From positions 1-57,450 of the forward strand of contig DAOUWZ010000004.1 of NCBI GenBank assembly GCA_030666865.1: a stretch of DNA of 57,450 nt, written 5' to 3'. Below are positions 1 to 57,450 of this stretch, piece after piece. Under the pieces are notes generated by a model, which was not told the origin of the DNA, ran no database searches, and was given only the letters and a program-made list of their open reading frames with translations. How positions within the stretch are numbered: position 1 is the stretch's first letter; every line of letters starts with the position of its first letter. This stretch comes from a bacterium (GTDB lineage: Bacteria; Patescibacteriota; Patescibacteriia; S139-126). The position numbers were made by a program, and so were the translations under genes.

Positions 1-203
1 AAATAGAAATTTATAAAGAATAAGGGAGTAGGATGTATTAATAACGATTAATTAACATTATTAAACTAACTGTGGTGTGACGGCTAATACCCCGTCAGCT
101 TGCTGCGGGGATAATTTATTATCATTAAAAGGTAAAAAATAATTCTTAATTTATAACTTTTACTTTCAATTTTTCATTTTTCATTTTTAACTTATAAAAG
201 TTT

Positions 204-800
204 ATGTCTCATAAAACTCGTAATATAATAATCATCCTCCTAGCCGTAGCAGTAATCACCTTGGTAGTTTGGTATTTTGTTGCTAAACAAAAAGATAACC
301 AGCCAGTAATAGTAGAAGAGCCTATGGCTAAAACCAGCCAGCAAGTAAAAAAAGATAAGACAGAAAATCAAATTGTTGATAATTTGGAAAAGAAAGTTGC
401 TGGGAAAAGCCAAGAAGAAATTTCCCTGGAAGCTAAAATTTTGGGAAGCGCTAGATTTTTTATAGAGAGATATGGCAGTTTTTCCAGTCAGGCAGATTGG
501 CAAAATCTCAAAGATTTAGAACCGTTTGTTACTGATAGTATGTATCAAGGATTTGAGAATGTTATGAATCGAGCGCAAACTGGAGAAAAATATTATAGTT
601 TAAGTACCAAAGTTTTGTCAGCTAAAATAAATGATTTTGCAGATGGTGAAGCTTGGGTTTTGGCTAATACCCAAAAACAGGAGAATAACAACGGACAAGA
701 GAGTGTTTTTTATCAGGAAATAGAAGTTAAATTAATATCAGTTGGTGATGATTGGTTGGTTGATGATGTAGAAATTGGAGTAAAAAAAGAAAATAAATAA
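204..800 (+). CDS. Membrane-anchored hypothetical protein
   Basis: 198-aa ORF with an N-terminal TM helix (IIIILLAVAVITLVVWYFV) followed by a soluble domain. No family motif recognised. Confidence 0.5.
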   Translation: MSHKTRNIIIILLAVAVITLVVWYFVAKQKDNQPVIVEEPMAKTSQQVKKDKTENQIVDNLEKKVAGKSQEEISLEAKILGSARFFIERYGSFSSQADWQNLKDLEPFVTDSMYQGFENVMNRAQTGEKYYSLSTKVLSAKINDFADGEAWVLANTQKQENNNGQESVFYQEIEVKLISVGDDWLVDDVEIGVKKENK

Positions 801-834
801 ATTTTATTTATTTAATTAAGCATTAAAAGAATGA

Positions 835-2253
835 ATGGATAATTTTTTTAAAAAAATCATATTTATCAATTTAGGATTATTTTTATTATTTTTATTATTT
901 ATTCCTTTTGTTTCAAATGCAGCAGATAAAATGACGGCAGGTGAATTTAGAAAAATATGTTGGACTGAAGAAGAATGTATGAAGGATAGCAAGGGGAATA
1001 AGACTCTTGGCGAAATAGATAAAGATGGATGTAATAGCAGGTATTGTTGGGAGCAAGGTAAAGGTGGTTGTGAAGACGATTTTGGTGTATGTTATGTCAA
1101 GCCAAGCGCCATTAACTTACAGGTTCCTATACCAGGGGATCCTGGTTCAGAAGGAGGTAAGAGTATTAATACTTTAGGTGATAATGTTGGAAATCTTAAA
1201 GAAACTAGAGATGTAACAGGTTTTCCTGCTTATTTGAAAGTGTTATATCGTTATTTTATCAGCATAATCGGGATAGTAGCGGTAATGATGATAGCTTATG
1301 GCGGGTATGAGTGGATTATGGCTGCTGGTAGCGCTGAGAAGATATCTAAAGCCAAAAATACTATTCAAGGAGCAATGATTGGTTTATTGCTCGGGATAGG
1401 ATCTTATGCAATTTTGAATTTAATTAATGACAGTTTAGTAAATATAAAAAATTTAAAAGTTGAAAGAATTAAGCCAATGGTTTTGGCAACTGAATGTAAT
1501 GATAAAGTCTTTTCAGGAGTTAAAGATTGGGTATTGGAATCAGCTCCTAGTAATAATACTGAAGGCAAGCAGCGTTGTGGTGATAATTATATTTCAAAAA
1601 GTGATAATTCAATGGCTTGTAAAGGTATGGATTGTTCATACAGTGGTTCCCCAGGTAAATATTGTATTAAGGAAAATATTGGATGGAAGTGTGTAAGTGC
1701 AGAAGAAATGGAAAAAGATTGTAATGATATAGAGGAAGTATATAATTATCCAGGATTATGTGAAGAAAAAGATAAAGAATGGGCGGAAAAATATCCAGAA
1801 CTTCCGCGTACTTGTAAATTAAAATATGATTGGGGAAATACACAGGTTAACAATTATATTAGTTGGCAAATTACTGCGGGATCAGCTAATTTTTTGTACA
1901 ATTGGATATCAGGGCAAAGTCAAGATAGTATGTCTTGTGTAGCTTATACATTAGTTAAAAAACCAAATTTGACAAAGCGAGTATATTGTCAGGGACACGC
2001 TCCATCATGCTGGAGTAAAGAAGGAAAATATGGATATCATGGATGTAGTAATCCGCCAATTAGAGTAGGTAAAGATTATAATTCAATGTGTGTAAAAACG
2101 GAACTTTGTGTTCCAGAAAGCGAAACACACAAATGTTCATCATATGGGATGAGAGATGGTTGTGAAAAAAGTTTTGAGCCTGATTATTGTAATTGGTTTT
2201 ACAAAGGAAATGAATTAGATAAAGTATTTAGATTATATGGATTAACTAAGTAA
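835..2253 (+). CDS. Secreted Cys-rich protein with a T4SS-pilin-like (TrbC/VirB2-type) two-helix membrane hairpin
   Basis: Signal peptide (LFLLFLLFIPFVSNAADK). Hairpin IVAVMMIAYGGYEWIMAAGSAEKISKAKNTIQGAMIGLLLGIGSYAIL resembles CPR T4SS_pilin proteins. The N- and C-terminal flanking domains are very Cys-rich. Confidence 0.6.
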   Translation: MDNFFKKIIFINLGLFLLFLLFIPFVSNAADKMTAGEFRKICWTEEECMKDSKGNKTLGEIDKDGCNSRYCWEQGKGGCEDDFGVCYVKPSAINLQVPIPGDPGSEGGKSINTLGDNVGNLKETRDVTGFPAYLKVLYRYFISIIGIVAVMMIAYGGYEWIMAAGSAEKISKAKNTIQGAMIGLLLGIGSYAILNLINDSLVNIKNLKVERIKPMVLATECNDKVFSGVKDWVLESAPSNNTEGKQRCGDNYISKSDNSMACKGMDCSYSGSPGKYCIKENIGWKCVSAEEMEKDCNDIEEVYNYPGLCEEKDKEWAEKYPELPRTCKLKYDWGNTQVNNYISWQITAGSANFLYNWISGQSQDSMSCVAYTLVKKPNLTKRVYCQGHAPSCWSKEGKYGYHGCSNPPIRVGKDYNSMCVKTELCVPESETHKCSSYGMRDGCEKSFEPDYCNWFYKGNELDKVFRLYGLTK

Positions 2254-2283
2254 TTAGTATTTATATTATATTGAAGCTAATTT

Positions 2284-3540
2284 ATGGATAAAAAGAAATT
2301 AATACAAATATTGGGGTTTATACTTATAGTGCTGGTTTTGGCGTGGCTAATGTGGATTATGTTTTGGCAGCCGCAGGATAAGCCATATATTCCCGGCGAG
2401 CAGCCCGGGATTGATGGTCGGTTGCCAAGTATTGGCGAGGGTACTATTCCAGGAGTAGTTGATGATGGAAAAGTGGATTTGCCGGATATTGATACGGAAA
2501 TAATTGAAAAAATAAGTGATTTAAGTCCCAAAGAAAGACAGCAAGTTTCTGATATTGCTGATGGCGGACTTACTAGAGTAAAAAGATTGACTGATAACAG
2601 AATTATGGATATTAGCGGTGGAGAAAATTTTAATTATTACGATACCAATGATAATAAATTTTATCATTTGACTGCTGATGGCGAAATACAAAGTTTAAGT
2701 GATAAAAATTTTTATAATGTTGAAAAGGTAAATTGGGCAGATAGCGGCAATAAAGCAATTATGGAATATCCGGACGGATCAAATATATTGTATGATTTTA
2801 ATACTGGCAAACAAAACACCCTACCAAAACAAATGAGCGAATTTGATTTTTCCGATAATGAAAATCAAATTGCTTTTAAGTGGTTGTCTGATTTTGATTT
2901 CGAAGAGGATAATTGGCTTGGTATTTCTAGTCCTGATGGTAGTAGTGTCAATTTTATTGAACCAATGGGTAATAATCATAGTGATGTGCAAGTTGAATGG
3001 TCGCCAAACAGTCAGATGGTAGCTACTTTTCGGGAAGTTCAGGGTTTTGGCGAACAACATATATATTTTGTCGGATTGCATGGTGAAAATTTTAAATATC
3101 TTCGGGTACCGGGAACGCAATTTACTGGCAAGTGGATGCCGGATGGCAAGCAAATTTTATATGATGTTCATTCAGATAGAAATGGATTTCGTCCGTCTTT
3201 ATGGATAACTCGGGCTGATGGAGAAAATATCGGAGTTGGCAATACACCGCTTGGCTTGGAAACATGGGTAGAAAAATGTACTACTAGCGGAAATTCGCTT
3301 TATTGCGCTGTACCAGAAGAATTGCCGGAAGGAGCTGGTTATGTGCCAGAAGTAGCTGATAATATTTCAGATTTAATTTATAAAATTGATTTAGAAACCG
3401 GGGCAAAAAAATTATTAGCTAAGCCAGTAGGAAATTATGGTGGTTATACTGTAGATCAAATAGTAGTTTCTGATGATGGAAGTATATTATATTTTGTTGA
3501 TAAAGCAACTGGCGCTTTGCATTCAATTAAACTTAAATGA
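2284..3540 (+). CDS. Membrane-anchored TolB-like PD40/WD40-like beta-propeller protein
   Basis: N-terminal TM helix (ILGFILIVLVLAWLMWIMFW). Recurrent PD40-like strands (YPDGSNILY, SSPDGSS, WSPNSQMVA, WMPDGKQILY). Confidence 0.55.
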   Translation: MDKKKLIQILGFILIVLVLAWLMWIMFWQPQDKPYIPGEQPGIDGRLPSIGEGTIPGVVDDGKVDLPDIDTEIIEKISDLSPKERQQVSDIADGGLTRVKRLTDNRIMDISGGENFNYYDTNDNKFYHLTADGEIQSLSDKNFYNVEKVNWADSGNKAIMEYPDGSNILYDFNTGKQNTLPKQMSEFDFSDNENQIAFKWLSDFDFEEDNWLGISSPDGSSVNFIEPMGNNHSDVQVEWSPNSQMVATFREVQGFGEQHIYFVGLHGENFKYLRVPGTQFTGKWMPDGKQILYDVHSDRNGFRPSLWITRADGENIGVGNTPLGLETWVEKCTTSGNSLYCAVPEELPEGAGYVPEVADNISDLIYKIDLETGAKKLLAKPVGNYGGYTVDQIVVSDDGSILYFVDKATGALHSIKLK

Positions 3541-3582
3541 TTAAGTTCCTCTGATAAGTATGGTTGGGGCTATTTGTTGACT

Positions 3583-3610
3583 TTGACAAAAGTTTTAAAT
3601 GTATTATAAT
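3583..3610 (+). promoter_or_regulatory. Sigma70-type promoter candidate (TTGACA-N16-TATAAT)
   Basis: TTGACA at 3583-3588 and TATAAT at 3605-3610, about 90 nt upstream of the 3698 CDS. Confidence 0.5.
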
Positions 3611-3697
3611 GTATTCGAAAGTATCATTAATAATATATTTGAATTAAATAGTTGTTTTTAGAGTAATTAAAGTGTTACTTACAGAAGGAGTTTAGTC

Positions 3698-4459
3698 ATG
3701 AAGTTATTTAATTTTTTTGTCGCCAGTTTTTTTATTGTAGTTTTATTTTCTTGTGGATCAGAACGCGTTATTGGTCCAGATGAATTACAAGAACGGGGTA
3801 AAAAAGTTTTCGTTGTCAATGACGAACAACCATTTACCGGTGTGGTAAAAACAGAATTTAAAGATGGAAAGACAGCAACCGAAATCCATTATGTTGATGG
3901 GGAAAAGAATGGTTTGTACTTGAAGTATTATCCAAATGGTCAAAAGCAGTTACAAGCAAATCATGACAACAATGTTTTGTCAGGTTCTGCCGTTGAGTGG
4001 TATAAAAATGGTCAAAAAAAAGCTGAAGGTAATTATACTGCTTGGAAAAAACATGGTTTCTGGAAAGAATATGAGTATTATGATGGAAGATGGGAACAAG
4101 GCGATTATGTATCCGGAGTCAAGCAAGGTATTTGGAGTTTGTGGAAGAACGAAAATTATAAATATTCGGAAGTGAATTATAAAAGTGGTCAAAAGCAAAG
4201 TTATATTGTGTATTTTACTCCCGAAGGAAAAAAATGGTATCAAATTTCTTTTAAACGTGGCAAGGAAAATGGTTTTAGGACTATTTGGCGAAGTGATGGC
4301 AGCATCCAAATGAAAACTTATATTTGTAATGATATTAGAACAGGTCCGGATTCAATTTGGTATAAAAGTGGTCAATTACGATGTGCAAGAAATTATGATG
4401 AAAGTGGAAATTTAATTGGTTCGGAGGAATTATACGACGAACAAGGGAATAGAGAATAA
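3698..4459 (+). CDS. MORN-variant repeat lipoprotein (YwqK-like)
   Basis: Lipobox-like LFSCGS. Repeated G-x-(W/Y)-x-x-Y-x-NGQ-K units. Classic SD GAAGGAG lies 8 nt upstream. Confidence 0.6.
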   Translation: MKLFNFFVASFFIVVLFSCGSERVIGPDELQERGKKVFVVNDEQPFTGVVKTEFKDGKTATEIHYVDGEKNGLYLKYYPNGQKQLQANHDNNVLSGSAVEWYKNGQKKAEGNYTAWKKHGFWKEYEYYDGRWEQGDYVSGVKQGIWSLWKNENYKYSEVNYKSGQKQSYIVYFTPEGKKWYQISFKRGKENGFRTIWRSDGSIQMKTYICNDIRTGPDSIWYKSGQLRCARNYDESGNLIGSEELYDEQGNRE

Positions 4460-4533
4460 TAATTTAATTCAATTTCATCGCACATTTAATAAGAATCGTT
4501 TATGATTTTGGAAATTATAATTTATGACTCTTG

Positions 4534-4576
4534 AAGGGTTTACTCAATAAAGGAAATAATGAGTAAACCCTTTTTT
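4534..4576 (+). terminator. Intrinsic terminator
   Basis: 13-bp stem AAGGGTTTACTCA/TGAGTAAACCCTT followed by a T-run, downstream of the 3698-4459 CDS. Confidence 0.7.
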
Positions 4577-4789
4577 ACTTTATTTTATCATTTTTGCGTG
4601 CCTGTGCAGATAAATGAAAGCAGAAATTTTTACTTGTGGCAGACGGGCAGAAAAAATCTGAATAAGATTTTATAGCTTTGGAATAGAAATTAAATGCTGA
4701 ATAAGTTAAATATTTTCTTATTAAAATTTAAAATTATACACAAACTGAATAAAAATGTTATAATAACATAAAAGAATAAATAAGAATAT

Positions 4790-5533
4790 ATGCCAATAAT
4801 TAAAAAAGAAATCAAAGCAAAATTAGATCTAAATACATTTTTATATATAGCAATTGGTTTGCTATTTATTTCAATAATTATTTTTGTCGTTACCATCAGC
4901 TCAAAACAATTATTTTTAACACCAACTGATAATCTAAAGCAAAAGGCAGAGCAATTAGCTGCTGGAGCGCAAGTCCCATATAGTGATCCTTTAATTATTA
5001 GCACAAAACTAGAATACCCTAAAGTATTATCAAACGATCCAGTACTGGGAAAGGTCAATGCCAAAGTGACTATTTTTGAATATTCTGATTTTTTGTGCGA
5101 ACCCTGCCGGGAGCAGAGTGAAATATTGAAAAAAGTTTTGCAAAAATATTCATCCGACGAAGTTCGTTTAGTTTGGAAAGGTACTGCTCAAAATGCTCAA
5201 GGTTTTTTAGCCGAGCAAGCCGGATATTGCGCGGCAGATCAGGGAAAATTTTGGGAATGGCATGATAATATTTTTGCTGATCAAAATAATGTGAATATGT
5301 TGTATTATTTTGATTTAGCAACTAAGTTTGGACTTAATGTGGATATGTTTGAGAATTGTTTAAGTTCAGATGCGGTTCATCAGAAAGTTTTATTGGTAAA
5401 TGGCGAGGCGATTAATCTTGGGATAGACGCTTTGCCTTATTTTTATATTGATAATACCCCTTATTATGGTGTGCTTAGCGAAGATGATTTGAGTGTTATT
5501 ATTGATTCAGTCATTTCGTCTTTTAATGAATAA
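4790..5533 (+). CDS. DsbA-family thiol:disulfide oxidoreductase, membrane-anchored
   Basis: N-terminal TM helix. Thioredoxin-fold CxxC motif in FEYSDFLCEPC. DsbA-like C-terminal region. Confidence 0.75.
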   Translation: MPIIKKEIKAKLDLNTFLYIAIGLLFISIIIFVVTISSKQLFLTPTDNLKQKAEQLAAGAQVPYSDPLIISTKLEYPKVLSNDPVLGKVNAKVTIFEYSDFLCEPCREQSEILKKVLQKYSSDEVRLVWKGTAQNAQGFLAEQAGYCAADQGKFWEWHDNIFADQNNVNMLYYFDLATKFGLNVDMFENCLSSDAVHQKVLLVNGEAINLGIDALPYFYIDNTPYYGVLSEDDLSVIIDSVISSFNE

Positions 5534-5541
5534 TTGTAATT

Positions 5542-6786
5542 ATGAAATTTAATTTTAAAATAATAATACTAAGCCAATTAGTATTATTTAGTGCTTTATT
5601 TTTTTATATTGGGAATATTGAAGCAGCAACAACCTGTGAATCTTTGGGTGAAGGCTGGGAAGATGGTCCGTTATGCAATACGACTTGTGGTGATTTTAAT
5701 GATGAGTATGCTATTTCTTGCTACTGTGCTTTAAAATCTGGGCCAGACAAATGTTGTATGAAATATTTGGGCCAGTTGGGCGATTATGAATACGCGTGCA
5801 TAGATAATGAAGGAAATACTTTTATGTCTTCTGATAGAACTAGAGTAGAATTGGATTTTTCTTCTCCAGATCCAGATGTTATTTTTAAACCCTCAGTAAC
5901 TATTCCTGGCAGTATAAAAATTGGTGATAAAAATTTTACTTTAAAAAAAGGTGAAGGTATAAAAGTTGACGGTTTATTGATAGCTAAATATTTAGGCATT
6001 TTATTTAGATGGTTGGTTAGCGTAGTTGGAATTGTAGCTGTGTTATTTATTGCTTTTGCCGGATTACAATGGATTTCAGCTGCCGGAAACGCAGAGGTGA
6101 TAAATAAAGCTAAAAAAACTATGAAAGATTCATTGATTGGAGTTTTATTAGCCGTGGCTTCATATGCAATGCTTTATAATATAAATCCTAGTTTGGTTAA
6201 TTTTGGTAGTTTATCAGTTCCTAAAATTATACCGTTGCCTTTAGAAATAGTTGGCGATACAGCCATGTCTTTTACACCAAATTGTACGCCCCCAGCAAGT
6301 AAATTGACTGGTAATGAAGCTTTCACAGCCGCTCAATCGCAAGCAAGTGAACTAACTGGCAAAACAAGCTATATTTTAGGAGCTAAGGCTGGTTCGCCTT
6401 GCTATAATCATTCCAATGTGGATTTTTGTTTGGATTGTTCAGGATTTATCAGTTATATTTATTATTGTGGCGCTAGTCAAAAGGTGCCAGCAGGGACAGC
6501 TAATTTATTCAGCGATTCAGGGCAGCTAATTTATTTAAATAATAGGAGTGATCTTCAACCTGGTGATATTTTAGGATGGAAAGCCGGCGATGGGGGTAAA
6601 GAATTTGGGCATGTAGGTTTTTATGATGGTAGTTCAGTTATTCATACTGCTGGTCCGTCAGTAGAGAAATCGTCTGATTATGAAAATAGAGCTATTAGAG
6701 TAGAGTCGTTAGATGATTTTTTAGCTAAGTATGAAGAGGATAATGACATCCCTATTACTTATGCTAGATTTAAATTTATGGAGTAG
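5542..6786 (+). CDS. T4SS-pilin-like membrane hairpin fused to a C-terminal NlpC/P60 cysteine peptidase domain
   Basis: Signal peptide and a Cys-rich N-domain. Hairpin IVAVLFIAFAGLQWISAAGNAEVINKAKKTMKDSLIGVLLAVASYAML is paralogous to the one in 835-2253. NlpC/P60 signature: CLDCSGFISYIY ... GDILGW ... GHVGFYDG. Confidence 0.65.
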   Translation: MKFNFKIIILSQLVLFSALFFYIGNIEAATTCESLGEGWEDGPLCNTTCGDFNDEYAISCYCALKSGPDKCCMKYLGQLGDYEYACIDNEGNTFMSSDRTRVELDFSSPDPDVIFKPSVTIPGSIKIGDKNFTLKKGEGIKVDGLLIAKYLGILFRWLVSVVGIVAVLFIAFAGLQWISAAGNAEVINKAKKTMKDSLIGVLLAVASYAMLYNINPSLVNFGSLSVPKIIPLPLEIVGDTAMSFTPNCTPPASKLTGNEAFTAAQSQASELTGKTSYILGAKAGSPCYNHSNVDFCLDCSGFISYIYYCGASQKVPAGTANLFSDSGQLIYLNNRSDLQPGDILGWKAGDGGKEFGHVGFYDGSSVIHTAGPSVEKSSDYENRAIRVESLDDFLAKYEEDNDIPITYARFKFME

Positions 6787-6904
6787 CTGAAATAAATCTA
6801 AAAATGGTGAATAAAATTTATGAGCACAATAACAGTGTATAAAAATTTTATTTTAGTAAAAATAAAAGCTACGGGATATATACAAATTATTATTAGTTTA
6901 GCAA

Positions 6905-8257
6905 ATGAGTATAAATACAATTTTTGAGTGTTCAAAATGTGGTGCGCAAACTCCGGCTTGGGAGGGTCGATGTCGGGAGTGTGGCGCTTGGAGTACATTG
7001 CAAGAGGTTGGTGTGAAAAAAAATAACACTAGCAAAGGCGCTGAAACTCCTCTAAATGATAAGGAAATTTTAAATTTAAGTGAGATTGAAAGTGAAAAAA
7101 TACCTCGAGTAGTTTTGGGGGAGGTAGAGATAGATCGGGTGCTTGGTGGTGGGATTGTGCCTGGTTCTTTGATACTGCTTGGCGGTGATCCAGGAATAGG
7201 GAAATCAACTTTAGTTCTACATATTGCTGATTTATTAAATAAACAGCAAAAACAATTATTTTATATTTCTGGAGAAGAATCAGCTGGACAAATCAAAATG
7301 CGAGTTGACCGACTAGGACTAAATTTGAATCAAACAAAATTTATCAATCAAACTGAAACTGGGTTAATATGTGCAACTCTTGCCAAACATAAACCTAATG
7401 TAGTGATAATTGATTCTATTCAGACTATGTCTAGCGATGAAATAGCTGGTGAGATTGGCAGTGTATCACAAGTTCGAGCGGCAGCAGGCAGGTTTTTAGA
7501 AACAGCTAAACAAAATAATATTACTATTATCATAATTGGTCATGTCACTAAGGATGGGCAAGTGGCTGGTCCAAAAATGCTTGAACATTTGGTAGATACG
7601 GTTTTGTATTTGGAAGGTGAAAAAATAAATTCTTTTAGAATTTTAAGATCAGTAAAAAATAGATTTGGTTCAACTGGCGAAGTAGGTATTTTCCAGATGA
7701 ATGTTAAAGGGTTGATACCAGCAAAAAATGCCGCTGGAATATTTGTATCAGCCATTGACAAAGTGTCGCCAGGAATGGTTTTTTCTATCATTTGGGAAGG
7801 TTCTAGAGCTTTTGTAGTAGAATTACAAGTTTTGGCTAGTAAGACAGTTTTTGGCTATCCCAAAAGAACAGCGACTGGGTTTGATTTAAATCGGTTGCAA
7901 ATGTTATTGGCTGTACTGCAACAGCGCGCTGGAATAGTTTATTCTACTGATGATGTTTATGTCAATTTAGCAGGTGGTTTACAGGCTAAAGATTCTGGAC
8001 TTGATTTAGCTTTTTGTTTGGCAGCGCTATCTGCTAAAAAAAATAAGCCAATAGCAAAAGATACGGTTGTTTTTGGTGAGGTAAGCTTAACTGGGCAGAT
8101 TAAACCGGTTAATAATATGGATAAACGTATCAAAGAGGCTTTGCAACTTGGATATAAAAATTTAATTATTCCTCAAACTAAAAAGAAATTAACTAGCCAA
8201 AAAGCCAATATAGTCCAAGTTAGTGATATTAAGGAAATGGTGGATATTATCAAATAA
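6905..8257 (+). CDS. radA: DNA repair protein RadA/Sms
   Basis: N-terminal zinc finger (CSKCGAQTPAWEGRCRECGAW), Walker A (GGDPGIGKST), KNRFG motif and a Lon-like C-terminal domain. Confidence 0.95.
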   Translation: MSINTIFECSKCGAQTPAWEGRCRECGAWSTLQEVGVKKNNTSKGAETPLNDKEILNLSEIESEKIPRVVLGEVEIDRVLGGGIVPGSLILLGGDPGIGKSTLVLHIADLLNKQQKQLFYISGEESAGQIKMRVDRLGLNLNQTKFINQTETGLICATLAKHKPNVVIIDSIQTMSSDEIAGEIGSVSQVRAAAGRFLETAKQNNITIIIIGHVTKDGQVAGPKMLEHLVDTVLYLEGEKINSFRILRSVKNRFGSTGEVGIFQMNVKGLIPAKNAAGIFVSAIDKVSPGMVFSIIWEGSRAFVVELQVLASKTVFGYPKRTATGFDLNRLQMLLAVLQQRAGIVYSTDDVYVNLAGGLQAKDSGLDLAFCLAALSAKKNKPIAKDTVVFGEVSLTGQIKPVNNMDKRIKEALQLGYKNLIIPQTKKKLTSQKANIVQVSDIKEMVDIIK

Positions 8258-8274
8258 TAATAAATTTACTAAAA

Positions 8275-8931
8275 ATGAGGAGGGAGATTTTTTATCAAGG
8301 AGGGTTTTATCATATTTATAACCGCGGCGTTGATAAGCGGACAGTTTTTTGTGATGATAAAGATTATGAGAGATTTTTGTTGGGGTTAAATGTGTTTAAT
8401 CAAGTTGAATCGGTGGGTAATTTACGCGATTATATGAGGTTTCAGACATCCGATGTCCGGAGCTCCGGACATCGGATGTCTGAAAGAAAGCAACTAGTTG
8501 AGATAATCGTTTATTGTTTACTACCAAATCATTTTCATTTTATTTTGAAACAAATAGAGAAAGATGGGGTAAGTAAATTTATGCAAAAATTATCGAATGG
8601 TTATACTAAATATTTCAACACTAAATACCACCGTTCAGGAGTATTATTCCAAGGGAAATACAAAGTCAAGCATATTGATTCAGATGAATATTTACTTTGG
8701 CTATCTGCTTATATCAACGCCAATGCCGAAATACATAAAATAAAACCAGCTAATAAACATTGCTGGTCAAGCTACAGTAATTATGTTTTTGGTAAATCTG
8801 ATTTAGTGCCAGTGAATACCAGAATAGTGATGAGTAATTTTAGTAGTGGGGAAAATTATCAGAATTATTTGGATAAGATTATTCCGGTGTGGCAGGAACG
8901 AAAAGAGATAAAAGAATATATTATTGAATAA
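8275..8931 (+). CDS. IS200/IS605-type Y1 HUH transposase-like protein (REP-associated tyrosine transposase, RAYT-like)
   Basis: YHIYNRG N-terminal strand, HUH motif LLPNHFHFIL, GYTKYFN..RSG.LFQGKYK, and a catalytic-Tyr helix YINANAEIH. Single-copy gene without IS ends. Confidence 0.75.
   Translation: MRREIFYQGGFYHIYNRGVDKRTVFCDDKDYERFLLGLNVFNQVESVGNLRDYMRFQTSDVRSSGHRMSERKQLVEIIVYCLLPNHFHFILKQIEKDGVSKFMQKLSNGYTKYFNTKYHRSGVLFQGKYKVKHIDSDEYLLWLSAYINANAEIHKIKPANKHCWSSYSNYVFGKSDLVPVNTRIVMSNFSSGENYQNYLDKIIPVWQERKEIKEYIIE
8440..8485. repeat. P2-family perfect palindrome (46 bp) lying in frame inside the RAYT-like CDS
   Basis: TTTCAGACATCCGATGTCCGGAG|CTCCGGACATCGGATGTCTGAAA encodes FQTSDVRSSGHRMSE. 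Its 40-bp core is identical to the one at 20206-20245. Confidence 0.9.
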
Positions 8932-8942
8932 TTCATGTTCAG

Positions 8943-8963
8943 GTGAGCGGTCCGACCGCTCAC
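8943..8963. repeat. GC-rich hairpin between convergent genes
   Basis: GTGAGCGGT-ccg-ACCGCTCAC. No clear T-run on either strand. Confidence 0.5.
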
Positions 8964-8967
8964 TAGC

Positions 8968-9288
8968 TTATAAAGCAGTTATAATTTTTTTGAAATCTTT
9001 CAGGTCTTCCAGAGAGATTTCATTTTTTTTCCAAAGTTTATGACCTTTCATTCTCATTAAGTATTTGGTTCGGGATGAAAATTTTCCACCAGCCGGGATG
9101 TATTTGGCATGAGTAGAAATAATTTTTTCAAATTTGGCTAAATCACTGCTGGATAAATTAGCAGTAGATGAGCCACCTCGGATTTTGGCTTTAATTAACA
9201 GGTCGTGCAAAGATTCCGGACCATAGCTTTTGTTGAAACTAGAGCCGGTTTTTATTTTGCCGCCTAGCATTCTTTTAAAAATTCCCAT
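8968..9288 (-). CDS. Hypothetical basic protein
   Basis: 106-aa ORF convergent with the RAYT-like gene. No family motif recognised. Confidence 0.4.
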   Translation of the reverse strand: MGIFKRMLGGKIKTGSSFNKSYGPESLHDLLIKAKIRGGSSTANLSSSDLAKFEKIISTHAKYIPAGGKFSSRTKYLMRMKGHKLWKKNEISLEDLKDFKKIITAL

Positions 9289-9351
9289 GAATTAGTATTA
9301 AGTATAAGGTGTCTTGTGTTAAGTATAAAATATATTGATTAATTATTCAAA

Positions 9352-9385
9352 TAAAAAAGGGATGTGTTGATATCTTACACACCCC
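9352..9385 (-). terminator. Intrinsic terminator (minus strand)
   Basis: GGGGTGTGT/ACACATCCC stem followed by TTTTTTATTT on the minus strand, directly downstream of the 9409-9831 CDS. Confidence 0.7.
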
Positions 9386-9408
9386 ATTTTGAAGAATAAA
9401 ATTAAATT

Positions 9409-9831
9409 TTATCTTCGGTGGCGACCATTACCACCATTGTTTTTGATTGCTATTTTTGCTTTATAGCTAATGGTAGTGGTTGGTACTGCTTTTAGCCTGG
9501 TAACATCAATCAAATCACCAGTAACCCGGCAAATTCCATATGTGCCTTTTTTCATTCGCTGTATGGCAAGGTTTATTTCCATGAGATATTTTTCATCCCT
9601 TTGGATGAAAAGAAATACTTTTTCTCTTTCCATAGCATCGGTGCCTTGTTCAGCCATATGAATGCCATAGGCTGAGCCGCCGTTATTGGCCGGAGTGGAA
9701 CTTTTAGTTGTTTCTCTAAGAAATTCTAAATTTTTTTCTGTTTTCGTTTTTTTGTCAAGAAGTAAATTTTTAAGAATCTTAAGATTTTCTTGACCTATCT
9801 CTTCCGCTATTTTTGTTTCTACTTCTTCCAT
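9409..9831 (-). CDS. DksA/TraR-family-like protein with a degenerate zinc finger
   Basis: Coiled-coil N-terminal part, then MKKGTYGICRVTGDLIDVTRLKAVPTTTIS, which matches the DksA C-terminal layout. Only one of the four canonical Cys is present. Confidence 0.55.
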   Translation of the reverse strand: MEEVETKIAEEIGQENLKILKNLLLDKKTKTEKNLEFLRETTKSSTPANNGGSAYGIHMAEQGTDAMEREKVFLFIQRDEKYLMEINLAIQRMKKGTYGICRVTGDLIDVTRLKAVPTTTISYKAKIAIKNNGGNGRHRR

Positions 9832-10170
9832 AATAACCTCTTTTTTCCGTTTTGTTAAAATTTTCCGTTTTGTTTTGGTGAAAGAGGTTCAAATTAAGGT
9901 GATTTATTTTTTTGAATCATAATTCCTCCTGAAGTTTGTGGTTTTTTATATAGACTTATTTGCAACTGCAAACAAGATTGAAATCACGGCCGTCTAAGGG
10001 TTAAATTTTTTGCCGGCTAGGTGAGGCACGGAAGGACCTCAAACTAGAAAAAATTTAATTAATCCTATAGACGGCGGTGGCAGTATGGCCAAATTTGTAA
10101 AAAACGATATGATTATTTTTATCATAAAATAGTAAAGGTTGTCAATATCACGGAGTAATTGTAGAACAAG

Positions 10171-12237
10171 TTATTCCAAATGATATTTGTGGTATTTTAA
10201 TTCAAATTCTTTTTTAATTAAAGGATAAAGAGATAGGTCAGGGGAATTTTTGATAATATCTCGGGCGGCTTGTTTGGCAATTTTTATTAAATCCAGGTCA
10301 GTTAAACTGGCAATTTTTAGGTCTGGTAGTCCTGATTGGCGAGTGCCATATATTTCTCCCATTCCTCTTTGAGTCATATCGTATTCAGCTAGATCAAGGC
10401 CATTATCAGAGTTAACCAAAGCGTTTAAGCGATCGACAGTTTTTTGGCTTTTATTATCAGTAAATAAGAAACAATAGGATTGTTTGTCTGACCGACCAAT
10501 GCGACCACGGAATTGATGAAGCTGAGCTAAACCAAATCTATCAGCGCCTTCAATAATCATCACCGTAGCATTAGGTATGTCAACGCCAACTTCTATAACA
10601 GAAGTAGAAACCAGTATATCAATTTTACCTTGTTTAAATTTGTTCATCACTTCTTTTTTTACCGCTACTTTCAATTTTCCATGTAGCAATCCAATTTTAT
10701 TTTTTGGGAAAATTGTTTTGGTTAGTTTGGCGTATTCATCAGTAGCTGCCTTTACTCCCAATTTATCCGATTCTTCTATCAAAGGGCAGATAACATAAAC
10801 TTGTTGTTTTTGTTTGATAATATTTTTGATAAAATCATATGCTTTTTCGCGGTCTATAGCGGAAACCACTTTGGTTATTATTTTTTTTCGGCCTGGTGGT
10901 TTTTGTTTGATAATTGAAATATTCAAATCACCATATAAAGTAAGAGCCAAACTGCGGGGAATTGGCGTGGCAGTCATAGATAAAAAATGTGGTAGCATTT
11001 TTGGTGTTTTATCTTTGAGTTTAGCTCTTTGCTCTACCCCAAATCGATGTTGTTCGTCAATTACTATTAATCCCAAATTTTTAAAAGAAATTTTTTCTTG
11101 CAACAGAGCGTGGGTGCCGATAATTATATCAAGTTTACCGGCAGCTATTTTGTTAATGATTTTTGGTTTAGTTATTTTAGTAGCATCAGTATTAATTTGA
11201 CGACTGCTTCTGGTAAGAAGTCCTATGTTTAATTCAAATTGTTTTAAGGTATTTTGCAAAGTATGCCAATGTTGATTTGCCAGTATTTCTGTGGGCGCTA
11301 AAATAACTGATTGTAAGCCAGAGAAAGAAGTATTTAGACAGGCAATGGCGGCTACTACTGTTTTGCCAGATCCAACATCACCTTGAAGTAATCTGTTCAT
11401 TGGATTTGGTTTTGCTATATCTATCAATATTTCCCAAGCGCATTTTTTTTGATCATCGGTTAAGGTGAAAGGCAGTGATTTGACTAGTTTTTTAGTTTTG
11501 GTTTCTTGGAAAATTATTGGGTGGGCGGATTGACTGGAAATGGCTGATTTATTTTTTTCTTGGATAAGTTGAATAATAAATAATTCATCAAATTTTAAAC
11601 GTTTTTCAGCGGCCGCAAAATCATCAGTATTATTTGGCCAGTGAATTTTTTTTAATGCTTCTGGCAATGGTATCAGATCGTATTGTTTTAGTATTTCAAT
11701 GGGTAGCCATTCCGAGATAGTAGTAAACAGGGGAGTAATTTGTTTGATTAAAAATCTGATTTGTTTTTGAGTGATATTATTTGTTGATGGATAAATTGGT
11801 ACAATTCTGGCAGTATGAATAGTATTAGCATTTGTTTTTTCCCACATTGGGTTAGAAAATTGGAGATTGTAATAGTCATTATCAACTTTTCCAGAAATAT
11901 AAATTTCATCACCATTTTTTAGTTGTTTGGTGATATAGGGTTGGTTGAACCAGATTATTTTTATACTGCCACTTTTATCGCTTAATAAACATTCGGTCAG
12001 ATTCATTCTTTTCTTTCTTGATCGGCGACTGGATATCAATTCTATTCTTCCTTTGATGGTAGTGTGGTCATTTGTTTTTAAATCGGAAATATTTTTAATA
12101 ATAGAATAATCTTCATATCTTCTTGGCAAGTGCCAAATCAAATCCCAGACATTATTTATGTCCAGTTTTTTTAACCGCCTGGAAGTGGTTTTGCCAACTT
12201 TGGTTAAAGCTGAAATTTTTGTGTCAAAAGTTATCAT
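10171..12237 (-). CDS. recG: ATP-dependent DNA helicase RecG
   Basis: Wedge/OB N-terminal domain, LPFTLTDDQ, Walker A GDVGSGKT, DEQHRFGV and QLHQFRGRIGR. Confidence 0.9.
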   Translation of the reverse strand: MITFDTKISALTKVGKTTSRRLKKLDINNVWDLIWHLPRRYEDYSIIKNISDLKTNDHTTIKGRIELISSRRSRKKRMNLTECLLSDKSGSIKIIWFNQPYITKQLKNGDEIYISGKVDNDYYNLQFSNPMWEKTNANTIHTARIVPIYPSTNNITQKQIRFLIKQITPLFTTISEWLPIEILKQYDLIPLPEALKKIHWPNNTDDFAAAEKRLKFDELFIIQLIQEKNKSAISSQSAHPIIFQETKTKKLVKSLPFTLTDDQKKCAWEILIDIAKPNPMNRLLQGDVGSGKTVVAAIACLNTSFSGLQSVILAPTEILANQHWHTLQNTLKQFELNIGLLTRSSRQINTDATKITKPKIINKIAAGKLDIIIGTHALLQEKISFKNLGLIVIDEQHRFGVEQRAKLKDKTPKMLPHFLSMTATPIPRSLALTLYGDLNISIIKQKPPGRKKIITKVVSAIDREKAYDFIKNIIKQKQQVYVICPLIEESDKLGVKAATDEYAKLTKTIFPKNKIGLLHGKLKVAVKKEVMNKFKQGKIDILVSTSVIEVGVDIPNATVMIIEGADRFGLAQLHQFRGRIGRSDKQSYCFLFTDNKSQKTVDRLNALVNSDNGLDLAEYDMTQRGMGEIYGTRQSGLPDLKIASLTDLDLIKIAKQAARDIIKNSPDLSLYPLIKKEFELKYHKYHLE

Positions 12238-12364
12238 ACAATTATTATATCCTGAAATTTGATAAATAAAAATAACCTAATTAGTTGGTAGGTTTGAGAT
12301 GACGGTTTTTAGTTAGGGTTATTATTTATTTAATATTACAAAATAATGGTGTCTCCAGCAGGAA

Positions 12365-12388
12365 TCCCTGCCTACCGGCAGGCAGGGA
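12365..12388. repeat. P1-family GC palindrome (variant, 1 mismatch)
   Basis: TCCCTGCCTACCGGCAGGCAGGGA, just downstream of tRNA-Arg. Confidence 0.85.
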
Positions 12389-12420
12389 ACCTTAATTAAG
12401 AATTGTAAATTTTATTAGTT

Positions 12421-12495
12421 TGGTGCCCTTGCCAGGAGTCGAACCTGAATTTCGAGATCCGCAATCTCGTGTTCTATCCATTGAACTACAAGGGC
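12421..12495 (-). tRNA. tRNA-Arg (anticodon GCG)
   Basis: Manual cloverleaf: acceptor GCCCTTG/CAAGGGC, D arm GTTC/GAAC, anticodon arm CGAGA-TTGCGGA-TCTCG, T arm TCAGG-TTCGACT-CCTGG, encoded CCA. Confidence 0.8.
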
Positions 12496-12725
12496 GCTTT
12501 AGAATAAGTACAAATATCTATTGCCAGCCCAAGGCTGGTTCGCCTTTGGCGGAAACTACAGGGACATTAGGTTATAGCAAGTAGATGTCAATTGTTTGTC
12601 CGCCGACGTGTCCGACGGAGTCTTGACGAAGTTGGAAGCTTTTGCGTAGGTTGGAACTAAGGAGACAATAATTATTATTAAATAAAACAAAAAGCCCACG
12701 CGTGAACTTTTTTATGTTCGCAAGA

Positions 12726-13229
12726 TTATAGTTTTAAATTTCTGCTTAAGCTATCTGAAATCGGTTCACCTTCTTTTTCTATATTTTCTTCAACAAAATC
12801 TAGCAGCGCTTCTCGAACATGTAAAGGATTTTCATCTTCTAAAGGAATTGGCAATCTTGGCAGATGTAAGGAATTAAATTCAAAATATAATGTTTTTATT
12901 TTTGGTGGTTCATATAAAACCCAGAAATTTTTAATTTCATTCCATAAATAAAGCTTATGTTCCAATAATATCCCTTCTTCAGTTATTAAAAATTTTAATT
13001 TTTTTGGTTCACGTTTTTTTATTATTATTAATGTTATAGTGATTAAAATAATAATAAAAGTGAATAATATATTGGCGTCCACAATACTATAAATCAAAAG
13101 TGCAACCACAATTACTCCAGTAGTTATATACCAGGTTTTGCTATATTGATATTTGATAAATTCAGGAAATTCCCACTTTGCTAAAGTTTTTCCCAAATCT
13201 ATTTCTTCTTTTGTGATATCTGTAGGCAT
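12726..13229 (-). CDS. Hypothetical two-TM membrane protein
   Basis: 167-aa ORF with two adjacent TM helices followed by a soluble C-terminal domain. Confidence 0.45.
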   Translation of the reverse strand: MPTDITKEEIDLGKTLAKWEFPEFIKYQYSKTWYITTGVIVVALLIYSIVDANILFTFIIILITITLIIIKKREPKKLKFLITEEGILLEHKLYLWNEIKNFWVLYEPPKIKTLYFEFNSLHLPRLPIPLEDENPLHVREALLDFVEENIEKEGEPISDSLSRNLKL

Positions 13230-13267
13230 ATGTTTGTATGGTTATATTATACAAGATTATTCTAGTA

Positions 13268-13296
13268 TTGACAATTATTTATAGCTATGTTAATAT
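13268..13296 (+). promoter_or_regulatory. Near-consensus sigma70 promoter (TTGACA-N17-TAATAT) with no CDS behind it
   Basis: TTGACA at 13268-13273 and TAATAT at 13291-13296. Confidence 0.55.
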
Positions 13297-13385
13297 AGAA
13301 TATCAAAATTAAATATTAATATTCTAGATAGATTACCGTTGGAAATATTCTGTTCCAAAAGTGATCTATATAGAACATTGACAAT

Positions 13386-13417
13386 CCGCGTAGTTGTATG
13401 AGAAACGCGGTTTTTTT
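13386..13417 (+). terminator. Intrinsic terminator about 90-115 nt downstream of the orphan promoter
   Basis: CCGCGT-loop-ACGCGG followed by TTTTTTT. Confidence 0.65.
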
Positions 13418-13621
13418 GTAATAAATATAATTATACAAAATAATCGTAGCAATTTTAACTTACTTATTAGGCACACAAAGCTAGGCTTATCCCTCTGATA
13501 CTATTGGTTTTTTTAAAAGCCGTTAGTATCAGGAGGATGAGTCGTAGACAAACTACGCAAAATGCCGGAAGTAGTTATCCGTGTATGTAATTTCTCCTCA
13601 TAATAATTAATTGCTAAAAAA

Positions 13622-13786
13622 ATGTATCAAGCAATTAGAGGAGCACTTACTCTCGCATTACTTCTACTAGTTCTCCAAATATTTTTTCCTGGGTTAACTG
13701 AAGACTTGGTCGCTATCATCTCTAAGATGATAAATATAGTACTAAGCGTACTTGATCAAGTTGTTAGCACTCTGCCTCAGGAATAA
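13622..13786 (+). CDS. Small hydrophobic ORF (54 aa), hypothetical
   Basis: ATG...TAA encoding MYQAIRGALTLALLLLVLQIFFPGL.... It is followed immediately by a strong terminator and falls below the ORF-track cutoff. Confidence 0.3.
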   Translation: MYQAIRGALTLALLLLVLQIFFPGLTEDLVAIISKMINIVLSVLDQVVSTLPQE

Positions 13787-13792
13787 ATATAA

Positions 13793-13821
13793 AGCCCCGT
13801 CTATATGGTGGGGCTTTTTTT
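13793..13821 (+). terminator. Intrinsic terminator
   Basis: AGCCCC-loop-GGGGCT followed by TTTTTTT. Confidence 0.75.
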
Positions 13822-13822
13822 A

Positions 13823-13858
13823 ATTATCGTGATTAATCGTACGATTAATCACGATAAT
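13823..13858. repeat. Perfect 36-bp palindrome
   Basis: ATTATCGTGATTAATCGT|ACGATTAATCACGATAAT. Confidence 0.9.
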
Positions 13859-13898
13859 ACAGGTTGATATATATATAGTAAAATTTTATTTAGAACAT

Positions 13899-13927
13899 GT
13901 AGGGACAGAGCATTGCTCTGTCCCTAC
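13899..13927. repeat. GC-rich 29-nt hairpin palindrome
   Basis: GTAGGGACAGAGCA-T-TGCTCTGTCCCTAC. Confidence 0.9.
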
Positions 13928-14130
13928 GTTGATTTATCATTATAAACTAACTTAAATATATCATCAATCTAGATTTGATTAATAGATAAAAATTAATTAC
14001 ATAATTAAAATCCTATTTAGAAAAGCAAAGGAGTATAAATATCCTTTTTGTTTAACAACCAATAATGATTGACTTAAACTCCAAAATAGTATTATATTAG
14101 GTTTATAATAAAAATTATTTTGTTATTATT

Positions 14131-16491
14131 ATGGTAGAAAAATATAATACTAATGAACGTGAATCACACTGGCGTGAATATTGGCAGGAAAATGAAATAT
14201 ACAAATTTAATCCTCAAAGCGCTAAACCTTTTTATTCGGTAGATACACCGCCACCATATGTTTCGGCTGATCATTTACATATCGGTCATATTATGAGCTA
14301 TTCGCAGGCTGAATTTATCGTTCGTTATAAGAGGATGAGCGGTTTTGAAGTTTTTTATCCTATGGGTTTTGACGATAACGGTTTGCCAACTGAACGTTTT
14401 GTCGAAAAAAAGTATAATATTAATAAAAATAAAATTTCCCGACCGGATTTTATTAAAAAATGTCTAGAAGAAACCAAAATTGGTTCGCAGACATACAGAA
14501 AACTCTGGGAATTACTTGGTATTTCCGTTGATTGGTCAAAAATTTATAGCACTATCAATAATCATAGTCAAAAAATTTCTCAGTGGTCTTTTATTGATTT
14601 ATATAATAAAGGCAAGATGATTAGAAAAGATGAACCGACTTTTTGGTGTACTACTTGTCAAACTGCTTTAGCTCAGGCTGATCTGGAAGATAAAGAAGAA
14701 AAGAGCTTCCTCAATTATATTAATTTCAAAGCTGTTGATTCAGGTAAGGATTTACTGATTGCCACTACCAGGCCTGAATTGATTCCTGCTTGCGTGGCGT
14801 TGTTTCTCAATCAAAACGATCATCGTTATTCAGATCTAATCGGTCAAAAGGCAATGATACCATTTTTTAATTACGAAGTTCCAATTATAGCCGATGAGTC
14901 AGTTGATATTGATTTTGGTACTGGCTTGATGATGGTTTGCAGTTGGGGGGACAGCGAAGATATCAAAAAAGTTAAAGAGTTTAATTTGCCAATCCGGACG
15001 ATTTTAAACATGGATGGCAAATTAAATAGTTTAGCTGGCGAATTTGCAGGCCAAGATTTGCTTTTAGCTAGAAAAAATATTTTAACAAAACTCAAAGAAC
15101 AAAATTATTTGCAAAAACAGGAGCCGATCAGACATGTTCTAAAGATTCACGAGCGTTGCGGTATACCGGTTGAAATAATTAAAACTAAACAATGGTTTAT
15201 TAAAGTTCTTGAAGACAAGGATGATTTATTAGCCCAAGCTGAAAAAATGAATTGGTATCCTTTATTTATGAAACAGCGCTATATTGACTGGGTTAAAACT
15301 CTTAAATGGGATTGGTGTATTTCCCGCCAGCGCTACTATGGTGTGCCATTTCCGGTTTGGTACTGCCAAGACTGCGGGGAGGTAATTTTGCCAGATGTTT
15401 CTGATTTGCCGGTTGATCCGACGATGCCTCAGTCAAAGATTAATACCTGCCCCAAATGTGATAGTAAAAACATTACGGGTGAAAAAGATGTGATGGATAC
15501 TTGGATGACTTCGTCAATGACACCATTGATTGTCAGTCGTTTATTTGAAAATAAGGTTATTCAAGAAAAATTATATCCATCCAGTTTGCGACCGCAAGCT
15601 TTTGAAATTATTCGTACTTGGTTGTTTTATACTGTGGTCAAATCTTTGTACCATTTTAATAATGTACCATTTTTTGATATTATGATTTCCGGTCACGGTC
15701 ACGACGAAAAGGGTCAAAAAATTTCCAAGCGTTTAGGTAATTATGTTCCGCCTGAACAAATTGTTGATCAATATGGCGCTGACGCTTTGCGTTATTGGGC
15801 TACTGGCGCTAATTTGGGTGAAAATTTGAAATATAATGAGAATGAAGTTAAAAAAGGCAAACGCACTATTACTAAACTTTATAATGCTGCGGCTTTTTGT
15901 TTTTCTCATTTCAAAGATCAGGACTATTCCCATTTAGATTTGGAAAATTTATCATCTGAAGATAAGTGGATTTTGAATCAGCTTAACGAAACGATTGAAA
16001 AAGTCACTACTCACTTTGATTCTTACCAATACGCTAAGGCCAAAAATGAAATTGATGATTTTTTCTGGAGTACTTTTTGTGATAATTATTTGGAATTTGT
16101 TAAGTACCGTCTTTATCAAGAAGAGCCGGATCAAATCGCCAAACAAGTTTTATATCAAATTTTACTTGCTATTATCAAAATGTACGCGCCAATTATGCCT
16201 TATATTACCGAAGAAATTTATCATCTTTATTTTGATAAATTGGAAAAAGAAAAAAGCATTCATTTGAGTGCTTGGCCAAAACCAATAGCTGATTTGATTG
16301 TTGACTCCAAAGAAAGTGAGGAATTCGAGAAAGTGATTGCTATTATTGGTGAGATTAGAAAATATAAATCAGAAAAGCAGTTGTCTTTAGGAAAAGTTAT
16401 TCCGGAATTTTCCACTAAAATTAAAGTTAAGCCAGAATACATTGAATTTATTGAGGCAGTCGCTAAAGTGGAAAAAGTAGTTATTTACTAA
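14131..16491 (+). CDS. valS: Valine--tRNA ligase (short, archaeal-type architecture)
   Basis: Class-I HIGH motif (HLHIGH), ATTRPE motif, WCISRQRYYGVPFPVWYC, DTWMTSS and KMSKS-like KISKRLGN. Confidence 0.8.
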   Translation: MVEKYNTNERESHWREYWQENEIYKFNPQSAKPFYSVDTPPPYVSADHLHIGHIMSYSQAEFIVRYKRMSGFEVFYPMGFDDNGLPTERFVEKKYNINKNKISRPDFIKKCLEETKIGSQTYRKLWELLGISVDWSKIYSTINNHSQKISQWSFIDLYNKGKMIRKDEPTFWCTTCQTALAQADLEDKEEKSFLNYINFKAVDSGKDLLIATTRPELIPACVALFLNQNDHRYSDLIGQKAMIPFFNYEVPIIADESVDIDFGTGLMMVCSWGDSEDIKKVKEFNLPIRTILNMDGKLNSLAGEFAGQDLLLARKNILTKLKEQNYLQKQEPIRHVLKIHERCGIPVEIIKTKQWFIKVLEDKDDLLAQAEKMNWYPLFMKQRYIDWVKTLKWDWCISRQRYYGVPFPVWYCQDCGEVILPDVSDLPVDPTMPQSKINTCPKCDSKNITGEKDVMDTWMTSSMTPLIVSRLFENKVIQEKLYPSSLRPQAFEIIRTWLFYTVVKSLYHFNNVPFFDIMISGHGHDEKGQKISKRLGNYVPPEQIVDQYGADALRYWATGANLGENLKYNENEVKKGKRTITKLYNAAAFCFSHFKDQDYSHLDLENLSSEDKWILNQLNETIEKVTTHFDSYQYAKAKNEIDDFFWSTFCDNYLEFVKYRLYQEEPDQIAKQVLYQILLAIIKMYAPIMPYITEEIYHLYFDKLEKEKSIHLSAWPKPIADLIVDSKESEEFEKVIAIIGEIRKYKSEKQLSLGKVIPEFSTKIKVKPEYIEFIEAVAKVEKVVIY

Positions 16492-16541
16492 GATTTAAAT
16501 TGTCTACCGTTTGTCTATTTTTTTATACTTTTTGGATTCTC

Positions 16542-16578
16542 ATAAATAAATCATGTACAAAATACATGATTTATTTAT
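16542..16578. terminator. AT-rich 16-bp perfect hairpin between valS and tRNA-Ser (bidirectional terminator candidate)
   Basis: ATAAATAAATCATGTA-caaaa-TACATGATTTATTTAT. Confidence 0.5.
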
Positions 16579-16667
16579 GGCGGAGAGAGAGGGATTCGAA
16601 CCCTCGAAGGGCGTAAACCCTTACTTCCTTAGCAGGGAAGCGCTTTCAGCCACTCAGCCATCTCTCC
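16578..16667 (-). tRNA. tRNA-Ser (anticodon GCU)
   Basis: Acceptor GGAGAGA/TCTCTCC, anticodon arm CTTCC-CTGCTAA-GGAAG, long variable arm, T arm GAGGG-TTCGAAT-CCCTC, encoded CCA. Confidence 0.85.
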
Positions 16668-16802
16668 GAATTATATTAATATATAAATTGTTTATTTCGT
16701 ATACACTTAATTGAGATATATACTGTTATATTGTAGATAAGAGAATGGTTTATGTCAATTTCATATAAAAATTAAACAGATGTGATGAAAAAAATTAACG
16801 TC

Positions 16803-17474
16803 TTAATTTTTAGCTAAGACTAGAGCATTAACTTTTTTGGCGCCGGCTTGACGCAGTATTCTAGCCGCTTCATTCAAACTAGCTCCAGTTGTTATGACAT
16901 CGTCAACAAGTAATATATTCCTGCCCAAGATAGATTTATTATTTTTTAAGACAAAAGCATCGACAATATTTTTTTGTCTCTTATCTAAGTTTAGCAGTGT
17001 TTGATGTTTGGTATATTTTTTTCGGATTAGATCAGTACAGATTGGAGTGTTATATTTTTTTGACAGTCCACCAGCCAATAATTCGCTTTGATTGAAACCT
17101 CTTTCCAAGTATCTTCGTTTATGCAAGGGGATAGGTATCAAAATAGAATTAGATATAAGCGTTGACAATTTATTTTTGCTAATAAATTTTAATATCAGAT
17201 ATGTTAAAGGTTTTTCAAGATTTTCTTGCCATTTGAATTTGAATAAATCGATAATTTTTTTGATATTGTTATCGTTATAATAGCTGGTGATGTATATTTT
17301 ATCGATATAGTCTTGATACCTGATTTTTTCAAACTCTGGCAACTGGCGTATAGGAACTTTATCCAAACATTTTTGGCAGATCCAGAGATCAGCTTGGTTG
17401 CAAGAAACGCATTTTTTGGGAAATAAAATATTTCTGATATAAATCAGGTATTTTTTTATTTTCTCCGCGGGCAT
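16803..17474 (-). CDS. comF: ComF-family phosphoribosyltransferase-like protein
   Basis: N-terminal CxxC..CxxC, then the PRTase motif LLVDDVITTGASL. The start is placed at MPAEK (17474). The longer start at 17516 would overlap clpC by 32 nt. Confidence 0.7.
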   Translation of the reverse strand: MPAEKIKKYLIYIRNILFPKKCVSCNQADLWICQKCLDKVPIRQLPEFEKIRYQDYIDKIYITSYYNDNNIKKIIDLFKFKWQENLEKPLTYLILKFISKNKLSTLISNSILIPIPLHKRRYLERGFNQSELLAGGLSKKYNTPICTDLIRKKYTKHQTLLNLDKRQKNIVDAFVLKNNKSILGRNILLVDDVITTGASLNEAARILRQAGAKKVNALVLAKN

Positions 17475-17484
17475 AATGAGATGA

Positions 17485-19986
17485 TTATAATGAGATTTTA
17501 ATTTTTCCTTTATCAAGAGATAAATTGGCTATCGTAGATTTTTTATCATCCCGCGATCGCGGGATCAAGAGTATTTCTGCTAATGGCTGTTCAATCAGAG
17601 TTTGAATATTCCTTTGAATTTCTCTTGCCCCTCTATTTGGTTCAAAATTATTTTTTGCCAAATGCGTAATGACTGACGGTTTAGCAATAATGGTTATATT
17701 TTTATCTTTTAGTCTGTCGTTCAATTCATTAATTTGTAATTTTACTATTTTTTTCAAATCCCTAATGCTTAAAGGATTAAAAACAATAATTTTATCCAGT
17801 CGGTTTAAGAGTTCAGGTTTAAAATTATCTTCCAGTTCTGCCAGCACCTGATTTTTTATTTGAGAAAATAAATTTTTGTTTTTATTTGATTCTTCTCCAA
17901 AACCGAAGGTGGTTTGCTGATTGAACTGTTCTGAAGCAAAATTTGAGGTTAAAATTATTAGGGCGTGATTGAAATTTATTTTTCTTCCCTCAGCGTCAGT
18001 TAGATAGCCCTCATCAAGTATTTGTAATAATAAATTGAATACATCAGGATGAGCCTTTTCTATTTCATCAAATAATATTACTGTATAAGGCTTTCTTCTG
18101 ACAGTATCGGTAATCTTTCCGCCTTCTTTATACCCGACATATCCAGCTGGCGCGCCAATTAATTTAGAAATATTGAAACTTTCTGTAAATTCAGACATAT
18201 CAATGCGAATAATTGCATCGTCACTGCCAAAGTATTCTTTGGAAACTATTTTAGCTAGTTCTGTTTTACCAACACCAGATGGTCCTAGAAATAAAAAGCT
18301 GCCGATTGGTTTGTTGTTTTTATTCAAGCCTATTTGGGCTCTTTTTAGTATAGAGCTAATATCATTGATTGCTTCAGTTTGTCCGATTATTTTTTCATTT
18401 AGATTTTTTTCCAGATGTATAATTTTGTTATCACCAGTTTCAGTAAGATATGCCAAAGGGATGTTGGTTATTTGTGATACTATTTCTGTAATCTGTTTAT
18501 CAGATATAGTGTGTTTTGGTTGGGAGTCTTGATCTAGTTTATTTTGAATGATTTTTAATTTATTTTTTAGTTTTATTTCTTGATTTTTTAAAGTAATAGC
18601 TTCATCATATTTTTCTTCACTAATAGCTTGATGCTTGTTGGAAGTAATTTTAGTGATATCCTGCTGCAAAGATGATATTTGCAAGGCTAAAGGATTAGGC
18701 TTGGCATTTACTTTTACCCTGCTGGCTGCTTCATCAATAAGGTCAATTGCTTTATCTGGCAGAAATTGGTCAGGAATATATTTGATTGATAAATCAACTG
18801 CCGCTCTCAGGGCTTTGTTATCTATTTTGACTTGGTGAAATGATTCGTAATATTTTTTTAAGCCCATAAGTATTTCCAAAGTTTCTTGCGCGCTAGGCTC
18901 AGCTATTTGGATTGGTTGAAATCTGCGTTCCAGCGCTGGATCAGATTCAATATGTTTATGAAATTCATTTTGAGTAGTGGCGCCAATACATCTGATTTCT
19001 CCGCGAGCGAGTGCTGGTTTGATCAAATTGGCCGTGTCCATTGTGCCAGCAGTTGTAGATCCAGCGCCAATAATATTATGGAGCTCGTCAATAAAAATGA
19101 TAACATCTGGATTATTTTTTATTTCGTCTAATAAATTTTTTAATCTGGATTCAAATTCTCCTCGGTACATAGTCCCAGCAACCATTAATCCTATATCTAA
19201 ATTTAATATTTTTTTATTTTTTAGTATGGCTGGTACATCTCCTTCAATAATTTTTTTAGCCAGACCTTCTATAATTGCAGTTTTACCAACGCCAGGGTCG
19301 CCGAGAAGCAGGGGATTATTTTTGTGACGGCGGGAAAGAATTTGTATTATTCTGCTTATTTCTTTATCTCTGCCTATCACTGGATCAATATTGTTTTGAA
19401 TAGCCTTGTCAGTAAGGTTGGCTGTGAATAACTCCAAAAAAGAATCATTGGTTGAATGGTGGGGGTGATCCATAGGCGCTATTCTCATATCAGGCTGCAT
19501 ATTACTGGCGCTTAACATATCAGAAAAAACATCACTCAAATCAGAAAAATGCGAAGTAGAATTTAGCACTACTTGCAAATGATTTTTGATTTTGATTTGG
19601 CGTATATCAGCAGTTTTGAAAAATTCTTCAATTTTTTTATCCGGAATTGATAATAGCGCCATCAGTAAGTGTTCTGTTCCTACATAAAGATGCCCGTATT
19701 CAAAAGCGATATTTATCATTTTTGTGATAATTTTTTTGGCGACCGGTGATAGCTCCAAAGTTATTATTTGGTTTCTATCGTTGATATTTAATTTTTCTGC
19801 TTTATTCTTCAATCCATTTTTATGTAACAATTCAGCAGCCAGACTGCCTGGGTTTTGAAGAATACCATCAAGAAGATGGATTGGTTCAACTGTTTTGGTG
19901 TTTTGTTTTTTTGCCACCCAACCAGCTATTTTCAACGCATCTTTTAGATGTTTGGTGAATTTATTGAATATTTCGTTTTCCATCAT
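17485..19986 (-). CDS. clpC: Clp/Hsp100 AAA+ unfoldase, ClpC-like
   Basis: Clp_N repeats, two AAA modules (GDPGVGKTAI and GPSGVGKTEL), a short middle domain, and a FGFG loop consistent with ClpP docking. Confidence 0.85.
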   Translation of the reverse strand: MMENEIFNKFTKHLKDALKIAGWVAKKQNTKTVEPIHLLDGILQNPGSLAAELLHKNGLKNKAEKLNINDRNQIITLELSPVAKKIITKMINIAFEYGHLYVGTEHLLMALLSIPDKKIEEFFKTADIRQIKIKNHLQVVLNSTSHFSDLSDVFSDMLSASNMQPDMRIAPMDHPHHSTNDSFLELFTANLTDKAIQNNIDPVIGRDKEISRIIQILSRRHKNNPLLLGDPGVGKTAIIEGLAKKIIEGDVPAILKNKKILNLDIGLMVAGTMYRGEFESRLKNLLDEIKNNPDVIIFIDELHNIIGAGSTTAGTMDTANLIKPALARGEIRCIGATTQNEFHKHIESDPALERRFQPIQIAEPSAQETLEILMGLKKYYESFHQVKIDNKALRAAVDLSIKYIPDQFLPDKAIDLIDEAASRVKVNAKPNPLALQISSLQQDITKITSNKHQAISEEKYDEAITLKNQEIKLKNKLKIIQNKLDQDSQPKHTISDKQITEIVSQITNIPLAYLTETGDNKIIHLEKNLNEKIIGQTEAINDISSILKRAQIGLNKNNKPIGSFLFLGPSGVGKTELAKIVSKEYFGSDDAIIRIDMSEFTESFNISKLIGAPAGYVGYKEGGKITDTVRRKPYTVILFDEIEKAHPDVFNLLLQILDEGYLTDAEGRKINFNHALIILTSNFASEQFNQQTTFGFGEESNKNKNLFSQIKNQVLAELEDNFKPELLNRLDKIIVFNPLSIRDLKKIVKLQINELNDRLKDKNITIIAKPSVITHLAKNNFEPNRGAREIQRNIQTLIEQPLAEILLIPRSRDDKKSTIANLSLDKGKIKISL

Positions 19987-20047
19987 AATATTAAAATTTT
20001 ATCTGTTTTTGTGTGATAGGTTCATTGTATAATAATTTTATTACTGT

Positions 20048-20085
20048 CTGCCCGCAATGCTAGCGCATAAGCGTTGCAGGCGGGC
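20048..20085 (+). repeat. P3-family GC hairpin with a conserved loop (GCCCGC-ATGCTAG...GTTGC-GGCGGGC)
   Basis: Shares GCCCGCxATGCTAG and GTTGCxGGC blocks with 55873-55909. Confidence 0.7.
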
Positions 20086-20198
20086 GATTAAACATTTTGG
20101 CTAAATTTCTTCCCGCACTTGCGGAATCGTTACATAACTTATTATACAGTGAGCCTAAGGATTATATAATGTTTTTATGTATAAATCAATAGGAGATA

Positions 20199-20252
20199 AA
20201 TAAAACAGACATCCGATGTCCGGAGCTCCGGACATCGGATGTCTGTTTTATT
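20199..20252. repeat. P2-family perfect palindrome (54 bp). Likely bidirectional terminator after lemA.
   Basis: AAATAAAACAGACATCCGATGTCCGGAG|CTCCGGACATCGGATGTCTGTTTTATTT. A/T runs flank both sides. Confidence 0.9.
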
Positions 20253-20265
20253 AAAATTAAGTATA

Positions 20266-20823
20266 TCAAAACTCCACTTTAATATTCTTTTTTTCCTCTT
20301 CGTTGTCAACGCCAAAGAATTCCTTATCTTTGAATCCCAGCATGCCGGCCACGATGTTATTTGGGAATATTTGAATTTTATTATTGAAATCTCTGGTAGT
20401 GCCGTTGTAATACCTTCGGGATGCTTCAATTTTGTTTTCAGTGGTAGCTAGTTCATCTTGCAGTTTGCTGAAATTGGTTGATGCTTTCAAGTCAGGGTAG
20501 TTTTCCGCGACCGCAAAAAGCGATTTCAAAGTGTCAGTCAGCATATTTTCCGCTTTTGCTTTATCTTTTAAATTTCCAGCTTGCATGGCTCTGCTTCTAG
20601 CTTCAGTCACTTTGGTAAAAACTCCGCTTTCATGTTTAGCATAACCTTTGACAGTTTCCACAAAATTAGGAATCAAGTCATATCTTCGTTTCAATTGTAC
20701 ATCAATATCACTCCACGCTTCTGCTACTTTATTTTTTAATCTGACAAGACCATTGTAGATGCCGACTAGCCAGACGGCTATGACAATTATTATTGCCAAT
20801 AATATCCAGGTTAGATAATTCAT
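20266..20823 (-). CDS. lemA: LemA family protein
   Basis: N-terminal TM helix, then YNGLVRLKNKVAEAWSDIDVQLKRRYDLIPNFVETVKGYAKHE and ...RRYYNGTTRDFN. Confidence 0.85.
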   Translation of the reverse strand: MNYLTWILLAIIIVIAVWLVGIYNGLVRLKNKVAEAWSDIDVQLKRRYDLIPNFVETVKGYAKHESGVFTKVTEARSRAMQAGNLKDKAKAENMLTDTLKSLFAVAENYPDLKASTNFSKLQDELATTENKIEASRRYYNGTTRDFNNKIQIFPNNIVAGMLGFKDKEFFGVDNEEEKKNIKVEF

Positions 20824-20829
20824 AATTTT

Positions 20830-21429
20830 TTAGTTTAATATTTTTGTATCGTATAATTTGAATGTTATTTCTTTGGCAGTAAATTTATCATTACTAATTA
20901 TATCGTTGGCGATAATATTTATATTTTGTCCAATTTTAAGATCAGTAAAAGTTCCATTTTTTGTATAACGATTTTCTTTAATAGGTTTTTCTGAAGTAGA
21001 ATCTTTGAATGTTGTTTCAAAAACATCAATTTCGATTTTTGTATTTTTATCAACGAAGACAGTATATTCTTTCTCACCCATAAATTCATTTAAGAAAACA
21101 AAGCTTTGTTTTTCATTATTAATTTCAGTAATTTTTCCAGCTCTCATTACTGCCAGTCCGGCTAATTGTCCATCTTGGACATATGCATCAGGTACATTCA
21201 ATTCATCCAAGTCTGATTGAGGCATAATCTCATTAATTATTATTTGTTTTTCAGTTAGGGTAATCTTTGTGTTTTTTGTAAGAGTTTGTTGTTCTGGTTG
21301 ATTATTTTTGTCTGATAAAGTTCGTTCTAGTTTGGGAAAGGTACTTTTCTGCCAATAAATAAATGATCCCAAAGAAATAATCAATACTAAAATGATAATC
21401 GATAATATTGTTAGAGTTTTATTGGACAT
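20830..21429 (-). CDS. Membrane-anchored hypothetical protein
   Basis: 199-aa ORF with an N-terminal TM helix, located 6 nt upstream of lemA. Confidence 0.45.
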   Translation of the reverse strand: MSNKTLTILSIIILVLIISLGSFIYWQKSTFPKLERTLSDKNNQPEQQTLTKNTKITLTEKQIIINEIMPQSDLDELNVPDAYVQDGQLAGLAVMRAGKITEINNEKQSFVFLNEFMGEKEYTVFVDKNTKIEIDVFETTFKDSTSEKPIKENRYTKNGTFTDLKIGQNINIIANDIISNDKFTAKEITFKLYDTKILN

Positions 21430-21526
21430 AAATTACTATTATAATTTATAATTTAAAATTATATAAATAGTTTTAAGATATAATTATTGTGTATTAATTA
21501 AATCTTACTACCTTTCAGAAAGCGCT

Positions 21527-21555
21527 TTGCACTTTCATTGCTTTTATTGTATAAT
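21527..21555 (+). promoter_or_regulatory. Sigma70 promoter with extended -10 (TTGCAC-N17-TATAAT, TG at -14)
   Basis: TTGCAC at 21527-21532 and TATAAT at 21550-21555. The TTG start of the long ORF-track model is actually the -35 hexamer. Confidence 0.6.
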
Positions 21556-21604
21556 TTATACAGCATTTAGTCAATTTATATATAATTATATTAATAATTT
21601 TACT

Positions 21605-24142
21605 ATGTTTTTTCGTAACATTACCCTAACAATTTTTAGTCTGTTATTATTTTTAATAATAGCTATTCCTACGCAAACAAATGCCCAAGCTTGTTGGGAT
21701 GGAACTTGGACTCAGCCTACTTGCGATCCCATGGTTGATCCAGGTGGTTGTTTGGTAAGTCCGCCGTTATTTGCTAACGCTGATTGTGATCAAGAAACAG
21801 GTAATATTAAAATAAGTGATCAAAGTGATACAGCCGCTAAATCTGAATGGGTTGATTTGCAGCCAGGAATTATTCAGCTTGGCGATGTTCAGGATGGTTG
21901 GAATTTGCCAGATCCAAATGGAGCTATTGAAGCGTATGGTCCAATTTTAGTAGGTAATTGGACTGCTATGCCTTTAGCTGCTCGGTTTGAAGGCGGTGTC
22001 GCGGCTTTTGATTTGTATGCTAATGATGAATTAAGGGTTGATGATAATGCCTATTTTTATGGAAATATTGAATTGAAAGGTAATGGAGTTTTGATTCCAA
22101 ATGGTAGGGACACAGTAATTCTAAATGTAGAAAATGCTGGCGGCGGCGGTGATACTGACACTTTACTTCGTCTAACTGCTGATAATGGAGAAATCGGAAA
22201 TTTTTTATATATGGATGGTTATTCAAATAATGATATTTATGTAGATTATTTAGGATATTTTAATGCAGATGGTGATTTTCAAGTTAGGATTGATGCTGAT
22301 AATAATAGTGGAAATAGTTTTCGTATAAATAATGGCGATAATAATACTATTTTAAATTTAAGCGAAACAGGATATTTGAATGTTGAAAGTGATATCTCAT
22401 CTACCAATGGTGATATTTCCGCGCCAAATGGCAAAATTTCCGGGGCGCAAGTTCAAGGTGATTTTATAGAAACTACTACTGGAAATTCTTGTTCAGGCGC
22501 AGGTTCTGACAAAATGCTATATTATAATCAAAGTTTAAATGGTTGGTTTTGCCGTGATGTTGGTAGTGGTTCAGTTGGTGGACAGGATCTTTTGTCAGTA
22601 TTGCAAGAAGGGTCTGATGCTTCTGCTTTTGCCGGACCAACAAGTATTGGCGGCAAGCTAACTATAGTTGAAAATGTTAATAACGGAAGTGTTGATGTAA
22701 ATATTAATAATAGTTATGAAGTGGCCAGTGGTAGTAATAACGAATCAGCCAGACTAAATCTTCAATTGAACAAAAGCGGGTCTGGTAATGGTCCGAGAAA
22801 TGCAGTTAGTATCGTAGCTGGAAAAGATGGTTCTTGGTGGACAGCAGATACGGTTGATTCTAATATGGCAATAAATTTATATAGAGATAATTCAGCTTTT
22901 GAAGCTTTGAGGATTGATTCTGATGGCGATGTCGGCATTGGCACTACTAATCCTAGTTATAGATTACAAGTTGATGATGGTAATGCTTTTATCAAAGGTC
23001 CAGATGGGTTTAATGCTGCCGGAGAAGAAGCAGCTCTTTACTTAGGCTCAGCTCCGGAGCATTATATCAAAGCAGTTTATGGCGACGGTTTGCGAATCGG
23101 CACCTACCAGGCTGCTGATGCTTTGAATATTGAACAGACTACTGGTAATGTGGGTATTAAAGTAACTAATCCTAATGCGCAATTGCATGTTTGTAATACT
23201 AGTAACGCTCAGTTTATAGCGATGTTTAATAGTGATGTTGACGCTAGTGTTAGGATTGATGCAGATGATATTGACAGTGATTCAAATTTATGGTTTACCA
23301 ATACTGATGATGGCGATTATTCTTATTTGATTGGTCGGCAAGATGATGGTAAGTTTCGTATAGGAGTTTTAGCAAGCGGGATGCCGAATTATGATACTGA
23401 TCCCACTAGATTATTAACAGTTGATCGGTATGGTAATCTTGAAGTTGAGGGAGATATTTTTGCGCCAAATTTAACCAATGTAAGATGGCGTTCTGGAACT
23501 AGTGGAGCAGTAGCTGATTATGATGAAGATGGAAAATTTACACTTAATGAAATTGATGTTAATTTATTAGATGCTGAGACAGTAAAAACGTCACAAATCA
23601 TTCATTACGAACAATCAACAGGCAATAAAATATTTTATGGGTCGTCTAATTGTGAAAGTTGTGAGATTGCTAGAAAAGATTGTCAGGATAATAGAGGCGC
23701 TTGGGAAAAATTAGCTCAATTTTTTTCTGTGTCTAGTGTTAACGCCGCAGCAATTCGGTATAGTGGTTGTTTAACAGTTGACGCAGCTTCTTGTGCTTCT
23801 CAAAGCTGTGATGCGACTGAAGTTTCTCATCAGGATAGTACTATAAATTATGATGATTGCGGTGGAACTCCGCAGAGTGTAAGTTATGTTTATTCTCGTA
23901 CATGTAAAAGTTGTCCGGCAGGGGATGCAGATATTACCAAAATGGAGTTTTATTATGATGAAGGGGGTACCAGCAGAAATACAGTGGAAGTTCATGGTGA
24001 TTTAGTAGCTCCTGGAAATTATCACAATAATTGTGAGACTATATCAGCTGGTGGATTAAATCACTATGCAGAGTGTCCTGAAGGCAAATATATTACGACT
24101 GTTGATTTTGATGATGAAGAAGTAACTTGTTGTAGACTCTAG
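21605..24142 (+). CDS. Large secreted tail-fibre-like protein with a Cys-rich C-terminal domain
   Basis: The ATG at 21605 gives a signal peptide (LLLFLIIAIPTQTNAQA). Two 'GxVGIGTTNPxxxLxV'-type motifs (DGDVGIGTTNPSYRLQV, TGNVGIKVTNPNAQLHV) are typical of tail-fibre/endosialidase-chaperone-type proteins. The last ~200 aa are Cys-rich. Confidence 0.55.
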   Translation: MFFRNITLTIFSLLLFLIIAIPTQTNAQACWDGTWTQPTCDPMVDPGGCLVSPPLFANADCDQETGNIKISDQSDTAAKSEWVDLQPGIIQLGDVQDGWNLPDPNGAIEAYGPILVGNWTAMPLAARFEGGVAAFDLYANDELRVDDNAYFYGNIELKGNGVLIPNGRDTVILNVENAGGGGDTDTLLRLTADNGEIGNFLYMDGYSNNDIYVDYLGYFNADGDFQVRIDADNNSGNSFRINNGDNNTILNLSETGYLNVESDISSTNGDISAPNGKISGAQVQGDFIETTTGNSCSGAGSDKMLYYNQSLNGWFCRDVGSGSVGGQDLLSVLQEGSDASAFAGPTSIGGKLTIVENVNNGSVDVNINNSYEVASGSNNESARLNLQLNKSGSGNGPRNAVSIVAGKDGSWWTADTVDSNMAINLYRDNSAFEALRIDSDGDVGIGTTNPSYRLQVDDGNAFIKGPDGFNAAGEEAALYLGSAPEHYIKAVYGDGLRIGTYQAADALNIEQTTGNVGIKVTNPNAQLHVCNTSNAQFIAMFNSDVDASVRIDADDIDSDSNLWFTNTDDGDYSYLIGRQDDGKFRIGVLASGMPNYDTDPTRLLTVDRYGNLEVEGDIFAPNLTNVRWRSGTSGAVADYDEDGKFTLNEIDVNLLDAETVKTSQIIHYEQSTGNKIFYGSSNCESCEIARKDCQDNRGAWEKLAQFFSVSSVNAAAIRYSGCLTVDAASCASQSCDATEVSHQDSTINYDDCGGTPQSVSYVYSRTCKSCPAGDADITKMEFYYDEGGTSRNTVEVHGDLVAPGNYHNNCETISAGGLNHYAECPEGKYITTVDFDDEEVTCCRL

Positions 24143-24212
24143 AGTTAGTTTTTAAATAGGCAGTATATAGAATTAAGAAATAAGGATACAGGTGAATTAT
24201 AAATCAGAAATC

Positions 24213-24257
24213 ACAAATTTTAAATTATACCTGCCTGCCGGCAGGCAGGAATCCTAA
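24213..24257 (+). repeat. 45-bp direct repeat (left copy), containing a P1 palindrome at 24230-24249
   Basis: ACAAATTTTAAATTATACCTGCCTGCCGGCAGGCAGGAATCCTAA is identical to 25575-25619. Confidence 0.9.
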
Positions 24258-24324
24258 ACAAGTATTAATATCAAAATCCAAAATTCAAAACTGATTTTTA
24301 TATTAACTAAGCTTGAGGGAAACT

Positions 24325-24354
24325 TTTTTAGGTTATAGGTTTTAGTTATTAGAA
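24325..24354 (+). repeat. 'Empty-site' fragment of the SR composite repeat (no P1 palindrome)
   Basis: TTTTTAGGTTATA|GGTTTTAGTTATTAGAA has the same flanks as 30736-30786, minus the 20-bp palindrome. Confidence 0.8.
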
Positions 24355-24378
24355 AGCGTTATATAAAATAAAATATAG

Positions 24379-24405
24379 AAAAAAGGGACCGTAGTTGGTC
24401 CCTTT
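24379..24405 (-). terminator. Intrinsic terminator (minus strand)
   Basis: GGGACC/GGTCCC stem followed by TTTTTT on the minus strand. A second hairpin (TTCCCCCGC..GCGGGGGAA, 24431-24452) abuts the stop codon. Confidence 0.7.
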
Positions 24406-24453
24406 CGTGGTGGGAGGTGACAATTTGTCATTCCCCCGCCTGGGCGGGGGAAT

Positions 24454-25407
24454 CTATTTTATTAAAATCATTTTTTTGACCTGGCTATATCCAGATTGAG
24501 TTGTGAGTTTATAAAAATAGGTTCCGGATGACAAGTTTTGGCCATCAAATGAATAGTTGTAGCTGCCAATAGACAGTTTTTCATCAACCAGAGTAGCCAC
24601 AGTTTGACCTAAGATATTATAAACGGTCAGATTTACGAAATCGGCTTTGTTGATAGAAAAAACGATGTTAGTCGCCGGATTAAACGGATTAGGATAATTC
24701 TGATTGAGTATAAATGATTCTGGAATGCCTTTATAAAAAGGTGATATATGAGAAACTAGATCATCGCCTCCCATATAATCTAAGACACAAGAATCTTTTT
24801 GAGAATGGAATCGAATTTGATCACAGATATGTGATATAGTATCGGAATTACCACCATCTTGGTAAATGAACAGACTGTCAATATGGGTGATTACTGGAAG
24901 TGGATCATTGCCATTTAGATTTTTCCAGTTATGAAAATAAATCGTAGTTGTGTCATCTTGCTCCATTGATTGTCCATCAATAAAACCGTAGCTACCAGAG
25001 TAGTACATTTCACCTTTGTGGCGTATCCAGATTTGGAAAGAGTTTGACGGTGAGTCTGTTATCATTTTCAAATCTGCATAAAGCATTAAATTTGTCATCC
25101 AATCAGGAATTATTGCTTCAGTACTGTCGGTATAGTCTTTGTAATAGAATACATATTCAGATCCAGGTGTTGGGTCGTGAGTGAATTTTAAAGCTTCACT
25201 TTCGCTACCACTTAGACCACAGCACGGATTTATATAGGCCGAGTCGGGTAGCTGAATATTATACTCAAACCATGGAGTTGTTTCTGGGTAACATGGGACA
25301 TACCCCAGTATTGGTTGAAGATTTGTTGAAGTTGTTTGCGCAAAAGTTGTTCCCACCAATCCTGCGAAGAGCAGGATTACGCTTAAAAAAGTTAGATATT
25401 TTTTCAT
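24454..25407 (-). CDS. Secreted protein with a T9SS-type (Por_Secre_tail) C-terminal sorting domain
   Basis: Signal peptide ending TFAQ. C-terminal NYPNPFNPATNIVFSI...VYNILGQTVATLVDE...SGTYFYKLT...KKMILIK matches the type-A T9SS CTD pattern. SD GGGAGGA. Confidence 0.7.
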   Translation of the reverse strand: MKKYLTFLSVILLFAGLVGTTFAQTTSTNLQPILGYVPCYPETTPWFEYNIQLPDSAYINPCCGLSGSESEALKFTHDPTPGSEYVFYYKDYTDSTEAIIPDWMTNLMLYADLKMITDSPSNSFQIWIRHKGEMYYSGSYGFIDGQSMEQDDTTTIYFHNWKNLNGNDPLPVITHIDSLFIYQDGGNSDTISHICDQIRFHSQKDSCVLDYMGGDDLVSHISPFYKGIPESFILNQNYPNPFNPATNIVFSINKADFVNLTVYNILGQTVATLVDEKLSIGSYNYSFDGQNLSSGTYFYKLTTQSGYSQVKKMILIK

Positions 25408-25476
25408 GATATCCTCCCTGTTATATGAAAGTTTTAGTTCACTTTATTTGTGAAAGTTCTAATTAAAGAATAACAC

Positions 25477-25505
25477 ATTCTACTAGAATTATTAAATTTT
25501 GTCAA
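25477..25505 (-). promoter_or_regulatory. Sigma70 promoter candidate on the minus strand (TTGACA-N17-TAGAAT)
   Basis: The reverse complement of 25500-25505 is TTGACA, and that of 25477-25482 is TAGAAT. It lies upstream of the T9SS-CTD gene. Confidence 0.5.
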
Positions 25506-25574
25506 GTCTAGGGAGTGGATATGCTGTGAATATTAGTATTTAGAAGTTAGTAGATAGGAGGAGGTAAATAAATT

Positions 25575-25619
25575 ACAAATTTTAAATTATACCTGCCTGC
25601 CGGCAGGCAGGAATCCTAA
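25575..25619 (+). repeat. 45-bp direct repeat (right copy), containing a P1 palindrome at 25592-25611
   Basis: Identical to 24213-24257. Confidence 0.9.
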
Positions 25620-25791
25620 GATCCTGGATAGCCCTACGCTTCGCTTCATTGCTTCTGGGATGACAGTAGAGAGGAAGGAATGACAAAAAGAGCACAAAAT
25701 TTTATTCTTCTATTTTATCACCCCCTATTAATTATACTTGATACCAGTTTATTTTAGCGTTATATTAAAAATATAAGTAATTACTAAACAA

Positions 25792-26658
25792 ATGATTAAT
25801 AATGAAAAAAGGCTTCGTGTTCTTGTTAAAGAAGATAAAATTATCCAGTTGACTTATTTGAAAATAGCTTCTGTTGAAAAAATTGAAGCTGAATTCCAGG
25901 GATTAATATTTATTAAAAAAATTGGATTTAATGCTCCTGCTATAATTAAGCGTACAAAAGATTCTCTTTCCACAGAATATATTAGAGGAATATCAGCATT
26001 CACTGCTTTAGAGATACTAAGTAGAAAAAAGAAAGTTGATTTGGTATATAATATTTTAGATGAACTTTGTCGCGGGGTAAAAATTTTTCATAGTAAATGT
26101 AAATTTTTAAAAGTAAATAAATATATACCATATCAAGTTGATGTTAAAGTGCCGCATATAACGACGATGTTGAAAGAATCTAATATTAGACTAGCAAAAC
26201 AGCTTGAGAATATTACACCTCAGATTGTAGAATACTACAAGAAAGCAAATATTCCTTTTCGAGATGCTACTCCTAAAAATTATATTATGAGCGATGTTAG
26301 TAAAGATAGTGTAGATGTATTAAATGATAGTAATTATCGAAATAAGTTGACATACATAGATGCGTCTTCTATGAACGAATTAACTTTTTTACCAGATGAT
26401 TTTATAAGTATTTTATTTCATTATATGATTGAAGATGATATCAGATTAGAGCTTCTAAAAAAATATGAGATTGATATGAATTCAAAAGAATTTATTATTA
26501 GCGCTTTTGTCAGATTTGGTAGGTTCTGGGTAAGAAGACAATATTATAAAAAGTATCTCCCAGAGATTTTTAGGAAAAGATATACTTATGAAAAAATTGG
26601 TCATTATAATAAAATAATGATGGAATATACAAAAAAAGTCATTGAATTATTAAATTAA
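25792..26658 (+). CDS. Atypical protein-kinase-like-fold protein (putative small-molecule kinase)
   Basis: STEYIRG hinge-like motif, a catalytic-loop-like FRDATPKN (D-x4-N), and a YIDAS (DFG-like) motif. No canonical HxD. Confidence 0.45.
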   Translation: MINNEKRLRVLVKEDKIIQLTYLKIASVEKIEAEFQGLIFIKKIGFNAPAIIKRTKDSLSTEYIRGISAFTALEILSRKKKVDLVYNILDELCRGVKIFHSKCKFLKVNKYIPYQVDVKVPHITTMLKESNIRLAKQLENITPQIVEYYKKANIPFRDATPKNYIMSDVSKDSVDVLNDSNYRNKLTYIDASSMNELTFLPDDFISILFHYMIEDDIRLELLKKYEIDMNSKEFIISAFVRFGRFWVRRQYYKKYLPEIFRKRYTYEKIGHYNKIMMEYTKKVIELLN

Positions 26659-26661
26659 ATT

Positions 26662-27069
26662 ATGAATTGTAGTTTTCATCACATAGCATTAAATGTTTCT
26701 AATTTAACAAAGTCAATAGAATTTTATACAAAAATTTTGGGTTTTAAAAAAGGTTTATCATTTGAAAGTTCAAATAAAGTTACTAAAATACAGTATTTGG
26801 GATTAAATGATATTAATTTAGAGTTGACTTCTAGATCAATCAAGCTTCATTTGTTTAAAAGAGATGCTAGCAGAGTCATGATTAAACATATAGCTTTTAA
26901 AGTAGAAAATATTAAAACTGTTTATAAACAGTTAGTAGATAAGGTTGATTTTATTTCAGAGATTAAAGTTAAAGTAATAGACAGTGGTATTATAAAGTAT
27001 TTTTTTATAAAAGATCCTGATAGAATTGAAATAGAATTTGTAGAAATAAATCTAAAAGAAGATGAATAA
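26662..27069 (+). CDS. VOC (glyoxalase/bleomycin-resistance/dioxygenase) family protein
   Basis: HHIALNVSNLTKSIEFYTKILGF, HIAFKVENI and DPDRIEIEF. Confidence 0.7.
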   Translation: MNCSFHHIALNVSNLTKSIEFYTKILGFKKGLSFESSNKVTKIQYLGLNDINLELTSRSIKLHLFKRDASRVMIKHIAFKVENIKTVYKQLVDKVDFISEIKVKVIDSGIIKYFFIKDPDRIEIEFVEINLKEDE

Positions 27070-28210
27070 AATAATTAATCAGTGGCAGTTTTTCAAACAT
27101 AGAGAAAAATATTTAAAATTGGGACAGCCATTATATTCTCGATATGCGAAAGATTGCTTCTTATTTTCTAGTGAAAATAAAAAATATATTGATTTTTTAA
27201 TGAGCTGGGGTTCTATTGTTTTAGGACATGCAGATAAGGGAATTGAACAGGTGATAAAATCAAAAATTAGATATGGCTTGAATTTTAATAATCATTTATT
27301 TATAGAAGATGAGTTGGCAGAAATTTTTTCTAGTTTTTTTAGTTTCAAAAGTAAGTTAGCTTTTTTTAATAACGGTTCCGATGCTACTACTTCAGCTATC
27401 CGGATCGCTAGAGCATTTACAAAAAAGCAATTTGTTATTTTTAGCGGTTATCATGGTTGGCATGGATGGGCACAACCAAATACTAATGGTATACTTAAAG
27501 AAGAAAGAGTAAATTCTAGTAAATTTAGATTAGTTGGACATGAAAAAATATTAAATTTTATTAATAAAAATAATAAAAAAATAGCATGTATAATTTTGGA
27601 AATTCCCATAAGATCAAAAGATGCTTTAAAAGTAGTAAAAGAAATAAAGAAATTATCCAAACAATATAAATTTTTACTTATTTATGATGAAATAAAATCA
27701 GGATTGCGTTTAGGTTTTACCCCGGGAATTAGTTTATATGGGATTGAACCAGATATATTGGTTTATGGTAAGGCTTTTGGGGGAGGATTGCCATTTTCAG
27801 CTCTTATTGTAAAAGAAAAAGTTATAAAAAATCTTAATAATCTTAATATGATGGCTACTTTTTGGGGGTCTCCATTATCTCTCTATGTAGCAAAATATAT
27901 CATTAGAGAATTTAAAATGAAAGATTTAGCAAAAAATTTAACAAATATTTCAGAATATTTTGTTTTAAATTTTAATAGAATATTTAAGGATGCGGGAATT
28001 GGAGTTTATTTGGATGAATATTATTCAATGCCAAAATTAATTTTTAAAGAAAATGAGAGAGTGATGAATAAATTTTATAAATTGTCTTTTGAAAACGGTC
28101 TTTATATTCGTCCAAATCATTGTTGGTTTTTATCTTTATCTCACAAAAAAGATATTTGTGATCTGGCTTTGAAAAAATTTAGTAGAATAGTAAAAGTTTT
28201 AAGAAAGTAA
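27062..28210 (+). CDS. Class-III PLP aminotransferase, glutamate-1-semialdehyde-aminomutase-like
   Basis: SWGSIVLGHAD, NNGSDATTSAIRIARAFT, IYDEIKSGLR and GKAFGGGLP (PLP lysine) parallel HemL motifs. Overlaps the upstream gene by 8 nt. Confidence 0.7.
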   Translation: MNKIINQWQFFKHREKYLKLGQPLYSRYAKDCFLFSSENKKYIDFLMSWGSIVLGHADKGIEQVIKSKIRYGLNFNNHLFIEDELAEIFSSFFSFKSKLAFFNNGSDATTSAIRIARAFTKKQFVIFSGYHGWHGWAQPNTNGILKEERVNSSKFRLVGHEKILNFINKNNKKIACIILEIPIRSKDALKVVKEIKKLSKQYKFLLIYDEIKSGLRLGFTPGISLYGIEPDILVYGKAFGGGLPFSALIVKEKVIKNLNNLNMMATFWGSPLSLYVAKYIIREFKMKDLAKNLTNISEYFVLNFNRIFKDAGIGVYLDEYYSMPKLIFKENERVMNKFYKLSFENGLYIRPNHCWFLSLSHKKDICDLALKKFSRIVKVLRK

Positions 28211-28220
28211 ATTTTATTTT

Positions 28221-29795
28221 ATGAAAATAGCAGTTATAGCTCCTTATTCCAGACCTTTTGATGATAGTGATAGTGAAGGGAGTGGACAAAATATATTTAT
28301 TCGAGAAAGTTCTTTGGCTTTGATTAACACTGGACATTCTGTTACTATTTTTCGAAGAAAATCCAGATCTGATGATAAAAATGTTATTAAGAAAAAAGAT
28401 TTGCCAGGCGAGATTACTATCAAAGCTGGTCCAGCGCGAAGATTAAATAGAATAGAAACATATAAGGCTTGTTTAGAGGTTGATATTTTAAAATATATTG
28501 ATATTGCTGAATTTGATTTTTTTATTGCTCATTATTGGATAAGTGAAGCTTGGGTGTCTCAAATTTCAAAAATAACCACAAAGAGAATTTTTTATTTTTC
28601 TCATTCTGTATTTTTAAATGAATATAAATCTATTAGGGAGCAACGAATTAAACTTGCCACTGAAATACGATTTAAAGATAGTGTTTATTGGTGTTCTAAT
28701 ACAAAAAAGGATTACGCTTATATGCGAAGTTTTTTTTCTAAAGAAAAAGTTTTATATATTCCCCCAGGGATTGGGGATTGTAAGGTTGGAGCAAAAAAAG
28801 ATAATAAAGAAATTCTTTTTGTGGGTAGAAAAAATTACGCTAAGGGTTTTGATCTTTTTTGTAAATTGGCGAATGATTTTCCTCAGTATAAATTTGAATC
28901 AATAGGTAGGTTAGAAACAACAGAAGTGAAGATAGATAATTTAACCCAAACTAATTTTTTGTCTGTAAATGATTTGTCTCAAAAAATAAAGAATGCTCGT
29001 TTAGTTATTTGTCCGAGTCGGTATGAGTATTTTGGTCTTGTGCCTTTAATGTCAATAAGTCTGGGAACTCCAGTCATCGCATCAACAGTCGGTGGACATG
29101 TTGAAGTTATTAATAGTAACAAAACAGGGTTACTTTTTAGTCCCAATAGTTATAAGTCTTTATTTAATGTATTTAGTAACTTTTTAGATAAAAATATAAA
29201 AATAAATAATAAAGAAATATTTGCATTGAAAAAGAAATTTAATTGGAATAATTTTGTTGCCAAAATTATTACACAAGTCCAAAAACCAAAAATAGTTTAT
29301 AAAGGGAGTGTTGTTTCAGTTAGTATTTCGCCGAAAGAAATAAATAAAAAATTAATTAATTATGAAAGGGTTAAATTACCTGCATCTGTACATATAATAC
29401 CGATAGATAAAAATGGAAAAATAATATTGCTAAGAGAAAAGAAAATACATGATAGGCAATACAAAACAAGAGTTATAGCAGGTATTAAAGATAAAGATGA
29501 AACTGTGCAAGAGGCAGCTGCTAGAGAATTATTAGAAGAAACTGGTTTGCATGCCAAAAAGTGGAGTTTATTAGTAAAAATTAGTAAAAATAATGTTATT
29601 AATGATAATCGTTATTATTACATCGCTCGTGAGTTAACACAGTATCAACCTAAACCAGATGTTACTGAGAATATTAAAGGGATTGTTAAAGTTGATATTA
29701 AAGAGTTAAAAAAGTTATGGGATAAAGGAGTTTTTGGAAAGTTAGAAACATCAGTCGCTATTGAAAAATTATTTGGTTTTTATAAAAAAATATAA
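28221..29795 (+). CDS. GT4-family glycosyltransferase fused to a C-terminal ADP-ribose-pyrophosphatase-type Nudix domain
   Basis: GT-B/GT4 C-terminal motif YEYFGLVPLMSISLGTPVIASTVGGHVEVI..KTGLLF. Nudix box GIKDKDETVQEAAARELLEETGL. Confidence 0.7.
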   Translation: MKIAVIAPYSRPFDDSDSEGSGQNIFIRESSLALINTGHSVTIFRRKSRSDDKNVIKKKDLPGEITIKAGPARRLNRIETYKACLEVDILKYIDIAEFDFFIAHYWISEAWVSQISKITTKRIFYFSHSVFLNEYKSIREQRIKLATEIRFKDSVYWCSNTKKDYAYMRSFFSKEKVLYIPPGIGDCKVGAKKDNKEILFVGRKNYAKGFDLFCKLANDFPQYKFESIGRLETTEVKIDNLTQTNFLSVNDLSQKIKNARLVICPSRYEYFGLVPLMSISLGTPVIASTVGGHVEVINSNKTGLLFSPNSYKSLFNVFSNFLDKNIKINNKEIFALKKKFNWNNFVAKIITQVQKPKIVYKGSVVSVSISPKEINKKLINYERVKLPASVHIIPIDKNGKIILLREKKIHDRQYKTRVIAGIKDKDETVQEAAARELLEETGLHAKKWSLLVKISKNNVINDNRYYYIARELTQYQPKPDVTENIKGIVKVDIKELKKLWDKGVFGKLETSVAIEKLFGFYKKI

Positions 29796-29843
29796 AATAA
29801 TTATAAAAATATAATCGTTATTGTTATTTTAGGAGGTGGTATT

Positions 29844-30368
29844 ATGTTTTTTAAAAATTTAGCTTTACCAATGAGAGCTCAACCTTTTCATATTGGTCAT
29901 GCTCGGTATATTAAGCAATTTAGTAAAATGTGTAACAGAGGTTTAATATTTTTATCTAAAGAATATGATTTAGAGGAAAATCCTTTTTTATACAAGACAA
30001 GGGAATTTTGGATTAATAAATTTTTGTCTGTTGAAAATATAAATAATATTTTAATTGCTAAGAGAGAGAAAAAGCTAGTTGATATATCAGGTAAATATGA
30101 AGAATATGTTAATTGTTTTGACACTACTGACTTTGTTGTTATCACCACTAACGAAACAGATAATATTTATAAATTGACAGGACTTCAAACATTCAATCAT
30201 CATGATCCTGATTTTGTAAAAGAAATTTGGGGAAAGAGTTTAGGACGCATTAAGTTATTTTCTACTGGAAGAATTATCAGAGAAAGATTAAAGAAAGATT
30301 TGGATTGTTCAGACTATTTAACACCCTTGGTATATAAAGAGGCTAGAATGGTTATGCAAAACATTTAA
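29844..30368 (+). CDS. HxGH nucleotidyltransferase (cytidylyltransferase superfamily, NadM-like)
   Basis: MRAQPFHIGH (RFQPxHxGH-type) and STGRIIR (ISSTxIR-type). Strong SD AGGAGGTG. Confidence 0.65.
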   Translation: MFFKNLALPMRAQPFHIGHARYIKQFSKMCNRGLIFLSKEYDLEENPFLYKTREFWINKFLSVENINNILIAKREKKLVDISGKYEEYVNCFDTTDFVVITTNETDNIYKLTGLQTFNHHDPDFVKEIWGKSLGRIKLFSTGRIIRERLKKDLDCSDYLTPLVYKEARMVMQNI

Positions 30369-30400
30369 TAACCCGTGAACACCCGGGTTATTTTTTATTT
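30369..30400 (+). terminator. Intrinsic terminator closing the five-gene island
   Basis: TAACCCG-loop-CGGGTTA followed by TTTTTTATTTT. Confidence 0.75.
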
Positions 30401-30458
30401 TATATTCTCCGATTGCTGTTGGATGGCTAAAGTGTTTTTTTGTATAATAATTATCTAC

Positions 30459-30516
30459 ATTAACATACCTACATCCGATGTCGGGATTTCCCGACATCGG
30501 ATGTAGGTATGTTAAT
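30459..30516. repeat. P2-family palindrome (58 bp, variant)
   Basis: ATTAACATACCTACATCCGATGTCGGGA-tt-TCCCGACATCGGATGTAGGTATGTTAAT. It shares the ACATCCGATGTCSGGA core with 8440-8485 and 20199-20252. Confidence 0.9.
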
Positions 30517-30660
30517 AGTTTTTTTGAATTTGATAAAATTATATCTTGACATTATTTTTTGTTATGATATTCTATTATTACATATAAAAAAGAGCAAAGC
30601 TCTAGTATGTATGCCGGTTAGCGTAAATTAGAATATAGGCGGCATTCAGAATCAATAAGG

Positions 30661-30696
30661 AATTACTTATTTAATTACGTAATTAAATAAGTAATT
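30661..30696. repeat. Perfect 36-bp AT-rich palindrome
   Basis: AATTACTTATTTAATTAC|GTAATTAAATAAGTAATT, nested in a longer CAATAAGG/CCTTATTG stem. Confidence 0.9.
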
Positions 30697-30730
30697 AAAT
30701 AAAAACCCTTATTGATTGAGGGATTTTTTA

Positions 30731-30858
30731 ATTAGTTTTTAGGTTATACCTGCCTGCCGGCAGGCAGGGGTTTTAGTTATTAGAAGATGAGAATTATTAA
30801 ATCTACAACCTGAAAACTAGCAACTAACAACTATAACCTAAAAACTAACAACTATTCT
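30731..30858 (+). repeat. SR composite repeat, copy A (P1 palindrome at 30749-30768), ending at the rpsL ATG
   Basis: A 55-nt block (30734-30788) is identical to 31290-31344. A 31-nt block (30824-30854) is identical to 31373-31403. Confidence 0.9.
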
Positions 30859-31284
30859 ATGCCTACAATTAATCAATTATTGAAAAAACCAAGGAAATCA
30901 AAGCATAAAAAGTCTAATAGTCCGGCTATTCAGACTGTTTTTAATGTGCTGAAAAGAAGACGGACGACTTTGCCAAAAGGAGCAGGTTTTAAACGCGGAG
31001 TATGTTTGAAAGTAACCACTACTACGCCAAAAAAACCAAATTCTGCTTTGCGGAAGATTGCCAGAGTTAGACTTTCAAATGGCATGGAAGTGACCGCTTA
31101 TATTCCAGGTATGGGTCATAATTTACAAGAACATAGTGTTGTTTTGGTTAGAGGCGGTCGGGTTAGCGATTTGCCTGGTGTGCGTTATAAGGTTGTCAGA
31201 GGGGTGTATGATGCTCAAGGCGTTGAAGGTAGAATGCAAAGCCGGTCTCGGTATGGCACTAAAAAGCCAAAAGCGAAGAAATAA
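30859..31284 (+). CDS. rpsL: 30S ribosomal protein S12
   Basis: [12 protein letters not shown]...[10 protein letters not shown]...[18 protein letters not shown]. Confidence 0.97.
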
Positions 31285-31287
31285 TTA

Positions 31288-31407
31288 TCAGTTTTTAGGT
31301 TATACCTGCCTGCCGGCAGGCAGGGGTTTTAGTTATTAGAAGATTAAAGTTATTTAACCTACAACCTAAAGACTAACAACTATAACCTAAAAACTAACAA
31401 CTAATAT
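31288..31407 (+). repeat. SR composite repeat, copy B (P1 palindrome at 31305-31324), filling the rpsL-rpsG spacer
   Basis: See copy A. Confidence 0.9.
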
Positions 31408-31887
31408 ATGAGAGGAAAAAGAGCGCCAAAAAGAAAAATAATTCCAGATCCAAAATATAATTCAATTTTGGTTGCGAAGTTTATTAACCAAATAATGAGA
31501 AATGGTAAGAAAACATTAGCTCAAAAAATAGTTTATCAATGTTTTGATATGCTTCAAGAAAAAACCAAACAAAAATCAGTTGAAGTTTTTGAGAAATCAC
31601 TTAGAAATATTGCGCCGTCAGTAGAAGTTAAGGGTCGTCGGATCGGCGGAGCTAATTATCAGGTTCCGATTCCAGTTACTGGAGATAGAAAAAATACCTT
31701 AGCTTTTAGGTGGCTTATTGAAGCTGCTAAAAATAAAAAAGGCAAATCAATGGCTGAAAAATTGGCTAATGAATTGTTATTAGCTTTGAATAATGAAGGT
31801 GATACTATCAAAAAGAAACAGGATGTACAGCGTATGGCTGAATCAAATAGAGCATTTGCTCATTTTGCAAATTATAAGAGAAGATAA
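31408..31887 (+). CDS. rpsG: 30S ribosomal protein S7
   Basis: Conserved S7 sequence (PDPKYNS..VAKFIN..MRNGKK, VEVKGRRIGGANYQVP). Confidence 0.97.
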   Translation: MRGKRAPKRKIIPDPKYNSILVAKFINQIMRNGKKTLAQKIVYQCFDMLQEKTKQKSVEVFEKSLRNIAPSVEVKGRRIGGANYQVPIPVTGDRKNTLAFRWLIEAAKNKKGKSMAEKLANELLLALNNEGDTIKKKQDVQRMAESNRAFAHFANYKRR

Positions 31888-32008
31888 GTCAGGTTATACC
31901 TACCTGCCGGCAGGCAGGGGTTTTAGTTATTGAAAGACTGAGAATTATTAAACCTACAATCTAAAAATTATTAACTAACAACTACAACCTAAAAACTAAC
32001 AACTAACT
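31888..32008 (+). repeat. SR composite repeat, copy C (P1 variant at 31899-31918, 1 mismatch), filling the rpsG-fusA spacer
   Basis: Same architecture as copies A and B. Confidence 0.85.
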
Positions 32009-34090
32009 ATGGCACGAGAATATTCTTTAGAAAAAACAAGAAATATCGGTATTATCGCTCATATTGATGCTGGAAAAACAACCGTAACAGAGCGGGTTTT
32101 GTATTATACTGGTAAAAAACATAAAATTGGCGAAGTTCATGATGGCGAAGCAGAAATGGATTGGATGGAGCAAGAACAAGAAAGAGGAATTACCATTACC
32201 TCGGCTGCGACTACATGTTTTTGGAAAGATTATCGTTTTAATATCATTGATACCCCAGGTCATGTAGATTTTACTGCTGAGGTAGAAAGAAGTTTGCGGG
32301 TATTGGATGGCGGGGTTGTTATTTTTGATGGAGTAGCTGGTGTAGAATCGCAATCAGAAACAGTTTGGCGGCAAGCTGACAAATATCAAGTTCCGAGAAT
32401 TGCATTTATAAATAAAATGGATAGAATGGGAGCTGATTTTTATTTTGATATGGATACTATTCATCAGCGGTTGACCAAAGACGCTTATCCGATCCAACTT
32501 CCCATTGGGGCAGCTGAAACTTTTCAAGGCGTAGTTGATTTGATAGAACAAAAAGCTTATTATTATCAAGATGATCTTGGAGTTAAGATTGAAGAAAAAG
32601 AAGTTCCAGCAGAATTATCAGAAAAAGTCGAAGAATATCGATCAAAAATGATTGAGGCTATTGTAGAAAATGATGAAGAATTAATGCATAAATATTTAGA
32701 AGGAGAAAATATTTCCGTTGACGAACTTAAGGGGGCGCTTAGAAAAGGTGTTATTGCAAATAGTATTGTTCCTGTTTTATGCGGGTCAGCTTTGAAAAAT
32801 AAAGGAGTGCAGTTATTACTTGATGCGGTTAATTATTATCTACCGTCTCCGGTTGATATTGACCCGCCAGTTGGTCATGATCCAGAAGATGAAAAAAAGG
32901 AAATACCTTTGCAAGTTGGCGATGATCAACCAGTAGTTGGTTTGGCTTTCAAAGTAGCCACTGATCCATATGTAGGTCGGTTGACATTTTATCGGGTTTA
33001 TTCTGGAACTTTAAAATCAGGTAGTTATTTGATTAACAATACCAATGGTACTAAAGAGAGAGTCAGTCGACTGTTGCGGATGCATGCTAATCACCGTGAA
33101 GACGTAGATGAAATATATGCCGGAGAGATTGCTGCGATAGTTGGTTTGAAAAAAACTACTACTGGAGATACTTTATCTGATGCTAGTTTACCAATCAATT
33201 TGGAAAAGATTGATTTTCCAGATCCAGTTATTTCTATTGCCGTTGAACCAAAAACAAAACAAGATCAAGAAAAAATGGGTCTAGCTCTGCAAAGATTGGC
33301 TGAAGAAGATCCAACTTTCAGAGTTAAAACTGATGAAGAAACTGGGCAGGTAATTATTTCTGGTATGGGCGAGCTTCATTTGGATATTATTATTGATCGG
33401 ATGAGAAGAGAATTTAGTGTTGAGGCTAATATTGGTGAACCACAAGTAGCTTATAAAGAAACCATTCGAAAAACAGCAGAAGCAGAAGGAAAATATATTC
33501 GTCAATCTGGTGGACGCGGTCAGTACGGCCATTGTTTACTCCGAATTGAACCAAATGGAGATGGTAAGGGTTATGAATTTAATGATAAAATAAAAGGCGG
33601 CACTATTCCCAAAGAATATATTCCAGCAATTGATAAAGGTATTAAAGAAGCAATGGAAAATGGTGTTTTGGCAGGTTATCCAATACTTGATATTAAAGTG
33701 ACGGTATATGACGGTTCGTTTCATGAAGTTGATTCCTCAGAATCAGCCTTTAAAATTGCTGGTTCCAAAGCATTCCAGGCAGCTTTCAAAAAAGCTGGTC
33801 CAGTATTGCTTGAACCAATTGAAAAAATCGAAGTAGTTGTACCGGAAGAATTTATGGGTGATGTTATTGGCGATTTAAATTCAAAAAGAGGTCAGATAAT
33901 TGAAATGAATGATCGAGGTAAAAATAAGGTAATTGAAGCTAATGTCCCACTTGCTTCAATGTTTGGCTATGTAACTACCTTGCGTTCTATGACTCAAGGC
34001 CGAGGAACTTCCACAATGGAATTTGATCATTTTGCCGATGTTCCAAACAATGTTGCTAAAGATATTATTGAAGGCAAAGAAGCGAAGTAG
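32009..34090 (+). CDS. fusA: Elongation factor G
   Basis: G1 [22 protein letters not shown] and full-length EF-G domains. Confidence 0.97.
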
Positions 34091-34183
34091 GTTACAGTTG
34101 TCAGGTTATAGGTTTTAGGAATTATTTAATTTTCTAATACCTATGAACCAAAACCTACAACCTAATAACTAACAACTAAATTT
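34091..34183 (+). repeat. SR composite repeat, copy D (lacks the P1 palindrome: CAGGTTATA|GGTTTTAG)
   Basis: Same arms and the same G-poor right half (AACCTACAACCTAATAACTAACAACTAA) as copies A-C. Confidence 0.75.
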
Positions 34184-34498
34184 ATGTCACAATGGTCAGA
34201 CATAATTAGCACAGTAAAAAAAATAAATAGAGAAGTAATTATAATAGATGGCGATAAGACTTTTGTGGTAATGGATTTGGCTAAATATGATGAATTGTTA
34301 TCAAAAGAGGATATTTTGGATATGAATGAGGATGAATTTTTAAACGAGATTAATAGACAAGTAGCAGTTTGGAAGTTAAATCATGAGCAGGATCAAGAAA
34401 CAGCAGTGGCTTCTAGTATAGAAACAGCTAATGATAAAGAGTATCAGAAAGATAAAAATAGTGATGATGATACTTTTTATATCGAACCAGTAGAATAG
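34184..34498 (+). CDS. Hypothetical acidic protein with a Phd/YefM-like N-terminal segment
   Basis: REVIIIDGDKTFVVMDLAKYDELL resembles the antitoxin beta-alpha core. Acidic tail. No adjacent toxin ORF. Confidence 0.35.
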   Translation: MSQWSDIISTVKKINREVIIIDGDKTFVVMDLAKYDELLSKEDILDMNEDEFLNEINRQVAVWKLNHEQDQETAVASSIETANDKEYQKDKNSDDDTFYIEPVE

Positions 34499-34637
34499 TA
34501 GATTTGTGGTGTAATTGATTTTGTTATAAAACATTTCCACATGTTTTCAAGGGTAAGTATTACAATTTGGTAGATTTGGCTAATTTTAGCAAAAAAATAA
34601 AATATTTTTAGTAAAAATAGTGAATTATTAAGACTAC

Positions 34638-34666
34638 TTGCTATTATTAAAAAATTTTGTTATAAT
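34638..34666 (+). promoter_or_regulatory. Sigma70 promoter (TTGCTA-N17-TATAAT) dedicated to tuf
   Basis: TTGCTA at 34638-34643 and TATAAT at 34661-34666. The leader to the tuf ATG is about 110 nt. Confidence 0.6.
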
Positions 34667-34784
34667 CACCAAGCATAATTATTGAATAATATAAGTTTAA
34701 ATTAATAAAATATTAACGACTGGGTAAAACCCTTACTTTTTGTTTAGAGTAATTGGGGTCGTTGATTCTAAAGGAAATAAAAAT

Positions 34785-35975
34785 ATGGCAGAACAGTTTG
34801 ATCGCTCAAAAGAGCATGTTAATGTAGGTACAATTGGTCACGTTGATCATGGTAAAACTACATTGACAGCAGCTATCTTAAAGACATTAAGTACAAAAGG
34901 TAAAGCTGCCCAAGATAAATCAGTAGATCAGATTGATAACGCTCCAGAAGAGAAAGAGCGTGGTATTACTATTGCTACTGCTCATGTGGAGTATGAGTCA
35001 GATAAACGTCATTATGCTCATGTAGATTGTCCTGGGCATGCTGATTATGTAAAAAATATGATTACTGGTGCCGCTCAAATGGACGGTGCTATTTTAGTAG
35101 TCGCAGCAACTGATGGCCCTATGCCTCAGACAAGAGAACATATTTTACTTGCTAAACAAGTAGGTGTTCCTTACATTGTGGTCTTTTTAAATAAAATTGA
35201 TCAGGTTGATGACCCAGAGTTAATTGATTTGGTTGAAGAAGAAGTTAGAGATTTGTTGAAAAAATATGAATTCCCAGGAGATAAAACTCCGATTATTAGA
35301 GGCAGTGCTTTGAAAGCTTTGGAAAATTCAAATGATGAAGAAGCAACTAAGCCAATCATGGAATTGATTGATGCTTTGGATAATTATGTGCCAACTCCAG
35401 TCAGGGATGTTGATAAGGCATTTTTAATGCCTGTTGAAGATATTTTTTCAATTGAAGGTAGGGGAACTGTGGTTACAGGCAGAATTGAAAGAGGTATTGT
35501 AAATGTTGGGGAAGAAATTGAAATAGTTGGTATTAGAGATACTCAAAAAACAATAGTTACAGGTGTAGAGATGTTTAACAAGACTTTAGATCAGGGTCAG
35601 GCTGGTGACAATGCCGGTATTTTACTCAGAGGTACCAAAAAAGAAGAAGTTGAAAGAGGACAAGTTTTATGTAAGCCTGGCAGTATTACTCCTCATACTG
35701 AAATTGAAGCTGAAGTTTATATTTTATCCAAAGAAGAAGGTGGTAGGCACACTCCGTTTTTTAATGGTTATAAACCACAGTTTTATATTCGTACCACAGA
35801 TGTTACTGGTGATGTAATCTTACCAGAAGGTACTGAAATGGTAATGCCTGGTGATACTGTTAATTTGAAAATTAAATTGATTGTACCGGTTGCTCTTGAA
35901 GAAAAACAAAGATTTGCTATCCGTGAAGGCGGTAGGACAGTAGGTGCTGGTGCTGTGACCAAGATTGTTAAATAA
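34785..35975 (+). CDS. tuf: Elongation factor Tu
   Basis: The ATG at 34785 gives the canonical [26 protein letters not shown]. The track start at 34740 is an upstream TTG. Confidence 0.97.
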
Positions 35976-36077
35976 TTTTGATTTTAGTTTAAGTCCCTCA
36001 CTTATGTGAAGTGGGGGATATAAGTGGAATTAAATTTTTGTAAAGAAGTCTAAAACCACAAAGATTAATAAAAAATC

Positions 36078-36437
36078 ATGGTAGAAACTAAGACAGAAAC
36101 TAAGAAAACGGTAAAGGCGACTGAAGAAGATCAGAAGTCACGAATTAGGATTAAAATTAAGGCTTACGATCATAAAGTTATTGATCAAGCAGCTAAAAAA
36201 ATATTGGAAACGGCTGAGCGGAATGGTGCAGTGATTGCTGGTCCGGTACCGTTGCCTACTGCCAAGAAAAAATTCACAGTCCTTAATTCCACATTTGTTC
36301 ATAAAGATTCGCGTGATCAATATGAAATGCGAATTCACAAAAGATTAATAGATATTTTTGAACCAACTCCAAAAATAATAGAATCGCTTTCAAGTTTGAA
36401 TTTGCCAGCTGGAGTTGATATAGAGATAAAGATGTAA
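36078..36437 (+). CDS. rpsJ: 30S ribosomal protein S10 (N-terminally extended)
   Basis: [15 protein letters not shown] core preceded by an extra ~17-aa Lys/Thr/Glu-rich N-terminus. Confidence 0.95.
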
Positions 36438-36559
36438 ATTTTCATTTGGTAAAGATCTAGTATCAATTTCTAGAAAACTATCAAAAGAATATATTATATT
36501 TTTAGAAAGGTTAAAAAAAGCATATACAATTCTGGAAAAGAAAATCATTTTTTCAGAAG

Positions 36560-36647
36560 CCGATCCACCTAGTTACTTTATATATATTATTAGACTAATT
36601 ACGCGACAAGTCTAATAATAGAGTAAGTAGGTGGAACGGTTTTTGTT
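36560..36647 (+). repeat. Long imperfect hairpin plus T-run (terminator-like) in the rpsJ-rplC spacer, with a nested copy of the TAGACT...AGTCTA element
   Basis: CCGATCCACCTAGTTACTT... pairs with ...AGTAAGTAGGTGGAACGG, followed by TTTTTGTTT. The inner sequence is TTATTAGACTAATTACGCGACAAGTCTAATAA. Confidence 0.7.
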
Positions 36648-36703
36648 TATAAAAATTTGATTAATCATTTATTTATAGAACAAGTTTAAGTTAAAAAAAT
36701 TTA

Positions 36704-37543
36704 ATGTCAAAGCAAGAAAATAAAAATAAGAATTTTATTTTAGGTCAAAAACAGTCAATGACCAAAGTTTTTAATGCTAAAGGCGAAGCAGTGCCAGTTA
36801 CAATTGTAATGGCGGGTCCTTGCCGTGTTATTCAAGTAAAAAATGACAATAAGGAAGAATATCGGGCTGTGCAACTTGGTTTTGGCAAAAAAAATAAATT
36901 AACCAAATCTTTGCTTGGGCATATGAAAGGAATGCCGAATTTTAGATATATTCGCGAATTTAAGTATAAAATTGGTGAGTTGCCAGCAGGTTTAGAAAAA
37001 GGCAAAGAAATAAAAGTAGATACTTTTAGCGTAGGCGAGAGAGTAAAAGTTATTGGTATTGGTAAAGGTAAGGGTTTTCAAGGAGTAGTAAAAAGACATG
37101 GTTTTCATGGTAGTCCAGCATCGCATGGCCATAAAGATCAGTTGAGAATGCCGGGTTCAATTGGAGCTACTGACGCTGCCAGAGTATTCAAAGGTACAAA
37201 AATGGGCGGTCGTATGGGTGGCAGACAAGTTACAGTAAGTAATTTGGAGATTGTAAAAATTGATGTTGATAACAATTTGCTTTATTTGAAAGGGGCTGTC
37301 CCGGGAGTGAGAAAAGGATTTTTAAAAATTGAAGGATCGGGTGAGTTAAAATTTGACAATGCTAGTAAAACAGAGACAAGTGACAAAGGGCAACAAACAA
37401 AAGGCGAGCGACAAGAGATAGAAAATACAAAATTTTCCGTTTCACAAGGTGAAGCAGGGCAGGAGGTAAAAACAGATAATGGACAGGATGCCAGTAAGAA
37501 GCGACAAGACACAAAAAACAAGAATACAGACAAAACGAGATAA
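36704..37543 (+). CDS. rplC: 50S ribosomal protein L3 (C-terminally extended)
   Basis: L3 core (FQGVVKRHGFHG..ASHG) plus a ~65-aa K/Q/E/T-rich tail. Confidence 0.95.
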   Translation: MSKQENKNKNFILGQKQSMTKVFNAKGEAVPVTIVMAGPCRVIQVKNDNKEEYRAVQLGFGKKNKLTKSLLGHMKGMPNFRYIREFKYKIGELPAGLEKGKEIKVDTFSVGERVKVIGIGKGKGFQGVVKRHGFHGSPASHGHKDQLRMPGSIGATDAARVFKGTKMGGRMGGRQVTVSNLEIVKIDVDNNLLYLKGAVPGVRKGFLKIEGSGELKFDNASKTETSDKGQQTKGERQEIENTKFSVSQGEAGQEVKTDNGQDASKKRQDTKNKNTDKTR

Positions 37544-37634
37544 AGTAATTAAGTTTTAGACATTTGAATTTAGATATTAGAATTTAGGATTTATTAAAGT
37601 GTTTATACTATATATTAACCACTAGATACTATTT

Positions 37635-38264
37635 ATGGCAAAAGTTAAAGTATACAATTCAGAGGGCGAGGAAGTAAAAGAAAAGAAACTTTCAGCTAAA
37701 ATTTTTGAACATAAAATAAATCCAGAAGTTATTCATGATGTAGTGGTTGCTATGGAAGCTAATAAGAGAATACCATATGCTCATACTAAAGGCAGAAGTG
37801 AAGTTCGGGGCGGAGGAAAAAAACCTTGGCGGCAAAAAGGTACAGGCAGAGCTCGTCACGGATCTAGTCGTTCGCCTTTATGGAGCGGCGGCGGCGTAAC
37901 CTTTGGTCCTACTAGCGAAAGAAATTATAAAAAGAAAATAAATAAAAAGGTAAAGCAAGCCGCTTTGTTTATGATATTGACTGATAAGTTAAATGAACAA
38001 GCTATGTGTGTTATTGACAAGATAGATTTAAAAGAAATGAAAACAAAAAAATTTTTAGAGATTATCAATGTTTTACCAGTTAAAGAAAAAAAGACATTAG
38101 TTATAATTGCCGATCCAGATGTCAAAGTAGAAAAATCAGCTAGAAATTTACCAAAGGTAAAAATGATAAAATCACAAAATATTAATATTTTGGATTTATT
38201 ATCTTATTCTGGAGTATTGTTTACCGAAAAAGCAATTGATTCATTAGAAAAGATTTATTCATAA
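37635..38264 (+). CDS. rplD: 50S ribosomal protein L4
   Basis: GGGKKPWRQKGTGRARHGS. Confidence 0.95.
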   Translation: MAKVKVYNSEGEEVKEKKLSAKIFEHKINPEVIHDVVVAMEANKRIPYAHTKGRSEVRGGGKKPWRQKGTGRARHGSSRSPLWSGGGVTFGPTSERNYKKKINKKVKQAALFMILTDKLNEQAMCVIDKIDLKEMKTKKFLEIINVLPVKEKKTLVIIADPDVKVEKSARNLPKVKMIKSQNINILDLLSYSGVLFTEKAIDSLEKIYS

Positions 38265-38267
38265 AAT

Positions 38268-38741
38268 ATGAAGATTAAAGATTTATTTAAAAAAGAAAAT
38301 AAAGACGAATTAGATAAGCCAGTTGTAAAAACAGATAAGACTGAAGCGGTTGATATTGATAAAAATATTAAACCAGACGATAGTAAAACAAGTAAGGCTA
38401 CAAAACCAGTAATTGATAAAAAACAAGTTAAAGACCTAAAGAACAAAAAAGGATTGGATATATCATATAGAGTATTGCTAAAGCCGTTGGTGACTGAAAA
38501 AGGTTCTTCACAGGTGGCTTTGGGCAAATATTTATTTATGGTAGCGCTTGATGCCAATAAGATTATGATAGCCAAAGCAGTTGAAAGAACATATGGAGTA
38601 AAAGTATCACGTGTTAATATAATGAATTATTCAGGCAAAAGAGTGAAACGCGGTAGAGTTTCAGGAAAACGAAAAGATTGGAAAAAAGCTATCGTGACTT
38701 TGAAAAAAGGTCAAACTATTGAAGTATTTAAAGGAGTATAA
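38268..38741 (+). CDS. rplW: 50S ribosomal protein L23 (N-terminally extended)
   Basis: The L23 core starts near YRVLLKPLVTEKG. It is preceded by about 60 aa of Lys/Asp-rich sequence. Confidence 0.9.
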   Translation: MKIKDLFKKENKDELDKPVVKTDKTEAVDIDKNIKPDDSKTSKATKPVIDKKQVKDLKNKKGLDISYRVLLKPLVTEKGSSQVALGKYLFMVALDANKIMIAKAVERTYGVKVSRVNIMNYSGKRVKRGRVSGKRKDWKKAIVTLKKGQTIEVFKGV

Positions 38742-38743
38742 TT

Positions 38744-39583
38744 ATGGTAATTGTTAAATACAAACCAACCACCCCGGGCAGACGTTTATCATCAGTAAAC
38801 AGAAATAGTGATTTAGTCAAACCGAAGCAGAGGAGTTTGCTTAAAAGTAAGAAAAGTTCTTCGGGCAGAAATAATCAAGGTAAAATAACTATTCGTCGTA
38901 GAGGTGGCGGAGCAAAAAGGCATTATCGCATCATTGATTTTAAGCGTGATAAATTTGATATACCAGCAAAAGTTGTGGCATTGGAATATGATCCAAATCG
39001 AAGTGCTAATATTGCTTTCTTGCAGTATGCTGATGGAGATAAGAGATACATTATTGCTGGTCAAGGCTTGAAAGTAGGACAAGTAATTTTATCTAGCAAT
39101 AAAAAAATTGACATTAAGACTGGTAATAATATGCCACTTGAATATATTCCAGCTGGACAAGTATTGAATAGTGTTGAATTGATTCCTGGTGCGGGAGCCA
39201 AGTTGGCTCGTAGCGCTGGTAATGAGATAATATTGATGGGCAGGGAAAAAGGAATGGCTCAATTGAAAATGCCATCAAGTGAGATACGTCTTATTCCAGA
39301 AGGTTGTAGAGCAACATTGGGAGAGGTTGGTAATGCAGAACATGGTAATATTAGATGGGGTAAAGCTGGAAGAATGAGACATCGTGGCAAACGCCCACAA
39401 GTAAGAGGTAAAGCTATGAATCCAGTAGATCATCCGCATGGCGGTGGTGAAGGTAGTCAGCCTATTGGCATGAAACATCCAAAGACCAAATGGGGTAAGC
39501 CAGCCTTGGGAGTTAAAACTAGAAAGAAAAATAAAGCTAGTAACAGATTGATATTAAAAAGAAGAAAAACTAAGAAAAGATAA
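38744..39583 (+). CDS. rplB: 50S ribosomal protein L2
   Basis: GRNNQGKITIRRRGGG...MNPVDHPHGGGEG. Confidence 0.97.
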   Translation: MVIVKYKPTTPGRRLSSVNRNSDLVKPKQRSLLKSKKSSSGRNNQGKITIRRRGGGAKRHYRIIDFKRDKFDIPAKVVALEYDPNRSANIAFLQYADGDKRYIIAGQGLKVGQVILSSNKKIDIKTGNNMPLEYIPAGQVLNSVELIPGAGAKLARSAGNEIILMGREKGMAQLKMPSSEIRLIPEGCRATLGEVGNAEHGNIRWGKAGRMRHRGKRPQVRGKAMNPVDHPHGGGEGSQPIGMKHPKTKWGKPALGVKTRKKNKASNRLILKRRKTKKR

Positions 39584-39609
39584 ACTAGTATATTGTATAT
39601 AGTAGATAG

Positions 39610-39629
39610 CCTGCCTGCCGGCAGGCAGG
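39610..39629. repeat. P1-family 20-bp GC palindrome in the rplB-rpsS spacer
   Basis: CCTGCCTGCCGGCAGGCAGG, exact. Confidence 0.95.
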
Positions 39630-39713
39630 TATGTAGCAAAAATATGAACAGTGAAGACAAACTAATCTTATATACTACCTATATACTATATACTAAATAC
39701 TAAATACAAAAAT

Positions 39714-40004
39714 ATGAGTAGAAGTTTAAAAAAAGGTCCATTTGTTGATGAAAAATTATTAAAAAAGATTTCAAAGGCAAAAGATACTGGAGACAAAAAG
39801 CCGATTAAGACATGGTCTAGAAGTAGCACCATCATTCCTGAAATGGTGGGCATGAATTTCGCGGTTCATAATGGTAAGGCACATTTACCTGTGTTTGTTG
39901 TTGAAAATATGGTTGGCCATAAATTGGGAGAGTTTTCTCCTACTAGAAAATTTGTTAAGCATGGCGGTAAGATGCAAAAAGAACAGGATAAATCTGGTAA
40001 ATAA
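39714..40004 (+). CDS. rpsS: 30S ribosomal protein S19
   Basis: [11 protein letters not shown]...VHNGK...VGHKLGEF. Confidence 0.97.
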
Positions 40005-40014
40005 TTAAATTTAT

Positions 40015-40560
40015 ATGAAAGAAATAAAAGCAAAATTAAGATATTCCAGAATATCACCAAGAAAAACAAGGTTGTTGGTTGATGTTGTTAGAGGTTTGCC
40101 GGTAGTAAAAGCTGAATCACAGTTAAAGTTTAGAAGGTTAAAAGCAACACCAATTGTTTTGAAACTTTTAAAGAGCGCTATTGCTAATGCTGAACATAAT
40201 GAGAAATTGAAAAAGAGTAATTTATATATAAAAAAAATATCAGTTGACGGTGGTCCAGTTTTGAAGAGATTTACGCCAAAAGCTTTTGGTAGAGCTGGAT
40301 CAATTAGAAAGCCAACTAGTCATATTGAGATTGTTTTAGCGGAAATTAAACCAAGTGAAGATAAAAAAGAAACAAGGGATCTGCCTGCTCCGACAGAAGT
40401 CGCGAGTCATCGGATCGGCAGGCACGGCAAAAAAGCAAAAGAAACTTCAAAAAAAGATATTGTAAAAAAACAAAGCACAATGAATAATAAAACAAAAAAA
40501 ATAACAAGCAATAAAGAAAGAAAGAGTATAGATACTAAAAAAACTAAACAAAAAAAATAA
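40015..40560 (+). CDS. rplV: 50S ribosomal protein L22 (C-terminally extended)
   Basis: L22 core extends to ...HIEIVLAE, followed by a ~65-aa Lys-rich tail. Confidence 0.93.
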   Translation: MKEIKAKLRYSRISPRKTRLLVDVVRGLPVVKAESQLKFRRLKATPIVLKLLKSAIANAEHNEKLKKSNLYIKKISVDGGPVLKRFTPKAFGRAGSIRKPTSHIEIVLAEIKPSEDKKETRDLPAPTEVASHRIGRHGKKAKETSKKDIVKKQSTMNNKTKKITSNKERKSIDTKKTKQKK

Positions 40561-40572
40561 TTATATAAAACA

Positions 40573-41223
40573 ATGGGACAGAAAGTTAATCCAAAAATTT
40601 TTAGAATGGGCATAACTATGCACTGGCCATCAAAATGGTTTAGTACGGTTGATTATGCAAAAAATTTGAAAGAAGATGTGCAAATTCGTAAATTGTTGAG
40701 AACCAAACTCAAAGAAGCAGGATTAGCTCTGATTGAAATTGAAAGATTTGTGGGCAAAATAGATGTAAATTTGCATGCTGCTAAGCCAGGATTGATTATT
40801 GGTAAGGGCGGAAAGGCTGTTGAAGATTTAAAGAAGGAAGTTATAAAAAAAGTTTTGTCTAATGAAAAAATATTGCTTAATATAAATATCCAAGAAGTCT
40901 CAAAGCCAAATTTGTCATCTGAAATAGTATTACAGAATATGGCCGGGGAAATTGAGCGTCGTATGCCTTATCGTAGAGTAATGAAACGAGCTATGGATTT
41001 GGTTAGAAAAGCTGGTGCCCAAGGCGTAAAAGTACAGGTGGCAGGTAGATTAAACGGAGCAGAAATTGCCCGAACGGAAATATTATCAGATGGTAAAATT
41101 CCATTACATACTATGAGAGCTGATATTGATTATGCTAGAGGTGTTGCCAGAACGACCTATGGTGTAATTGGAATAAAAGTTTGGATTTATAAGGGAGAAA
41201 TATTTAAAAAGAATAATAAATAA
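40573..41223 (+). CDS. rpsC: 30S ribosomal protein S3
   Basis: MGQKVNPKIFR and KH domain. Confidence 0.97.
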   Translation: MGQKVNPKIFRMGITMHWPSKWFSTVDYAKNLKEDVQIRKLLRTKLKEAGLALIEIERFVGKIDVNLHAAKPGLIIGKGGKAVEDLKKEVIKKVLSNEKILLNINIQEVSKPNLSSEIVLQNMAGEIERRMPYRRVMKRAMDLVRKAGAQGVKVQVAGRLNGAEIARTEILSDGKIPLHTMRADIDYARGVARTTYGVIGIKVWIYKGEIFKKNNK

Positions 41224-41226
41224 TAT

Positions 41227-41637
41227 ATGTTAGCGCCGAAGAAAGTAAAACATAGAAAATGGCATAAAGGCAGAATTAGAGGAAAGGCTACTAGTGGAGA
41301 AAAATTGAGTTTTGGGGCGTATGGCTTAAAAGCTCAAGAACCAAAGTGGATAACTTCACGGCAAATTGAATCCGCCCGTAGAGCTATTACCAGGTATGTA
41401 CAACGTGGTGGTAAAATTTGGATTAGGATTTTTCCTGATAAGCCAGTTACAGCCAAAGGAAATGAGATGCCTATGGGAAAAGGTAAGGGCGCAGTTGATC
41501 ATTATGTTGCTGTTGTAAAGCCGGGTACAGTTTTATTTGAAATGGATGGGATTGACGTAGAAATTGCTCGTGAAGCTCTGCGCCTGGCATCACATAAATT
41601 ACCATGTAAAACAAAATTTATTACCAAAGAATTATAG
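41227..41637 (+). CDS. rplP: 50S ribosomal protein L16
   Basis: [11 protein letters not shown]...MGKGKG. Confidence 0.97.
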
Positions 41638-41641
41638 AGAT

Positions 41642-41872
41642 ATGAAGATAAAAGATTTAAAATTAAAAAACGAAACCGATTTGCAAAAGTTGCTAGCTGA
41701 AAAAAGAGAACGGTTATTGAATTTAAGGTTTCAAGTGTCATCTGATCAGCATAAGCAAGTTAGAGAAATTCGTGATGCTAAAAAAACTATTGCTAGGATT
41801 CTGACATTATTAAATAATAAGGGTTTGCTTAAAAAGAAAGAAAATAGTACCTTGGTAGATGAAAATAAATAA
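41642..41872 (+). CDS. rpmC: 50S ribosomal protein L29
   Basis: The ATG at 41642 (MKIKDLKLKNETDLQKLLAEKRERLLNLRFQ) is preferred. The track ORF start at 41564 overlaps rplP. Confidence 0.9.
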   Translation: MKIKDLKLKNETDLQKLLAEKRERLLNLRFQVSSDQHKQVREIRDAKKTIARILTLLNNKGLLKKKENSTLVDENK

Positions 41873-41896
41873 ATTAAACAGTTTATAGATTTGATT

Positions 41897-42178
41897 ATGG
41901 AAAATAAATCAACAACAGAAAATACAACCAAAAAAAACAAGGAAAAAATAATTAGAAAACTTCAAGGTGAAATTGTTTCAGACAAATCTGACAAAATGAT
42001 TGTAGTATTAGTAACTAGAGTGAAAATACATCCAAAGTATGGAAAGCGTTATAAAGTTTCTAAGAAGTTTCATGTACATGATCCTAAAAATCAATATAAA
42101 GTTGGTGAAATTGTAGAATTTAAGGAAATTAGACCAATTTCCAAAACCAAAAAATGGATTGTAATTAAGAAAGTATAA
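41897..42178 (+). CDS. rpsQ: 30S ribosomal protein S17
   Basis: [19 protein letters not shown]...HPKYGK. The start is either ATG 41897 or TTG 41891. Confidence 0.9.
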
Positions 42179-42179
42179 T

Positions 42180-42551
42180 ATGATACAAGTAGGAACAAGA
42201 TTAAAAGTGGCGGATAATTCGGGTGCAAAAAGAGTGCAATGTTTTCGTATTCTTAAAGGTACTAGACATAGATATGCTGGTATTGGAGATTTAATTGTTG
42301 TGTCAGCCAAAGAAGTCCAATCTCATTCACAAGTGAAAAAAGGTGATATTTTAACGGCAGTAGTGGTTAGGACTCGCCAAAATATTAGTAGAAAAGATGG
42401 TACTACTTTGCGTTTTGATGAAAATGCAGTAGTCATTATAGATAGAAAAAATAAAGAGCCAAAAGCAACTCGTATTTTTGGTCCAGTAGCTAGAGAATTA
42501 AAGGATAAAGGATTTAATAAAATCGTTTCTTTAGCTCCGGAAGTGTTGTAG
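42180..42551 (+). CDS. rplN: 50S ribosomal protein L14
   Basis: [17 protein letters not shown]. Confidence 0.97.
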
Positions 42552-42715
42552 TAGACTTGTTATGTAATTATTTTTTACTATAATTCCCAAATTTTGGTCA
42601 AATTATTCAAAAATTTTTTCAGCTTAAGCTTCTAGCTAAACTTCAAAAATTGTTTGAAAAATTATAACTCAAAATTTGAAAATTTAGCTACAAAACTAAT
42701 TACATAACAAGTCTA
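42552..42715. mobile_element. MITE-like element with perfect 19-bp terminal inverted repeats, filling the rplN-rplX spacer
   Basis: The left TIR TAGACTTGTTATGTAATTA (42552-42570) starts immediately after the rplN TAG stop. The right TIR TAATTACATAACAAGTCTA (42697-42715) is its exact reverse complement. The interior has no ORF. Confidence 0.5.
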
Positions 42716-42731
42716 ATAAGATTATAAATAT

Positions 42732-43040
42732 ATGAAAGTCAAAAAAGACGATATTGTGAAAATTAAATCAGGCAAGGATAAAGGCAAGCAAGGAAAGGTG
42801 ATGCAGGTTTTTCCGCATGAAGGTAAGGTAGTTGTTGAAAATATTAATATTAATAAGAGACACCTGCGTCCTCAGAAACAAGGTGAAGCCGGACAAGTGG
42901 TTGAATTTTCTGCGGCATTTGATGTAAGTAAAGTACAATTGGTTTGTCCAAAGTGTGGTAAGGTAACTAGAATTGGATGTACTTTAAGTGAGGATAAAAA
43001 GAAAACAAGGATTTGTAAAAAATGTAAATCTAGTATATAA
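42732..43040 (+). CDS. rplX: 50S ribosomal protein L24 (with a CxxC..CxxC zinc ribbon)
   Basis: KOW motif (KKDDIVKIKSGKDKGKQGKV) and CPKCGK...CKKCKS. Confidence 0.95.
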   Translation: MKVKKDDIVKIKSGKDKGKQGKVMQVFPHEGKVVVENININKRHLRPQKQGEAGQVVEFSAAFDVSKVQLVCPKCGKVTRIGCTLSEDKKKTRICKKCKSSI

Positions 43041-43044
43041 AATC

Positions 43045-43593
43045 ATGAATAATTTAAGAAAAAAATATAATGAAAAAATATTACCGGCTTTGAAGGAAGA
43101 GCTTGGTTTAAAGAATGTTATGGCTGTTCCGCGTATTGAAAAAGTAATTCTTAATATTGGGGTCGGCAAGGGCTTGAAGGACGAAAAATTCATTGATAAT
43201 GCTGAAGCTACTTTGGTTAGAATTACTGGACAAAAACCAGTCAGGACCAAGGCTCGTAAATCGATTTCTGCTTTTAAAATCAGAGAAGGTATGACAGTAG
43301 GATTAAAAGTTAGTTTACATGGTGATAAGATGTATGATTTTATTGAAAGATTGATTAATGTAAGTTTGCCTAGAGTAAGAGATTTTCAAGGATTGTCATT
43401 AAAAAGTTTTGATGGCCAGGGAAATTATACAATTGGGGTAAAAGAACATAATATATTTCCAGAAATAAAAGCTGATGAGATTGAGAATTTACATGGTCTT
43501 GAGATTGTTATAACAACTACAGTTAAGGATGATGAAGTAGCAAAAAAACTTTTTTTAGCTTTAGGTTTTCCATTTAAGATTAATAATAAGTAA
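43045..43593 (+). CDS. rplE: 50S ribosomal protein L5
   Basis: ATG at 43045 ([21 protein letters not shown]). The track start at 42988 overlaps rplX. Confidence 0.95.
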
Positions 43594-43595
43594 AT

Positions 43596-43790
43596 ATGGC
43601 TACGAAAGCACAAATTGCAAAATCAAAAAAATCACTTGTTAATCCAAAGTTTTCTACTAGAGTAGTAAGAAGATGTTGGCGTTGCGGAAGAAAACGTGCA
43701 TATATGAGAGATTTTGATCTTTGTCGCATTTGTTTTAGAGAATTGGCAAGTAAGGGAGAAATTCCTGGTGTTAAAAAGAGTAGTTGGTAG
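43596..43790 (+). CDS. rpsN: 30S ribosomal protein S14, type Z (zinc-binding)
   Basis: 64 aa with CWRCGR...CRICFRE. Confidence 0.95.
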
Positions 43791-43800
43791 TAGACTTGTT
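43791..43800 (+). repeat. Solo left-arm fragment of the TAGACTTGTT element, directly after the rpsN stop
   Basis: GTAGTAGACTTGTT (43787-43800) equals GTAGTAGACTTGTT at 42548-42561, which includes the rplN stop. Confidence 0.7.
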
Positions 43801-43850
43801 GCATAATATAATTAATTAATTTTTTATAAAAAATATTTAAGTAAAGATAT

Positions 43851-44237
43851 ATGACAGATCCTATCGCAGACATGTTAACAAGAATACGTAATTCTATGGC
43901 CGTAAAGAAGTCGGAAGTTTCAATTCCTGCTTCTAAGTTAAAGGTGAAATTGGCAGAAATAATGAAGCAAGAGGGCTATATAAACAGTTATAGTGTTAAT
44001 GAAAATTCAAAAATTTTAAAAGTTAATTTGAAGTATACTCCTTCAGGCAAATCTGCTATTTCTTATTTGCAAAGAGTCTCTAAACCTGGTCGAAGAGTTT
44101 ACTGTGGACATGAAAATTTACCAAAGATTTTGAATGGTTTAGGAATTTCCGTTATTTCAACTTCACATGGGTTGATTACTGCCAGAGAGGCAAAACGAAA
44201 GAAAATTGGCGGTGAAGTAATTTGTCAGATTTATTAA
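43851..44237 (+). CDS. rpsH: 30S ribosomal protein S8
   Basis: MTDPIADMLTRIRN. Confidence 0.97.
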   Translation: MTDPIADMLTRIRNSMAVKKSEVSIPASKLKVKLAEIMKQEGYINSYSVNENSKILKVNLKYTPSGKSAISYLQRVSKPGRRVYCGHENLPKILNGLGISVISTSHGLITAREAKRKKIGGEVICQIY

Positions 44238-44244
44238 TAATAAT

Positions 44245-44790
44245 ATGAGTAGAATAGCAAAAAAACCAATAGAAATTCCAAACGGAGTAACTTTTGTAGT
44301 TAGTGAAGGAAACTATGAAGTCAAAGGTCCAAAAGGCGAGTTAATTATGAAGAAGGTACCTATGGTTATGATTGATCAGAAAGATAATCAAATAATTACA
44401 AGCATTAAAGATGAAGAAAATGGTGAACAAAAGGCTTTTTGGGGAACTGCCACTAGAGTTATTCAGAATATGTTGATTGGAGTAAGTGAAGGTTTTGTTA
44501 AAAAGCTTGAAATTAATGGTGTTGGTTATAAAGCAGAAATGAAAGGGAAGGAACTAGAATTGAATGTTGGTTATTCACATTCAATTTTATTCCCAGAGAC
44601 ATCCGGAGTATCTATTCAAGTAGAGAAAAATATTATAACTATTTCTGGTATTGATAAAGTACTAGTTGGACAAGTAGCTGCTAATATAAGAAAAATAAGA
44701 AAGCCTGAGCCTTACAAAGGTAAAGGAATTAAATATATTGACGAAGTTATTAGAAGAAAAGAAGGTAAACAAGTTAAGGCAGGTAGTTAA
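44245..44790 (+). CDS. rplF: 50S ribosomal protein L6
   Basis: [15 protein letters not shown]. Confidence 0.97.
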
Positions 44791-44800
44791 ATATAAATTT

Positions 44801-45154
44801 ATGATAAGTATTAAGAAAAAAAGAGAATTAAAACAACGGAGACATGATCGAGTTAGGTCTAAGGTTAGCGGAACTTCTGTTAGGCCACGTTTGAGTGTTT
44901 TTAGAAGTTTAAATCATATTCAAGCACAGCTCATTGATGATATTGCTGGCAAAACTTTATTAGCTGTTTCAGATAAAGGAGAAAAAGGTAATAAAAATAA
45001 ATCAGATAAAGCGAGAGCGGTTGGTAAAAAAATCGCAGAATTAGCAGCTAAACAAAATATCAATGAAGTTGTTTTTGATGCAGGCGGATATAAATATCAC
45101 GGACGGGTAAAAGCTTTGGCTGACGCTGCCAGAGAAACTGGATTAAAATTTTAA
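44801..45154 (+). CDS. rplR: 50S ribosomal protein L18
   Basis: ATG at 44801 ([23 protein letters not shown]). The track start at 44738 overlaps rplF. Confidence 0.95.
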
Positions 45155-45158
45155 TTTT

Positions 45159-45665
45159 ATGAATAAAGATAACAGAAAAAAGAATACTACAAGATCAAGC
45201 AATAGGCCAGTAGACGAGTTTGAGCAAGAGATAATAGATTTAGCTCGGGTTACTAGGGTAATGGCTGGAGGTAAAAGAATGAGATTTAGAGCTTGTGTTG
45301 TTATTGGTGATCATAAAGGTAAAATAGGGTATGCGGTCGCCAAAGGAGCTGACGTAGCTATTGCTATCAACAAGGCAGTAACTAAAGCTAAGAAAAATAT
45401 GTTGGAGTTAAATTTTTATAATGACACCATCCAACATGAAGTAAGATCCAAGTTTAAAGCAGCTGAAATTTTGATAAAGCCAGCTCCAACTGGTACAGGT
45501 ATTATTGCGGGTGGAGCGGTTCGTAAAGTTTTGGAATTGACCGGTGTACCAAATATTGTTGCAAAAATATTGGGATCAAATAATAAAATAAATAATGTTA
45601 AAGCAACTTTCCGGGCTCTGTCTAGTTTAATAACTGAATCAGGAAATAGAAAATTAAAATCATAA
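45159..45665 (+). CDS. rpsE: 30S ribosomal protein S5
   Basis: VTRVMAGGKRMRFRACVVIGDHKGKIGYAVAKG. Confidence 0.97.
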   Translation: MNKDNRKKNTTRSSNRPVDEFEQEIIDLARVTRVMAGGKRMRFRACVVIGDHKGKIGYAVAKGADVAIAINKAVTKAKKNMLELNFYNDTIQHEVRSKFKAAEILIKPAPTGTGIIAGGAVRKVLELTGVPNIVAKILGSNNKINNVKATFRALSSLITESGNRKLKS

Positions 45666-45679
45666 AGTAACAGAATAGT

Positions 45680-46147
45680 ATGTTGAGTTTAAATAATCTA
45701 CAATCAAGTAAGAAGAAAAAAACCAAACGTGTTGGTCGTGGTAGTGCTAGTAGTGGTGATTATTCTGGAAAAGGAATGAAGGGTCAAAAATCCAGAAGCG
45801 GCGTTTCTGGTTTGAAAAAAAGAGGAATGAAATCTTGGTTAATGAAGGTGCCAAAATCAAGAGGTTTTACTAGTCCTCATAAACCAAAAGAAAATGTTAA
45901 TCTTGATGACTTAAATAATAATTTTTTAGATGGCAATGAAGTAACTCCATTTATTTTGCAAACCAAAGGTTTGGTTGACGATTATCGTAGGGGAGTTAAA
46001 ATATTAGGTGACGGGAAGTTAAAAAAGAAATTAATAATAAAAGTTCACGGGGTGAGCGCTTCAGCTAAAGAAGCAATCACTAAAGCTGGCGGCAGTATTG
46101 AATTAATAAAAAAAGTAAAACCAGTTAAACCTCCGTACAAAGCCTAA
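45680..46147 (+). CDS. rplO: 50S ribosomal protein L15
   Basis: KRVGRGSASSGDYSGKGMKGQKSRSG. It follows rpsE directly, with no L30 gene between them. Confidence 0.95.
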   Translation: MLSLNNLQSSKKKKTKRVGRGSASSGDYSGKGMKGQKSRSGVSGLKKRGMKSWLMKVPKSRGFTSPHKPKENVNLDDLNNNFLDGNEVTPFILQTKGLVDDYRRGVKILGDGKLKKKLIIKVHGVSASAKEAITKAGGSIELIKKVKPVKPPYKA

Positions 46148-46155
46148 GAAAACAA

Positions 46156-47439
46156 ATGGAATGGATAAAAAAAATTAGTCAAATTTGGAAAACAAAGGAT
46201 ATTCGCAATGACATCCTATTTGTATTGATGGTGTTAATTATTTTCAGAATTGGAGCACATATTCCTATTCCCGGAGTGGATGTTTCAGGTTTGAAAGATT
46301 TTTTTGCATCAAATCAAATGTTAGGATTACTCAATCTTTTTTCTGGCGGAGGATTGGAAAATTTTTCTATTATGATGCTAGGTGTTGGTCCTTATATTAC
46401 TTCTTCAATTATTTTTCAGCTCTTAGTAATGATTATTCCAAAATTGGAAGAATTATCAAAAGAAGGAGAGGCTGGCCAAAGAAAAATAAATCAATATACC
46501 AGATGGGCTACCGTACCATTGGCTATGTTGCAAGGATATGGTTTTATTACATTATTTCAGAATCAAGGCGGATATAAAATATTAGGTGAATTAACGTCAT
46601 TTCAATATATAATTGCTATAGCGACAGTAACTGCTGGTACTATGTTTTTAACTTGGTTAGGAGAATTAATTTCTGAAAGACGATTGGGTAATGGTATTTC
46701 ATTATTGATTTTTGCGGGTATTGTAGCAGGACTGCCAACTACAATACAACAGACTTTTTTAGCATTTGATAAAACTCAGATAACCTCAATGGTACTTTTT
46801 GGAGTTATTGCTATAGTCACAGTTATTGGAGTTGTATTTATTACTGAAGGTCAAAGAAATATTCCAGTTTCATATGCCAGGCGGGTTCAAGGATCAAAGA
46901 TGCATGGCGGAACAAATACTCATTTACCTCTTAGGGTGAATCAAGGCGGAGTAATTCCTATCATTTTTGCTATTTCTGTAATATTAGTACCGCCAATGAT
47001 AGCGCAGTTTTTTACTAGAGCTAGTAGCGTTTGGCTAGCGGGTGGAGCTGATTTCGTTATTAATATGTTTAATAATCAAATTTTTTATGGAGTATTTTAT
47101 TTTGTTTTGGTTGTTGCCTTTACATACTTTTATTCAGCAGTAGTTTTTAAGCCAGAACAAATAGCAGAAAATTTACAAAAGCAAGGTGGTTTTATTCCTG
47201 GAATCAGGCCAGGCAGACCAACTATTGATTATTTACAGAATACTGTTTTCAGGATTAATTTAACTGGTTCTTTATTTTTAGGTTTGATTGCTGTATTACC
47301 ACTTATTTTGCGCGCTTATACTGGTGTTAATACTTTGGTGATTGGCGGTACATCCCTTTTGATTGTAGTCTCAGTGGTTATTGAAACAGTCAAAAAAGTT
47401 GAGGCTCAAATGCAAGTGCATGAGTATGATGCATATTAA
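46156..47439 (+). CDS. secY: Preprotein translocase subunit SecY
   Basis: 10-TM SecY pattern (GVGPYITSSIIFQL, GGFIPGIRPG). Confidence 0.97.
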   Translation: MEWIKKISQIWKTKDIRNDILFVLMVLIIFRIGAHIPIPGVDVSGLKDFFASNQMLGLLNLFSGGGLENFSIMMLGVGPYITSSIIFQLLVMIIPKLEELSKEGEAGQRKINQYTRWATVPLAMLQGYGFITLFQNQGGYKILGELTSFQYIIAIATVTAGTMFLTWLGELISERRLGNGISLLIFAGIVAGLPTTIQQTFLAFDKTQITSMVLFGVIAIVTVIGVVFITEGQRNIPVSYARRVQGSKMHGGTNTHLPLRVNQGGVIPIIFAISVILVPPMIAQFFTRASSVWLAGGADFVINMFNNQIFYGVFYFVLVVAFTYFYSAVVFKPEQIAENLQKQGGFIPGIRPGRPTIDYLQNTVFRINLTGSLFLGLIAVLPLILRAYTGVNTLVIGGTSLLIVVSVVIETVKKVEAQMQVHEYDAY

Positions 47440-47644
47440 TAGCATGAAATTCTAAATACAAATTTTTAAATCCTAAACAAATTTTAAATAGCAAATCCAA
47501 ATTACCAAAATAATTTCGGATTTAAAGCATTTGAATTTTGGTATTGTTTAAAATTTAGTATTTCTCATTTTGGATTTATTATTAATTTATTTGAGCGTGT
47601 CAAAAAACAAGATTTTTAAGTTGATTAGTATTTAGGTAATGTTT

Positions 47645-47675
47645 CCCGCAATTAAGGCGGGTTTGTTTATTTTTT
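47645..47675 (+). terminator. Intrinsic terminator candidate after secY
   Basis: CCCGC-loop-GCGGG followed by TTTGTTTATTTTTT. Confidence 0.6.
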
Positions 47676-47723
47676 GCCAAAATTGAGATAGAATAATAAT
47701 AAGATAATAATTTATAGTTTTTT

Positions 47724-48407
47724 ATGCAAAAAGGAAAAAATTTAAAAATAATTATTGTTGGGCCACAAGGATCTGGCAAAGGTACGCAAGCGGAAATGAT
47801 TGCAACTGAATATAAAATTGCTAACATCTCAACCGGAGTAATGTTCAGGGAAGCAATCAAAAATCAAACCGATCTTGGTCGGGCGGTTCAGAGCATTATG
47901 ATGCAAGGTGATTTGGTTCCAGATAAATTAACTAATGAGTTGATTAAAGAAAGATTGGGTAAAAGCGATTGCAAAAAAGGATTTATTTTAGATGGTTATC
48001 CTCGTAATTTAGCGCAGGCTGAATATTTGTTAGCCATTCATAATATTAGTCATATTTTTGAAATTTGGGTATCAGACAAAGAAGCAATAAAGAGAATTTC
48101 GGGTAGAAGAATGTGTAGCTGTGGCATGACTTATCATTTGGAATATAATCCACCAAAAATAGCTGGTGTTTGTGATAGATGTGATGGTAGATTATTTTTA
48201 AGAGATGATGATACAGAAGAAGCGGTTAAGCAACGATTAAAGATTTATCATCAGGAAACAGAATCAATTATTAGTTTTTTTGAGAAAAAAGGAATACATT
48301 ATCGAATTAACGGAGAACAAAAAATTCCAAATGTATATAAAGATGTAAATAAAATATTAAATAAAATATTAAATGACAATAAGAAAAAAAAGCAAACAAG
48401 ATATTGA
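47724..48407 (+). CDS. adk: Adenylate kinase (zinc-lid type)
   Basis: GPQGSGKGTQ with lid CSCG...CDRCDG. Confidence 0.95.
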   Translation: MQKGKNLKIIIVGPQGSGKGTQAEMIATEYKIANISTGVMFREAIKNQTDLGRAVQSIMMQGDLVPDKLTNELIKERLGKSDCKKGFILDGYPRNLAQAEYLLAIHNISHIFEIWVSDKEAIKRISGRRMCSCGMTYHLEYNPPKIAGVCDRCDGRLFLRDDDTEEAVKQRLKIYHQETESIISFFEKKGIHYRINGEQKIPNVYKDVNKILNKILNDNKKKKQTRY

Positions 48408-49128
48408 AAATTTAAAACTCGGAGGTAAATTATTATCTGAAACTTTGTTTGAAGTAGCGGAAATAATAAAGCCGGGCATTAGCACTAAAGAATTGAATTT
48501 GAAAGCTGAAGAGTTTATTTTACAAAAAGGTGCTAAACCTTCTTTTAAGGGTTTTGACGGGTTTCCAGCAGCTCTTTGTACTTCAGTAAATGAGCAATTG
48601 GTTCATGGTATACCCACGGATTATAGATTGAAGGAAGGTGACATAATCGGGATTGATTGCGGGTTATGGTATAAGGGATTATGCACTGATATGGCGCTGA
48701 CTGTACCAGTTGGAAAGATTGATAAGGATAGTCAAGATTTAATAGATGTTACTAAGACTTCTTTGGATATTGGTTTGGAAATGATAAAGCCTGGTAATAC
48801 CATAGGTGATTATGGTTTCGCTGTACAAAAATTTGTAGAGAACAAAAATTTAACTATTATCAGAGGTTTAGTTGGTCATGGAGTTGGTTATGAAGTTCAT
48901 GAACCACCACAAATTCCGAATTTTGGCGAACAAGGCAAAGGATTGGTATTTGAGTCTGGGATGGTAATAGCTTTAGAGCCAATGGCATCTCGTGGTGATT
49001 ATAATATTATTACAGCTGACGATGGTTGGACTATTTCAATGGCTGATGGTTCTAGGTCAGCTCATTTTGAGGTTACTCTAGCATTAACTGATGACGGATA
49101 TGAAATTATTACTCCTAAAATTTGGTGA
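48373..49128 (+). CDS. map: Type I methionine aminopeptidase
   Basis: Metal ligands in DIIGIDCG, GHGVG and the LEP...E context. Overlaps adk by 35 nt. Confidence 0.95.
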   Translation: MTIRKKSKQDIENLKLGGKLLSETLFEVAEIIKPGISTKELNLKAEEFILQKGAKPSFKGFDGFPAALCTSVNEQLVHGIPTDYRLKEGDIIGIDCGLWYKGLCTDMALTVPVGKIDKDSQDLIDVTKTSLDIGLEMIKPGNTIGDYGFAVQKFVENKNLTIIRGLVGHGVGYEVHEPPQIPNFGEQGKGLVFESGMVIALEPMASRGDYNIITADDGWTISMADGSRSAHFEVTLALTDDGYEIITPKIW

Positions 49129-49146
49129 GTTAGTGTTTAGTTGTTA

Positions 49147-49206
49147 CCTGCCTGCTCCTCGAGTCTGAGCCCGAGGCTCACCTTAGAGCGATGACCGGTA
49201 GGCAGG
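49147..49206. repeat. P1-like stem (CCTGCCTGC/ACCGGTAGGCAGG) enclosing a ~40-nt loop that carries its own hairpin
   Basis: CCTGCCTGC-TCCTCGAGTCTGAGCCCGAGGCTCACCTTAGAGCGATG-ACCGGTAGGCAGG. Confidence 0.7.
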
Positions 49207-49297
49207 GATTGTAGTTTTTAGATAGTGGTAGTTTATTTACCTCGCCATTAAACAAGTAATCACTAAAAATTACAAACTAATACCTAAAAACTAGTTT

Positions 49298-49681
49298 ATG
49301 AAATTATTAGGAATAGATTATGGGCAAAAAAAAGTTGGTTTGAGTTTATCCTCGGGTAGAGTGGCTATGCCATGGAAAGTCTTGAAAGATTTTAATAGTG
49401 AATTGGATTTAATTAATCAGATAAAAGAGATAGTTGAGATTGAGAGCATAGAAAAAATCATTATCGGATTACCAGTTGGTCTGAACAATCAAGAAACTAC
49501 TCAAACTGAAATAGTAAAAAAATTTATTAATTTGTTGAATAACAGTTTTGATATTCCAATAATGCCTGAGGATGAACGTTTGACCTCAAGTATGACCAAG
49601 CATCAGGAAATTTCAGGTAGTGATGACGCTCAGGCAGCTGCTAATATTTTGCAGCTTTATTTAGATAAAAATTTTAAATAA
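49298..49681 (+). CDS. ruvX: Holliday-junction-resolvase-like YqgF/RuvX
   Basis: LLGIDYGQKKVGLS...DERLTS. Confidence 0.85.
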   Translation: MKLLGIDYGQKKVGLSLSSGRVAMPWKVLKDFNSELDLINQIKEIVEIESIEKIIIGLPVGLNNQETTQTEIVKKFINLLNNSFDIPIMPEDERLTSSMTKHQEISGSDDAQAAANILQLYLDKNFK

Positions 49682-49683
49682 AC

Positions 49684-50871
49684 ATGGAAATAAATCAGAC
49701 AATTTGGTTTTATATTTTGCCATTTGTTTTTTCATTTATTTTAATCCATCCTATAACTTGGTTGGTAAGGAAAGTAGCGTTAAGATATCAGATAATGGAT
49801 ATTGCGAATGTTTCTAGGAAAATTCAAAGGTCGCCTGTTCCTTTACTTGGCGGTTTGGCGATTTTTATATCCTTATTTATTGCTATGGCTGTTTTTTATA
49901 AATTTGGTTTTTTAACAGATAGTAAGATTCAGCCAATATGTTTGTTAGGAATTGTATTAGCTTCATTATTGTTGGTTATTGGCGGAGTACTTGATGATAA
50001 ATACAGTCTAAGTCCAACCAAACAGTTTATTTGGCCAATCATGGCTTGTTTATTAGTTTTATTATTTGGTTTAAAAGTGAGTTTCATAACCAATCCATTT
50101 GGCGGTATTTTATATATGGATAATTGGCAATTGAATATATTTGGTGTCATGCTATATCCCTTAGCTCAAGGTTTGGCTTTTTTTTGGCTTTTGGGAATGA
50201 TATATACTACTAAGTTTTTAGATGGACTTGATGGTTTGGTTTCAGGTATAGCTACTATAGGCGCGATTGTGATTTTTATCGTGTCACTGTCATGGGACAT
50301 TCCTTTTTCAGGAACTTCAGTTTTTGCTTTAATAATAGGGGGTTTATTTGCTGGATTTTTAATTTGGAATATTTTTCCTGCTAAAATATTTTTGGGAGAA
50401 GCTGGGGCTACTTTAGCCGGTTTTTTATTGGGAGTAGCTGCTATTATTTCCGGAAGTAAAATTACTACAACCCTGCTTGTTATGGGATTGCCAATTTTAG
50501 ATGTAGTTTGGGTAATATTTCGTAGAGTATTTTTGGAAAGAAAATCGCCTACTCACGGTGATCGGAAGCATTTACATTTTAGGTTGCTTGATTCAGGTCT
50601 TTCTCACACTCAAGCGGTTTTGGTTTTATATTTTTTTGCAGCCGTGTTTGGCTCTTTGTCGCTTTTTAATACTAGTCAAGGTAAATTGATATTACTTATC
50701 GTGTTGGTATTGAGTATGATTATTCTTGGTTTTTATTTGGTAAAAAATTATCATCTTGTCACCTCGTCATCTTATCACTCTACGAGTGATATTCTAGACA
50801 TAGATGAGGATATTTCAAAAAGAGAAGCAAAAAAATCGAGGAATGAAAAATTAAATAAGTCAGATGAATAG
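49684..50871 (+). CDS. Polyprenyl-phosphate N-acetylhexosamine-1-phosphate transferase (MraY/WecA family, WecA/TagO-like)
   Basis: Multi-TM protein with LDDKYSL, KFLDGLDGLVSG and IFLGEAGA. It lacks the MraY HHH motif and has a charged C-terminal tail. Confidence 0.75.
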   Translation: MEINQTIWFYILPFVFSFILIHPITWLVRKVALRYQIMDIANVSRKIQRSPVPLLGGLAIFISLFIAMAVFYKFGFLTDSKIQPICLLGIVLASLLLVIGGVLDDKYSLSPTKQFIWPIMACLLVLLFGLKVSFITNPFGGILYMDNWQLNIFGVMLYPLAQGLAFFWLLGMIYTTKFLDGLDGLVSGIATIGAIVIFIVSLSWDIPFSGTSVFALIIGGLFAGFLIWNIFPAKIFLGEAGATLAGFLLGVAAIISGSKITTTLLVMGLPILDVVWVIFRRVFLERKSPTHGDRKHLHFRLLDSGLSHTQAVLVLYFFAAVFGSLSLFNTSQGKLILLIVLVLSMIILGFYLVKNYHLVTSSSYHSTSDILDIDEDISKREAKKSRNEKLNKSDE

Positions 50872-51325
50872 AATTTTTATTGTGATATTTTGTTTATTTT
50901 TGCTTAATGGTTGTACTGCCAAGATAGATGTTTCTGATAAGAGAGAGTCTGAAGTTTTATTTCCAAAAAAATTGATTATAAATAACAAAACAATCAGTGT
51001 TGATTTAGCCACCACTAGAGATGAACAAGCAACTGGACTAGCTGGAAAATCCGAGTTAGCTGATGATTATGGCTTGCTGTTTTTGTTTGATAATAAGCGG
51101 ATTAGAAATTTTTGGATGAAGGGAATGATAGTGCCAATTGATATTATTTGGATAAATGATAATGAAATAGCATATATTACGGAAAAAGTGTCTTTAACAG
51201 CGAAAGGAGAGCCTCATCAACTATATTCGTCTAGCAAGTCTGTTGATAAAGTTTTAGAGGTTAAAGCTGGTTTAGTTGAACAGAATGGATGGACGATTGG
51301 AGATAAAATTCAATATATTGAGTAA
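50864..51325 (+). CDS. DUF192-family lipoprotein
   Basis: Lipobox LLNGC. GLLFLF....FWMKGMIVPIDIIWI matches the DUF192 pattern. Confidence 0.65.
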   Translation: MNRIFIVIFCLFLLNGCTAKIDVSDKRESEVLFPKKLIINNKTISVDLATTRDEQATGLAGKSELADDYGLLFLFDNKRIRNFWMKGMIVPIDIIWINDNEIAYITEKVSLTAKGEPHQLYSSSKSVDKVLEVKAGLVEQNGWTIGDKIQYIE

Positions 51326-51334
51326 ATATCAGTC

Positions 51335-51363
51335 TTGACATTAGGTCAATAATCATATAATAT
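51335..51363 (+). promoter_or_regulatory. Sigma70 promoter candidate for rplU (TTGACA-N17-TAATAT or N15-TATAAT)
   Basis: TTGACA at 51335-51340. Confidence 0.5.
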
Positions 51364-51399
51364 ATTTATACTGTGTATTAATATTAAAAGATAGAAAAT

Positions 51400-51717
51400 A
51401 TGTCATTTGCAGTAATAAAAACAGGTGGAAAACAATATTTAGTAGAAGAAAAATCTAAAATTAAAATTGAGAAATTAGCTGTAGAGGAAGGCGCCAAAGT
51501 GACTTTTTCCGAAGTCTTACTTGCTGCTGATGAAAAGGGAAATGTAAATTTAGGCACCCCATTTTTGAAAGATGTTTCTGTTGAAGCAACCGTTATAGTT
51601 CAAACAAAGGCTAAAAAAGTAACTGGCGTGCATTATAAGCCAAAAACTAGGAACAAAAAAAAATTCGGACACCGACAAAATTTTACCGAAGTGGAAATAG
51701 TCAGTTTATCTATATAG
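51400..51717 (+). CDS. rplU: 50S ribosomal protein L21
   Basis: FAVIKTGGKQYLV. No rpmA follows it. Confidence 0.93.
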   Translation: MSFAVIKTGGKQYLVEEKSKIKIEKLAVEEGAKVTFSEVLLAADEKGNVNLGTPFLKDVSVEATVIVQTKAKKVTGVHYKPKTRNKKKFGHRQNFTEVEIVSLSI

Positions 51718-51751
51718 AATTTGATTATTTATTAGAATTTATTCAAAAAGT

Positions 51752-51779
51752 CCACTTTGTTTTATCAAGGTGGTTTTTT
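51752..51779 (+). terminator. Intrinsic terminator after rplU
   Basis: CCACTTTG-loop-CAAGGTGG followed by TTTTTT. Confidence 0.7.
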
Positions 51780-51876
51780 GATTTACGATTTAAGAAATAA
51801 TAAGTTTTAATTTGATTTATTCATAAATCTTAAATCATAATTCTTTTAATATTATTTTTTGTAAAATAATATTAAA

Positions 51877-52482
51877 CTATATTTCCCGGCGATTATTAAT
51901 AGCTTCGGTTAAGGTTATCTCATCCGCATATTCTAGATTGGCTCCTACTGGCAGACCCCTGGCTAACCTGGTAATTTTTATATTTAATGGTTTGAGTATT
52001 TTTGTAAGATAGAGCACAGTTGTTTCACCATTCATATCTGGATTGAAAGCCAATATTACTTCTTTAATATGGGTGTTTGACTGTTTGATTCTATTTATTA
52101 GTCCAGGAATTTTAATGTGATCAGGGCCAAAACCTTCTAATGGTTCAAGCATTCCATTAAGTATATAATACACTCCTTGAAAGTTATGCGTTTTTTCAAT
52201 TGCGCCTAAATCTTGATGATTTGAAATAATACATAGTATTGAACCATTTCTTTTGGTGTCATTACATATTTCGCAAGGATTAATTTCTGAGAAGTTATTG
52301 CATAAATTACATTTGGTGATTTTATCTTTAACGTGCAGTAAATTTTGAGAAAATTCTTCAATATCTTTATTTGATTTTTTTAACAAATGAAAAACCAACC
52401 TCTCGGCAGTTTTTGGTCCGATAGTTGGCAGGTGAGCAAATGATTCAATTAGTTTTTCAATTGGTTGAGGATAATTAGTCAT
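51877..52482 (-). CDS. recR: Recombination protein RecR
   Basis: HhH N-terminus, zinc finger CNLCNNFSEINPCEIC and Toprim domain. Confidence 0.93.
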   Translation of the reverse strand: MTNYPQPIEKLIESFAHLPTIGPKTAERLVFHLLKKSNKDIEEFSQNLLHVKDKITKCNLCNNFSEINPCEICNDTKRNGSILCIISNHQDLGAIEKTHNFQGVYYILNGMLEPLEGFGPDHIKIPGLINRIKQSNTHIKEVILAFNPDMNGETTVLYLTKILKPLNIKITRLARGLPVGANLEYADEITLTEAINNRREI

Positions 52483-52754
52483 AAGAAAGTATTATGTATC
52501 AAGTATTATGTATTAAGTATTAATACAAAAATCAAAAGTTTGGTACAATATTAATAATTTCTAATTACTCTAATTATATTAATTTCTAACTAAATCCCAA
52601 ATAATAAAAGTTTTTTAAGTTTTTAGTCATTGCAAATTAATTGGTATTTGTTTAGGTCAATTAGGTTAATTAGAAATTAGGCTAATTATTTTTGTTTTAT
52701 ATTTTACATTATCAATTATCATTTTGATTTTTGAATTATATCTAACACTTAATA

Positions 52755-53051
52755 CTAGTTAATTCCCGGCAGGCTCATGCCTGAATCTTTTATTTTTGCA
52801 GCCATAATTTTGTGAACTTTTTTTATAGCATGTTCGTGAGTTCTGATAATATTTTTTTCCAAATCAGATTTTTTGTTGGGGGATAGCAATTCTTCTTTAA
52901 TGTTAATATTTTTTATTTTTTGATTACCATCCATAGTAATACTTACTCCTCTGTGATCAACTGTAAACTCTTCTTCTGATAATGAATTTTGCATTTGCTT
53001 AGCTTGAGTTCTAAGCTCTTTGATTTGTTTTAGTTTGGAAAATGAAGGCAT
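52755..53051 (-). CDS. ybaB: YbaB/EbfC-family nucleoid-associated protein
   Basis: Size, the QAKQMQ..L helix pattern, and a position next to recR. Confidence 0.8.
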   Translation of the reverse strand: MPSFSKLKQIKELRTQAKQMQNSLSEEEFTVDHRGVSITMDGNQKIKNINIKEELLSPNKKSDLEKNIIRTHEHAIKKVHKIMAAKIKDSGMSLPGIN

Positions 53052-53056
53052 AGATT

Positions 53057-53116
53057 AGTTGTTAGTGATTAGGTTATAGTTGTTAGTGATTAGGTTATAG
53101 TTGTTAGTGATTAGGA
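53057..53116 (-). repeat. 21-bp tandem repeat (2.9 copies), part of an SR-like element between dnaB and ybaB
   Basis: AGTTGTTAGTGATTAGGTTAT occurs twice, followed by an 18-nt partial copy. The complementary G-poor arm (ACCTATCACCTACAACCTATAACC) follows at 53129-53152. Confidence 0.9.
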
Positions 53117-53151
53117 ATTTTATCTAAAACCTATCACCTACAACCTATAAC

Positions 53152-54528
53152 CTAGAATTGTGGTTCTGGCATTGGGGTTGTATTTTTAGCTTTATTTTCA
53201 AATCTGACTTTTTCTTCATTAAAAATAAGTTCAATCTTGCCAGTTGGTCCGTTTCTGTGTTTAGCTATGAATATTTCAGCAATATTTCTGCGATCAGGAT
53301 CAGTTTCTTCTCGTTTATACATATATTCCCTATAAATAAACACAACAATATCTGCATCTTGTTCAATAGAACCAGATTCTCGTAAGTGAGCGAGTTTTGG
53401 AATAGGGGGTTTTTCAAGTTCAACTGCACGGGAAAGTTGAGAAAGGGCAAGTACTGGTATATTTAGTTCGCGAGCTAAAGCTTTTAAAGCCCTGGTAATT
53501 TCAGCTACTTCTTGGACGCGGTTATCACTATTTTTTGATCGACCTTCCATCAATTGCAAATAGTCAACAACTATTAGCTCAAGTCCGTGTTCGCTTTTTA
53601 GTCTTCTGGCTTTAGTTCTCAGTTCCATTATATTTGATGAAGCGGAATCGTCAATAAATATTGGCGCTTCGGAAAGCGTGGCCATAGCATGACCAATGCG
53701 AGGAAAATCATTATCAGTTTCTCGGTCAGATAAGCGGCCAGTTCGCATTTTCCATAAATCAACTCCAGCTTCAGCGCAAAGCATACGGTCAACCAATTGT
53801 TCTTTACTCATTTCCAATGAAAAAATTCCGACTGGATGTTTATTTTTGCCGATCAGCCTGGCAATATCAAGGGCTAAAGTAGTTTTACCCATTGACGGTC
53901 GGGCTGCCAATATTATTAAGTCTGATTTTTGCAAGCCAGCCAGTTTATTATCCAGATCATAAAAACCGGTTGGCACACCTCTGATTTTTCCGCCTTCCTT
54001 ATGTAATTCGTCAATTCTTTCAAAAGTATCATCTAAAACAGATTTAACAGGAATAAAATTTTGCTTTAAATGTTTCTGGGAAATTTGAAATATTTTTTGT
54101 TCAGCTTGATCAAGCAGGGCATCAACTTTTTCTTCTTCGCTGAATCCCAATGAAGTTATTTCCTGAGCTGCAATTATCATTTTTCTAAGCGCTGCTTTTT
54201 TCTGGATAATATTGGCATAAGAGACAATATTTGAAGAAGTAACCACGGCGTTAGTCAGTTCTGTTAGGTAAGTCCGGCCGCCAATTTTTTCCAGAATTTT
54301 TTTCTCAGTCAGTCGATTGGTCAAACTAAGCAGATCAATTGGTTCTCTTTCTGAATATAATTCCAACATTAGTTCAAAAATATTTTGATGAGATTCTTTA
54401 TAAAAATCTTCAGTAGAGATAGTGTCAGCGATTTTTGATATCGCATCGGAATCAATTAAAATAGAGCCCAAAACATTAGTTTCAGCCTCCAGATTTTGTG
54501 GTGGTAATTTTTCAATATTATTACTCAT
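53152..54528 (-). CDS. dnaB: Replicative DNA helicase DnaB
   Basis: PPQNLEAETNVLGSIL, Walker A ARPSMGKTT and the RecA-like C-terminal domain. Confidence 0.95.
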   Translation of the reverse strand: MSNNIEKLPPQNLEAETNVLGSILIDSDAISKIADTISTEDFYKESHQNIFELMLELYSEREPIDLLSLTNRLTEKKILEKIGGRTYLTELTNAVVTSSNIVSYANIIQKKAALRKMIIAAQEITSLGFSEEEKVDALLDQAEQKIFQISQKHLKQNFIPVKSVLDDTFERIDELHKEGGKIRGVPTGFYDLDNKLAGLQKSDLIILAARPSMGKTTLALDIARLIGKNKHPVGIFSLEMSKEQLVDRMLCAEAGVDLWKMRTGRLSDRETDNDFPRIGHAMATLSEAPIFIDDSASSNIMELRTKARRLKSEHGLELIVVDYLQLMEGRSKNSDNRVQEVAEITRALKALARELNIPVLALSQLSRAVELEKPPIPKLAHLRESGSIEQDADIVVFIYREYMYKREETDPDRRNIAEIFIAKHRNGPTGKIELIFNEEKVRFENKAKNTTPMPEPQF

Positions 54529-54661
54529 AGTAGTATTATTTTACTTCAATAACTGTAGATTTTCAAGAGTATTATTGTACAGAGGTAATCCACTTGTAAT
54601 AAACATATAAATTGGCTAAGATAAGCTAATTGGTTGTTTAAAAAGTAAACGGGAGGTTGTT

Positions 54662-55633
54662 ATGTTGAATAAAATATTATTAATTTTTGTATTTTTATTG
54701 ATTTTAATTTGCGGATTTTTAGGTTTAAAAACAGTTTCATTGGAAAATAAAATCAATAAAATTCAGTCAGATTATAAACAAGTTCACTCGCTTATGATTC
54801 AAAGAATGTATTTTCATGATTTCATAGTGCCAGATTCAATTTGTTTTGGCAGATATGTAGTGCCGTTGATTGATATTAAAGATAAGGTTTTTGATAGAAT
54901 GGTATTATTCGCCAGTAGAACTGATAGACTAGTACAAATTAAAAGGCGTTCCATTCAATATTATTATATTCCTGATATTTTACAGGAATCTGGTATTCAT
55001 TCAGATAAATGGTATTTAGCTAAATATGAAAGTTTGCTTAATATATATGCGAAATCATCAATGTGGGCTGTTGGTATGTGGCAATTTAAGAAGTCTACGG
55101 CTAGGTCGTATGGCTTAGTTATCAATTATTATATTGATGACCGCCTAGAGCCGGTTAGATCAACCAGAGCTTTTGTTAAGCATTTTAAATATTTGTTAAA
55201 TAAAAATACAAATTCATTGGTTAATAGTATGGCTGACTATAATCGTGGCGAGTCAAATATGAATAGATTGATTAAAATGAGTAAGATTGATGATTATTTT
55301 CGGTTGAGCGGAAATGGTATGCCAGAACAAACAAAATATTATGTTCCAGGAATAGTTGCTTTGAAGTTGCTTGAACAGACTGAATTTTATAAGCAATTAA
55401 ATATTGGCGTGATGCCAGAGATAGTGCAATGGGTTGAACAAGAAATATATGTTAGGAAAAATATTCATTTAGAAAAATTTAATAATTTTTTAGGTGATGA
55501 CAGTTTTATGCATCTTAATCCGCAGTATATCAGATATATAATTCCGAGGGGCAAACGAACTGTAGTTATTTTTTTAAAACATCAGGAAAAGTTTACTGAA
55601 TTTTGTAAATTAAATAATATTAAAACTTATTAA
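54662..55633 (+). CDS. Membrane-anchored lytic transglycosylase (SLT domain) protein
   Basis: N-terminal TM helix. SLT catalytic region YESLLNIYAKSSMWAVGMWQFKKSTARSYGL. SD GGGAGGT. Confidence 0.65.
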   Translation: MLNKILLIFVFLLILICGFLGLKTVSLENKINKIQSDYKQVHSLMIQRMYFHDFIVPDSICFGRYVVPLIDIKDKVFDRMVLFASRTDRLVQIKRRSIQYYYIPDILQESGIHSDKWYLAKYESLLNIYAKSSMWAVGMWQFKKSTARSYGLVINYYIDDRLEPVRSTRAFVKHFKYLLNKNTNSLVNSMADYNRGESNMNRLIKMSKIDDYFRLSGNGMPEQTKYYVPGIVALKLLEQTEFYKQLNIGVMPEIVQWVEQEIYVRKNIHLEKFNNFLGDDSFMHLNPQYIRYIIPRGKRTVVIFLKHQEKFTEFCKLNNIKTY

Positions 55634-55719
55634 ACATGCAGTTATTTTCCCTTTTCAAGCAGGGAAAAGGAAATAGGTATTTAAATAGGTATTTTAATAC
55701 CTATTTAAATCTTGAATTA

Positions 55720-55757
55720 ACTCCGTTCTGCAGTAGCGAGACGGAGTTTTTATTTTT
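55720..55757 (+). terminator. Intrinsic terminator
   Basis: AACTCCGT-loop-ACGGAGTT followed by TTTTATTTTT. Confidence 0.7.
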
Positions 55758-55872
55758 ATAATAAAATTAATATAAAGGCTTGCATTATTTGTTGATATTT
55801 GTTATATTTATTTTGCTGTTTTTTTGGCAGTTTTTTTATATAAAATATTATTACCAGTTAATTGTTAAATGT

Positions 55873-55909
55873 CCCGCCCGCCATGCTAGTCGTAGGTGTT
55901 GCGGGCAGG
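55873..55909 (+). repeat. P3-family GC hairpin, just upstream of tRNA-Lys
   Basis: CCCGCCCGC-CATGCTAGTCGTAGGTGTT-GCGGGCAGG. Homologous to 20048-20085. Confidence 0.7.
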
Positions 55910-55921
55910 TAATAGTTATCT

Positions 55922-55997
55922 TGGGCCGTTAGCTCAGTTGGTAGAGCGCCAGGCTTTTAACCTGGGCGTCACAGGTTCGAATCCTGTACGGCCCACC
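55922..55997 (+). tRNA. tRNA-Lys (anticodon UUU)
   Basis: Acceptor GGGCCGT/ACGGCCC, anticodon arm CCAGG-CTTTTAA-CCTGG, T arm ACAGG-TTCGAAT-CCTGT, encoded CCA. Confidence 0.9.
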
Positions 55998-56004
55998 ATA
56001 AAAA

Positions 56005-56041
56005 AGTTTGTTCATCACCTAGTGGTGTGCAAACTTTTTTT
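56005..56041 (+). terminator. Intrinsic terminator after tRNA-Lys
   Basis: GTTTG...CAAAC stem with an inner CACC/GGTG pairing, followed by TTTTTTTT. Confidence 0.65.
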
Positions 56042-56184
56042 ATTTTGATTGTTTCAGGATTCGAACGGGCAGGAGCGAGTATTGAGCAGAGCGAAATAAA
56101 CGAGCGACGACCAAAGCGAGTAAGCGTAGCTTTGGGCGCTGCCCAGTACAACGAAGTTGAGTGAAGCGAAACGAGGCGGAAATC

Positions 56185-56204
56185 CCTGCCTGCCGGCAGG
56201 CAGG
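56185..56204. repeat. P1-family 20-bp GC palindrome interrupting a duplicated tRNA-Lys 3' end
   Basis: CCTGCCTGCCGGCAGGCAGG, exact, flanked by GAAATC| and |CTGTACGGCCCACCAT. Confidence 0.95.
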
Positions 56205-56220
56205 CTGTACGGCCCACCAT
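56205..56220 (+). repeat. 16-nt direct repeat of the tRNA-Lys 3' end
   Basis: CTGTACGGCCCACCAT is identical to 55983-55998. Confidence 0.9.
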
Positions 56221-56351
56221 TCGACTCGCTCCTATAAGGAGTTCGCTCATGGTCTGCAGCACTAACATGCTTTTGACCACTCTCATTTATTATCTTCGCG
56301 AGTCGAATGCCCTGAGCCTGCCGAAGGGCAAATTTAAAAATCTCTTAACCT

Positions 56352-56624
56352 ATAAAATACTTTGCATATTTAGCACGCTGTAATGATGAATCTTTATATA
56401 TTGGTTCTTGTACTAACATTGAAGCTAGAGAAATAAAAGACAATAAAGGTGAAGGTGCTCAGTATACAAAACAAAGACAACCTACAAAAATAATATATTT
56501 TGAAAAGTTTGATAGTTTGGTTGAAGCTACTAGACGAGAGAAACAAATTAAAGGATGGATTTGTGAAAAGAAAGAAAATTTAGTGAAGTATGGTCATCCG
56601 ACAAAATTTAGTAATAGTTATTAA
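56352..56624 (+). pseudogene. GIY-YIG nuclease family (UPF0213/YhbQ-like) ORF with ATA where the start codon is expected
   Basis: The in-frame translation is (I)KYFAYLARCNDESLYIGSCTNIEAREIKDNKGEGAQYTKQRQPTKIIYFEKFDSLVEATRREKQIKGWICEKKENL. A TAA lies 2 codons upstream, and no ATG/GTG/TTG is available. Confidence 0.6.
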
Positions 56625-56657
56625 TGCCTTTATTTAAGGTGTTTTTTGTTTAGGGTG
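56625..56657 (+). terminator. Weak intrinsic terminator inside a 31-nt repeat module
   Basis: CCTT-TATTT-AAGG followed by TGTTTTTTG. The module CCTTTATTTAAGGTGTTTTTTGTTTAGGGTG recurs at 57279-57309 with 1 mismatch. Confidence 0.5.
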
Positions 56658-56692
56658 TTTGGGTCGTTTGAATTTTTTGATATAATAATTAT

Positions 56693-57208
56693 ATGAAAAA
56701 GAAAATAAATTTTATTTTAATAAACGGTCCAATGGGTTCTGGTAAATCAACCATTGTAAAGTTATTACATCCTAAATTGAAAAGAACGGCTTTATTAGGA
56801 GGGGATAGAATTAAGTGGTTCATGTCAGATTTTAAAAGGAGTAGGAAAAATAATGAAATAGTACATAAGGTTATAATGCGAATGTGTGATGAATACTTAA
56901 AAAATGGAATCAGTATCTTACTTGATCAAGGTTTTTATTCAGAAGAAAGAGCTGATAAGTATTTGAAAATAGCAAAGAAATATAACTGTGTAATTAAATT
57001 TTATCATCTGCAGGCACCTCGTCAGATTTTATTGGATAGAATAAGAAAAAGACCAACTGCTAAAATGGCCGATAAGCCCGTACCAAAAACAAGGGTGCTT
57101 AGAAATTTGAGAAATCACAATAAGATTAAATATACTAATGCAACTATTATTGATACCTTTCAGAAAAAACCCAAGGAAGTAGTAGATTATATTCTCAAAG
57201 ATTTGTAA
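56693..57208 (+). CDS. P-loop NTPase/kinase (AAA_33/zeta-toxin-like fold)
   Basis: Walker A INGPMGSGKST in a small 171-aa single-domain protein. Confidence 0.55.
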   Translation: MKKKINFILINGPMGSGKSTIVKLLHPKLKRTALLGGDRIKWFMSDFKRSRKNNEIVHKVIMRMCDEYLKNGISILLDQGFYSEERADKYLKIAKKYNCVIKFYHLQAPRQILLDRIRKRPTAKMADKPVPKTRVLRNLRNHNKIKYTNATIIDTFQKKPKEVVDYILKDL

Positions 57209-57276
57209 GACGCTTTGATATCAGTATTTGATAAGCTAGTTCTAAAATTAACCCACAAAGTTCACCACTGCAGAAT

Positions 57277-57309
57277 CACCTTTATCTAAGGTGTTTTTTG
57301 TTTAGGGTG
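57277..57309 (+). terminator. Intrinsic terminator (second copy of the 31-nt module)
   Basis: CACCTT-TATCT-AAGGTG followed by TTTTTT. Confidence 0.7.
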
Positions 57310-57450
57310 CGCATTTAGTCATTTAAAAATCTAACTTTACCTCCTACGGTTGAGACATATATTTCCTAACTTTAAGATTGCTTAATTTTCTTAATTTTTT
57401 CATCAATTATGCGTTTTAATGTCATTGGGTTTAAGGATAAATATAATACA

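Follow-up and report, generated by a model that had tools for sequence, protein, structure and literature searches.

How does one GC-rich 20-bp word come to be dispersed through AT-rich DNA, and which enzyme, if any, moves it? Small palindromic repeats are frequent in bacteria and, to our knowledge, their movement is understood for REP/RAYT alone. The question is raised here by a stretch of 57,450 nt (hereafter the window, meaning the whole stretch analysed), for which the original prediction had described at least nine copies of a single palindrome and likened them to REP/MITE-type hairpins moved by Y1/HUH (IS200/IS605, RAYT) chemistry. The idea of a dispersed mobile hairpin withstood our analysis, but this chemistry found no support. 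We consider the palindrome to be a very small non-autonomous mobile element whose most likely partners are small Slx1/UPF0213-type GIY-YIG nucleases, a conclusion that could prove right or wrong with equal ease.

Copies of the palindrome in the window

The sequence CCTGCCTGCCGGCAGGCAGG is a perfect 20-bp palindrome, and a scan of the window retrieved six exact copies, two copies with one mismatch and one long-loop variant (Table 1). The number of copies is thus as originally described, and so are their positions, except that the one-mismatch copy placed at 12365 starts at 12367. No copy appeared in 100 dinucleotide-preserving shuffles of the window, which rules out a chance origin and bears out the earlier claim about their density. 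GC content in the window is 26–37%, and the palindrome is the dominant GC-rich island of its intergenic DNA. All the copies lie outside real genes, as had been claimed, and their left flanks end in TTATA (five copies), AATC (two) or ATAG (one), in agreement with the ATA, ATC and TAG endings noticed before. The palindrome also generates the predicted spurious open reading frames encoding CLPAGR, at 31136..31339 (+) and 39457..39660 (−).

In all, the window contains eight to nine copies in 57 kb. Five of these occupy arms of AT-rich heptamer-repeat hairpins within the leader regions of ribosomal genes and others, another two lie in heptamer-like AT-rich spacers with common flanks, and two are within tRNA 3' remnants, one of them near a GIY-YIG ORF. 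For instance, the hairpin around copy 30749 reads GGTTATA/GGTTTTA GTTATTA ... CTAACAA CTATAAC CTAAAAA, and that around copy 39610 reads TAGTATA TTGTATA TAGTAGA TAG/TATG ... TATACTA AATACTA (slash, insertion point). On our reading, the element has multiplied within the window. Nested or extended forms comparable to the long-loop variant were seen at four loci elsewhere (L186, L189, L018 and L042).

Three metagenome runs, each from a different study (marine sediment, cold seep), contained the same sequence with zero differences in their Logan contigs, and loose contig ends in those runs showed additional copies of the palindrome with different flanks. An assembly artefact was rejected on the basis of independent runs and of isolates. 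Likewise, a single long conserved RNA was rejected, because empty sites occur and the flanking sequences can be sorted into no fewer than five unrelated classes. At gathering thresholds, Rfam models detected three tRNAs in the whole window and nothing else.

Table 1. Palindrome copies, empty sites and associated features in the window. A slash marks the insertion point; a full stop, features given without strand.
Feature	Position	Strand	Remarks
Y1_Tnp-like ORF	8275..8931	+	Pfam E=1.6e-8; different 40-nt palindrome in frame at 8443-8482
tRNA 3' remnant, AAGGTTC/GATTCCTGCTGGAGACACCA	12347..12393	-	Palindrome between T-loop C56 and G57; 27 nt downstream of intact tRNA-Arg(gcg), 12421-12495
Palindrome, one mismatch (CCTGCCTACCGGCAGGCAGG)	12367..12386	.	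T-loop of tRNA 3' fragment
Palindrome, exact	24230..24249	.	Convergent genes either side; flanks ACAAATTTTAAATTATA and AATCCTAA common to copy 25592
Paralogous empty site, TTTTTAGGTTATA/GGTTTTAGTTATTA	24325..24351	+	Flanks of copies 30749, 31305 and 31899 minus 20 bp
Palindrome, exact	25592..25611	.	Divergent genes either side; flanks as at 24230
Palindrome, exact	30749..30768	.	rpsL 5' leader, within upstream arm of heptamer-repeat hairpin
Palindrome, exact	31305..31324	.	rpsL-rpsG spacer; equivalent position of 118-nt repeat unit shared with 30749
Palindrome, one mismatch (CCTACCTGCC...)	31899..31918	.	rpsG-fusA spacer; 118-nt repeat unit of 30749/31305
Paralogous empty site, TTGTCAGGTTATA/GGTTTTAGGAATTA	34098..34124	+	Equivalent leader of next gene (34184)
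Palindrome, exact	39610..39629	.	rplB-rpsS spacer, within upstream arm of heptamer hairpin
Long-loop variant	49147..49206	.	Arms CCTGCCTGCT and GGTAGGCAGG, 40 nt inserted at centre; upstream of ruvX
Intact tRNA-Lys(ttt)	55923..55998	+	Last 15 nt recur at 56205-56219
tRNA-Lys 3' remnant, AATC-palindrome-CTGTACGGCCCACCA	56181..56219	+	Insertion at T-loop/T-stem border; read against 55970-55998
Palindrome, exact	56185..56204	.	Splits duplicated 3' end of tRNA-Lys
GIY-YIG nuclease ORF	56352..56612	+	PF01541, E=1.1e-10; 153 nt downstream of copy 56185

Insertion of exactly 20 bp without target duplication

The window contains paralogous empty sites of the form GGTTATA/GGTTTTAG, and the comparison of these filled and empty sites shows that they differ by exactly 20 bp and that target-site duplication is absent, as had been anticipated. 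When the palindrome is removed from the remnant at 12347..12393, the joined ends align with tRNA T-arms over the junction and, at 16 loci elsewhere, exactly 20 nt distinguish a tRNA fragment from the intact tRNA next to it. Moreover, the apparent duplication length was 0–1 at 109 of 124 sites, which is at odds with the fixed-length duplication of a MITE. Judging from these comparisons, the palindrome is a discrete 20-bp insertion without target duplication.

The insertion point itself showed no consensus in a flank profile of the 124 sites, where the commonest tetranucleotides, TAGA and TTTA, occurred six times each; the claim that the palindrome inserts next to a short motif is thus not upheld. 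Insertion into hairpin loops was not enriched in a folding test either (29/165 sites against 233/1506 random positions). The original prediction had also proposed to compare related genomes, and in relatives of the window organism (S7 77–83% identical) the rpsL-rpsG-fusA spacers do not contain the palindrome. Alleles without the 20-mer were not found among three runs for the window genome or among four runs for a WWE3 cassette locus, both of which were unchanged. Recent turnover was nevertheless evident at locus L207, which matches L208 and L209 over ca. 700 nt save for a 63-nt palindromic unit and a 2-nt difference, inside a split T-loop.

Two further observations concern the palindrome itself. 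Nesting of one palindrome within another was seen in just two clean cases, each split after position 11, which are too few for an argument. Double substitutions were C9T+G16A (three loci) and C5A+G12T (one locus); these would be compensatory solely in a slipped hairpin register, which is suggestive but thin.

Distribution across phyla and phages

The identical 20-mer occurs in the genomes of at least 120 species, cultured isolates among them, which represent many phyla. Carrier phyla include Patescibacteria, Bacteroidota, Omnitrophota, Planctomycetota, Gammaproteobacteria, Bdellovibrionota, Desulfobacterota and Chloroflexota, and the palindrome was also present in 35 viral contigs. Winogradskyella echinorum and Flagellimonas are examples of cultured carriers. 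Copies are biased towards intergenic DNA, with 30 of 123 sites within long open frames although the coverage of such frames is 79%, and towards tRNA-like junctions (11/170 sites against 1/893 controls). Clustering of the genes neighbouring ca. 120 genome copies, among the matches listed, revealed no recurrent neighbour except a small GIY-YIG cluster. The 20-mer was absent from the literature searched, and nothing there describes this palindrome system.

Association with small GIY-YIG nuclease genes

Around copy 56185 the window shows, in order, tRNA-Lys, a palindrome-split 3' tRNA fragment and a GIY-YIG ORF. The first codon of this ORF is ATA and it has no ATG, GTG or TTG start, and therefore it may be decaying. 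It is also divergent, with 24% identity to the palindrome-carrying nuclease family found elsewhere, and no close relative was found in viral contigs. The GC-rich filler of 186 nt that separates copy 56185 from tRNA-Lys showed no GIY-YIG remnant, and its fold is unremarkable.

In five genome loci (L037, L106, L118, L152 and L060), a GIY-YIG gene starts 19–40 nt downstream of the palindrome. As an independent sample, 80 metagenome loci were selected purely by GIY-YIG (Slx1/UPF0213-like) protein similarity, and 26 of them contain the palindrome with up to three mismatches. In 21 of the 80 it lies 10–52 nt upstream of the ORF (14 of the 21 being exact copies), within the D-loop, anticodon loop or T-loop of a truncated tRNA copy, with the intact tRNA on the opposite side. 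Some other loci of the 80 contain related GC palindromes at the equivalent place.

Of the 80 loci, 50 have an intact tRNA directly adjoining the ORF, and a duplicate tRNA fragment is found on the far side in 43, of which 32 are split by an insertion. Insertion points in the fragments cluster at the D-arm (positions 9–24) and the T-loop (57, 65 and 68), and the tRNAs with which the nuclease genes are associated comprise at least 17 different anticodon species. With an intact tRNA beside the ORF and a truncated duplicate opposite, the nuclease genes resemble free-standing GIY-YIG homing-endonuclease cassettes in being sporadic and lodging by a functional conserved gene; tandem fragment-cassette arrays indicate re-insertions at L162 and L180. 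This arrangement of tRNA duplicate and palindrome was not found in the literature searched.

The palindrome family tracks the nuclease clade, since all 2000 random sets of a permutation test fell below the value observed and the tree order agrees; this correlation is confounded with host base composition, with loci carrying CCGCCCG-type palindromes being GC-richer. At L060, the palindrome and the GIY-YIG gene lie inside hsdS, a non-tRNA case for which there is a parallel: a prokaryotic Slx1-like GIY-YIG domain was described as a recent insertion into an HsdR gene of type I restriction (PMC1564403). Taken as a whole, these sequence associations suggest that the small GIY-YIG nuclease is probably the partner enzyme of the palindrome.

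A GIY-YIG gene is nevertheless present within 300 nt in just ca. 5% of the copies from the DNA scan. Most copies are thus solo, and any nuclease action would therefore have to be in trans. Similarly, 33 of the 35 viral stretches do not contain a GIY-YIG gene in the DNA examined, and the nuclease family profile matched two loci among the viral contigs.

The nucleases measure about 76–100 amino acids and consist of the catalytic domain only, with PF01541 as their sole domain (five members, the window ORF among them, gave E-values of 1e-10 to 1e-16). A six-member profile retrieved the structures 1YWL (E=5.7e-17) and 1ZG2 (3e-16), both UPF0213, followed by SLX1 chains (1e-4 to 2e-3); similarity over the catalytic core thus places them in the Slx1/UPF0213 family. 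Having no DNA-binding domain, they would be expected to cut in a structure-specific rather than a sequence-specific manner. We know of no biochemical activity for this nuclease family, nor of any function, target or associated DNA repeat described in two decades for prokaryotic Slx1-like (UPF0213) proteins.

A proposed mechanism and its alternatives

The most specific form of our proposal is a two-part minimal system, in which an Slx1-like GIY-YIG nuclease of ca. 80 amino acids moves the 20-bp palindrome as a DNA hairpin, parks by tRNA genes and crosses at least ten phyla and phages; we advance it tentatively, as a possibility that we would not yet bet on. The palindrome would insert as exactly 20 bp into dispensable DNA, whereas the nuclease genes would be selfish cassettes that adjoin a tRNA gene and leave a truncated tRNA duplicate on the far side. 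The nuclease would be structure-specific: it could recognise the hairpin or cruciform that the palindrome forms and nick single-stranded loop DNA, with the result that hairpin units are excised and inserted at other places. Selection would remove the copies that land in intact tRNAs or genes. Within the truncated tRNA repeat, the palindrome may protect the cassette, because it breaks a direct repeat that could otherwise delete it. Since tRNA genes are universal and phages carry cassettes, the pair could cross phyla, which would explain the identical 20-mer everywhere.

Against a GIY-YIG partner stand the predominance of solo copies (ca. 5% having such a gene within 300 nt), the viral stretches without this gene, the lack of enrichment at hairpin loops, and the GIY-YIG ORF of the window, a divergent outlier without a normal start codon that lies 153 nt from its palindrome instead of 10–52. 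Besides, the palindrome could accumulate in any dispensable tRNA remnant, whatever its maker. Indeed, the link might be indirect: the palindrome would be a hairpin in its own right, selfish or prone to slippage, that host replication or repair machinery or another enzyme moves and that survives in dispensable DNA. It would pile up by GIY-YIG cassettes because the tRNA remnants that these make are dispensable and because deletion is less frequent in interrupted repeats. The solo copies, far from any GIY-YIG gene, agree with this, and other junk-like DNA also hosts copies, be it heptamer arrays, spacers or other palindromes. There are also palindrome-bearing tRNA fragments without a nuclease gene (L004, L015, L180 and 12367 in the window), and the different GC palindromes found at the equivalent place among loci follow host GC in their class. 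An indirect link leaves unexplained, however, why one exact 20-mer is found across phyla next to nucleases that are ca. 45% identical, why D-loop and T-loop positions are hit repeatedly and the acceptor stem never, and why the spacing to the ORF is so tight, including at L060 where no tRNA is involved. We therefore regard it as a doubtful explanation, although a serious one.

The original prediction favoured a Y1/HUH transposase of the RAYT or IS200/IS605 type, such as that encoded at 8275-8931, moving a REP-like single-stranded hairpin. The gene is certainly present, and the absence of target duplication, the hairpin and the high-copy intergenic pattern are all compatible with HUH chemistry. 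The ORF, however, is weakly similar to the NCBIfam model of REP-associated transposases (REP_Tyr_transpos; 33.9 bits, with a cut-off of 80), its protein had no match in the PDB, and it could not be linked to the palindrome: its flanks are copy-free, the nearest copy being 3.4 kb off, and a relative, itself weak, was found near one of ca. 120 copies elsewhere, among the matches listed. REPs are palindromes that pair imperfectly, bear an unpaired GTAG or CGTC tag and are species-specific, and the Y1/HUH enzyme that partners them has REPs on its flanks (PMC3733652). The palindrome shares with them its many intergenic copies, but its word is identical across phyla instead of being restricted to a species or genus, it has no GTAG/CGTC tag, no tetranucleotide is conserved on the 5' side of its insertion points, and the Y1 gene is not flanked by it. 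A Y1/HUH partner thus seems improbable to us.

A host-serving RNA or DNA signal appears just as unlikely. The palindrome would then act as a terminator or pause, as an mRNA-end protection, as an RNase III site or as a protein operator, for example by uncoupling rpsL, rpsG and fusA or by stabilising that end of the nuclease mRNA which the tRNA does not cap. Its GC stem of 8–10 bp would suit such a role, three copies lie between genes of one operon, the cassettes invariably have the hairpin at the tRNA-distal end of the mRNA, and five copies are terminator-like by a loose consensus scan, owing to their T-rich flanks. Nevertheless, a T-run is missing at most copies, in the window and elsewhere, and several copies are in leaders; copies also occur within tRNA remnants, within other palindromes and, in unrelated contexts, in phage DNA. 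Close relatives lack the palindrome at the same spacers, and therefore it is not a conserved regulatory part. Any effects on transcripts are more likely side effects or a later co-option.

Finally, an internally deleted DDE-type MITE, in which a larger transposon would have left its two terminal inverted repeats, of 10 bp each, placed head to head, is very hard to believe: although the palindrome can be read as 10 bp + 10 bp and long-loop forms exist (49147 in the window and L186), these forms resemble insertions into the palindrome centre, the expected parent would be a transposase gene bounded by CCTGCCTGCC...GGCAGGCAGG with target duplication whereas no full-length element or transposase recurs beside the palindrome among the matches listed, target duplication is absent, and a paired-end complex would need more than 20 bp.

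Discussion

The GIY-YIG-linked palindrome resembles several known systems without coinciding with any of them. REP/RAYT systems (the REPtrons of Proteobacteria) are likewise short, multi-copy, intergenic and non-autonomous palindromes without target duplication. Their presumed mover, acting in trans, is encoded by a nuclease or transposase gene that is present once and has copies of the repeat associated with it. The palindrome described here is perfect, untagged and the same across phyla, and its associated gene is a GIY-YIG nuclease located by tRNAs. IS200/IS605 elements share the dependence on hairpins, the use of single strands and the lack of target duplication, but require two distinct ends and a fixed 4–5 nt 5' target, neither of which is found for the palindrome, a single symmetric hairpin. 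Yeast mitochondrial GC clusters, Neurospora mitochondrial PstI palindromes and Rickettsia palindromic elements (RPE) are also short GC-rich invaders of AT-rich genomes; of 30–150 bp, they lie in spacers and sometimes in genes or RNAs, are restricted to one organelle or genus each, and have no known mechanism of movement. The palindrome differs from all three in being 20 bp long, perfect and common to many bacterial phyla and phages. RPE are mentioned along with REPs (PMC3733652).

As for the enzyme, prokaryotic Slx1-like (UPF0213) proteins belong by sequence to the same family as the palindrome-linked nuclease, and the tRNA duplicate with its palindrome is what sets the latter apart from the literature searched. 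A fusion of such a domain to the tRNA D-loop methyltransferase TrmH has also been noted (PMC1564403). The Seg family of T4-like phages offers another likeness, as small selfish GIY-YIG genes by or among tRNA genes that spread via DNA breakage and repair; SegB, from the tRNA gene region, reportedly drives segmental amplification of tRNA loci (PMC13096335). Seg proteins, however, have ca. 200 amino acids and DNA-binding domains, unlike the catalytic core alone of ca. 76 amino acids, and we have not seen described for Seg genes the fixed order of truncated tRNA copy with a conserved palindrome inside, cassette and intact tRNA.

The word also matters for annotation. CLPAGR/PACRQAG peptides are the products of false ORFs that it creates, short-read assemblies break at its copies, and it flags pseudo-fragments of tRNAs, which may escape tRNA-finding programs or be labelled as odd tRNAs. 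If the two-part system were true, it would be the smallest mobile DNA known and would represent a new transposition chemistry, based on GIY-YIG as opposed to DDE, HUH, serine and tyrosine enzymes, together with the first function of prokaryotic UPF0213 proteins. If the link is functional, it would provide a testable function for this family, a novel route of DNA movement and a simple marker of horizontal traffic among distant bacteria, and it would explain how GC-rich hairpins invade reduced genomes that are AT-rich, in this case reaching even into the main operon of ribosomal proteins.

Insertion of the palindrome in the window

The perfect 20-bp GC palindrome CCTGCCTGCCGGCAGGCAGG is present at all six positions where the original prediction placed exact copies, and the long-loop form and the spurious CLPAGR open reading frames that it named are also real; its one-mismatch copy at 31899 stands, and the other, given as 12365, actually lies at 12367. 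As had been claimed, the copies are beyond chance (0 in 100 dinucleotide-preserving shuffles). The window, from a member of the Patescibacteria (CPR), includes recG, three tRNAs and the str/S10 ribosomal protein operon, has a GC content of 26–37%, and the palindrome is the chief GC island of its intergenic DNA. Logan contigs from three runs of three studies (marine sediment, cold seep) carry the window DNA with zero differences, and this identity in independent runs rules out an assembly artefact for the copies; further copies with other flanks were seen at loose ends of those runs.

Table. Features of the window related to the palindrome and other elements described in the text
Feature	Position	Strand	Description
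Palindrome, exact	24230, 25592, 30749, 31305, 39610, 56185		CCTGCCTGCCGGCAGGCAGG
Palindrome, one mismatch	12367, 31899
Palindrome, long-loop form	49147-49206
Empty sites, family D7	24325-24351, 34098-34124		Junction of GGTTATA and GGTTTTAG; unit minus 20 bp
tRNA remnant	copy 12367	minus	AAGGTTC-palindrome-GATTCCTGCTGGAGACACCA; T-arm and acceptor end, split in T-loop
tRNA remnant	copy 56185		AATC-palindrome-CTGTACGGCCCACCA; repeat of the last 15 nt of intact tRNA-Lys 55923-55998
GC-rich DNA	56040-56340		300 nt, precedes the GIY-YIG ORF
GIY-YIG ORF	56352-56612		PF01541; begins 153 nt downstream of copy 56185
Y1_Tnp-like ORF	8275-8931
40-nt palindrome	8443-8482, 20206-20245, 30468-30507		CAGACATCCGATGTCCGGAGCTCCGGACATCGGATGTCTG; one of the three copies is an 80% variant, the other two are identical
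Heptamer leaders	30731-30855, 31287-31404, 31882-32006, 34098-34179, 39585-39712, 49207-49294, 53066-53154
104-aa ORF	34184-34498		Between fusA and tuf; no Pfam match
317-aa protein	24454-25407	minus	Type IX secretion C-terminal sorting domain (Por_Secre_tail)

The copies at 30749, 31305 and 31899, 83–90 nt upstream of rpsL, rpsG and fusA, occupy one shared position within a 118-nt repeat unit, which consists of the heptamers GGTTATA GGTTTTA GTTATTA upstream and the complementary CTAACAA CTATAAC CTAAAAA right before the ATG. Comparison of filled with empty units thus shows that the palindrome was inserted between A and G as a discrete piece of 20 bp; the insertion is precise, and filled and empty sites differ by the 20 bp only, which bears out the predicted absence of target duplication. 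Similar heptamer hairpins hold copy 39610 and the long-loop form in their upstream arm, copies 24230 and 25592 have common AT-rich flanks of another type (family D4), and copies 12367 and 56185 are within tRNA 3' remnants. In relatives of the window organism, whose S7 proteins are 77–83% identical, heptamer leaders are present and the spacers of rpsL-rpsG-fusA contain no palindrome. The copies of the window lineage are therefore recent gains, and unusually dense ones.

The GIY-YIG ORF of the window lacks an ATG, GTG or TTG start, with ATA at the expected place. The GC-rich DNA ahead of it is unlike the remaining window; similar sequence precedes other palindrome copies at the loose ends of the Logan runs.

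Distribution in other genomes and viruses

When one genome per species was scanned for exact matches, at least 120 stretches with the 20-mer were retrieved, and IMG/VR gave a further 35. The matches listed belong to Patescibacteria, Bacteroidota (including cultured Winogradskyella, Flagellimonas, Longitalea and Flavivirga), Omnitrophota, Planctomycetota, Gammaproteobacteria, Bdellovibrionota, Desulfobacterota, Nitrospirota-like bacteria and Chloroflexota, in genomes of 30–72% GC; one exact word is therefore spread widely across phyla. Among these matches the flanks differ from locus to locus without kinship, and at 124 sites we found neither a target consensus nor a GTAG/CGTC tag, the most frequent junction being A/T (33 of 124). 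The palindrome has an intergenic bias: once it was deleted in silico, 30 of 123 sites fell in a long open frame, against 79% frame coverage of the loci. Palindrome flanks, including those in other phyla, are enriched in period-7 tandem repeats, found in 3.9% of flanks versus 0.2% of controls (0.6 level). No neighbour gene recurred within 1.5 kb of the copies among the matches listed, except for GIY-YIG ORFs, which form a small cluster.

Association with split tRNAs and GIY-YIG cassettes

The palindrome-linked nuclease is a GIY-YIG catalytic core alone (PF01541); among solved structures, UPF0213 proteins 1YWL and 1ZG2 come closest to it, ahead of the structure-specific endonuclease SLX1. Four palindrome-bearing loci (L037, L106, L118 and L152) share a common order: a split tRNA 5' fragment of 20–46 nt, with the palindrome either in its D-loop or at the anticodon loop, a short spacer, the GIY-YIG ORF and, immediately after, an intact copy of that tRNA. 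In locus L060 (L060:3780-4400), palindrome and ORF lie in frame within the type I restriction specificity gene hsdS, 40 nt apart and inside one long open frame. This case parallels that of a GIY-YIG domain of this kind that entered an HsdR gene very recently, described in a 2006 survey that assigned prokaryotic proteins of this type to an Slx-1 cluster, reported a fusion with the tRNA D-loop methyltransferase TrmH, and makes no mention of tRNA genes or repeats (PMC1564403). Junctions left by palindrome deletion matched a tRNA at 11 of 170 sites, compared with 1 of 893 random positions.

As an independent test, six nucleases were aligned and 80 metagenome loci were then taken on protein similarity alone. 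The palindrome (up to three mismatches) was present in 26 of them, and in 21 it was located 10–52 nt upstream of the GIY-YIG ORF (14 exact), always within a tRNA 5' fragment, such as GGTAGA-palindrome-CGCG, GGATA-palindrome-GAGC or GGCGGAA-palindrome-TTGGTAGAC; at the equivalent position, other loci showed GC palindromes that were related or longer. An intact tRNA immediately adjoined the ORF in 50 of the 80 loci (40 downstream, 10 upstream), involving at least 17 anticodon species. A duplicate tRNA fragment occurred on the opposite side of the ORF in 43 loci, split by an insertion in 32, exactly 20 nt long in half of these (16), and most of the remaining duplicates end at a palindrome. Where the intact tRNA is upstream (L166, L200, L205, L207), the remnant is a 3' fragment with the palindrome in the T-loop, the same arrangement as in both window remnants. 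The insertions concentrate at tRNA positions 9–24 (mode 22), plus 57, 65 and 68, with singles at 32 and 39, and none fell in the first 8 nt among the split fragments of the nuclease-selected loci. In all, the palindrome has a strong, position-specific tie with tRNA remnants flanking Slx1-like GIY-YIG cassettes.

Some palindrome-bearing tRNAs appear otherwise complete (L145:2239-2330, L122, L085). ARAGORN reads the palindrome of the L145 phage tRNA-Met as a long variable arm, and 13 nt are missing beside the palindrome in the related contig L122. Other GIY-YIG clades (L175, L188, L193, L204, L212, L222, L223; L225, L226, L229, L231, L233, L236) have no adjoining tRNA and carry conserved words of their own upstream, CCAGGAAGTGAAAATTCGA...GATTATG and GCCCTGTTAAATAGCTTGAGG, which may be pieces of other target genes.

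Signs of activity and candidate mover

Locus L207 is identical to L208/L209 over ca. 700 nt, save for a 63-nt palindromic unit and 2 nt that differ, within the split T-loop, and L162 and L180 contain fragment-cassette repeats in tandem. The palindrome family tracks the nuclease clade, with a within-class distance reached by 0 of 2000 random sets; the CCGCCCG-type class occurs in GC-richer loci and, given this, host effects might be the source of the match. Variant copies show double substitutions, C9T+G16A in three loci and C5A+G12T in one (L166:372, L169:1429, L195:1920, L184:1465), that regain pairing only in a slipped CCTG/CAGG register (6-bp stem) and not in the full 10-bp register. The viral contig end L154:3916-4142 contains at least ten tandem 21-nt units of the two-mismatch variant CCATGCCTACCGGCAGGCAGG, either a true amplification or an assembly effect.

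We propose that the GIY-YIG nuclease would be the mover of the palindrome, with hairpin, cruciform or loop DNA as its substrate. Copies in intact tRNAs and genes would be purged by selection, and a copy within a truncated repeat would break the direct repeat, aiding persistence of the cassette. The 20-mer is exact beside nucleases only ca. 45% identical, which favours sequence-specific recognition or very recent spread, and either would suggest an active system. We give this explanation as a whole an even chance, because the gene is near only ca. 5% of copies, a general preference for insertion in hairpin loops was tested and not found, and the GIY-YIG ORF of the window is divergent and possibly dead. 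An indirect link, by which palindromes merely persist in dispensable tRNA remnants, is unlikely and keeps a minor, still appreciable probability. The Y1/RAYT partnership of the original prediction is improbable, since no palindrome flanks the Y1 ORF, which scores under the family cut-off, the palindrome has neither tag nor target word, and no association of palindrome and Y1 genes was seen among the matches listed. A host RNA signal has a similarly small probability, being absent in relatives and lacking a T-run at most copies, and a TIR-only MITE is very improbable.

Other features of the window and its relatives

Another family of perfect palindromes, 40 nt long, was absent from viral contigs and from all fetched loci. 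Its copy within the Y1 ORF leaves the frame open and encodes FQTSDVRSSGHRMSE, resembling an in-frame palindromic insertion.

Many window genes have leaders made up of tandem heptamers (CTAACAA/CTATAAC/CTAAAAA type) that extend to the ATG, without a Shine-Dalgarno motif; a complementary array (GGTTATA/GGTTTTA) lies 40–60 nt upstream, so a long AT-rich hairpin is possible. Relatives have an equivalent design with other heptamers (TTCTAAA, CTACTAA, ATACTAA). Two strains among them with identical S7 (L159:1031-1408 and L158:886-1010) differ by a 23S_rRNA_IVP gene between rpsG and fusA, a bAvd-like four-helix-bundle with complementary heptamer arrays on both sides, and a third relative (L242:49-414) carries one upstream of rpsG. 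Insertions of this type may have left the empty heptamer hairpins of the window behind as scars. The 104-aa ORF is probably a real lineage-specific gene of the str operon, because three relatives (L156, L158, L159) have an unannotated 98–128-aa ORF at the equivalent position. The Por_Secre_tail protein is unusual in Patescibacteria, and its gene has palindrome copies 24230 and 25592, with identical flanks, one on each side.

Comparison with known systems

The REP-like reading of the original prediction holds in its logic: as in REP/RAYT systems, a small palindrome would be paired with a nuclease gene present in single copy. The 20-mer itself falls outside REP definitions. The associated gene is similar to those of free-standing GIY-YIG homing endonucleases, of which T4 SegB in the tRNA region is an example, but it encodes no DNA-binding domain and stands in a fixed tRNA-duplicate architecture. 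GC palindromes that invade an AT-rich genome are also known from mitochondrial GC clusters and Rickettsia palindromic elements. Literature searches retrieved no description of the 20-mer or of the arrangement of palindrome, tRNA remnant and GIY-YIG gene, and a demonstration that the GIY-YIG enzyme moves the hairpin would make the system categorically new.

Follow-up and report, generated by a model that had tools for sequence, protein, structure and literature searches.

Why does an uncultured, tiny Patescibacterium carry the same repeated module in front of the genes of its str operon, and what could the module do there? We addressed this from sequence in a 57-kb window, the whole stretch of DNA analysed (57,450 nt). 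The spacers 5′ of rpsL, rpsG, fusA and orf104 measure 128, 123, 121 and 93 nt, respectively, and one homologous module is found in all four, each time ending in a G-free array 3–5 nt from the ATG (Table 1).

A stop-to-start inverted repeat in each str spacer

The repeated spacer module is confirmed and lies far beyond chance: AACTAACAACTA, allowing at most one mismatch, was observed 11 times versus 0.52 expected. A previous sequence-only reading had described spacers of 93–128 nt with a shared module, and its gene coordinates and spacer lengths check out. Its statement that the repeat fills every spacer of the str operon holds for copies B to D, whereas copy A is not intercistronic and forms the final 128 nt of a 490-nt region with a terminator and the likely operon promoter. 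This promoter lies ~160 nt 5′ of module A, downstream of the palindromic terminator at 30468–30507 (family D6).

Each spacer is a stop-to-start inverted repeat of degenerate 7-nt tandem repeats. A GT-rich array starts 0–6 nt past the upstream stop codon, and a complementary G-free AACTAAC/AACCTAA array runs to the start codon, stopping 3–5 nt short of the ATG; these inverted arrays and the 20-nt palindrome CCTGCCTGCCGGCAGGCAGG make up a composite module. As had been noted, AGTTTTTAGGTTATA (30734–30748, 31290–31304) pairs perfectly with TATAACCTAAAAACT (30832–30846, 31381–31395). Copies A and B share identical blocks of 55 and 32 nt, the second of which had been given as 31. An ellipsis within the C-poor arm of the former description hid the dispersed palindrome.

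In five of five close copies AACAACTA is followed by 3–5 nt and then TATG, and the last 50 nt before the ATGs of rpsL, rpsG, fusA and orf104 hold 2, 1, 0 and 1 G and no Shine-Dalgarno (SD) motif, in agreement with the earlier count of 0–2 in the last ~55 nt. AUG, GUG, UUG and SD-like sites are all missing from the G-free arm, in which UAA occurs in all three frames. A composite, repeated module that brings a G-free leader up to the ATG is what had been claimed and what we find.

Table 1. Genes, module copies and associated elements in the window; sub-features follow the copy to which they belong.
Feature	Position	Strand	Remarks
rpsL	30859–31284	+	ATG 30859; stop 31282–31284
rpsG	31408–31887	+	ATG 31408; stop 31885–31887
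fusA	32009–34090	+	ATG 32009; stop TAG 34088–34090
orf104 (104-aa ORF)	34184–34498	+	ATG 34184
Likely str-operon promoter	30546–30573	+	TTGACA-16 nt-TATTCT plus upstream TG; 10/12 match, best in 30300–34800; consensus match only
Module A, 5′ of rpsL	30734–30858	+	covariance model 153.6 bits; MFE −41 kcal/mol, z = −5.9
A, GT parts	outer arm 30734–30748; palindrome 30749–30768; inner arm 30769–30786	+	
A, G-free heptamer array	30815–30854; outer CA arm 30832–30846	+	AACTAAC × 5.7; then TTCT, ATG 30859
Module B, rpsL-rpsG spacer	31285–31407	+	three-way fold −38.1 kcal/mol, z = −4.9
B, GT parts	outer arm 31290–31304; palindrome 31305–31324; inner arm 31325–31342	+	
B, G-free array	31356–31404	+	21-nt period × 2.1; period-7 stretch 31366–31404 × 5.6 (TRF)
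Module C, rpsG-fusA spacer	31888–32008	+	covariance model 138 bits; fold −24.3 kcal/mol, z = −1.6
C, GT parts	shortened arm 31888–31898; palindrome variant 31899–31918; inner arm 31919–31936	+	arm directly after stop; variant CCTACCTGCCGGCAGGCAGG
C, G-free array	31950–32007	+	period 7 × 8.1 (TRF)
Module D, fusA-orf104 spacer	34091–34183	+	without palindrome; covariance model 63 bits
D, arms	GT arm 34091–34119; G-free array 34139–34179	+	GT arm begins at fusA stop; period-7 34157–34179 × 3.1 (TRF)
Module E, dnaB-ybaB spacer	53052–53151	−	without palindrome; covariance model 91.9 bits
rplB-rpsS spacer	39584–39713	+	same three-way architecture, other heptamers; covariance model 43.8 bits, E = 3e-7; outside training set
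rplB-rpsS, parts	GT array 39586–39609; palindrome 39610–39629; G-free array 39679–39711	+	GT unit TAGTATA; G-free unit CTAAATA; ATG 39714
ruvX upstream spacer	49129–49297	+	diverged copy; covariance model 55.1 bits, E = 9e-10; outside training set
tRNA gene-recG interval	12276–12402	−	partial copy; covariance model 37.5 bits
Palindrome copies outside module	24230–24249; 25592–25611; 56185–56204		different flanks each
Orphan empty site	24322–24355	+	TTTTTTAGGTTATA joined to GGTTTTAGTTATTAGAAA; family D7; alignment with clean 20-nt gap
RAYT-like Y1 (IS200-type) transposase gene	8275–8931	+	candidate palindrome mobiliser; Pfam Y1_Tnp 35.2 bits, cut-off 23

The covariance model recovered four further copies, each in sense orientation relative to the gene that follows it. 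The ybaB copy of the sequence-only reading is clear; its GT arm overlaps the dnaB stop codon (53152–53154), and its G-free array consists of three perfect 21-nt units ending in ATCT-ATG (TRF 53056–53115: 21 nt × 2.9, 100% match). The ruvX copy is likewise present, though diverged: the outer GT arm begins right after the upstream stop and is followed by a palindrome-like GC stem with an extra insert, an inner GT arm, a G-poor arm and the ATG at 49298. At recG, a palindrome variant (12367–12386) is combined with a G-poor array, AACCCTAACTAAAAACC...AACCTACCAACTAA, ~44 nt 5′ of the ATG. Heptamer arrays of several unrelated units occupy other intergenic regions of the window, such as AATACTT at 52487–52523 and TTTAGAA at 37555–37593.

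The arms are inverted repeats, but the defined ends and target-site duplication of a MITE were not found at the module copies: left ends differ between copies, and the right end runs on to 3–5 nt from the ATG. All three of A, B and C fall inside 1.2 kb, as if produced by local duplication or gene conversion.

A dispersed 20-nt palindrome

CCTGCCTGCCGGCAGGCAGG is a perfect GC palindrome present in eight copies in the window, versus none expected, and these have unrelated flanks; a 50-nt unit (family D4) is common to 24208–24257 and 25570–25619. In module D, CAGGTTATA directly joins GGTTTTAGG at the exact point where A–C hold the palindrome. The orphan site at 24322–24355 corresponds to the 5′ arm of A/B minus exactly these 20 nt, and lies in a convergent intergenic region without a G-free partner or a downstream start. 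Because this paralogous empty site differs by exactly 20 nt, the alignment demonstrates that the palindrome entered the GT array as a separate insertion. The earlier suggestion of a mobile unit is supported for the palindrome but not for the whole ~125-nt unit, which has no target duplications or defined ends.

The palindrome recurs identically in more than 120 loci from at least six phyla, often inside heptamer arrays and, in other genomes, also in frame within coding sequences and beside tRNA fragments. Across 123 copies, A is weakly preferred at −1 and T at +1, and the flanks carry no GTAG or CGTC tetranucleotide tag. REPIN doublets are absent from the window, where all eight copies are singletons; two copies occur in 5 of 120 external loci. 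A full-text literature search for the palindrome core returned nothing relevant. No copy of the 20-nt palindrome flanks the RAYT-like gene, inside which a 40-nt palindrome from a second family (D6, 8443–8482) is read in frame, and a homolog lies within 8 kb of the palindrome in 1 of 120 loci of other genomes. In A–C the GC hairpin and its U-rich tail give a terminator-like call on the sense strand only; five of the eight copies are without a U-tract, which where present is short and interrupted.

The small dispersed repeats (SDRs) of Nostoc go back to Elhai (2008), a study cited in PMC3116915. They reportedly measure ~21–27 nt, fall into eight families and insert precisely, as seen from filled versus empty sites. 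Size and precise insertion find their match here in the clean 20-nt indel between A/B and 24322–24355. With SDRs and REPs alike, the palindrome shares shortness, GC-richness, hairpin formation, multiple copies, precise insertion and, at one empty site, no target duplication. REP/REPIN elements are mobilised by RAYT transposases (Bertels and Rainey 2011, PMC3116915) and, according to PMC3733652, one end of a REP bears GTAG or CGTC as a conserved tag. Common ground with REPs is a short (20–40 bp) palindrome in many copies and, as a candidate mobiliser, a RAYT-like Y1 gene in the window. Unlike REP/REPIN, the palindrome has no such tag, forms no doublets, does not flank the RAYT gene and also lies in frame in coding sequences; its sequence is the same in at least six phyla, in contrast to the lineage-specific REPs and SDRs.

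Heptamer arrays in other phyla

(ACTAACA)n arrays were found at more than 120 loci in Cyanobacteria, Bacteroidota and other phyla, usually just 5′ of start codons. In a set of 120 such loci in other phyla, ORFs of 100 aa or more start no more than 30 nt downstream of the array 30 times on the CA strand versus 3 times on the GT strand, and a complementary array within 200 nt lies upstream of 41 of 112 arrays and downstream of 4. The genes 3′ of such arrays are functionally diverse. In a Bacteroidota MAG (L167) the rpsG-fusA spacer is filled by the same architecture and vocabulary, which also stand ahead of fusA in a Parcubacteria MAG (L041); in another Parcubacteria MAG (L077) the AACTAAC-type vocabulary is reused in arms on either side of a tRNA gene, in the manner of a processing stem. 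The sequence-only reading had staked itself on conservation outside the window, and because the vocabulary is conserved in other genomes it survives on that point.

The closest prior description is that of the TAACTGA repeats of Beggiatoaceae (MacGregor 2015, PMC4679880), which are of a related kind but not the same repeat. They precede fusA and ribosomal-protein genes that have no ribosome-binding site (PMC4679880), and translational regulation is suspected. Both are tandem 7-nt units in forward orientation a few nt from start codons without a canonical ribosome-binding site, both occur in ribosomal-protein operons including 5′ of fusA, and both are spread patchily across phyla in SD-poor lineages (marine Beggiatoaceae, Cyanobacteria and Bacteroidetes for TAACTGA). 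The units here are AACTAAC, AACCTAA and AACTATA, G-free and in a Patescibacterium. Whereas MacGregor's repeats are essentially direct, with one indirect, the complementary GT array turns the whole spacer into a stop-to-start hairpin, and the array has received a palindromic micro-element. Start-adjacent heptamer repeats recur across several bacterial phyla, and the module adds the hairpin form and the inserted palindrome.

Cyanobacterial STRR sequences were reportedly described by Mazel in 1990. Heptanucleotide long simple sequence repeats (LSSRs) are the subject of Mrazek (2007), as summarised in PMC4679880. LSSRs and STRRs share with the module period-7 intergenic arrays, several unrelated units per genome and slippage as presumed origin; the descriptions of them are compositional or statistical, and fixed start-codon position, inverted pairing and a conserved 40-nt right end belong to the module only.

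Folding, initiation and competing readings

Spacers A and B fold to −41 and −38 kcal/mol (z = −5.9 and −4.9), and C and D fold more weakly, weakly above shuffles (z = −1.6 and −2.4). Three-way-junction folds span whole spacers, also at rpsS (−35.7 kcal/mol) and ruvX (−50.6 kcal/mol), where the arms differ in sequence; a DNA palindrome predicts the same. Spacer stems are 14–30 bp long, AU/GU-rich and bulged. The antisense strand folds at least as well as the sense strand, so the complementarity is a DNA-level inverted repeat and gives no evidence of a sense-specific RNA structure. Compensatory change is absent in 22 of 23 consensus pairs across the five paralogs (invariant, one-sided, broken or gapped), and one pair shows a double change; invariant pairs are what a DNA-level palindrome yields without any RNA function. 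That whole hairpins in the window lie in sense orientation is not independent evidence, since GT-then-CA polarity is the same on both strands. An Rfam scan at the gathering threshold returned three tRNAs only, and a permissive scan only sub-threshold hairpin look-alikes. The claim that the leader can be sequestered is therefore structurally possible but finds no strand-specific or covariation support.

An SD-like motif is present at ~8 of 60 ORF starts in the window (~85% of genes have none), and none lies in −22 to −1 of rpsL, rpsG, fusA, orf104, ybaB, rpsS or ruvX. SD-lessness is therefore not special to the str operon and, judged from the window, SD-independent initiation is the norm in this genome. 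The genes at 3698, 29844, 54662 and 25407 do have strong SDs, as had been pointed out, but they belong to a minority. In closely related Patescibacteria (S7 58–76% identical) the spacers are mostly 2–16 nt, and rpsL, rpsG and fusA are SD-less too. Because of these short spacers, the module is dispensable. Overall, the earlier interpretation is partly supported.

We favour, with a probability of roughly 0.45 for the whole, an explanation that joins anatomy and origin to a landing pad for SD-independent initiation, which translation of the upstream cistron would unmask. The heptamer arrays would have arisen by slippage, the palindrome would have been inserted later, possibly by the RAYT-like transposase, and the unit would then have been copied among neighbouring spacers via duplication or gene conversion. 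The G-free arm, which cannot fold on itself because it has no G, would be the ribosome landing zone in a largely SD-independent genome. On the mRNA the GT arm would mask it; a ribosome that has reached the stop codon of the upstream cistron would cover the first 10–15 nt of that arm and open the outer stem, and initiation would thereby be coupled to the previous cistron across the 93–123-nt gap. In A–C the inserted GC hairpin, followed by GGUUUUAGUU, may follow each cistron as an added 3′ stabiliser or as a leaky terminator.

The landing pad is favoured by the constant array-ATG spacing, the 30:3 strand bias, the 41 versus 4 upstream partner arrays, the SD-independent norm, the arrays at rpsG-fusA or fusA in L167 and L041, and the TAACTGA repeats ahead of fusA in Beggiatoaceae. 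Insertion of the palindrome is favoured by the empty site, the eight copies with unrelated flanks, the >120 external loci and the Y1_Tnp gene in the window. Against the explanation, masking, coupling and stabilisation are read from sequence, relatives do without the module, both strands fold equally, pairs are invariant and not compensatory, and C and D stand weakly above shuffles. The stop-to-start geometry is trivial, as it is expected of any element inserted into a short spacer, and the near-identity of A and B is explained by recent selfish spread or by gene conversion no less than by function.

It is possible, though doubtful, that the module is selfish or neutral DNA, in which slippage-prone heptamers and a tiny mobile palindrome pile up in tolerant spacers with no role in expression. 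The sole selection would be purifying, with the G-free orientation alone surviving near start codons because the GT orientation would make start codons, SD-like sites and structure. Dispensability in relatives, strand-symmetric folding without covariation and the near-identity of A and B all agree with this, as do the unrelated heptamer arrays scattered through the window, the orphan arm in a convergent region and palindromes landing in coding sequences and next to tRNA fragments. Assemblies break within the module, and parts of it are common to many other contigs. Neutral accumulation alone would hardly place the same heptamer vocabulary at the rpsG-fusA junction in different phyla, and the 10:1 excess of forward arrays no more than 30 nt from starts, the constant AACAACTA-to-ATG spacing in five copies and the presence in the operons with the highest expression, where junk DNA should cost most, speak against it too. 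Another reading is a post-transcriptional regulon, proposed by MacGregor for TAACTGA repeats (PMC4679880), in which the G-free array binds a trans-acting RNA-binding protein, be it ribosomal protein S1, one with a cold-shock domain or some other single-strand binder. A specific heptamer family, and not any G-free sequence, precedes rpsL, rpsG, fusA, orf104 and ybaB and is reused in L077 and across phyla, and 7-nt periodicity suits multi-domain single-strand binders. We nevertheless consider such a regulon improbable: the protein is purely putative here, the downstream genes in other phyla are functionally diverse, and the same architecture uses other heptamers in the window (CTAAATA at rpsS, the AATACTT and TTTAGAA arrays), which argues against one sequence-specific reader.

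Quite improbable, too, is that the hairpins punctuate the transcript as RNase III-type processing sites or leaky intrinsic terminators that set S12, S7 and EF-G levels. Stems spanning whole spacers, a GC hairpin followed by GGTTTTAGTT that looks terminator-like in A–C and the tRNA-enclosing arms of L077 would fit, and Correia and ERIC elements are processed when transcribed. The U-tract is however short, interrupted and absent from most palindrome copies, the stems are AU/GU-rich and bulged, and D, ybaB and other hairpins wholly lack the GC stem. A Rho-loading (rut) variant is unlikely as a general explanation, because cyanobacteria, which according to PMC12642595 have no Rho, are rich in the same arrays. 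Very improbable, finally, is a ribosomal-protein autoregulatory leader, for instance with an S7 operator between rpsL and rpsG that imitates the 16S rRNA site of S7. E. coli S7 does act on the rpsL-rpsG intercistronic region, and the location in the str operon recalls this, but the same module precedes four str-region genes as well as ybaB, ruvX and recG, is absent from close relatives and has no Rfam match even at permissive thresholds; its distribution already effectively refutes such a leader.

ERIC/IRU and Correia (NEMIS) elements are imperfect palindromes of ~100–150 bp in transcribed intergenic regions. The module resembles them in length (~95–130 nt), in its whole-element hairpin and in lying between operon cistrons, where transcription and an effect on mRNA processing or stability are to be expected. 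Unlike them it has low-complexity heptamer arms, strong GT/CA strand asymmetry and a constant register with the start codon, without sequence relation, defined terminal inverted repeats or target duplication. For the proposed coupling, models are provided by MS2 coat-replicase and E. coli rpmI-rplT, in which a sequestered initiation region is unmasked. There, as would be the case here, the downstream initiation region is paired to upstream RNA and opened by upstream ribosomes; the likeness is one of mechanism only, as the masking partner in the module would be a non-coding repeat array just past the stop codon.

Stop-to-start repeats in the str operon

The repeat module in the str-operon spacers is real. 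A sequence-only reading had proposed that one homologous module (copies A, B, C and D) precedes rpsL, rpsG, fusA and the ORF at 34184, and this was confirmed with the spacer lengths listed in the table. The 55-nt block reported as identical between A and B was recovered, the second such block is 32 nt rather than 31 nt long, and copy A turned out not to be an intercistronic spacer, since it closes a 490-nt region in which a terminator and the probable operon promoter also lie. The module is composite: a GT-rich heptamer array after the upstream stop codon (the GT arm) is complementary to an array before the ATG (the G-free arm). The arms had been described as complementary, and AGTTTTTAGGTTATA and TATAACCTAAAAACT are indeed perfect complements; the vocabulary of the 5' arm (TAGGTTATAGGTTTTAGTTATTAG) is the reverse complement of that of the G-free arm. 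An ellipsis in the earlier rendering of the C-poor arm conceals a perfect 20-nt palindrome, CCTGCCTGCCGGCAGGCAGG. The leader ends are as G-poor as claimed, with 2, 1, 0 and 1 G in the last 50 nt before the four ATGs, and contain no Shine-Dalgarno (SD) motif.

Genes and palindrome copies in the window
Feature	Position	Strand	Remark
RAYT-like Y1/IS200-type transposase gene	8275-8931	+	Pfam Y1_Tnp
CCTGCCTGCCGGCAGGCAGG copy	12367-12386		variant
CCTGCCTGCCGGCAGGCAGG copy	24230-24249
CCTGCCTGCCGGCAGGCAGG copy	25592-25611
CCTGCCTGCCGGCAGGCAGG copy	30749-30768
rpsL	30859-31284	+	preceded by 128 nt with module A
CCTGCCTGCCGGCAGGCAGG copy	31305-31324
rpsG	31408-31887	+	preceded by 123 nt with module B
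CCTGCCTGCCGGCAGGCAGG copy	31899-31918		variant
fusA	32009-34090	+	preceded by 121 nt with module C
104-aa ORF	34184-34498	+	preceded by 93 nt with module D
CCTGCCTGCCGGCAGGCAGG copy	39610-39629
CCTGCCTGCCGGCAGGCAGG copy	56185-56204

Modules A-D and the dnaB-ybaB spacer (minus strand) have a right end of ~40 nt in common (ACTAACAACTAYAACCTAAnnACTAACAACTAA, 2-4 nt, TATG), and the G-free array keeps a constant register relative to the ATG. The window has 11 occurrences of the core 12-mer, against 0.5 expected. Tandem Repeats Finder (TRF) detected period-7 arrays (AACTAAC and relatives; also periods 14, 21 and 28) in all G-free arms, and a perfect 21-nt unit repeated three times in the ybaB leader. 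The GT arm begins 5 nt downstream of the rpsL stop, abuts the rpsG stop, begins at the fusA stop, overlaps the dnaB stop and starts 1-2 nt past the rplB stop, so that each spacer is a single stop-to-start inverted repeat. A covariance model trained on the five close copies (A-D and ybaB) recovered the ruvX spacer (55 bits) and the rplB-rpsS spacer (44 bits), together with a partial copy upstream of recG and another match at 25527-25627. The suggestion that the ybaB and ruvX spacers share the module was thus borne out, the former by the common right end and the latter by its topology with diverged arms. The rplB-rpsS spacer has the topology of A and B built from different heptamers (TAGTATA/CTAAATA).

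Other long intercistronic spacers (91-284 nt) in the ribosomal-protein and neighbouring operons, at 37544-37634, 42552-42731, 47440-47723 and 52483-52754, contain heptamer arrays (TTTAGAA x5.6; AAGTATT x5.3) or single near-perfect hairpins that begin at the stop codon and end ~16 nt short of the next ATG (e.g. 42552-42731, -45 kcal/mol).

Modules A and B fold far better than shuffled sequences (z = -5.9 and -4.9) and C and D modestly better; the predicted fold of A and B joins an outer GT/CA stem, a GC hairpin and an inner AU/GU hairpin in a three-way junction. Sense-specific folding was rejected, as the antisense strands fold equally well or better. Because an inverted repeat of the GT-then-CA kind reads with the same polarity on either strand, nothing can be concluded from whole hairpins lying in sense orientation; all that bears on orientation is the array statistics and how rarely CA precedes GT. 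Base pairs are invariant among the paralogs and hence uninformative on covariation, and relatives in the genome and metagenome collections reached at most ~65% S7 identity (one fragment 76%). Rfam searches at gathering and permissive thresholds returned just tRNAs and sub-threshold miRNA-like hairpins.

The window has a G+C content of 33% and contains str, S10 and spc-type ribosomal-protein operons. Its top S7 matches (58-65% identity) are Patescibacteria/Parcubacteria MAGs, part of them mislabelled Gammaproteobacteria. Exact-protein look-up found identical sequence in contigs of marine-sediment and cold-seep metagenomes from three studies, with zero differences; no strain variation at the locus was seen among the identical contigs of the three sediment and seep samples. 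Among RNA runs, none was found to contain the locus. Assemblies from all three studies break precisely within the str-operon module. Parts of the module are present in many further contigs, and the genome must therefore hold more copies than the window displays. Such breaks of short-read assemblies within ribosomal-protein operons matter for MAG completeness and for the recovery of phylogenomic markers. One contig of each metagenome (runs X1-X3) joins 31329 to 31365 at about single-copy depth, skipping 35 nt (5 x 7); these contigs probably stem from a further, shorter-looped paralog elsewhere in the genome and less likely reflect variation at that locus.

The rpsL 5' leader upstream of module A (30575-30730) contains nested palindromes, including a perfect 36-nt palindrome, AATTACTTATTTAATTACGTAATTAAATAAGTAATT, flanked by TCAATAAGG and CCTTATTGA, and downstream of it a terminator-like stem with a U-run (30706-30722). 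The leader matched no Rfam family and, judged from its sequence, may be an attenuator. In the fusA-tuf interval, the 104-aa ORF had no Pfam hit and its N-terminus looks, by eye, Phd/YefM-antitoxin-like; weakly similar ORFs occupy this position in related Patescibacteria (loci L003 7267-7740, L004 6743-7033 and L001 ~6774-6966). tuf has a promoter-like site of its own at 34638-34666.

Heptamer arrays at start codons in other phyla

Conservation beyond the window, on which the sequence-only reading had staked its proposal, is partial: the whole module was not found elsewhere, and the heptamer arrays and the palindrome were each found in other phyla. The pattern ACTAACAACTA-N2-12-ACTAACAACTA matched at least 120 loci, mostly (ACTAACA)n arrays, with hosts among the matches listed in Cyanobacteria, Bacteroidota, Acidobacteriota, Planctomycetota, Desulfobacterota and unclassified MAGs. 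These arrays are associated with start codons across phyla. Among the matches listed, the start of an ORF (at least 100 aa) falls no more than 30 nt downstream of the array in 30 cases on the CA strand and 3 on the GT strand, and a complementary array lies within 200 nt upstream in 41 of 112 and downstream in 4.

A counterpart in another phylum is the rpsG-fusA spacer of a Bacteroidota MAG (L167, 200-317), in which a GT arm after the S7 stop is followed by a loop and by ACTAACAACTATAAACTAACAACTATCAACTAAACAAA-ATG of EF-G. Layout and ACTAACAACTA words are those of spacer C, and the covariance model scores it at 43.6 bits; the likeness may stem from convergence or from horizontal transfer. Patescibacterial relatives differ among themselves: in L001/L002 (ACTTTAA units), L085 and L041 the fusA leader is G-poor and made of repeats, with GC hairpins in some of them, and others have no repeat-built leader there. 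In a Parcubacteria MAG (L077, 4030-4240, minus strand), AACCTAAAAACTAACAACTAACCACTAACAACTA and its complement flank a tRNA gene, the G-free array lying 5' and the GT array 3'. This is the rarer CA-then-GT arrangement, opposite in polarity to the modules of the window, and it resembles an rRNA-type processing stem. In the same MAG, rpmG starts 16 nt past the GT arm.

Heptamer direct repeats of the TAACTGA type are known from marine Beggiatoaceae, Cyanobacteria and Bacteroidetes (MacGregor, 2015; PMC4679880). They are mostly in forward orientation a few nt from start codons, including sites inside ribosomal-protein operons and upstream of fusA, and ribosome-binding sites are rare there; their function is unknown, with S1, Csp or CsrA binding and translational regulation proposed (PMC4679880). 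As summarised in that paper, Mrazek found long simple repeats in bacteria to consist predominantly of heptanucleotide units. Our finding is best filed with these known but unexplained repeats. What is new here is the patescibacterial host, the stop-to-start hairpin arrangement, the recurrence of the same words at the rpsG-fusA junction of another phylum, and the inserted 20-nt palindromic micro-element whose exact sequence is common to several phyla. A literature search on CPR intergenic repeats or SD usage gave nothing relevant.

Candidate role of the G-free arm

SD-less leaders had been thought special to the str genes. They are not, since an SD-like motif precedes only ~8 of the window's 60 ORF starts, and SD-less initiation is the rule. 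In relatives with spacers of 2-16 nt, rpsG and fusA likewise lack an SD, and SD-independence is genome-wide. In much of the bacterial tree, Bacteroidota, Cyanobacteria and many CPR lineages among them, it is still an open question how start sites are chosen without an SD. A G-free, start-codon-free, stop-rich leader in constant register with the ATG is a testable candidate signal, and it recurs across several SD-poor phyla and in those operons that are expressed most highly.

We favor, with a probability of about 0.45, a reading in which the G-free arm serves as a ribosome landing zone. The heptamer arrays would arise through slippage, and the unit would be copied between neighbouring spacers. 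Lacking G, the arm could not fold on itself, and because it contains no AUG, GUG, UUG or SD-like site and has UAA in all frames, the authentic AUG would be the sole start in an open stretch. On the mRNA the arm would be paired with the GT arm until a ribosome terminating 0-6 nt upstream covered and melted the outer stem, exposing the leader and coupling the cistrons over ~100 nt. In A-C, the inserted GC hairpin followed by GGUUUUAGUU is terminator-like on the sense strand only, and might stabilise the upstream 3' end or leak termination. The inverted partner array suggests a simple means of such coupling over long gaps.

It is rather unlikely, if quite conceivable, that the module has no function and is selfish or neutral DNA tolerated next to starts only in the G-free polarity; in its favor, the two strands fold symmetrically, relatives do without the module, no covariation is seen, and A and B are near-identical. 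That the heptamers are operators for a trans-acting binder is improbable, as different heptamers occur in the same architecture within the window. We consider transcript punctuation by RNase III or leaky terminators marginally less plausible still. An S7-type autoregulatory leader is very improbable and was rejected on distribution. The arm is C-rich and G-free like a Rho rut site; this candidate was down-weighted because the same arrays abound in Rho-less cyanobacteria.

A 20-nt palindrome inserted into the arrays

The window contains eight copies of CCTGCCTGCCGGCAGGCAGG where none is expected; five lie away from the str spacers, between flanks that are unrelated. At 24322-24355 an orphan sequence matches the 5' arm of A and B except that precisely the 20 nt of the palindrome are missing, and the GGTTATA/GGTTTTA junction is uninterrupted in module D and the ybaB module; CCTGCCTGCCGGCAGGCAGG was therefore inserted, as a discrete unit, into a pre-existing GT array. 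Comparison with this empty site revealed no target duplication at the insertion point. The module had been suggested to be a mobile unit, and the discrete insertion and empty site support this for the palindrome and for nothing beyond it.

The exact sequence occurs in at least 120 loci of other genomes (L271-L390), with hosts among the matches listed in many CPR classes, Omnitrophota, Bacteroidota (cultured isolates included), Planctomycetota, Bdellovibrionota and Desulfobacterota. The listed sites are intergenic, within other heptamer arrays (L320, L352, L371) or beside 5' tRNA fragments (L285, L307, L355); 14 of the 125 cases listed fall in long open frames, read as LPAGRQ (e.g. FtsK in L283) or PACRQAG. 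Direct repeats of at least 6 nt between the 20-nt flanks are ~4-fold more frequent than in shuffled pairings of the matches listed, three of which have exact abutting 7-nt repeats. For its sequence to be identical in such distant phyla, the palindrome must either spread horizontally very actively or serve a conserved function in its hosts. CCTGCCTGCCGGCAGGCAGG behaves like REP/REPIN elements and like cyanobacterial small dispersed repeats, the latter reportedly treated by Elhai in 2008; the sequence itself was not found in a relevant context in the open-access literature.

A sequencing or adaptor artefact was rejected, given the same loci in three independent studies, the variants and empty site in the window, and the cultured-isolate genomes. 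Interruption of tRNA genes was also rejected: in-silico excision restored an ARAGORN-detectable tRNA at 1 of the 120 loci listed, and the listed tRNA-adjacent cases are mostly 5' tRNA fragments, not simple insertions. In other genomes, no RAYT gene was found co-located with CCTGCCTGCCGGCAGGCAGG beyond a homolog within 8 kb at 1 of the 120 loci listed, and the palindrome loci in other genomes established no link to the Y1 transposase gene of the window.

The module illustrates how slippage-prone heptamers and a 20-nt palindromic element remodel minimal-genome operons. A wider proposal, unlikely as a whole, joins two claims. G-free (A/C)AACT(A/C)A-type arrays may be an SD-independent initiation device shared by SD-poor Patescibacteria, Bacteroidota, Cyanobacteria and Beggiatoaceae, often masked by an upstream complementary array in a stop-to-start hairpin that couples cistrons, and recurring at rpsG-fusA. 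CCTGCCTGCCGGCAGGCAGG, identical in at least 120 species of at least six phyla, may be an ultra-small cross-phylum mobile element that inserts precisely into heptamer arrays, alongside tRNA fragments and, in frame, into proteins as LPAGRQ. Insertion and excision of the element might also give rise to 7-nt duplications, from which the arrays could grow.

The Y1 gene contains an in-frame perfect 40-nt palindrome, CAGACATCCGATGTCCGGAGCTCCGGACATCGGATGTCTG (8443-8482), identical at 20206-20245 and present as an 80% variant, terminator-like, before the str promoter (30468-30507); by sequence it is a second palindromic repeat family. One CCTGCCTGCCGGCAGGCAGG copy lies in a GC-rich stretch (55996-56692) following a tRNA gene; by eye, the ORF after it resembles the C-terminal portion of a GIY-YIG nuclease and may represent a gene that inserted material has disrupted. 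In a 317-aa protein encoded at 24454-25407 (minus strand), Por_Secre_tail, the C-terminal sorting domain of type IX secretion, scored 45 bits. It is a typical Bacteroidota domain that one would not expect in a Patescibacterium; taken with the shared repeats, its presence hints at gene flow with that phylum.

Follow-up and report, generated by a model that had tools for sequence, protein, structure and literature searches.

A partial copy of the tRNA-Lys 3' end, split by a 20-bp palindrome, at the edge of a small hairpin-rich module in a Patescibacteria genome

The DNA analysed in this study (the window, 57,450 nt, GC content 32.8%) belongs to an uncultured member of the Patescibacteria, and its DnaB is 86% identical to the DnaB of a Candidatus Paceibacter MAG. 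The window carries a tRNA-Lys(UUU) gene with an encoded CCA end, which is followed on the same strand by a short non-coding stretch, the broken remnant of a GIY-YIG gene, and a P-loop kinase-like gene that lies between two copies of a terminator, T2 (Table 1). The non-coding stretch is bracketed by two copies of the tRNA 3' end and comprises a terminator-like hairpin (T1), an inverted partial copy of the tRNA T-arm, a GC-rich core and the remnant of a T-loop, which is followed by a perfect palindrome (P).

Table 1. Features of the tRNA-Lys locus, with positions in the window
Feature	Position	Strand	Evidence
Sigma-70-like promoter match, TTGGCA-16-TATTAT, 5' of tRNA-Lys	55824-55851	+	Consensus scan; match only, no functional evidence
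tRNA-Lys(UUU), CCA encoded	55923-55998	+	ARAGORN; Rfam tRNA, 75.3 bits
Repeat copy 1, made up of the 3' strands of T-stem and acceptor, ACCA and one T of the flank	55984-55999	+	Exact 16-mer
T1, terminator-like hairpin and T-run right after the tRNA	56000-56041	+	Read from sequence; not called by terminator scan
CAGGATTCGAAC, inverted partial copy of the tRNA-Lys T-arm	56055-56066	+	12-nt inverted repeat; reverse complement of 55975-55986
GC-rich, AGCGA-rich core, ~110 nt	56067-56178	+	GC ~50-55% against 32.8% in the window
T-loop remnant GAAATC, second copy	56179-56184	+	Read from sequence
P, CCTGCCTGCCGGCAGGCAGG, 20-bp perfect palindrome	56185-56204	.	8 copies in the window, 0 expected
Repeat copy 2 of the tRNA-Lys 3' end	56205-56220	+	Exact 16-mer
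GIY-YIG cassette, leader and broken N-terminal part	56221-56348	+	Frames; comparison with L062
GIY-YIG catalytic-domain ORF remnant, 91 codons and stop	56349-56624	+	Pfam PF01541, E 1.3e-10; not in ORF list
T2 copy 1, conserved locus terminator	56627-56657	+	31-mer repeat
P-loop kinase-like ORF (AAA_33 / Zeta_toxin-like), between T2 copies	56693-57208	+	ORF list; domain match
T2 copy 2, orthologous to the post-spacer terminator of L202, L003 and L002	57279-57309	+	Called as terminator; 31-mer repeat

The 16-mer CTGTACGGCCCACCAT, which consists of the last 15 nt of tRNA-Lys and one T, was found exactly twice in the window, and the two copies are identical at 16 of 16 positions. They are 205 nt apart, and the second begins 207 nt past the end of the tRNA gene, where an earlier sequence-only reading of this DNA had placed a duplicate. 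Two matches to CTGTACGGCCCACCAT did not occur in any of 100 dinucleotide shuffles, with 3 mismatches tolerated. The second 16-mer is derived from the tRNA and is not a chance match. As had also been claimed, P splits the second copy inside its T-loop remnant. Without these 20 bp the copy reads GAAATC joined to CTGTACGG, compared with GAATC joined to CTGTACGG in tRNA-Lys. The proposal that removal of the palindrome restores the tRNA junction thus holds exactly on the CTGTACGG side, but on the other side the copy carries one extra A. Further 5' of this junction the likeness between copy and tRNA is weak (about 7 of 14 positions). The locus was found in marine-sediment and cold-seep runs, and its structure, palindrome included, is kept in three independent runs (X1-X3), two of which contain an identical 4254-bp contig while the third represents a near strain with 3 SNPs in the repeat stretch. 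The assembled contigs of X1-X3, which drop rare variants, contain neither an alternative junction nor an excision or empty junction.

Within the bracket, CAGGATTCGAAC is the exact reverse complement of GTTCGAATCCTG in tRNA-Lys. The core could form a long-range stem between GGGCAGG (56067-56073) and CTGCCC (56139-56144), and contains a hairpin CCAAAGC...GCTTTGG. In the bracketed 205 bp only spurious ORFs and no trace of integrase coding sequence were detected, and the ORF list holds no recombinase in or beside the module.

To place the locus among its relatives, loci of the clade were collected with dnaB as anchor (DnaB identity of the relatives 79-86%); a search for nearer relatives through the neighbouring SLT-domain protein returned only that protein itself. 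The gene order dnaB, SLT-domain gene, tRNA-Lys is kept across the clade loci, and the content after the tRNA varies. The distance from the tRNA to the conserved terminator is 54 nt in L202, ~125 nt in L003, ~600 nt in L002 and ~1280 nt in the window. In L202 this short spacer leads directly to T2 and a CitMHS transporter gene; in L003 it holds T1, the inverted T-arm motif and ~60 nt more, and in L002 a different GC-rich stretch and a small zinc-ribbon ORF. T2 is homologous in these three loci (0-1/2000 shuffles). The remaining relatives differ again: tRNA-Lys is followed by a plain terminator in L205 and by T1, the inverted motif and a short GC stretch in L206. L207 has no 3' copy; it carries a duplicate of 24 nt of upstream flank and the first 13 nt of the tRNA, which ends in a hairpin ~125 nt 5' of the intact tRNA. 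Since the interval between tRNA-Lys and T2 is so variable among relatives, it is a hot spot, and the comparison supports the view that the tRNA-Lys 3' flank is a site of recurrent insertion.

The same comparison bears on the origin of the bracketed DNA. The module is missing in L202 and L205, and L003 and L206 possess T1 and the inverted T-arm without a second copy. A decayed second copy was considered in L003 and rejected, as 1543 of 2000 shuffles scored as well. T1 itself is homologous to its counterpart in L003 (score 60, 0/2000 shuffles), and T1 together with the inverted motif aligns between the window and L003, L206 and L014 better than nearly all shuffles (0, 3 and 0 of 2000, respectively). 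Because T1 and the inverted T-arm are common to the repeat-less L003 and L206, a simple attL/attR bracket around foreign DNA does not fit. By this homology, part of the DNA between the 16-mers predates the split from relatives without a second copy. Comparison of the locus in related genomes, which had been put forward as a check, therefore gave a divided answer: the flank varies as a hot spot should, but T1 and the inverted T-arm are kept where the repeat is not.

Copies of the tRNA tail are not confined to this clade. Among 29 tRNA-Lys(UUU) loci with sufficient flank, the exact own 11-mer (the last 11 nt before CCA) recurs within 300 nt downstream in four, namely the window, L004, L010 and L028. 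It was found upstream in 0/29 loci and as reverse complement in 0/29, and tails of foreign lineages matched in 1 of 609 trials. The own 3'-end copies in other Patescibacteria sit 70-210 nt downstream of tRNA-Lys. Looser copies are present in L031, L054, L056 and L014, the last of them decayed. The acceptor sequences differ between the four genomes with exact copies (ACGGCCC in the window, TGCGCGG in L004, CGTTCCC in L010, ACGCCGC in L028), so that each copy matches its own tRNA. Repeat lengths vary between loci from 11 to >36 nt, which argues against a single fixed stagger. Within the fetched flanks there were no distant tRNA-tail copies of the kind that large integrated elements would give.

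The closest parallel is L004, whose DnaB is 68% identical. Here tRNA-Lys is followed by a terminator, the inverted T-arm GGGATTTGAACCC, ~110 nt of GC hairpins, the copy GGGTTTGAATC-P-CCTCTGCGCGGACCA and another terminator; the palindrome is identical to P, it occupies the same T-loop position as in the window, and the spacing is again 205 nt. A terminator after the second copy is also present in L010 and L014. In L165, a left flank GAGGCGGAAATC identical to that of the window is followed by P and then by a different tail, and the core of the window is homologous to L165 (nhmmer E 8.6e-5) and L014 (E 1.2e-3). The inverted motif in L004, L010, L014 and L206 tracks the T-arm of each genome, and its longest complementary run is always with the own tRNA (12, 9, 9, 7 and 6 nt). 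Further cases concern the tRNA end itself: L053 and L054, ~87% identical in nucleotide sequence, form a clean empty/filled pair, one of them having 84 nt more than the other between repeats of 13-14 nt of the tRNA end, and in L015 a tyrosine integrase ORF (Phage_integrase, E 2e-32) adjoins tRNA-Lys. Together with the spacer lengths in the relatives, these cases bear out the earlier suggestion that tRNA-Lys is used repeatedly for insertion. The repeats are perfect and lineage-specific, and the module interiors have diverged almost past alignment; perfect repeats in such diverged modules would require re-creation, gene conversion or selection. Judged by these parallels, the repeat in the window is part of a recurrent, structured small module and not a random remnant, and a one-off scar is improbable.

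P behaves as an entity of its own. All of its copies in the window are intergenic or in tRNA fragments. Three of them (30749, 31305 and 31899) lie within the spacers of rpsL-rpsG-fusA, for which reason the idea that P is a recombinase core site parting cassettes was discarded. Another, at 12367, splits a tRNA-3'-end-like fragment on the minus strand, GGTTC-P-GATTCCTGCTGGAGACACCA, 34 nt downstream of tRNA-Arg. Outside the window, AATC followed by P was found in at least 120 JGI metagenome contigs, and P alone has 42 copies in 35 viral stretches; the GC content of P-bearing contigs ranges from 0.27 to 0.68. In six pairs, an intact tRNA and a neighbouring partial copy differ by exactly the 20 bp of P, with nothing duplicated or lost: the window, L004, L094 (tRNA-Ala), L112, L133 (tRNA-Ala) and L170 (tRNA-Arg). 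The tRNA and its copy in the window had been described as a filled/empty pair for the palindrome, which is valid, and the other five pairs show the same exact insertion. P is a discrete 20-bp unit apart from the module core. Pseudo-tRNAs (L087, L117, L147 and L115) contain it too, and among the viral contigs it sits in a D-loop in L239 and in a variable loop in L232; the P-bearing copy is never the functional tRNA. Away from the tRNA pairs, P is often flanked on both sides by short direct repeats (6-14 nt).

P has no fixed flank. The window has 754 AATC sites, two of which carry P, both in the T-loops of tRNA-3' fragments, and AATC flanks two of the eight P copies. The rule that P always inserts 3' of AATC proved to be an artefact of a search pattern based on AATC, as the 42 unbiased viral copies show no such preference and their commonest flank is GAGG (7/84); insertion 3' of GAATC is true of the T-loop cases, for which the search pattern imposed AATC. 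A literature search for the P sequence found no paper with it. Other perfect mini-palindromes occupy similar places: TCCGCCAGCTGGCGGA (L170) and GTCCCGCCGCGGCGGGAC (L056) at the ends of truncated tRNA fragments, and GGGAAAACCTAGGTTTTCCC inside the module of L004.

We propose, with a probability of roughly one half, that the window contains a spare copy of the 3' end of its own tRNA-Lys at the edge of a hairpin-rich module, that this copy was made or kept by recombination, and that it was subsequently invaded by P. The second 16-mer would be a partial spare that extends from the 3' half of the T-loop to the nucleotide after CCA, and it would form the distal edge of a non-coding module of ~205 bp, built from T1, the inverted T-arm, the core and the T-loop remnant. 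This module sits immediately 3' of tRNA-Lys(UUU), a hot spot of recombination and insertion throughout this group of Patescibacteria. The copy was probably made, or is held in register with the tRNA, through recombination at the 3' end of the gene. Potentially, this was site-specific recombination of the att type by an enzyme provided in trans, a mode known from other non-autonomous elements with att flanks; alternatively, template switching between hairpins might be responsible, which could homogenise inverted repeats too. As a spare copy is presumably dispensable, P might be accepted or persist there. P itself is a separate, sequence-invariant mini-element that, as the comparison of paralogous copies shows, is added at these sites as an exact 20-bp unit without target duplication. 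Its presence at the same place in L165, in front of a different tail, means that P may instead be the terminal part of the module and not a later arrival. Beyond the second copy there are two further cassettes, one being the degenerate GIY-YIG gene and the other the kinase gene flanked by the duplicated terminator.

It is tempting to speculate on a wider process, although we consider it rather unlikely in this general form: in Patescibacteria and their viruses, an uncharacterised type of recombination could target those parts of tRNA genes that form hairpins, leave loop-truncated fragments, cap or split them with palindromes, and keep the spare 3' end, like the inverted T-arm, in register with the resident tRNA. 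The truncations may fall in T-, D-, anticodon or variable loops, the palindromes may include P, TCCGCCAGCTGGCGGA, GTCCCGCCGCGGCGGGAC and GGGAAAACCTAGGTTTTCCC, and the abundant small tRNA-adjacent GIY-YIG nucleases may be part of the process.

Alternatively, the module and the tRNA-end copy might be a functional unit, a structured RNA or DNA element that co-evolves with tRNA-Lys. Possibly its 5' motif pairs with the T-arm and its 3' tail mimics the 3' strand of tRNA-Lys, so that it would act as a processing or termination device or as a decoy. That the direct copy and the inverted motif both track the resident tRNA in several lineages would be expected of such a unit, and so would the conserved architecture with a terminator after the second copy in L004, L010 and L014. 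Moreover, between 55700 and 56470 the near strain X3 differs by only 3 SNPs, whereas the 3' half of the GIY-YIG gene shows 19 SNPs and two alleles. However, no Rfam family beyond the tRNA itself was detected at gathering thresholds or at E<=10, ARAGORN called no tmRNA, the acceptor 3' strand has no 5' acceptor-strand partner within the module, and a consensus scan gave no promoter-like site between T1 and the module. The window module folds no better than its mononucleotide shuffles (z -1.0/-0.7), and the fold of the 301-nt region is unconvincing (z about -1.8 on both strands), while the modules of L004 and L010 fold strongly but with equal scores on both strands, thus not strand-specifically. 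Absence or erosion of the module in the close relatives L202, L205, L003 and L206 and decay of the copy in L014 also speak against such a unit, and we regard this explanation as unlikely. A tmRNA or tRNA-like RNA, suggested by GGATTCGAAC and the CCA tail, was rejected on the same Rfam, tmRNA and acceptor-partner results, and tRNA-like structured RNAs in general (tmRNA, YrlA, viral TLS) were rejected in view of no covariance-model match and no closed acceptor stem. None of the RNA runs searched contained the locus.

Islands and prophages are integrated into the 3' ends of tRNA genes by tyrosine integrases and are flanked by attL/attR direct repeats. Accordingly, the sequence-only reading had considered a decayed integrative element, and an integrase-bearing island or prophage that integrated at tRNA-Lys in this lineage and was then almost wholly deleted might have left attL, attR and the ~200 bp between them as a single scar. 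A direct repeat of the tRNA 3' end is the classic signature of such an event, the tRNA is intact, the site is a hot spot, and L015 has its integrase at the same tRNA. Furthermore, tRNA gene fragments generated by integrated elements are well documented (reviewed in PMC9897764). In the window, however, the bracket is only 205 bp long and free of genes, and its first ~70 nt are orthologous in the repeat-less L003 and L206. An additional inverted T-arm copy is present, L004 shows a module with the same part order and a similar size (205 and 207 nt), modules homologous to that of the window exist in L165 and L014, and this small architecture recurs in distant lineages. Of the marks of a tRNA-targeted integrative element, the direct repeats are present, but no integrase or trace of its coding sequence lies between them, the only one being that of L015 in another genome; an excision junction was likewise missing from the contigs. 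A one-off scar is hence an improbable source of the repeat. The observation and the hot spot of the earlier reading were right, and its decayed element between attL and attR is too simple.

The downstream genes had been noted before as a GIY-YIG ORF and a P-loop kinase, an assignment confirmed by the domain matches in Table 1. The GIY-YIG frame lacks an ATG, GTG or TTG start; an N-terminal piece, VECPEPAEGQI*, lies ~26 nt upstream in a different frame, and no DNA-binding or other second domain accompanies the bare catalytic domain. The leader region contains inverted 12-mers (56218-56229 / 56298-56309) and a hairpin (56308-56330), which matches L062 at 24 of 26 positions and is read in frame there as CPEPVEG. 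GIY-YIG genes are found beside tRNAs in several loci: 130 nt after tRNA-Lys in L065, 10 nt after tRNA-Met in L183, just upstream of tRNA-Lys in L021, and as two copies that flank the P-split pseudo-tRNA-Arg of L147. If such small nuclease genes settle directly 3' of tRNAs, the second copy might be the 5' boundary of the GIY-YIG cassette, which would have brought a stretch of the tRNA end along when it was copied in, as could happen in the repair of a cleaved site. T4 SegB, a free-standing GIY-YIG homing endonuclease encoded within a tRNA gene cluster, provides a precedent for a gene lodged beside or between tRNA genes (PMC2988022); unlike SegB, the protein of the window is a 91-residue catalytic domain with a missing start codon and a frame-broken N-terminus. 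The adjacency must be read with the bias of the sampled loci to tRNA-containing regions. Against such a boundary, the leader resembles neither that of L065 (193 of 2000 shuffles as good) nor the upstream part of L062 (301 of 2000) to a significant degree, so that a leader beginning at the tRNA end as in L065 was set aside as a weak lead only. In addition, the duplication exists without any GIY-YIG gene in L004, L010 and L028, and the gene in the window is broken and its product has no DNA-binding domain, which makes this origin very unlikely. A chance resemblance between T-arm-like sequences, which had been named earlier as the possible undoing of the claim, has a negligible probability: conserved, near-palindromic T-loops do let short matches such as GTTCGAATCC recur, but the 16-mer spans the lineage-variable acceptor strand and not the conserved loop, no shuffle gave two matches, and the same phenomenon is seen with different sequences in other lineages.

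Several known systems resemble parts of the locus. The CIMEs of Streptococcus thermophilus are non-autonomous, att-flanked remnants of kilobase scale, for which mobilisation by a related ICE has been demonstrated. The module shares with them the att-type flanking repeats, the lack of a recombinase of its own and possibly tandem accretion at one tRNA or att site, but it measures 0.2 kb and is known here from its sequence. REP and REPIN elements are mobilised by RAYT (HUH) transposases, and REPs are species-specific. Like these, P is short, GC-rich, multi-copy and extragenic (8 copies in 57 kb) and shows no target duplication at tRNA sites; unlike these, it is a perfect 20-mer whose sequence does not vary between distant taxa or in viral contigs, occurs mostly as singletons and not as doublets, and has no fixed flanking tetranucleotide. 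Rickettsia palindromic elements are 100-150 bp long and lineage-restricted, and persist within genes, those for RNAs among them, at places that tolerate an additional hairpin. P is likewise a palindromic repeat that survives inside gene sequence, but it is 20 bp long, and within tRNA sequences it was seen here in redundant or pseudo copies and in no functional tRNA. The comparison with a MITE or transposon, which has terminal inverted repeats and a target-site duplication of fixed length, gives a mixed result: at the six tRNA pairs the insertion is exact and without duplication, but elsewhere P is often placed between direct repeats of 6-14 nt. Finally, casposon integration beside the T-psi-C-loop segment of tRNA-Pro was reported to duplicate 15 bp of the target (PMC5137440). 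The window, too, has a direct repeat of 15-16 bp at the 3' end of a tRNA and a palindromic T-arm in the target, but its bracket has neither Cas1 nor terminal inverted repeats, the repeat length varies between loci where casposon-type integration would give a fixed 14-15 bp, and the repeat lies inside the tRNA, whereas that of the casposon lies mostly beyond it.

Textbook integration leaves two facts unexplained, namely that the sequences of the spare 3' end and of the inverted T-arm copy each go with that of the local tRNA, and that P does not differ by a single letter between distant Patescibacteria, contigs of higher GC content and viral contigs. Either of them could indicate an undescribed mechanism of mobile DNA. 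Such fragments also mislead the annotation of tRNAs and the prediction of att sites in metagenome-assembled genomes. Should the pattern hold, the tRNA-Lys gene of these reduced genomes would be more than an att site: it would be a place where small non-coding modules, mini-palindromes and single-gene cassettes accumulate while the tRNA stays intact.

We observed that the kinase-like ORF downstream of tRNA-Lys is a second cassette, with a direct repeat of its insertion point on both sides. The repeat, the 31-mer terminator T2, is orthologous to the terminator found 3' of the tRNA-Lys spacer in three same-clade relatives (L202, L003 and L002). No start codon is present in the GIY-YIG frame, and its N-terminal remnant lies in a different frame. 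In the near strain of metagenome run X3, 19 SNPs fall within 140 bp of the 3' half of this frame, against 3 SNPs in the upstream 770 bp, and two alleles are present together at depths of 28 and 80. Exchange with other GIY-YIG copies is suggested by this pattern.

Positions of the features discussed, with P denoting the 20-bp perfect palindrome
Feature	Contig	Position	Strand	Flanks or arms
Fragment like a tRNA 3' end	window	12346-12400	-	GGTTC-P (1 mismatch)-GATTCCTGCTGGAGACACCA
tRNA-Arg(GCG)	window	12421-12495		
P copy	window	24230		TTTTAAATTATA-P-AATCCTAA
P copy	window	25592		TTTTAAATTATA-P-AATCCTAA
P copies	window	30749, 31305, 31899		..GGTTATA-P-GGTTTTAGTTATTAGAAGA..
GC-rich imperfect hairpin	window	55872-55908		CCCGCCCGC..19 nt..GCGGGCAGG
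GIY-YIG frame	window	56349-56624		
T2, first copy, flanking kinase-like ORF	window	56627-56657		
T2, second copy, flanking kinase-like ORF	window	57279-57309		
tRNA-Lys	L207 (rc)	2513-2587		
P in tRNA-like sequence	L239	515		
P in tRNA-like sequence	L232	2284		
P in tRNA-like sequence	L209	8616		

On the upstream side of tRNA-Lys, a 24-nt copy of the upstream flank together with tRNA positions 1-13 (ATTAATCCTTTGGGCCGTTAGCTC) is present ~125 nt upstream of the gene in the same-clade relative L207, and stops in the D-arm at the hairpin CCCTGACacaagGTCAGGG. This copy is the mirror image of the duplicated tRNA-Lys 3' end of the window. Just upstream of tRNA-Lys the window itself harbors a GC-rich imperfect hairpin, the arms of which are similar to the arms of P and to the GGGCAGG/CTGCCC pair of the module, the non-coding stretch 3' of the tRNA; GC-rich elements are found upstream of tRNA-Lys in L004 and L065 too. 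P was also detected within tRNA-like sequences of three viral contigs, once in the D-loop (GGTA-P-GAGC) and twice in the variable loop (GAGG-P-TCGCCGGTTCGAATCC). At the loose end at window position 56204 in runs X1 and X3, a further P copy from the same metagenomes adjoins TATCCAGTTGAGCTACAGGTGCG; on the opposite strand, this sequence reads as the 5' part of a tRNA and stops in the D-loop. The fragment 34 nt downstream of tRNA-Arg(GCG) does not match this tRNA in its acceptor strand (~11/18), and is therefore a piece of another, or an older, tRNA split by the palindrome.

Three P copies are each located within a repeated ~60-nt spacer, upstream of rpsL, rpsG and fusA. This operon is highly expressed, and the location of P within it is REP-like. 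Two P copies with identical flanks, 1362 bp apart, enclose a - strand ORF for a secreted protein of 317 aa, and a GC-rich ..CGCTTCGCTTCATTGCTTCTGGGATGACAG.. repeat follows the second copy. In L138, L160, L121, L148 and L142, P is found inside members of a widespread repeat family, GTCATTGCGAGCGAA..GCAATC, immediately 3' of GCAATC or GAATC. Another small hairpin, ..GTCCGCCTCTGG(C/T)(A/G)GAAGC.. / TTCGCCTCTGGCGGAA, is the second that recurs: in L054, L056 and L134 it occurs in unrelated inserts beside tRNA-Lys and beside P. This recurrence suggests that the mini-palindromes comprise not one family but several.
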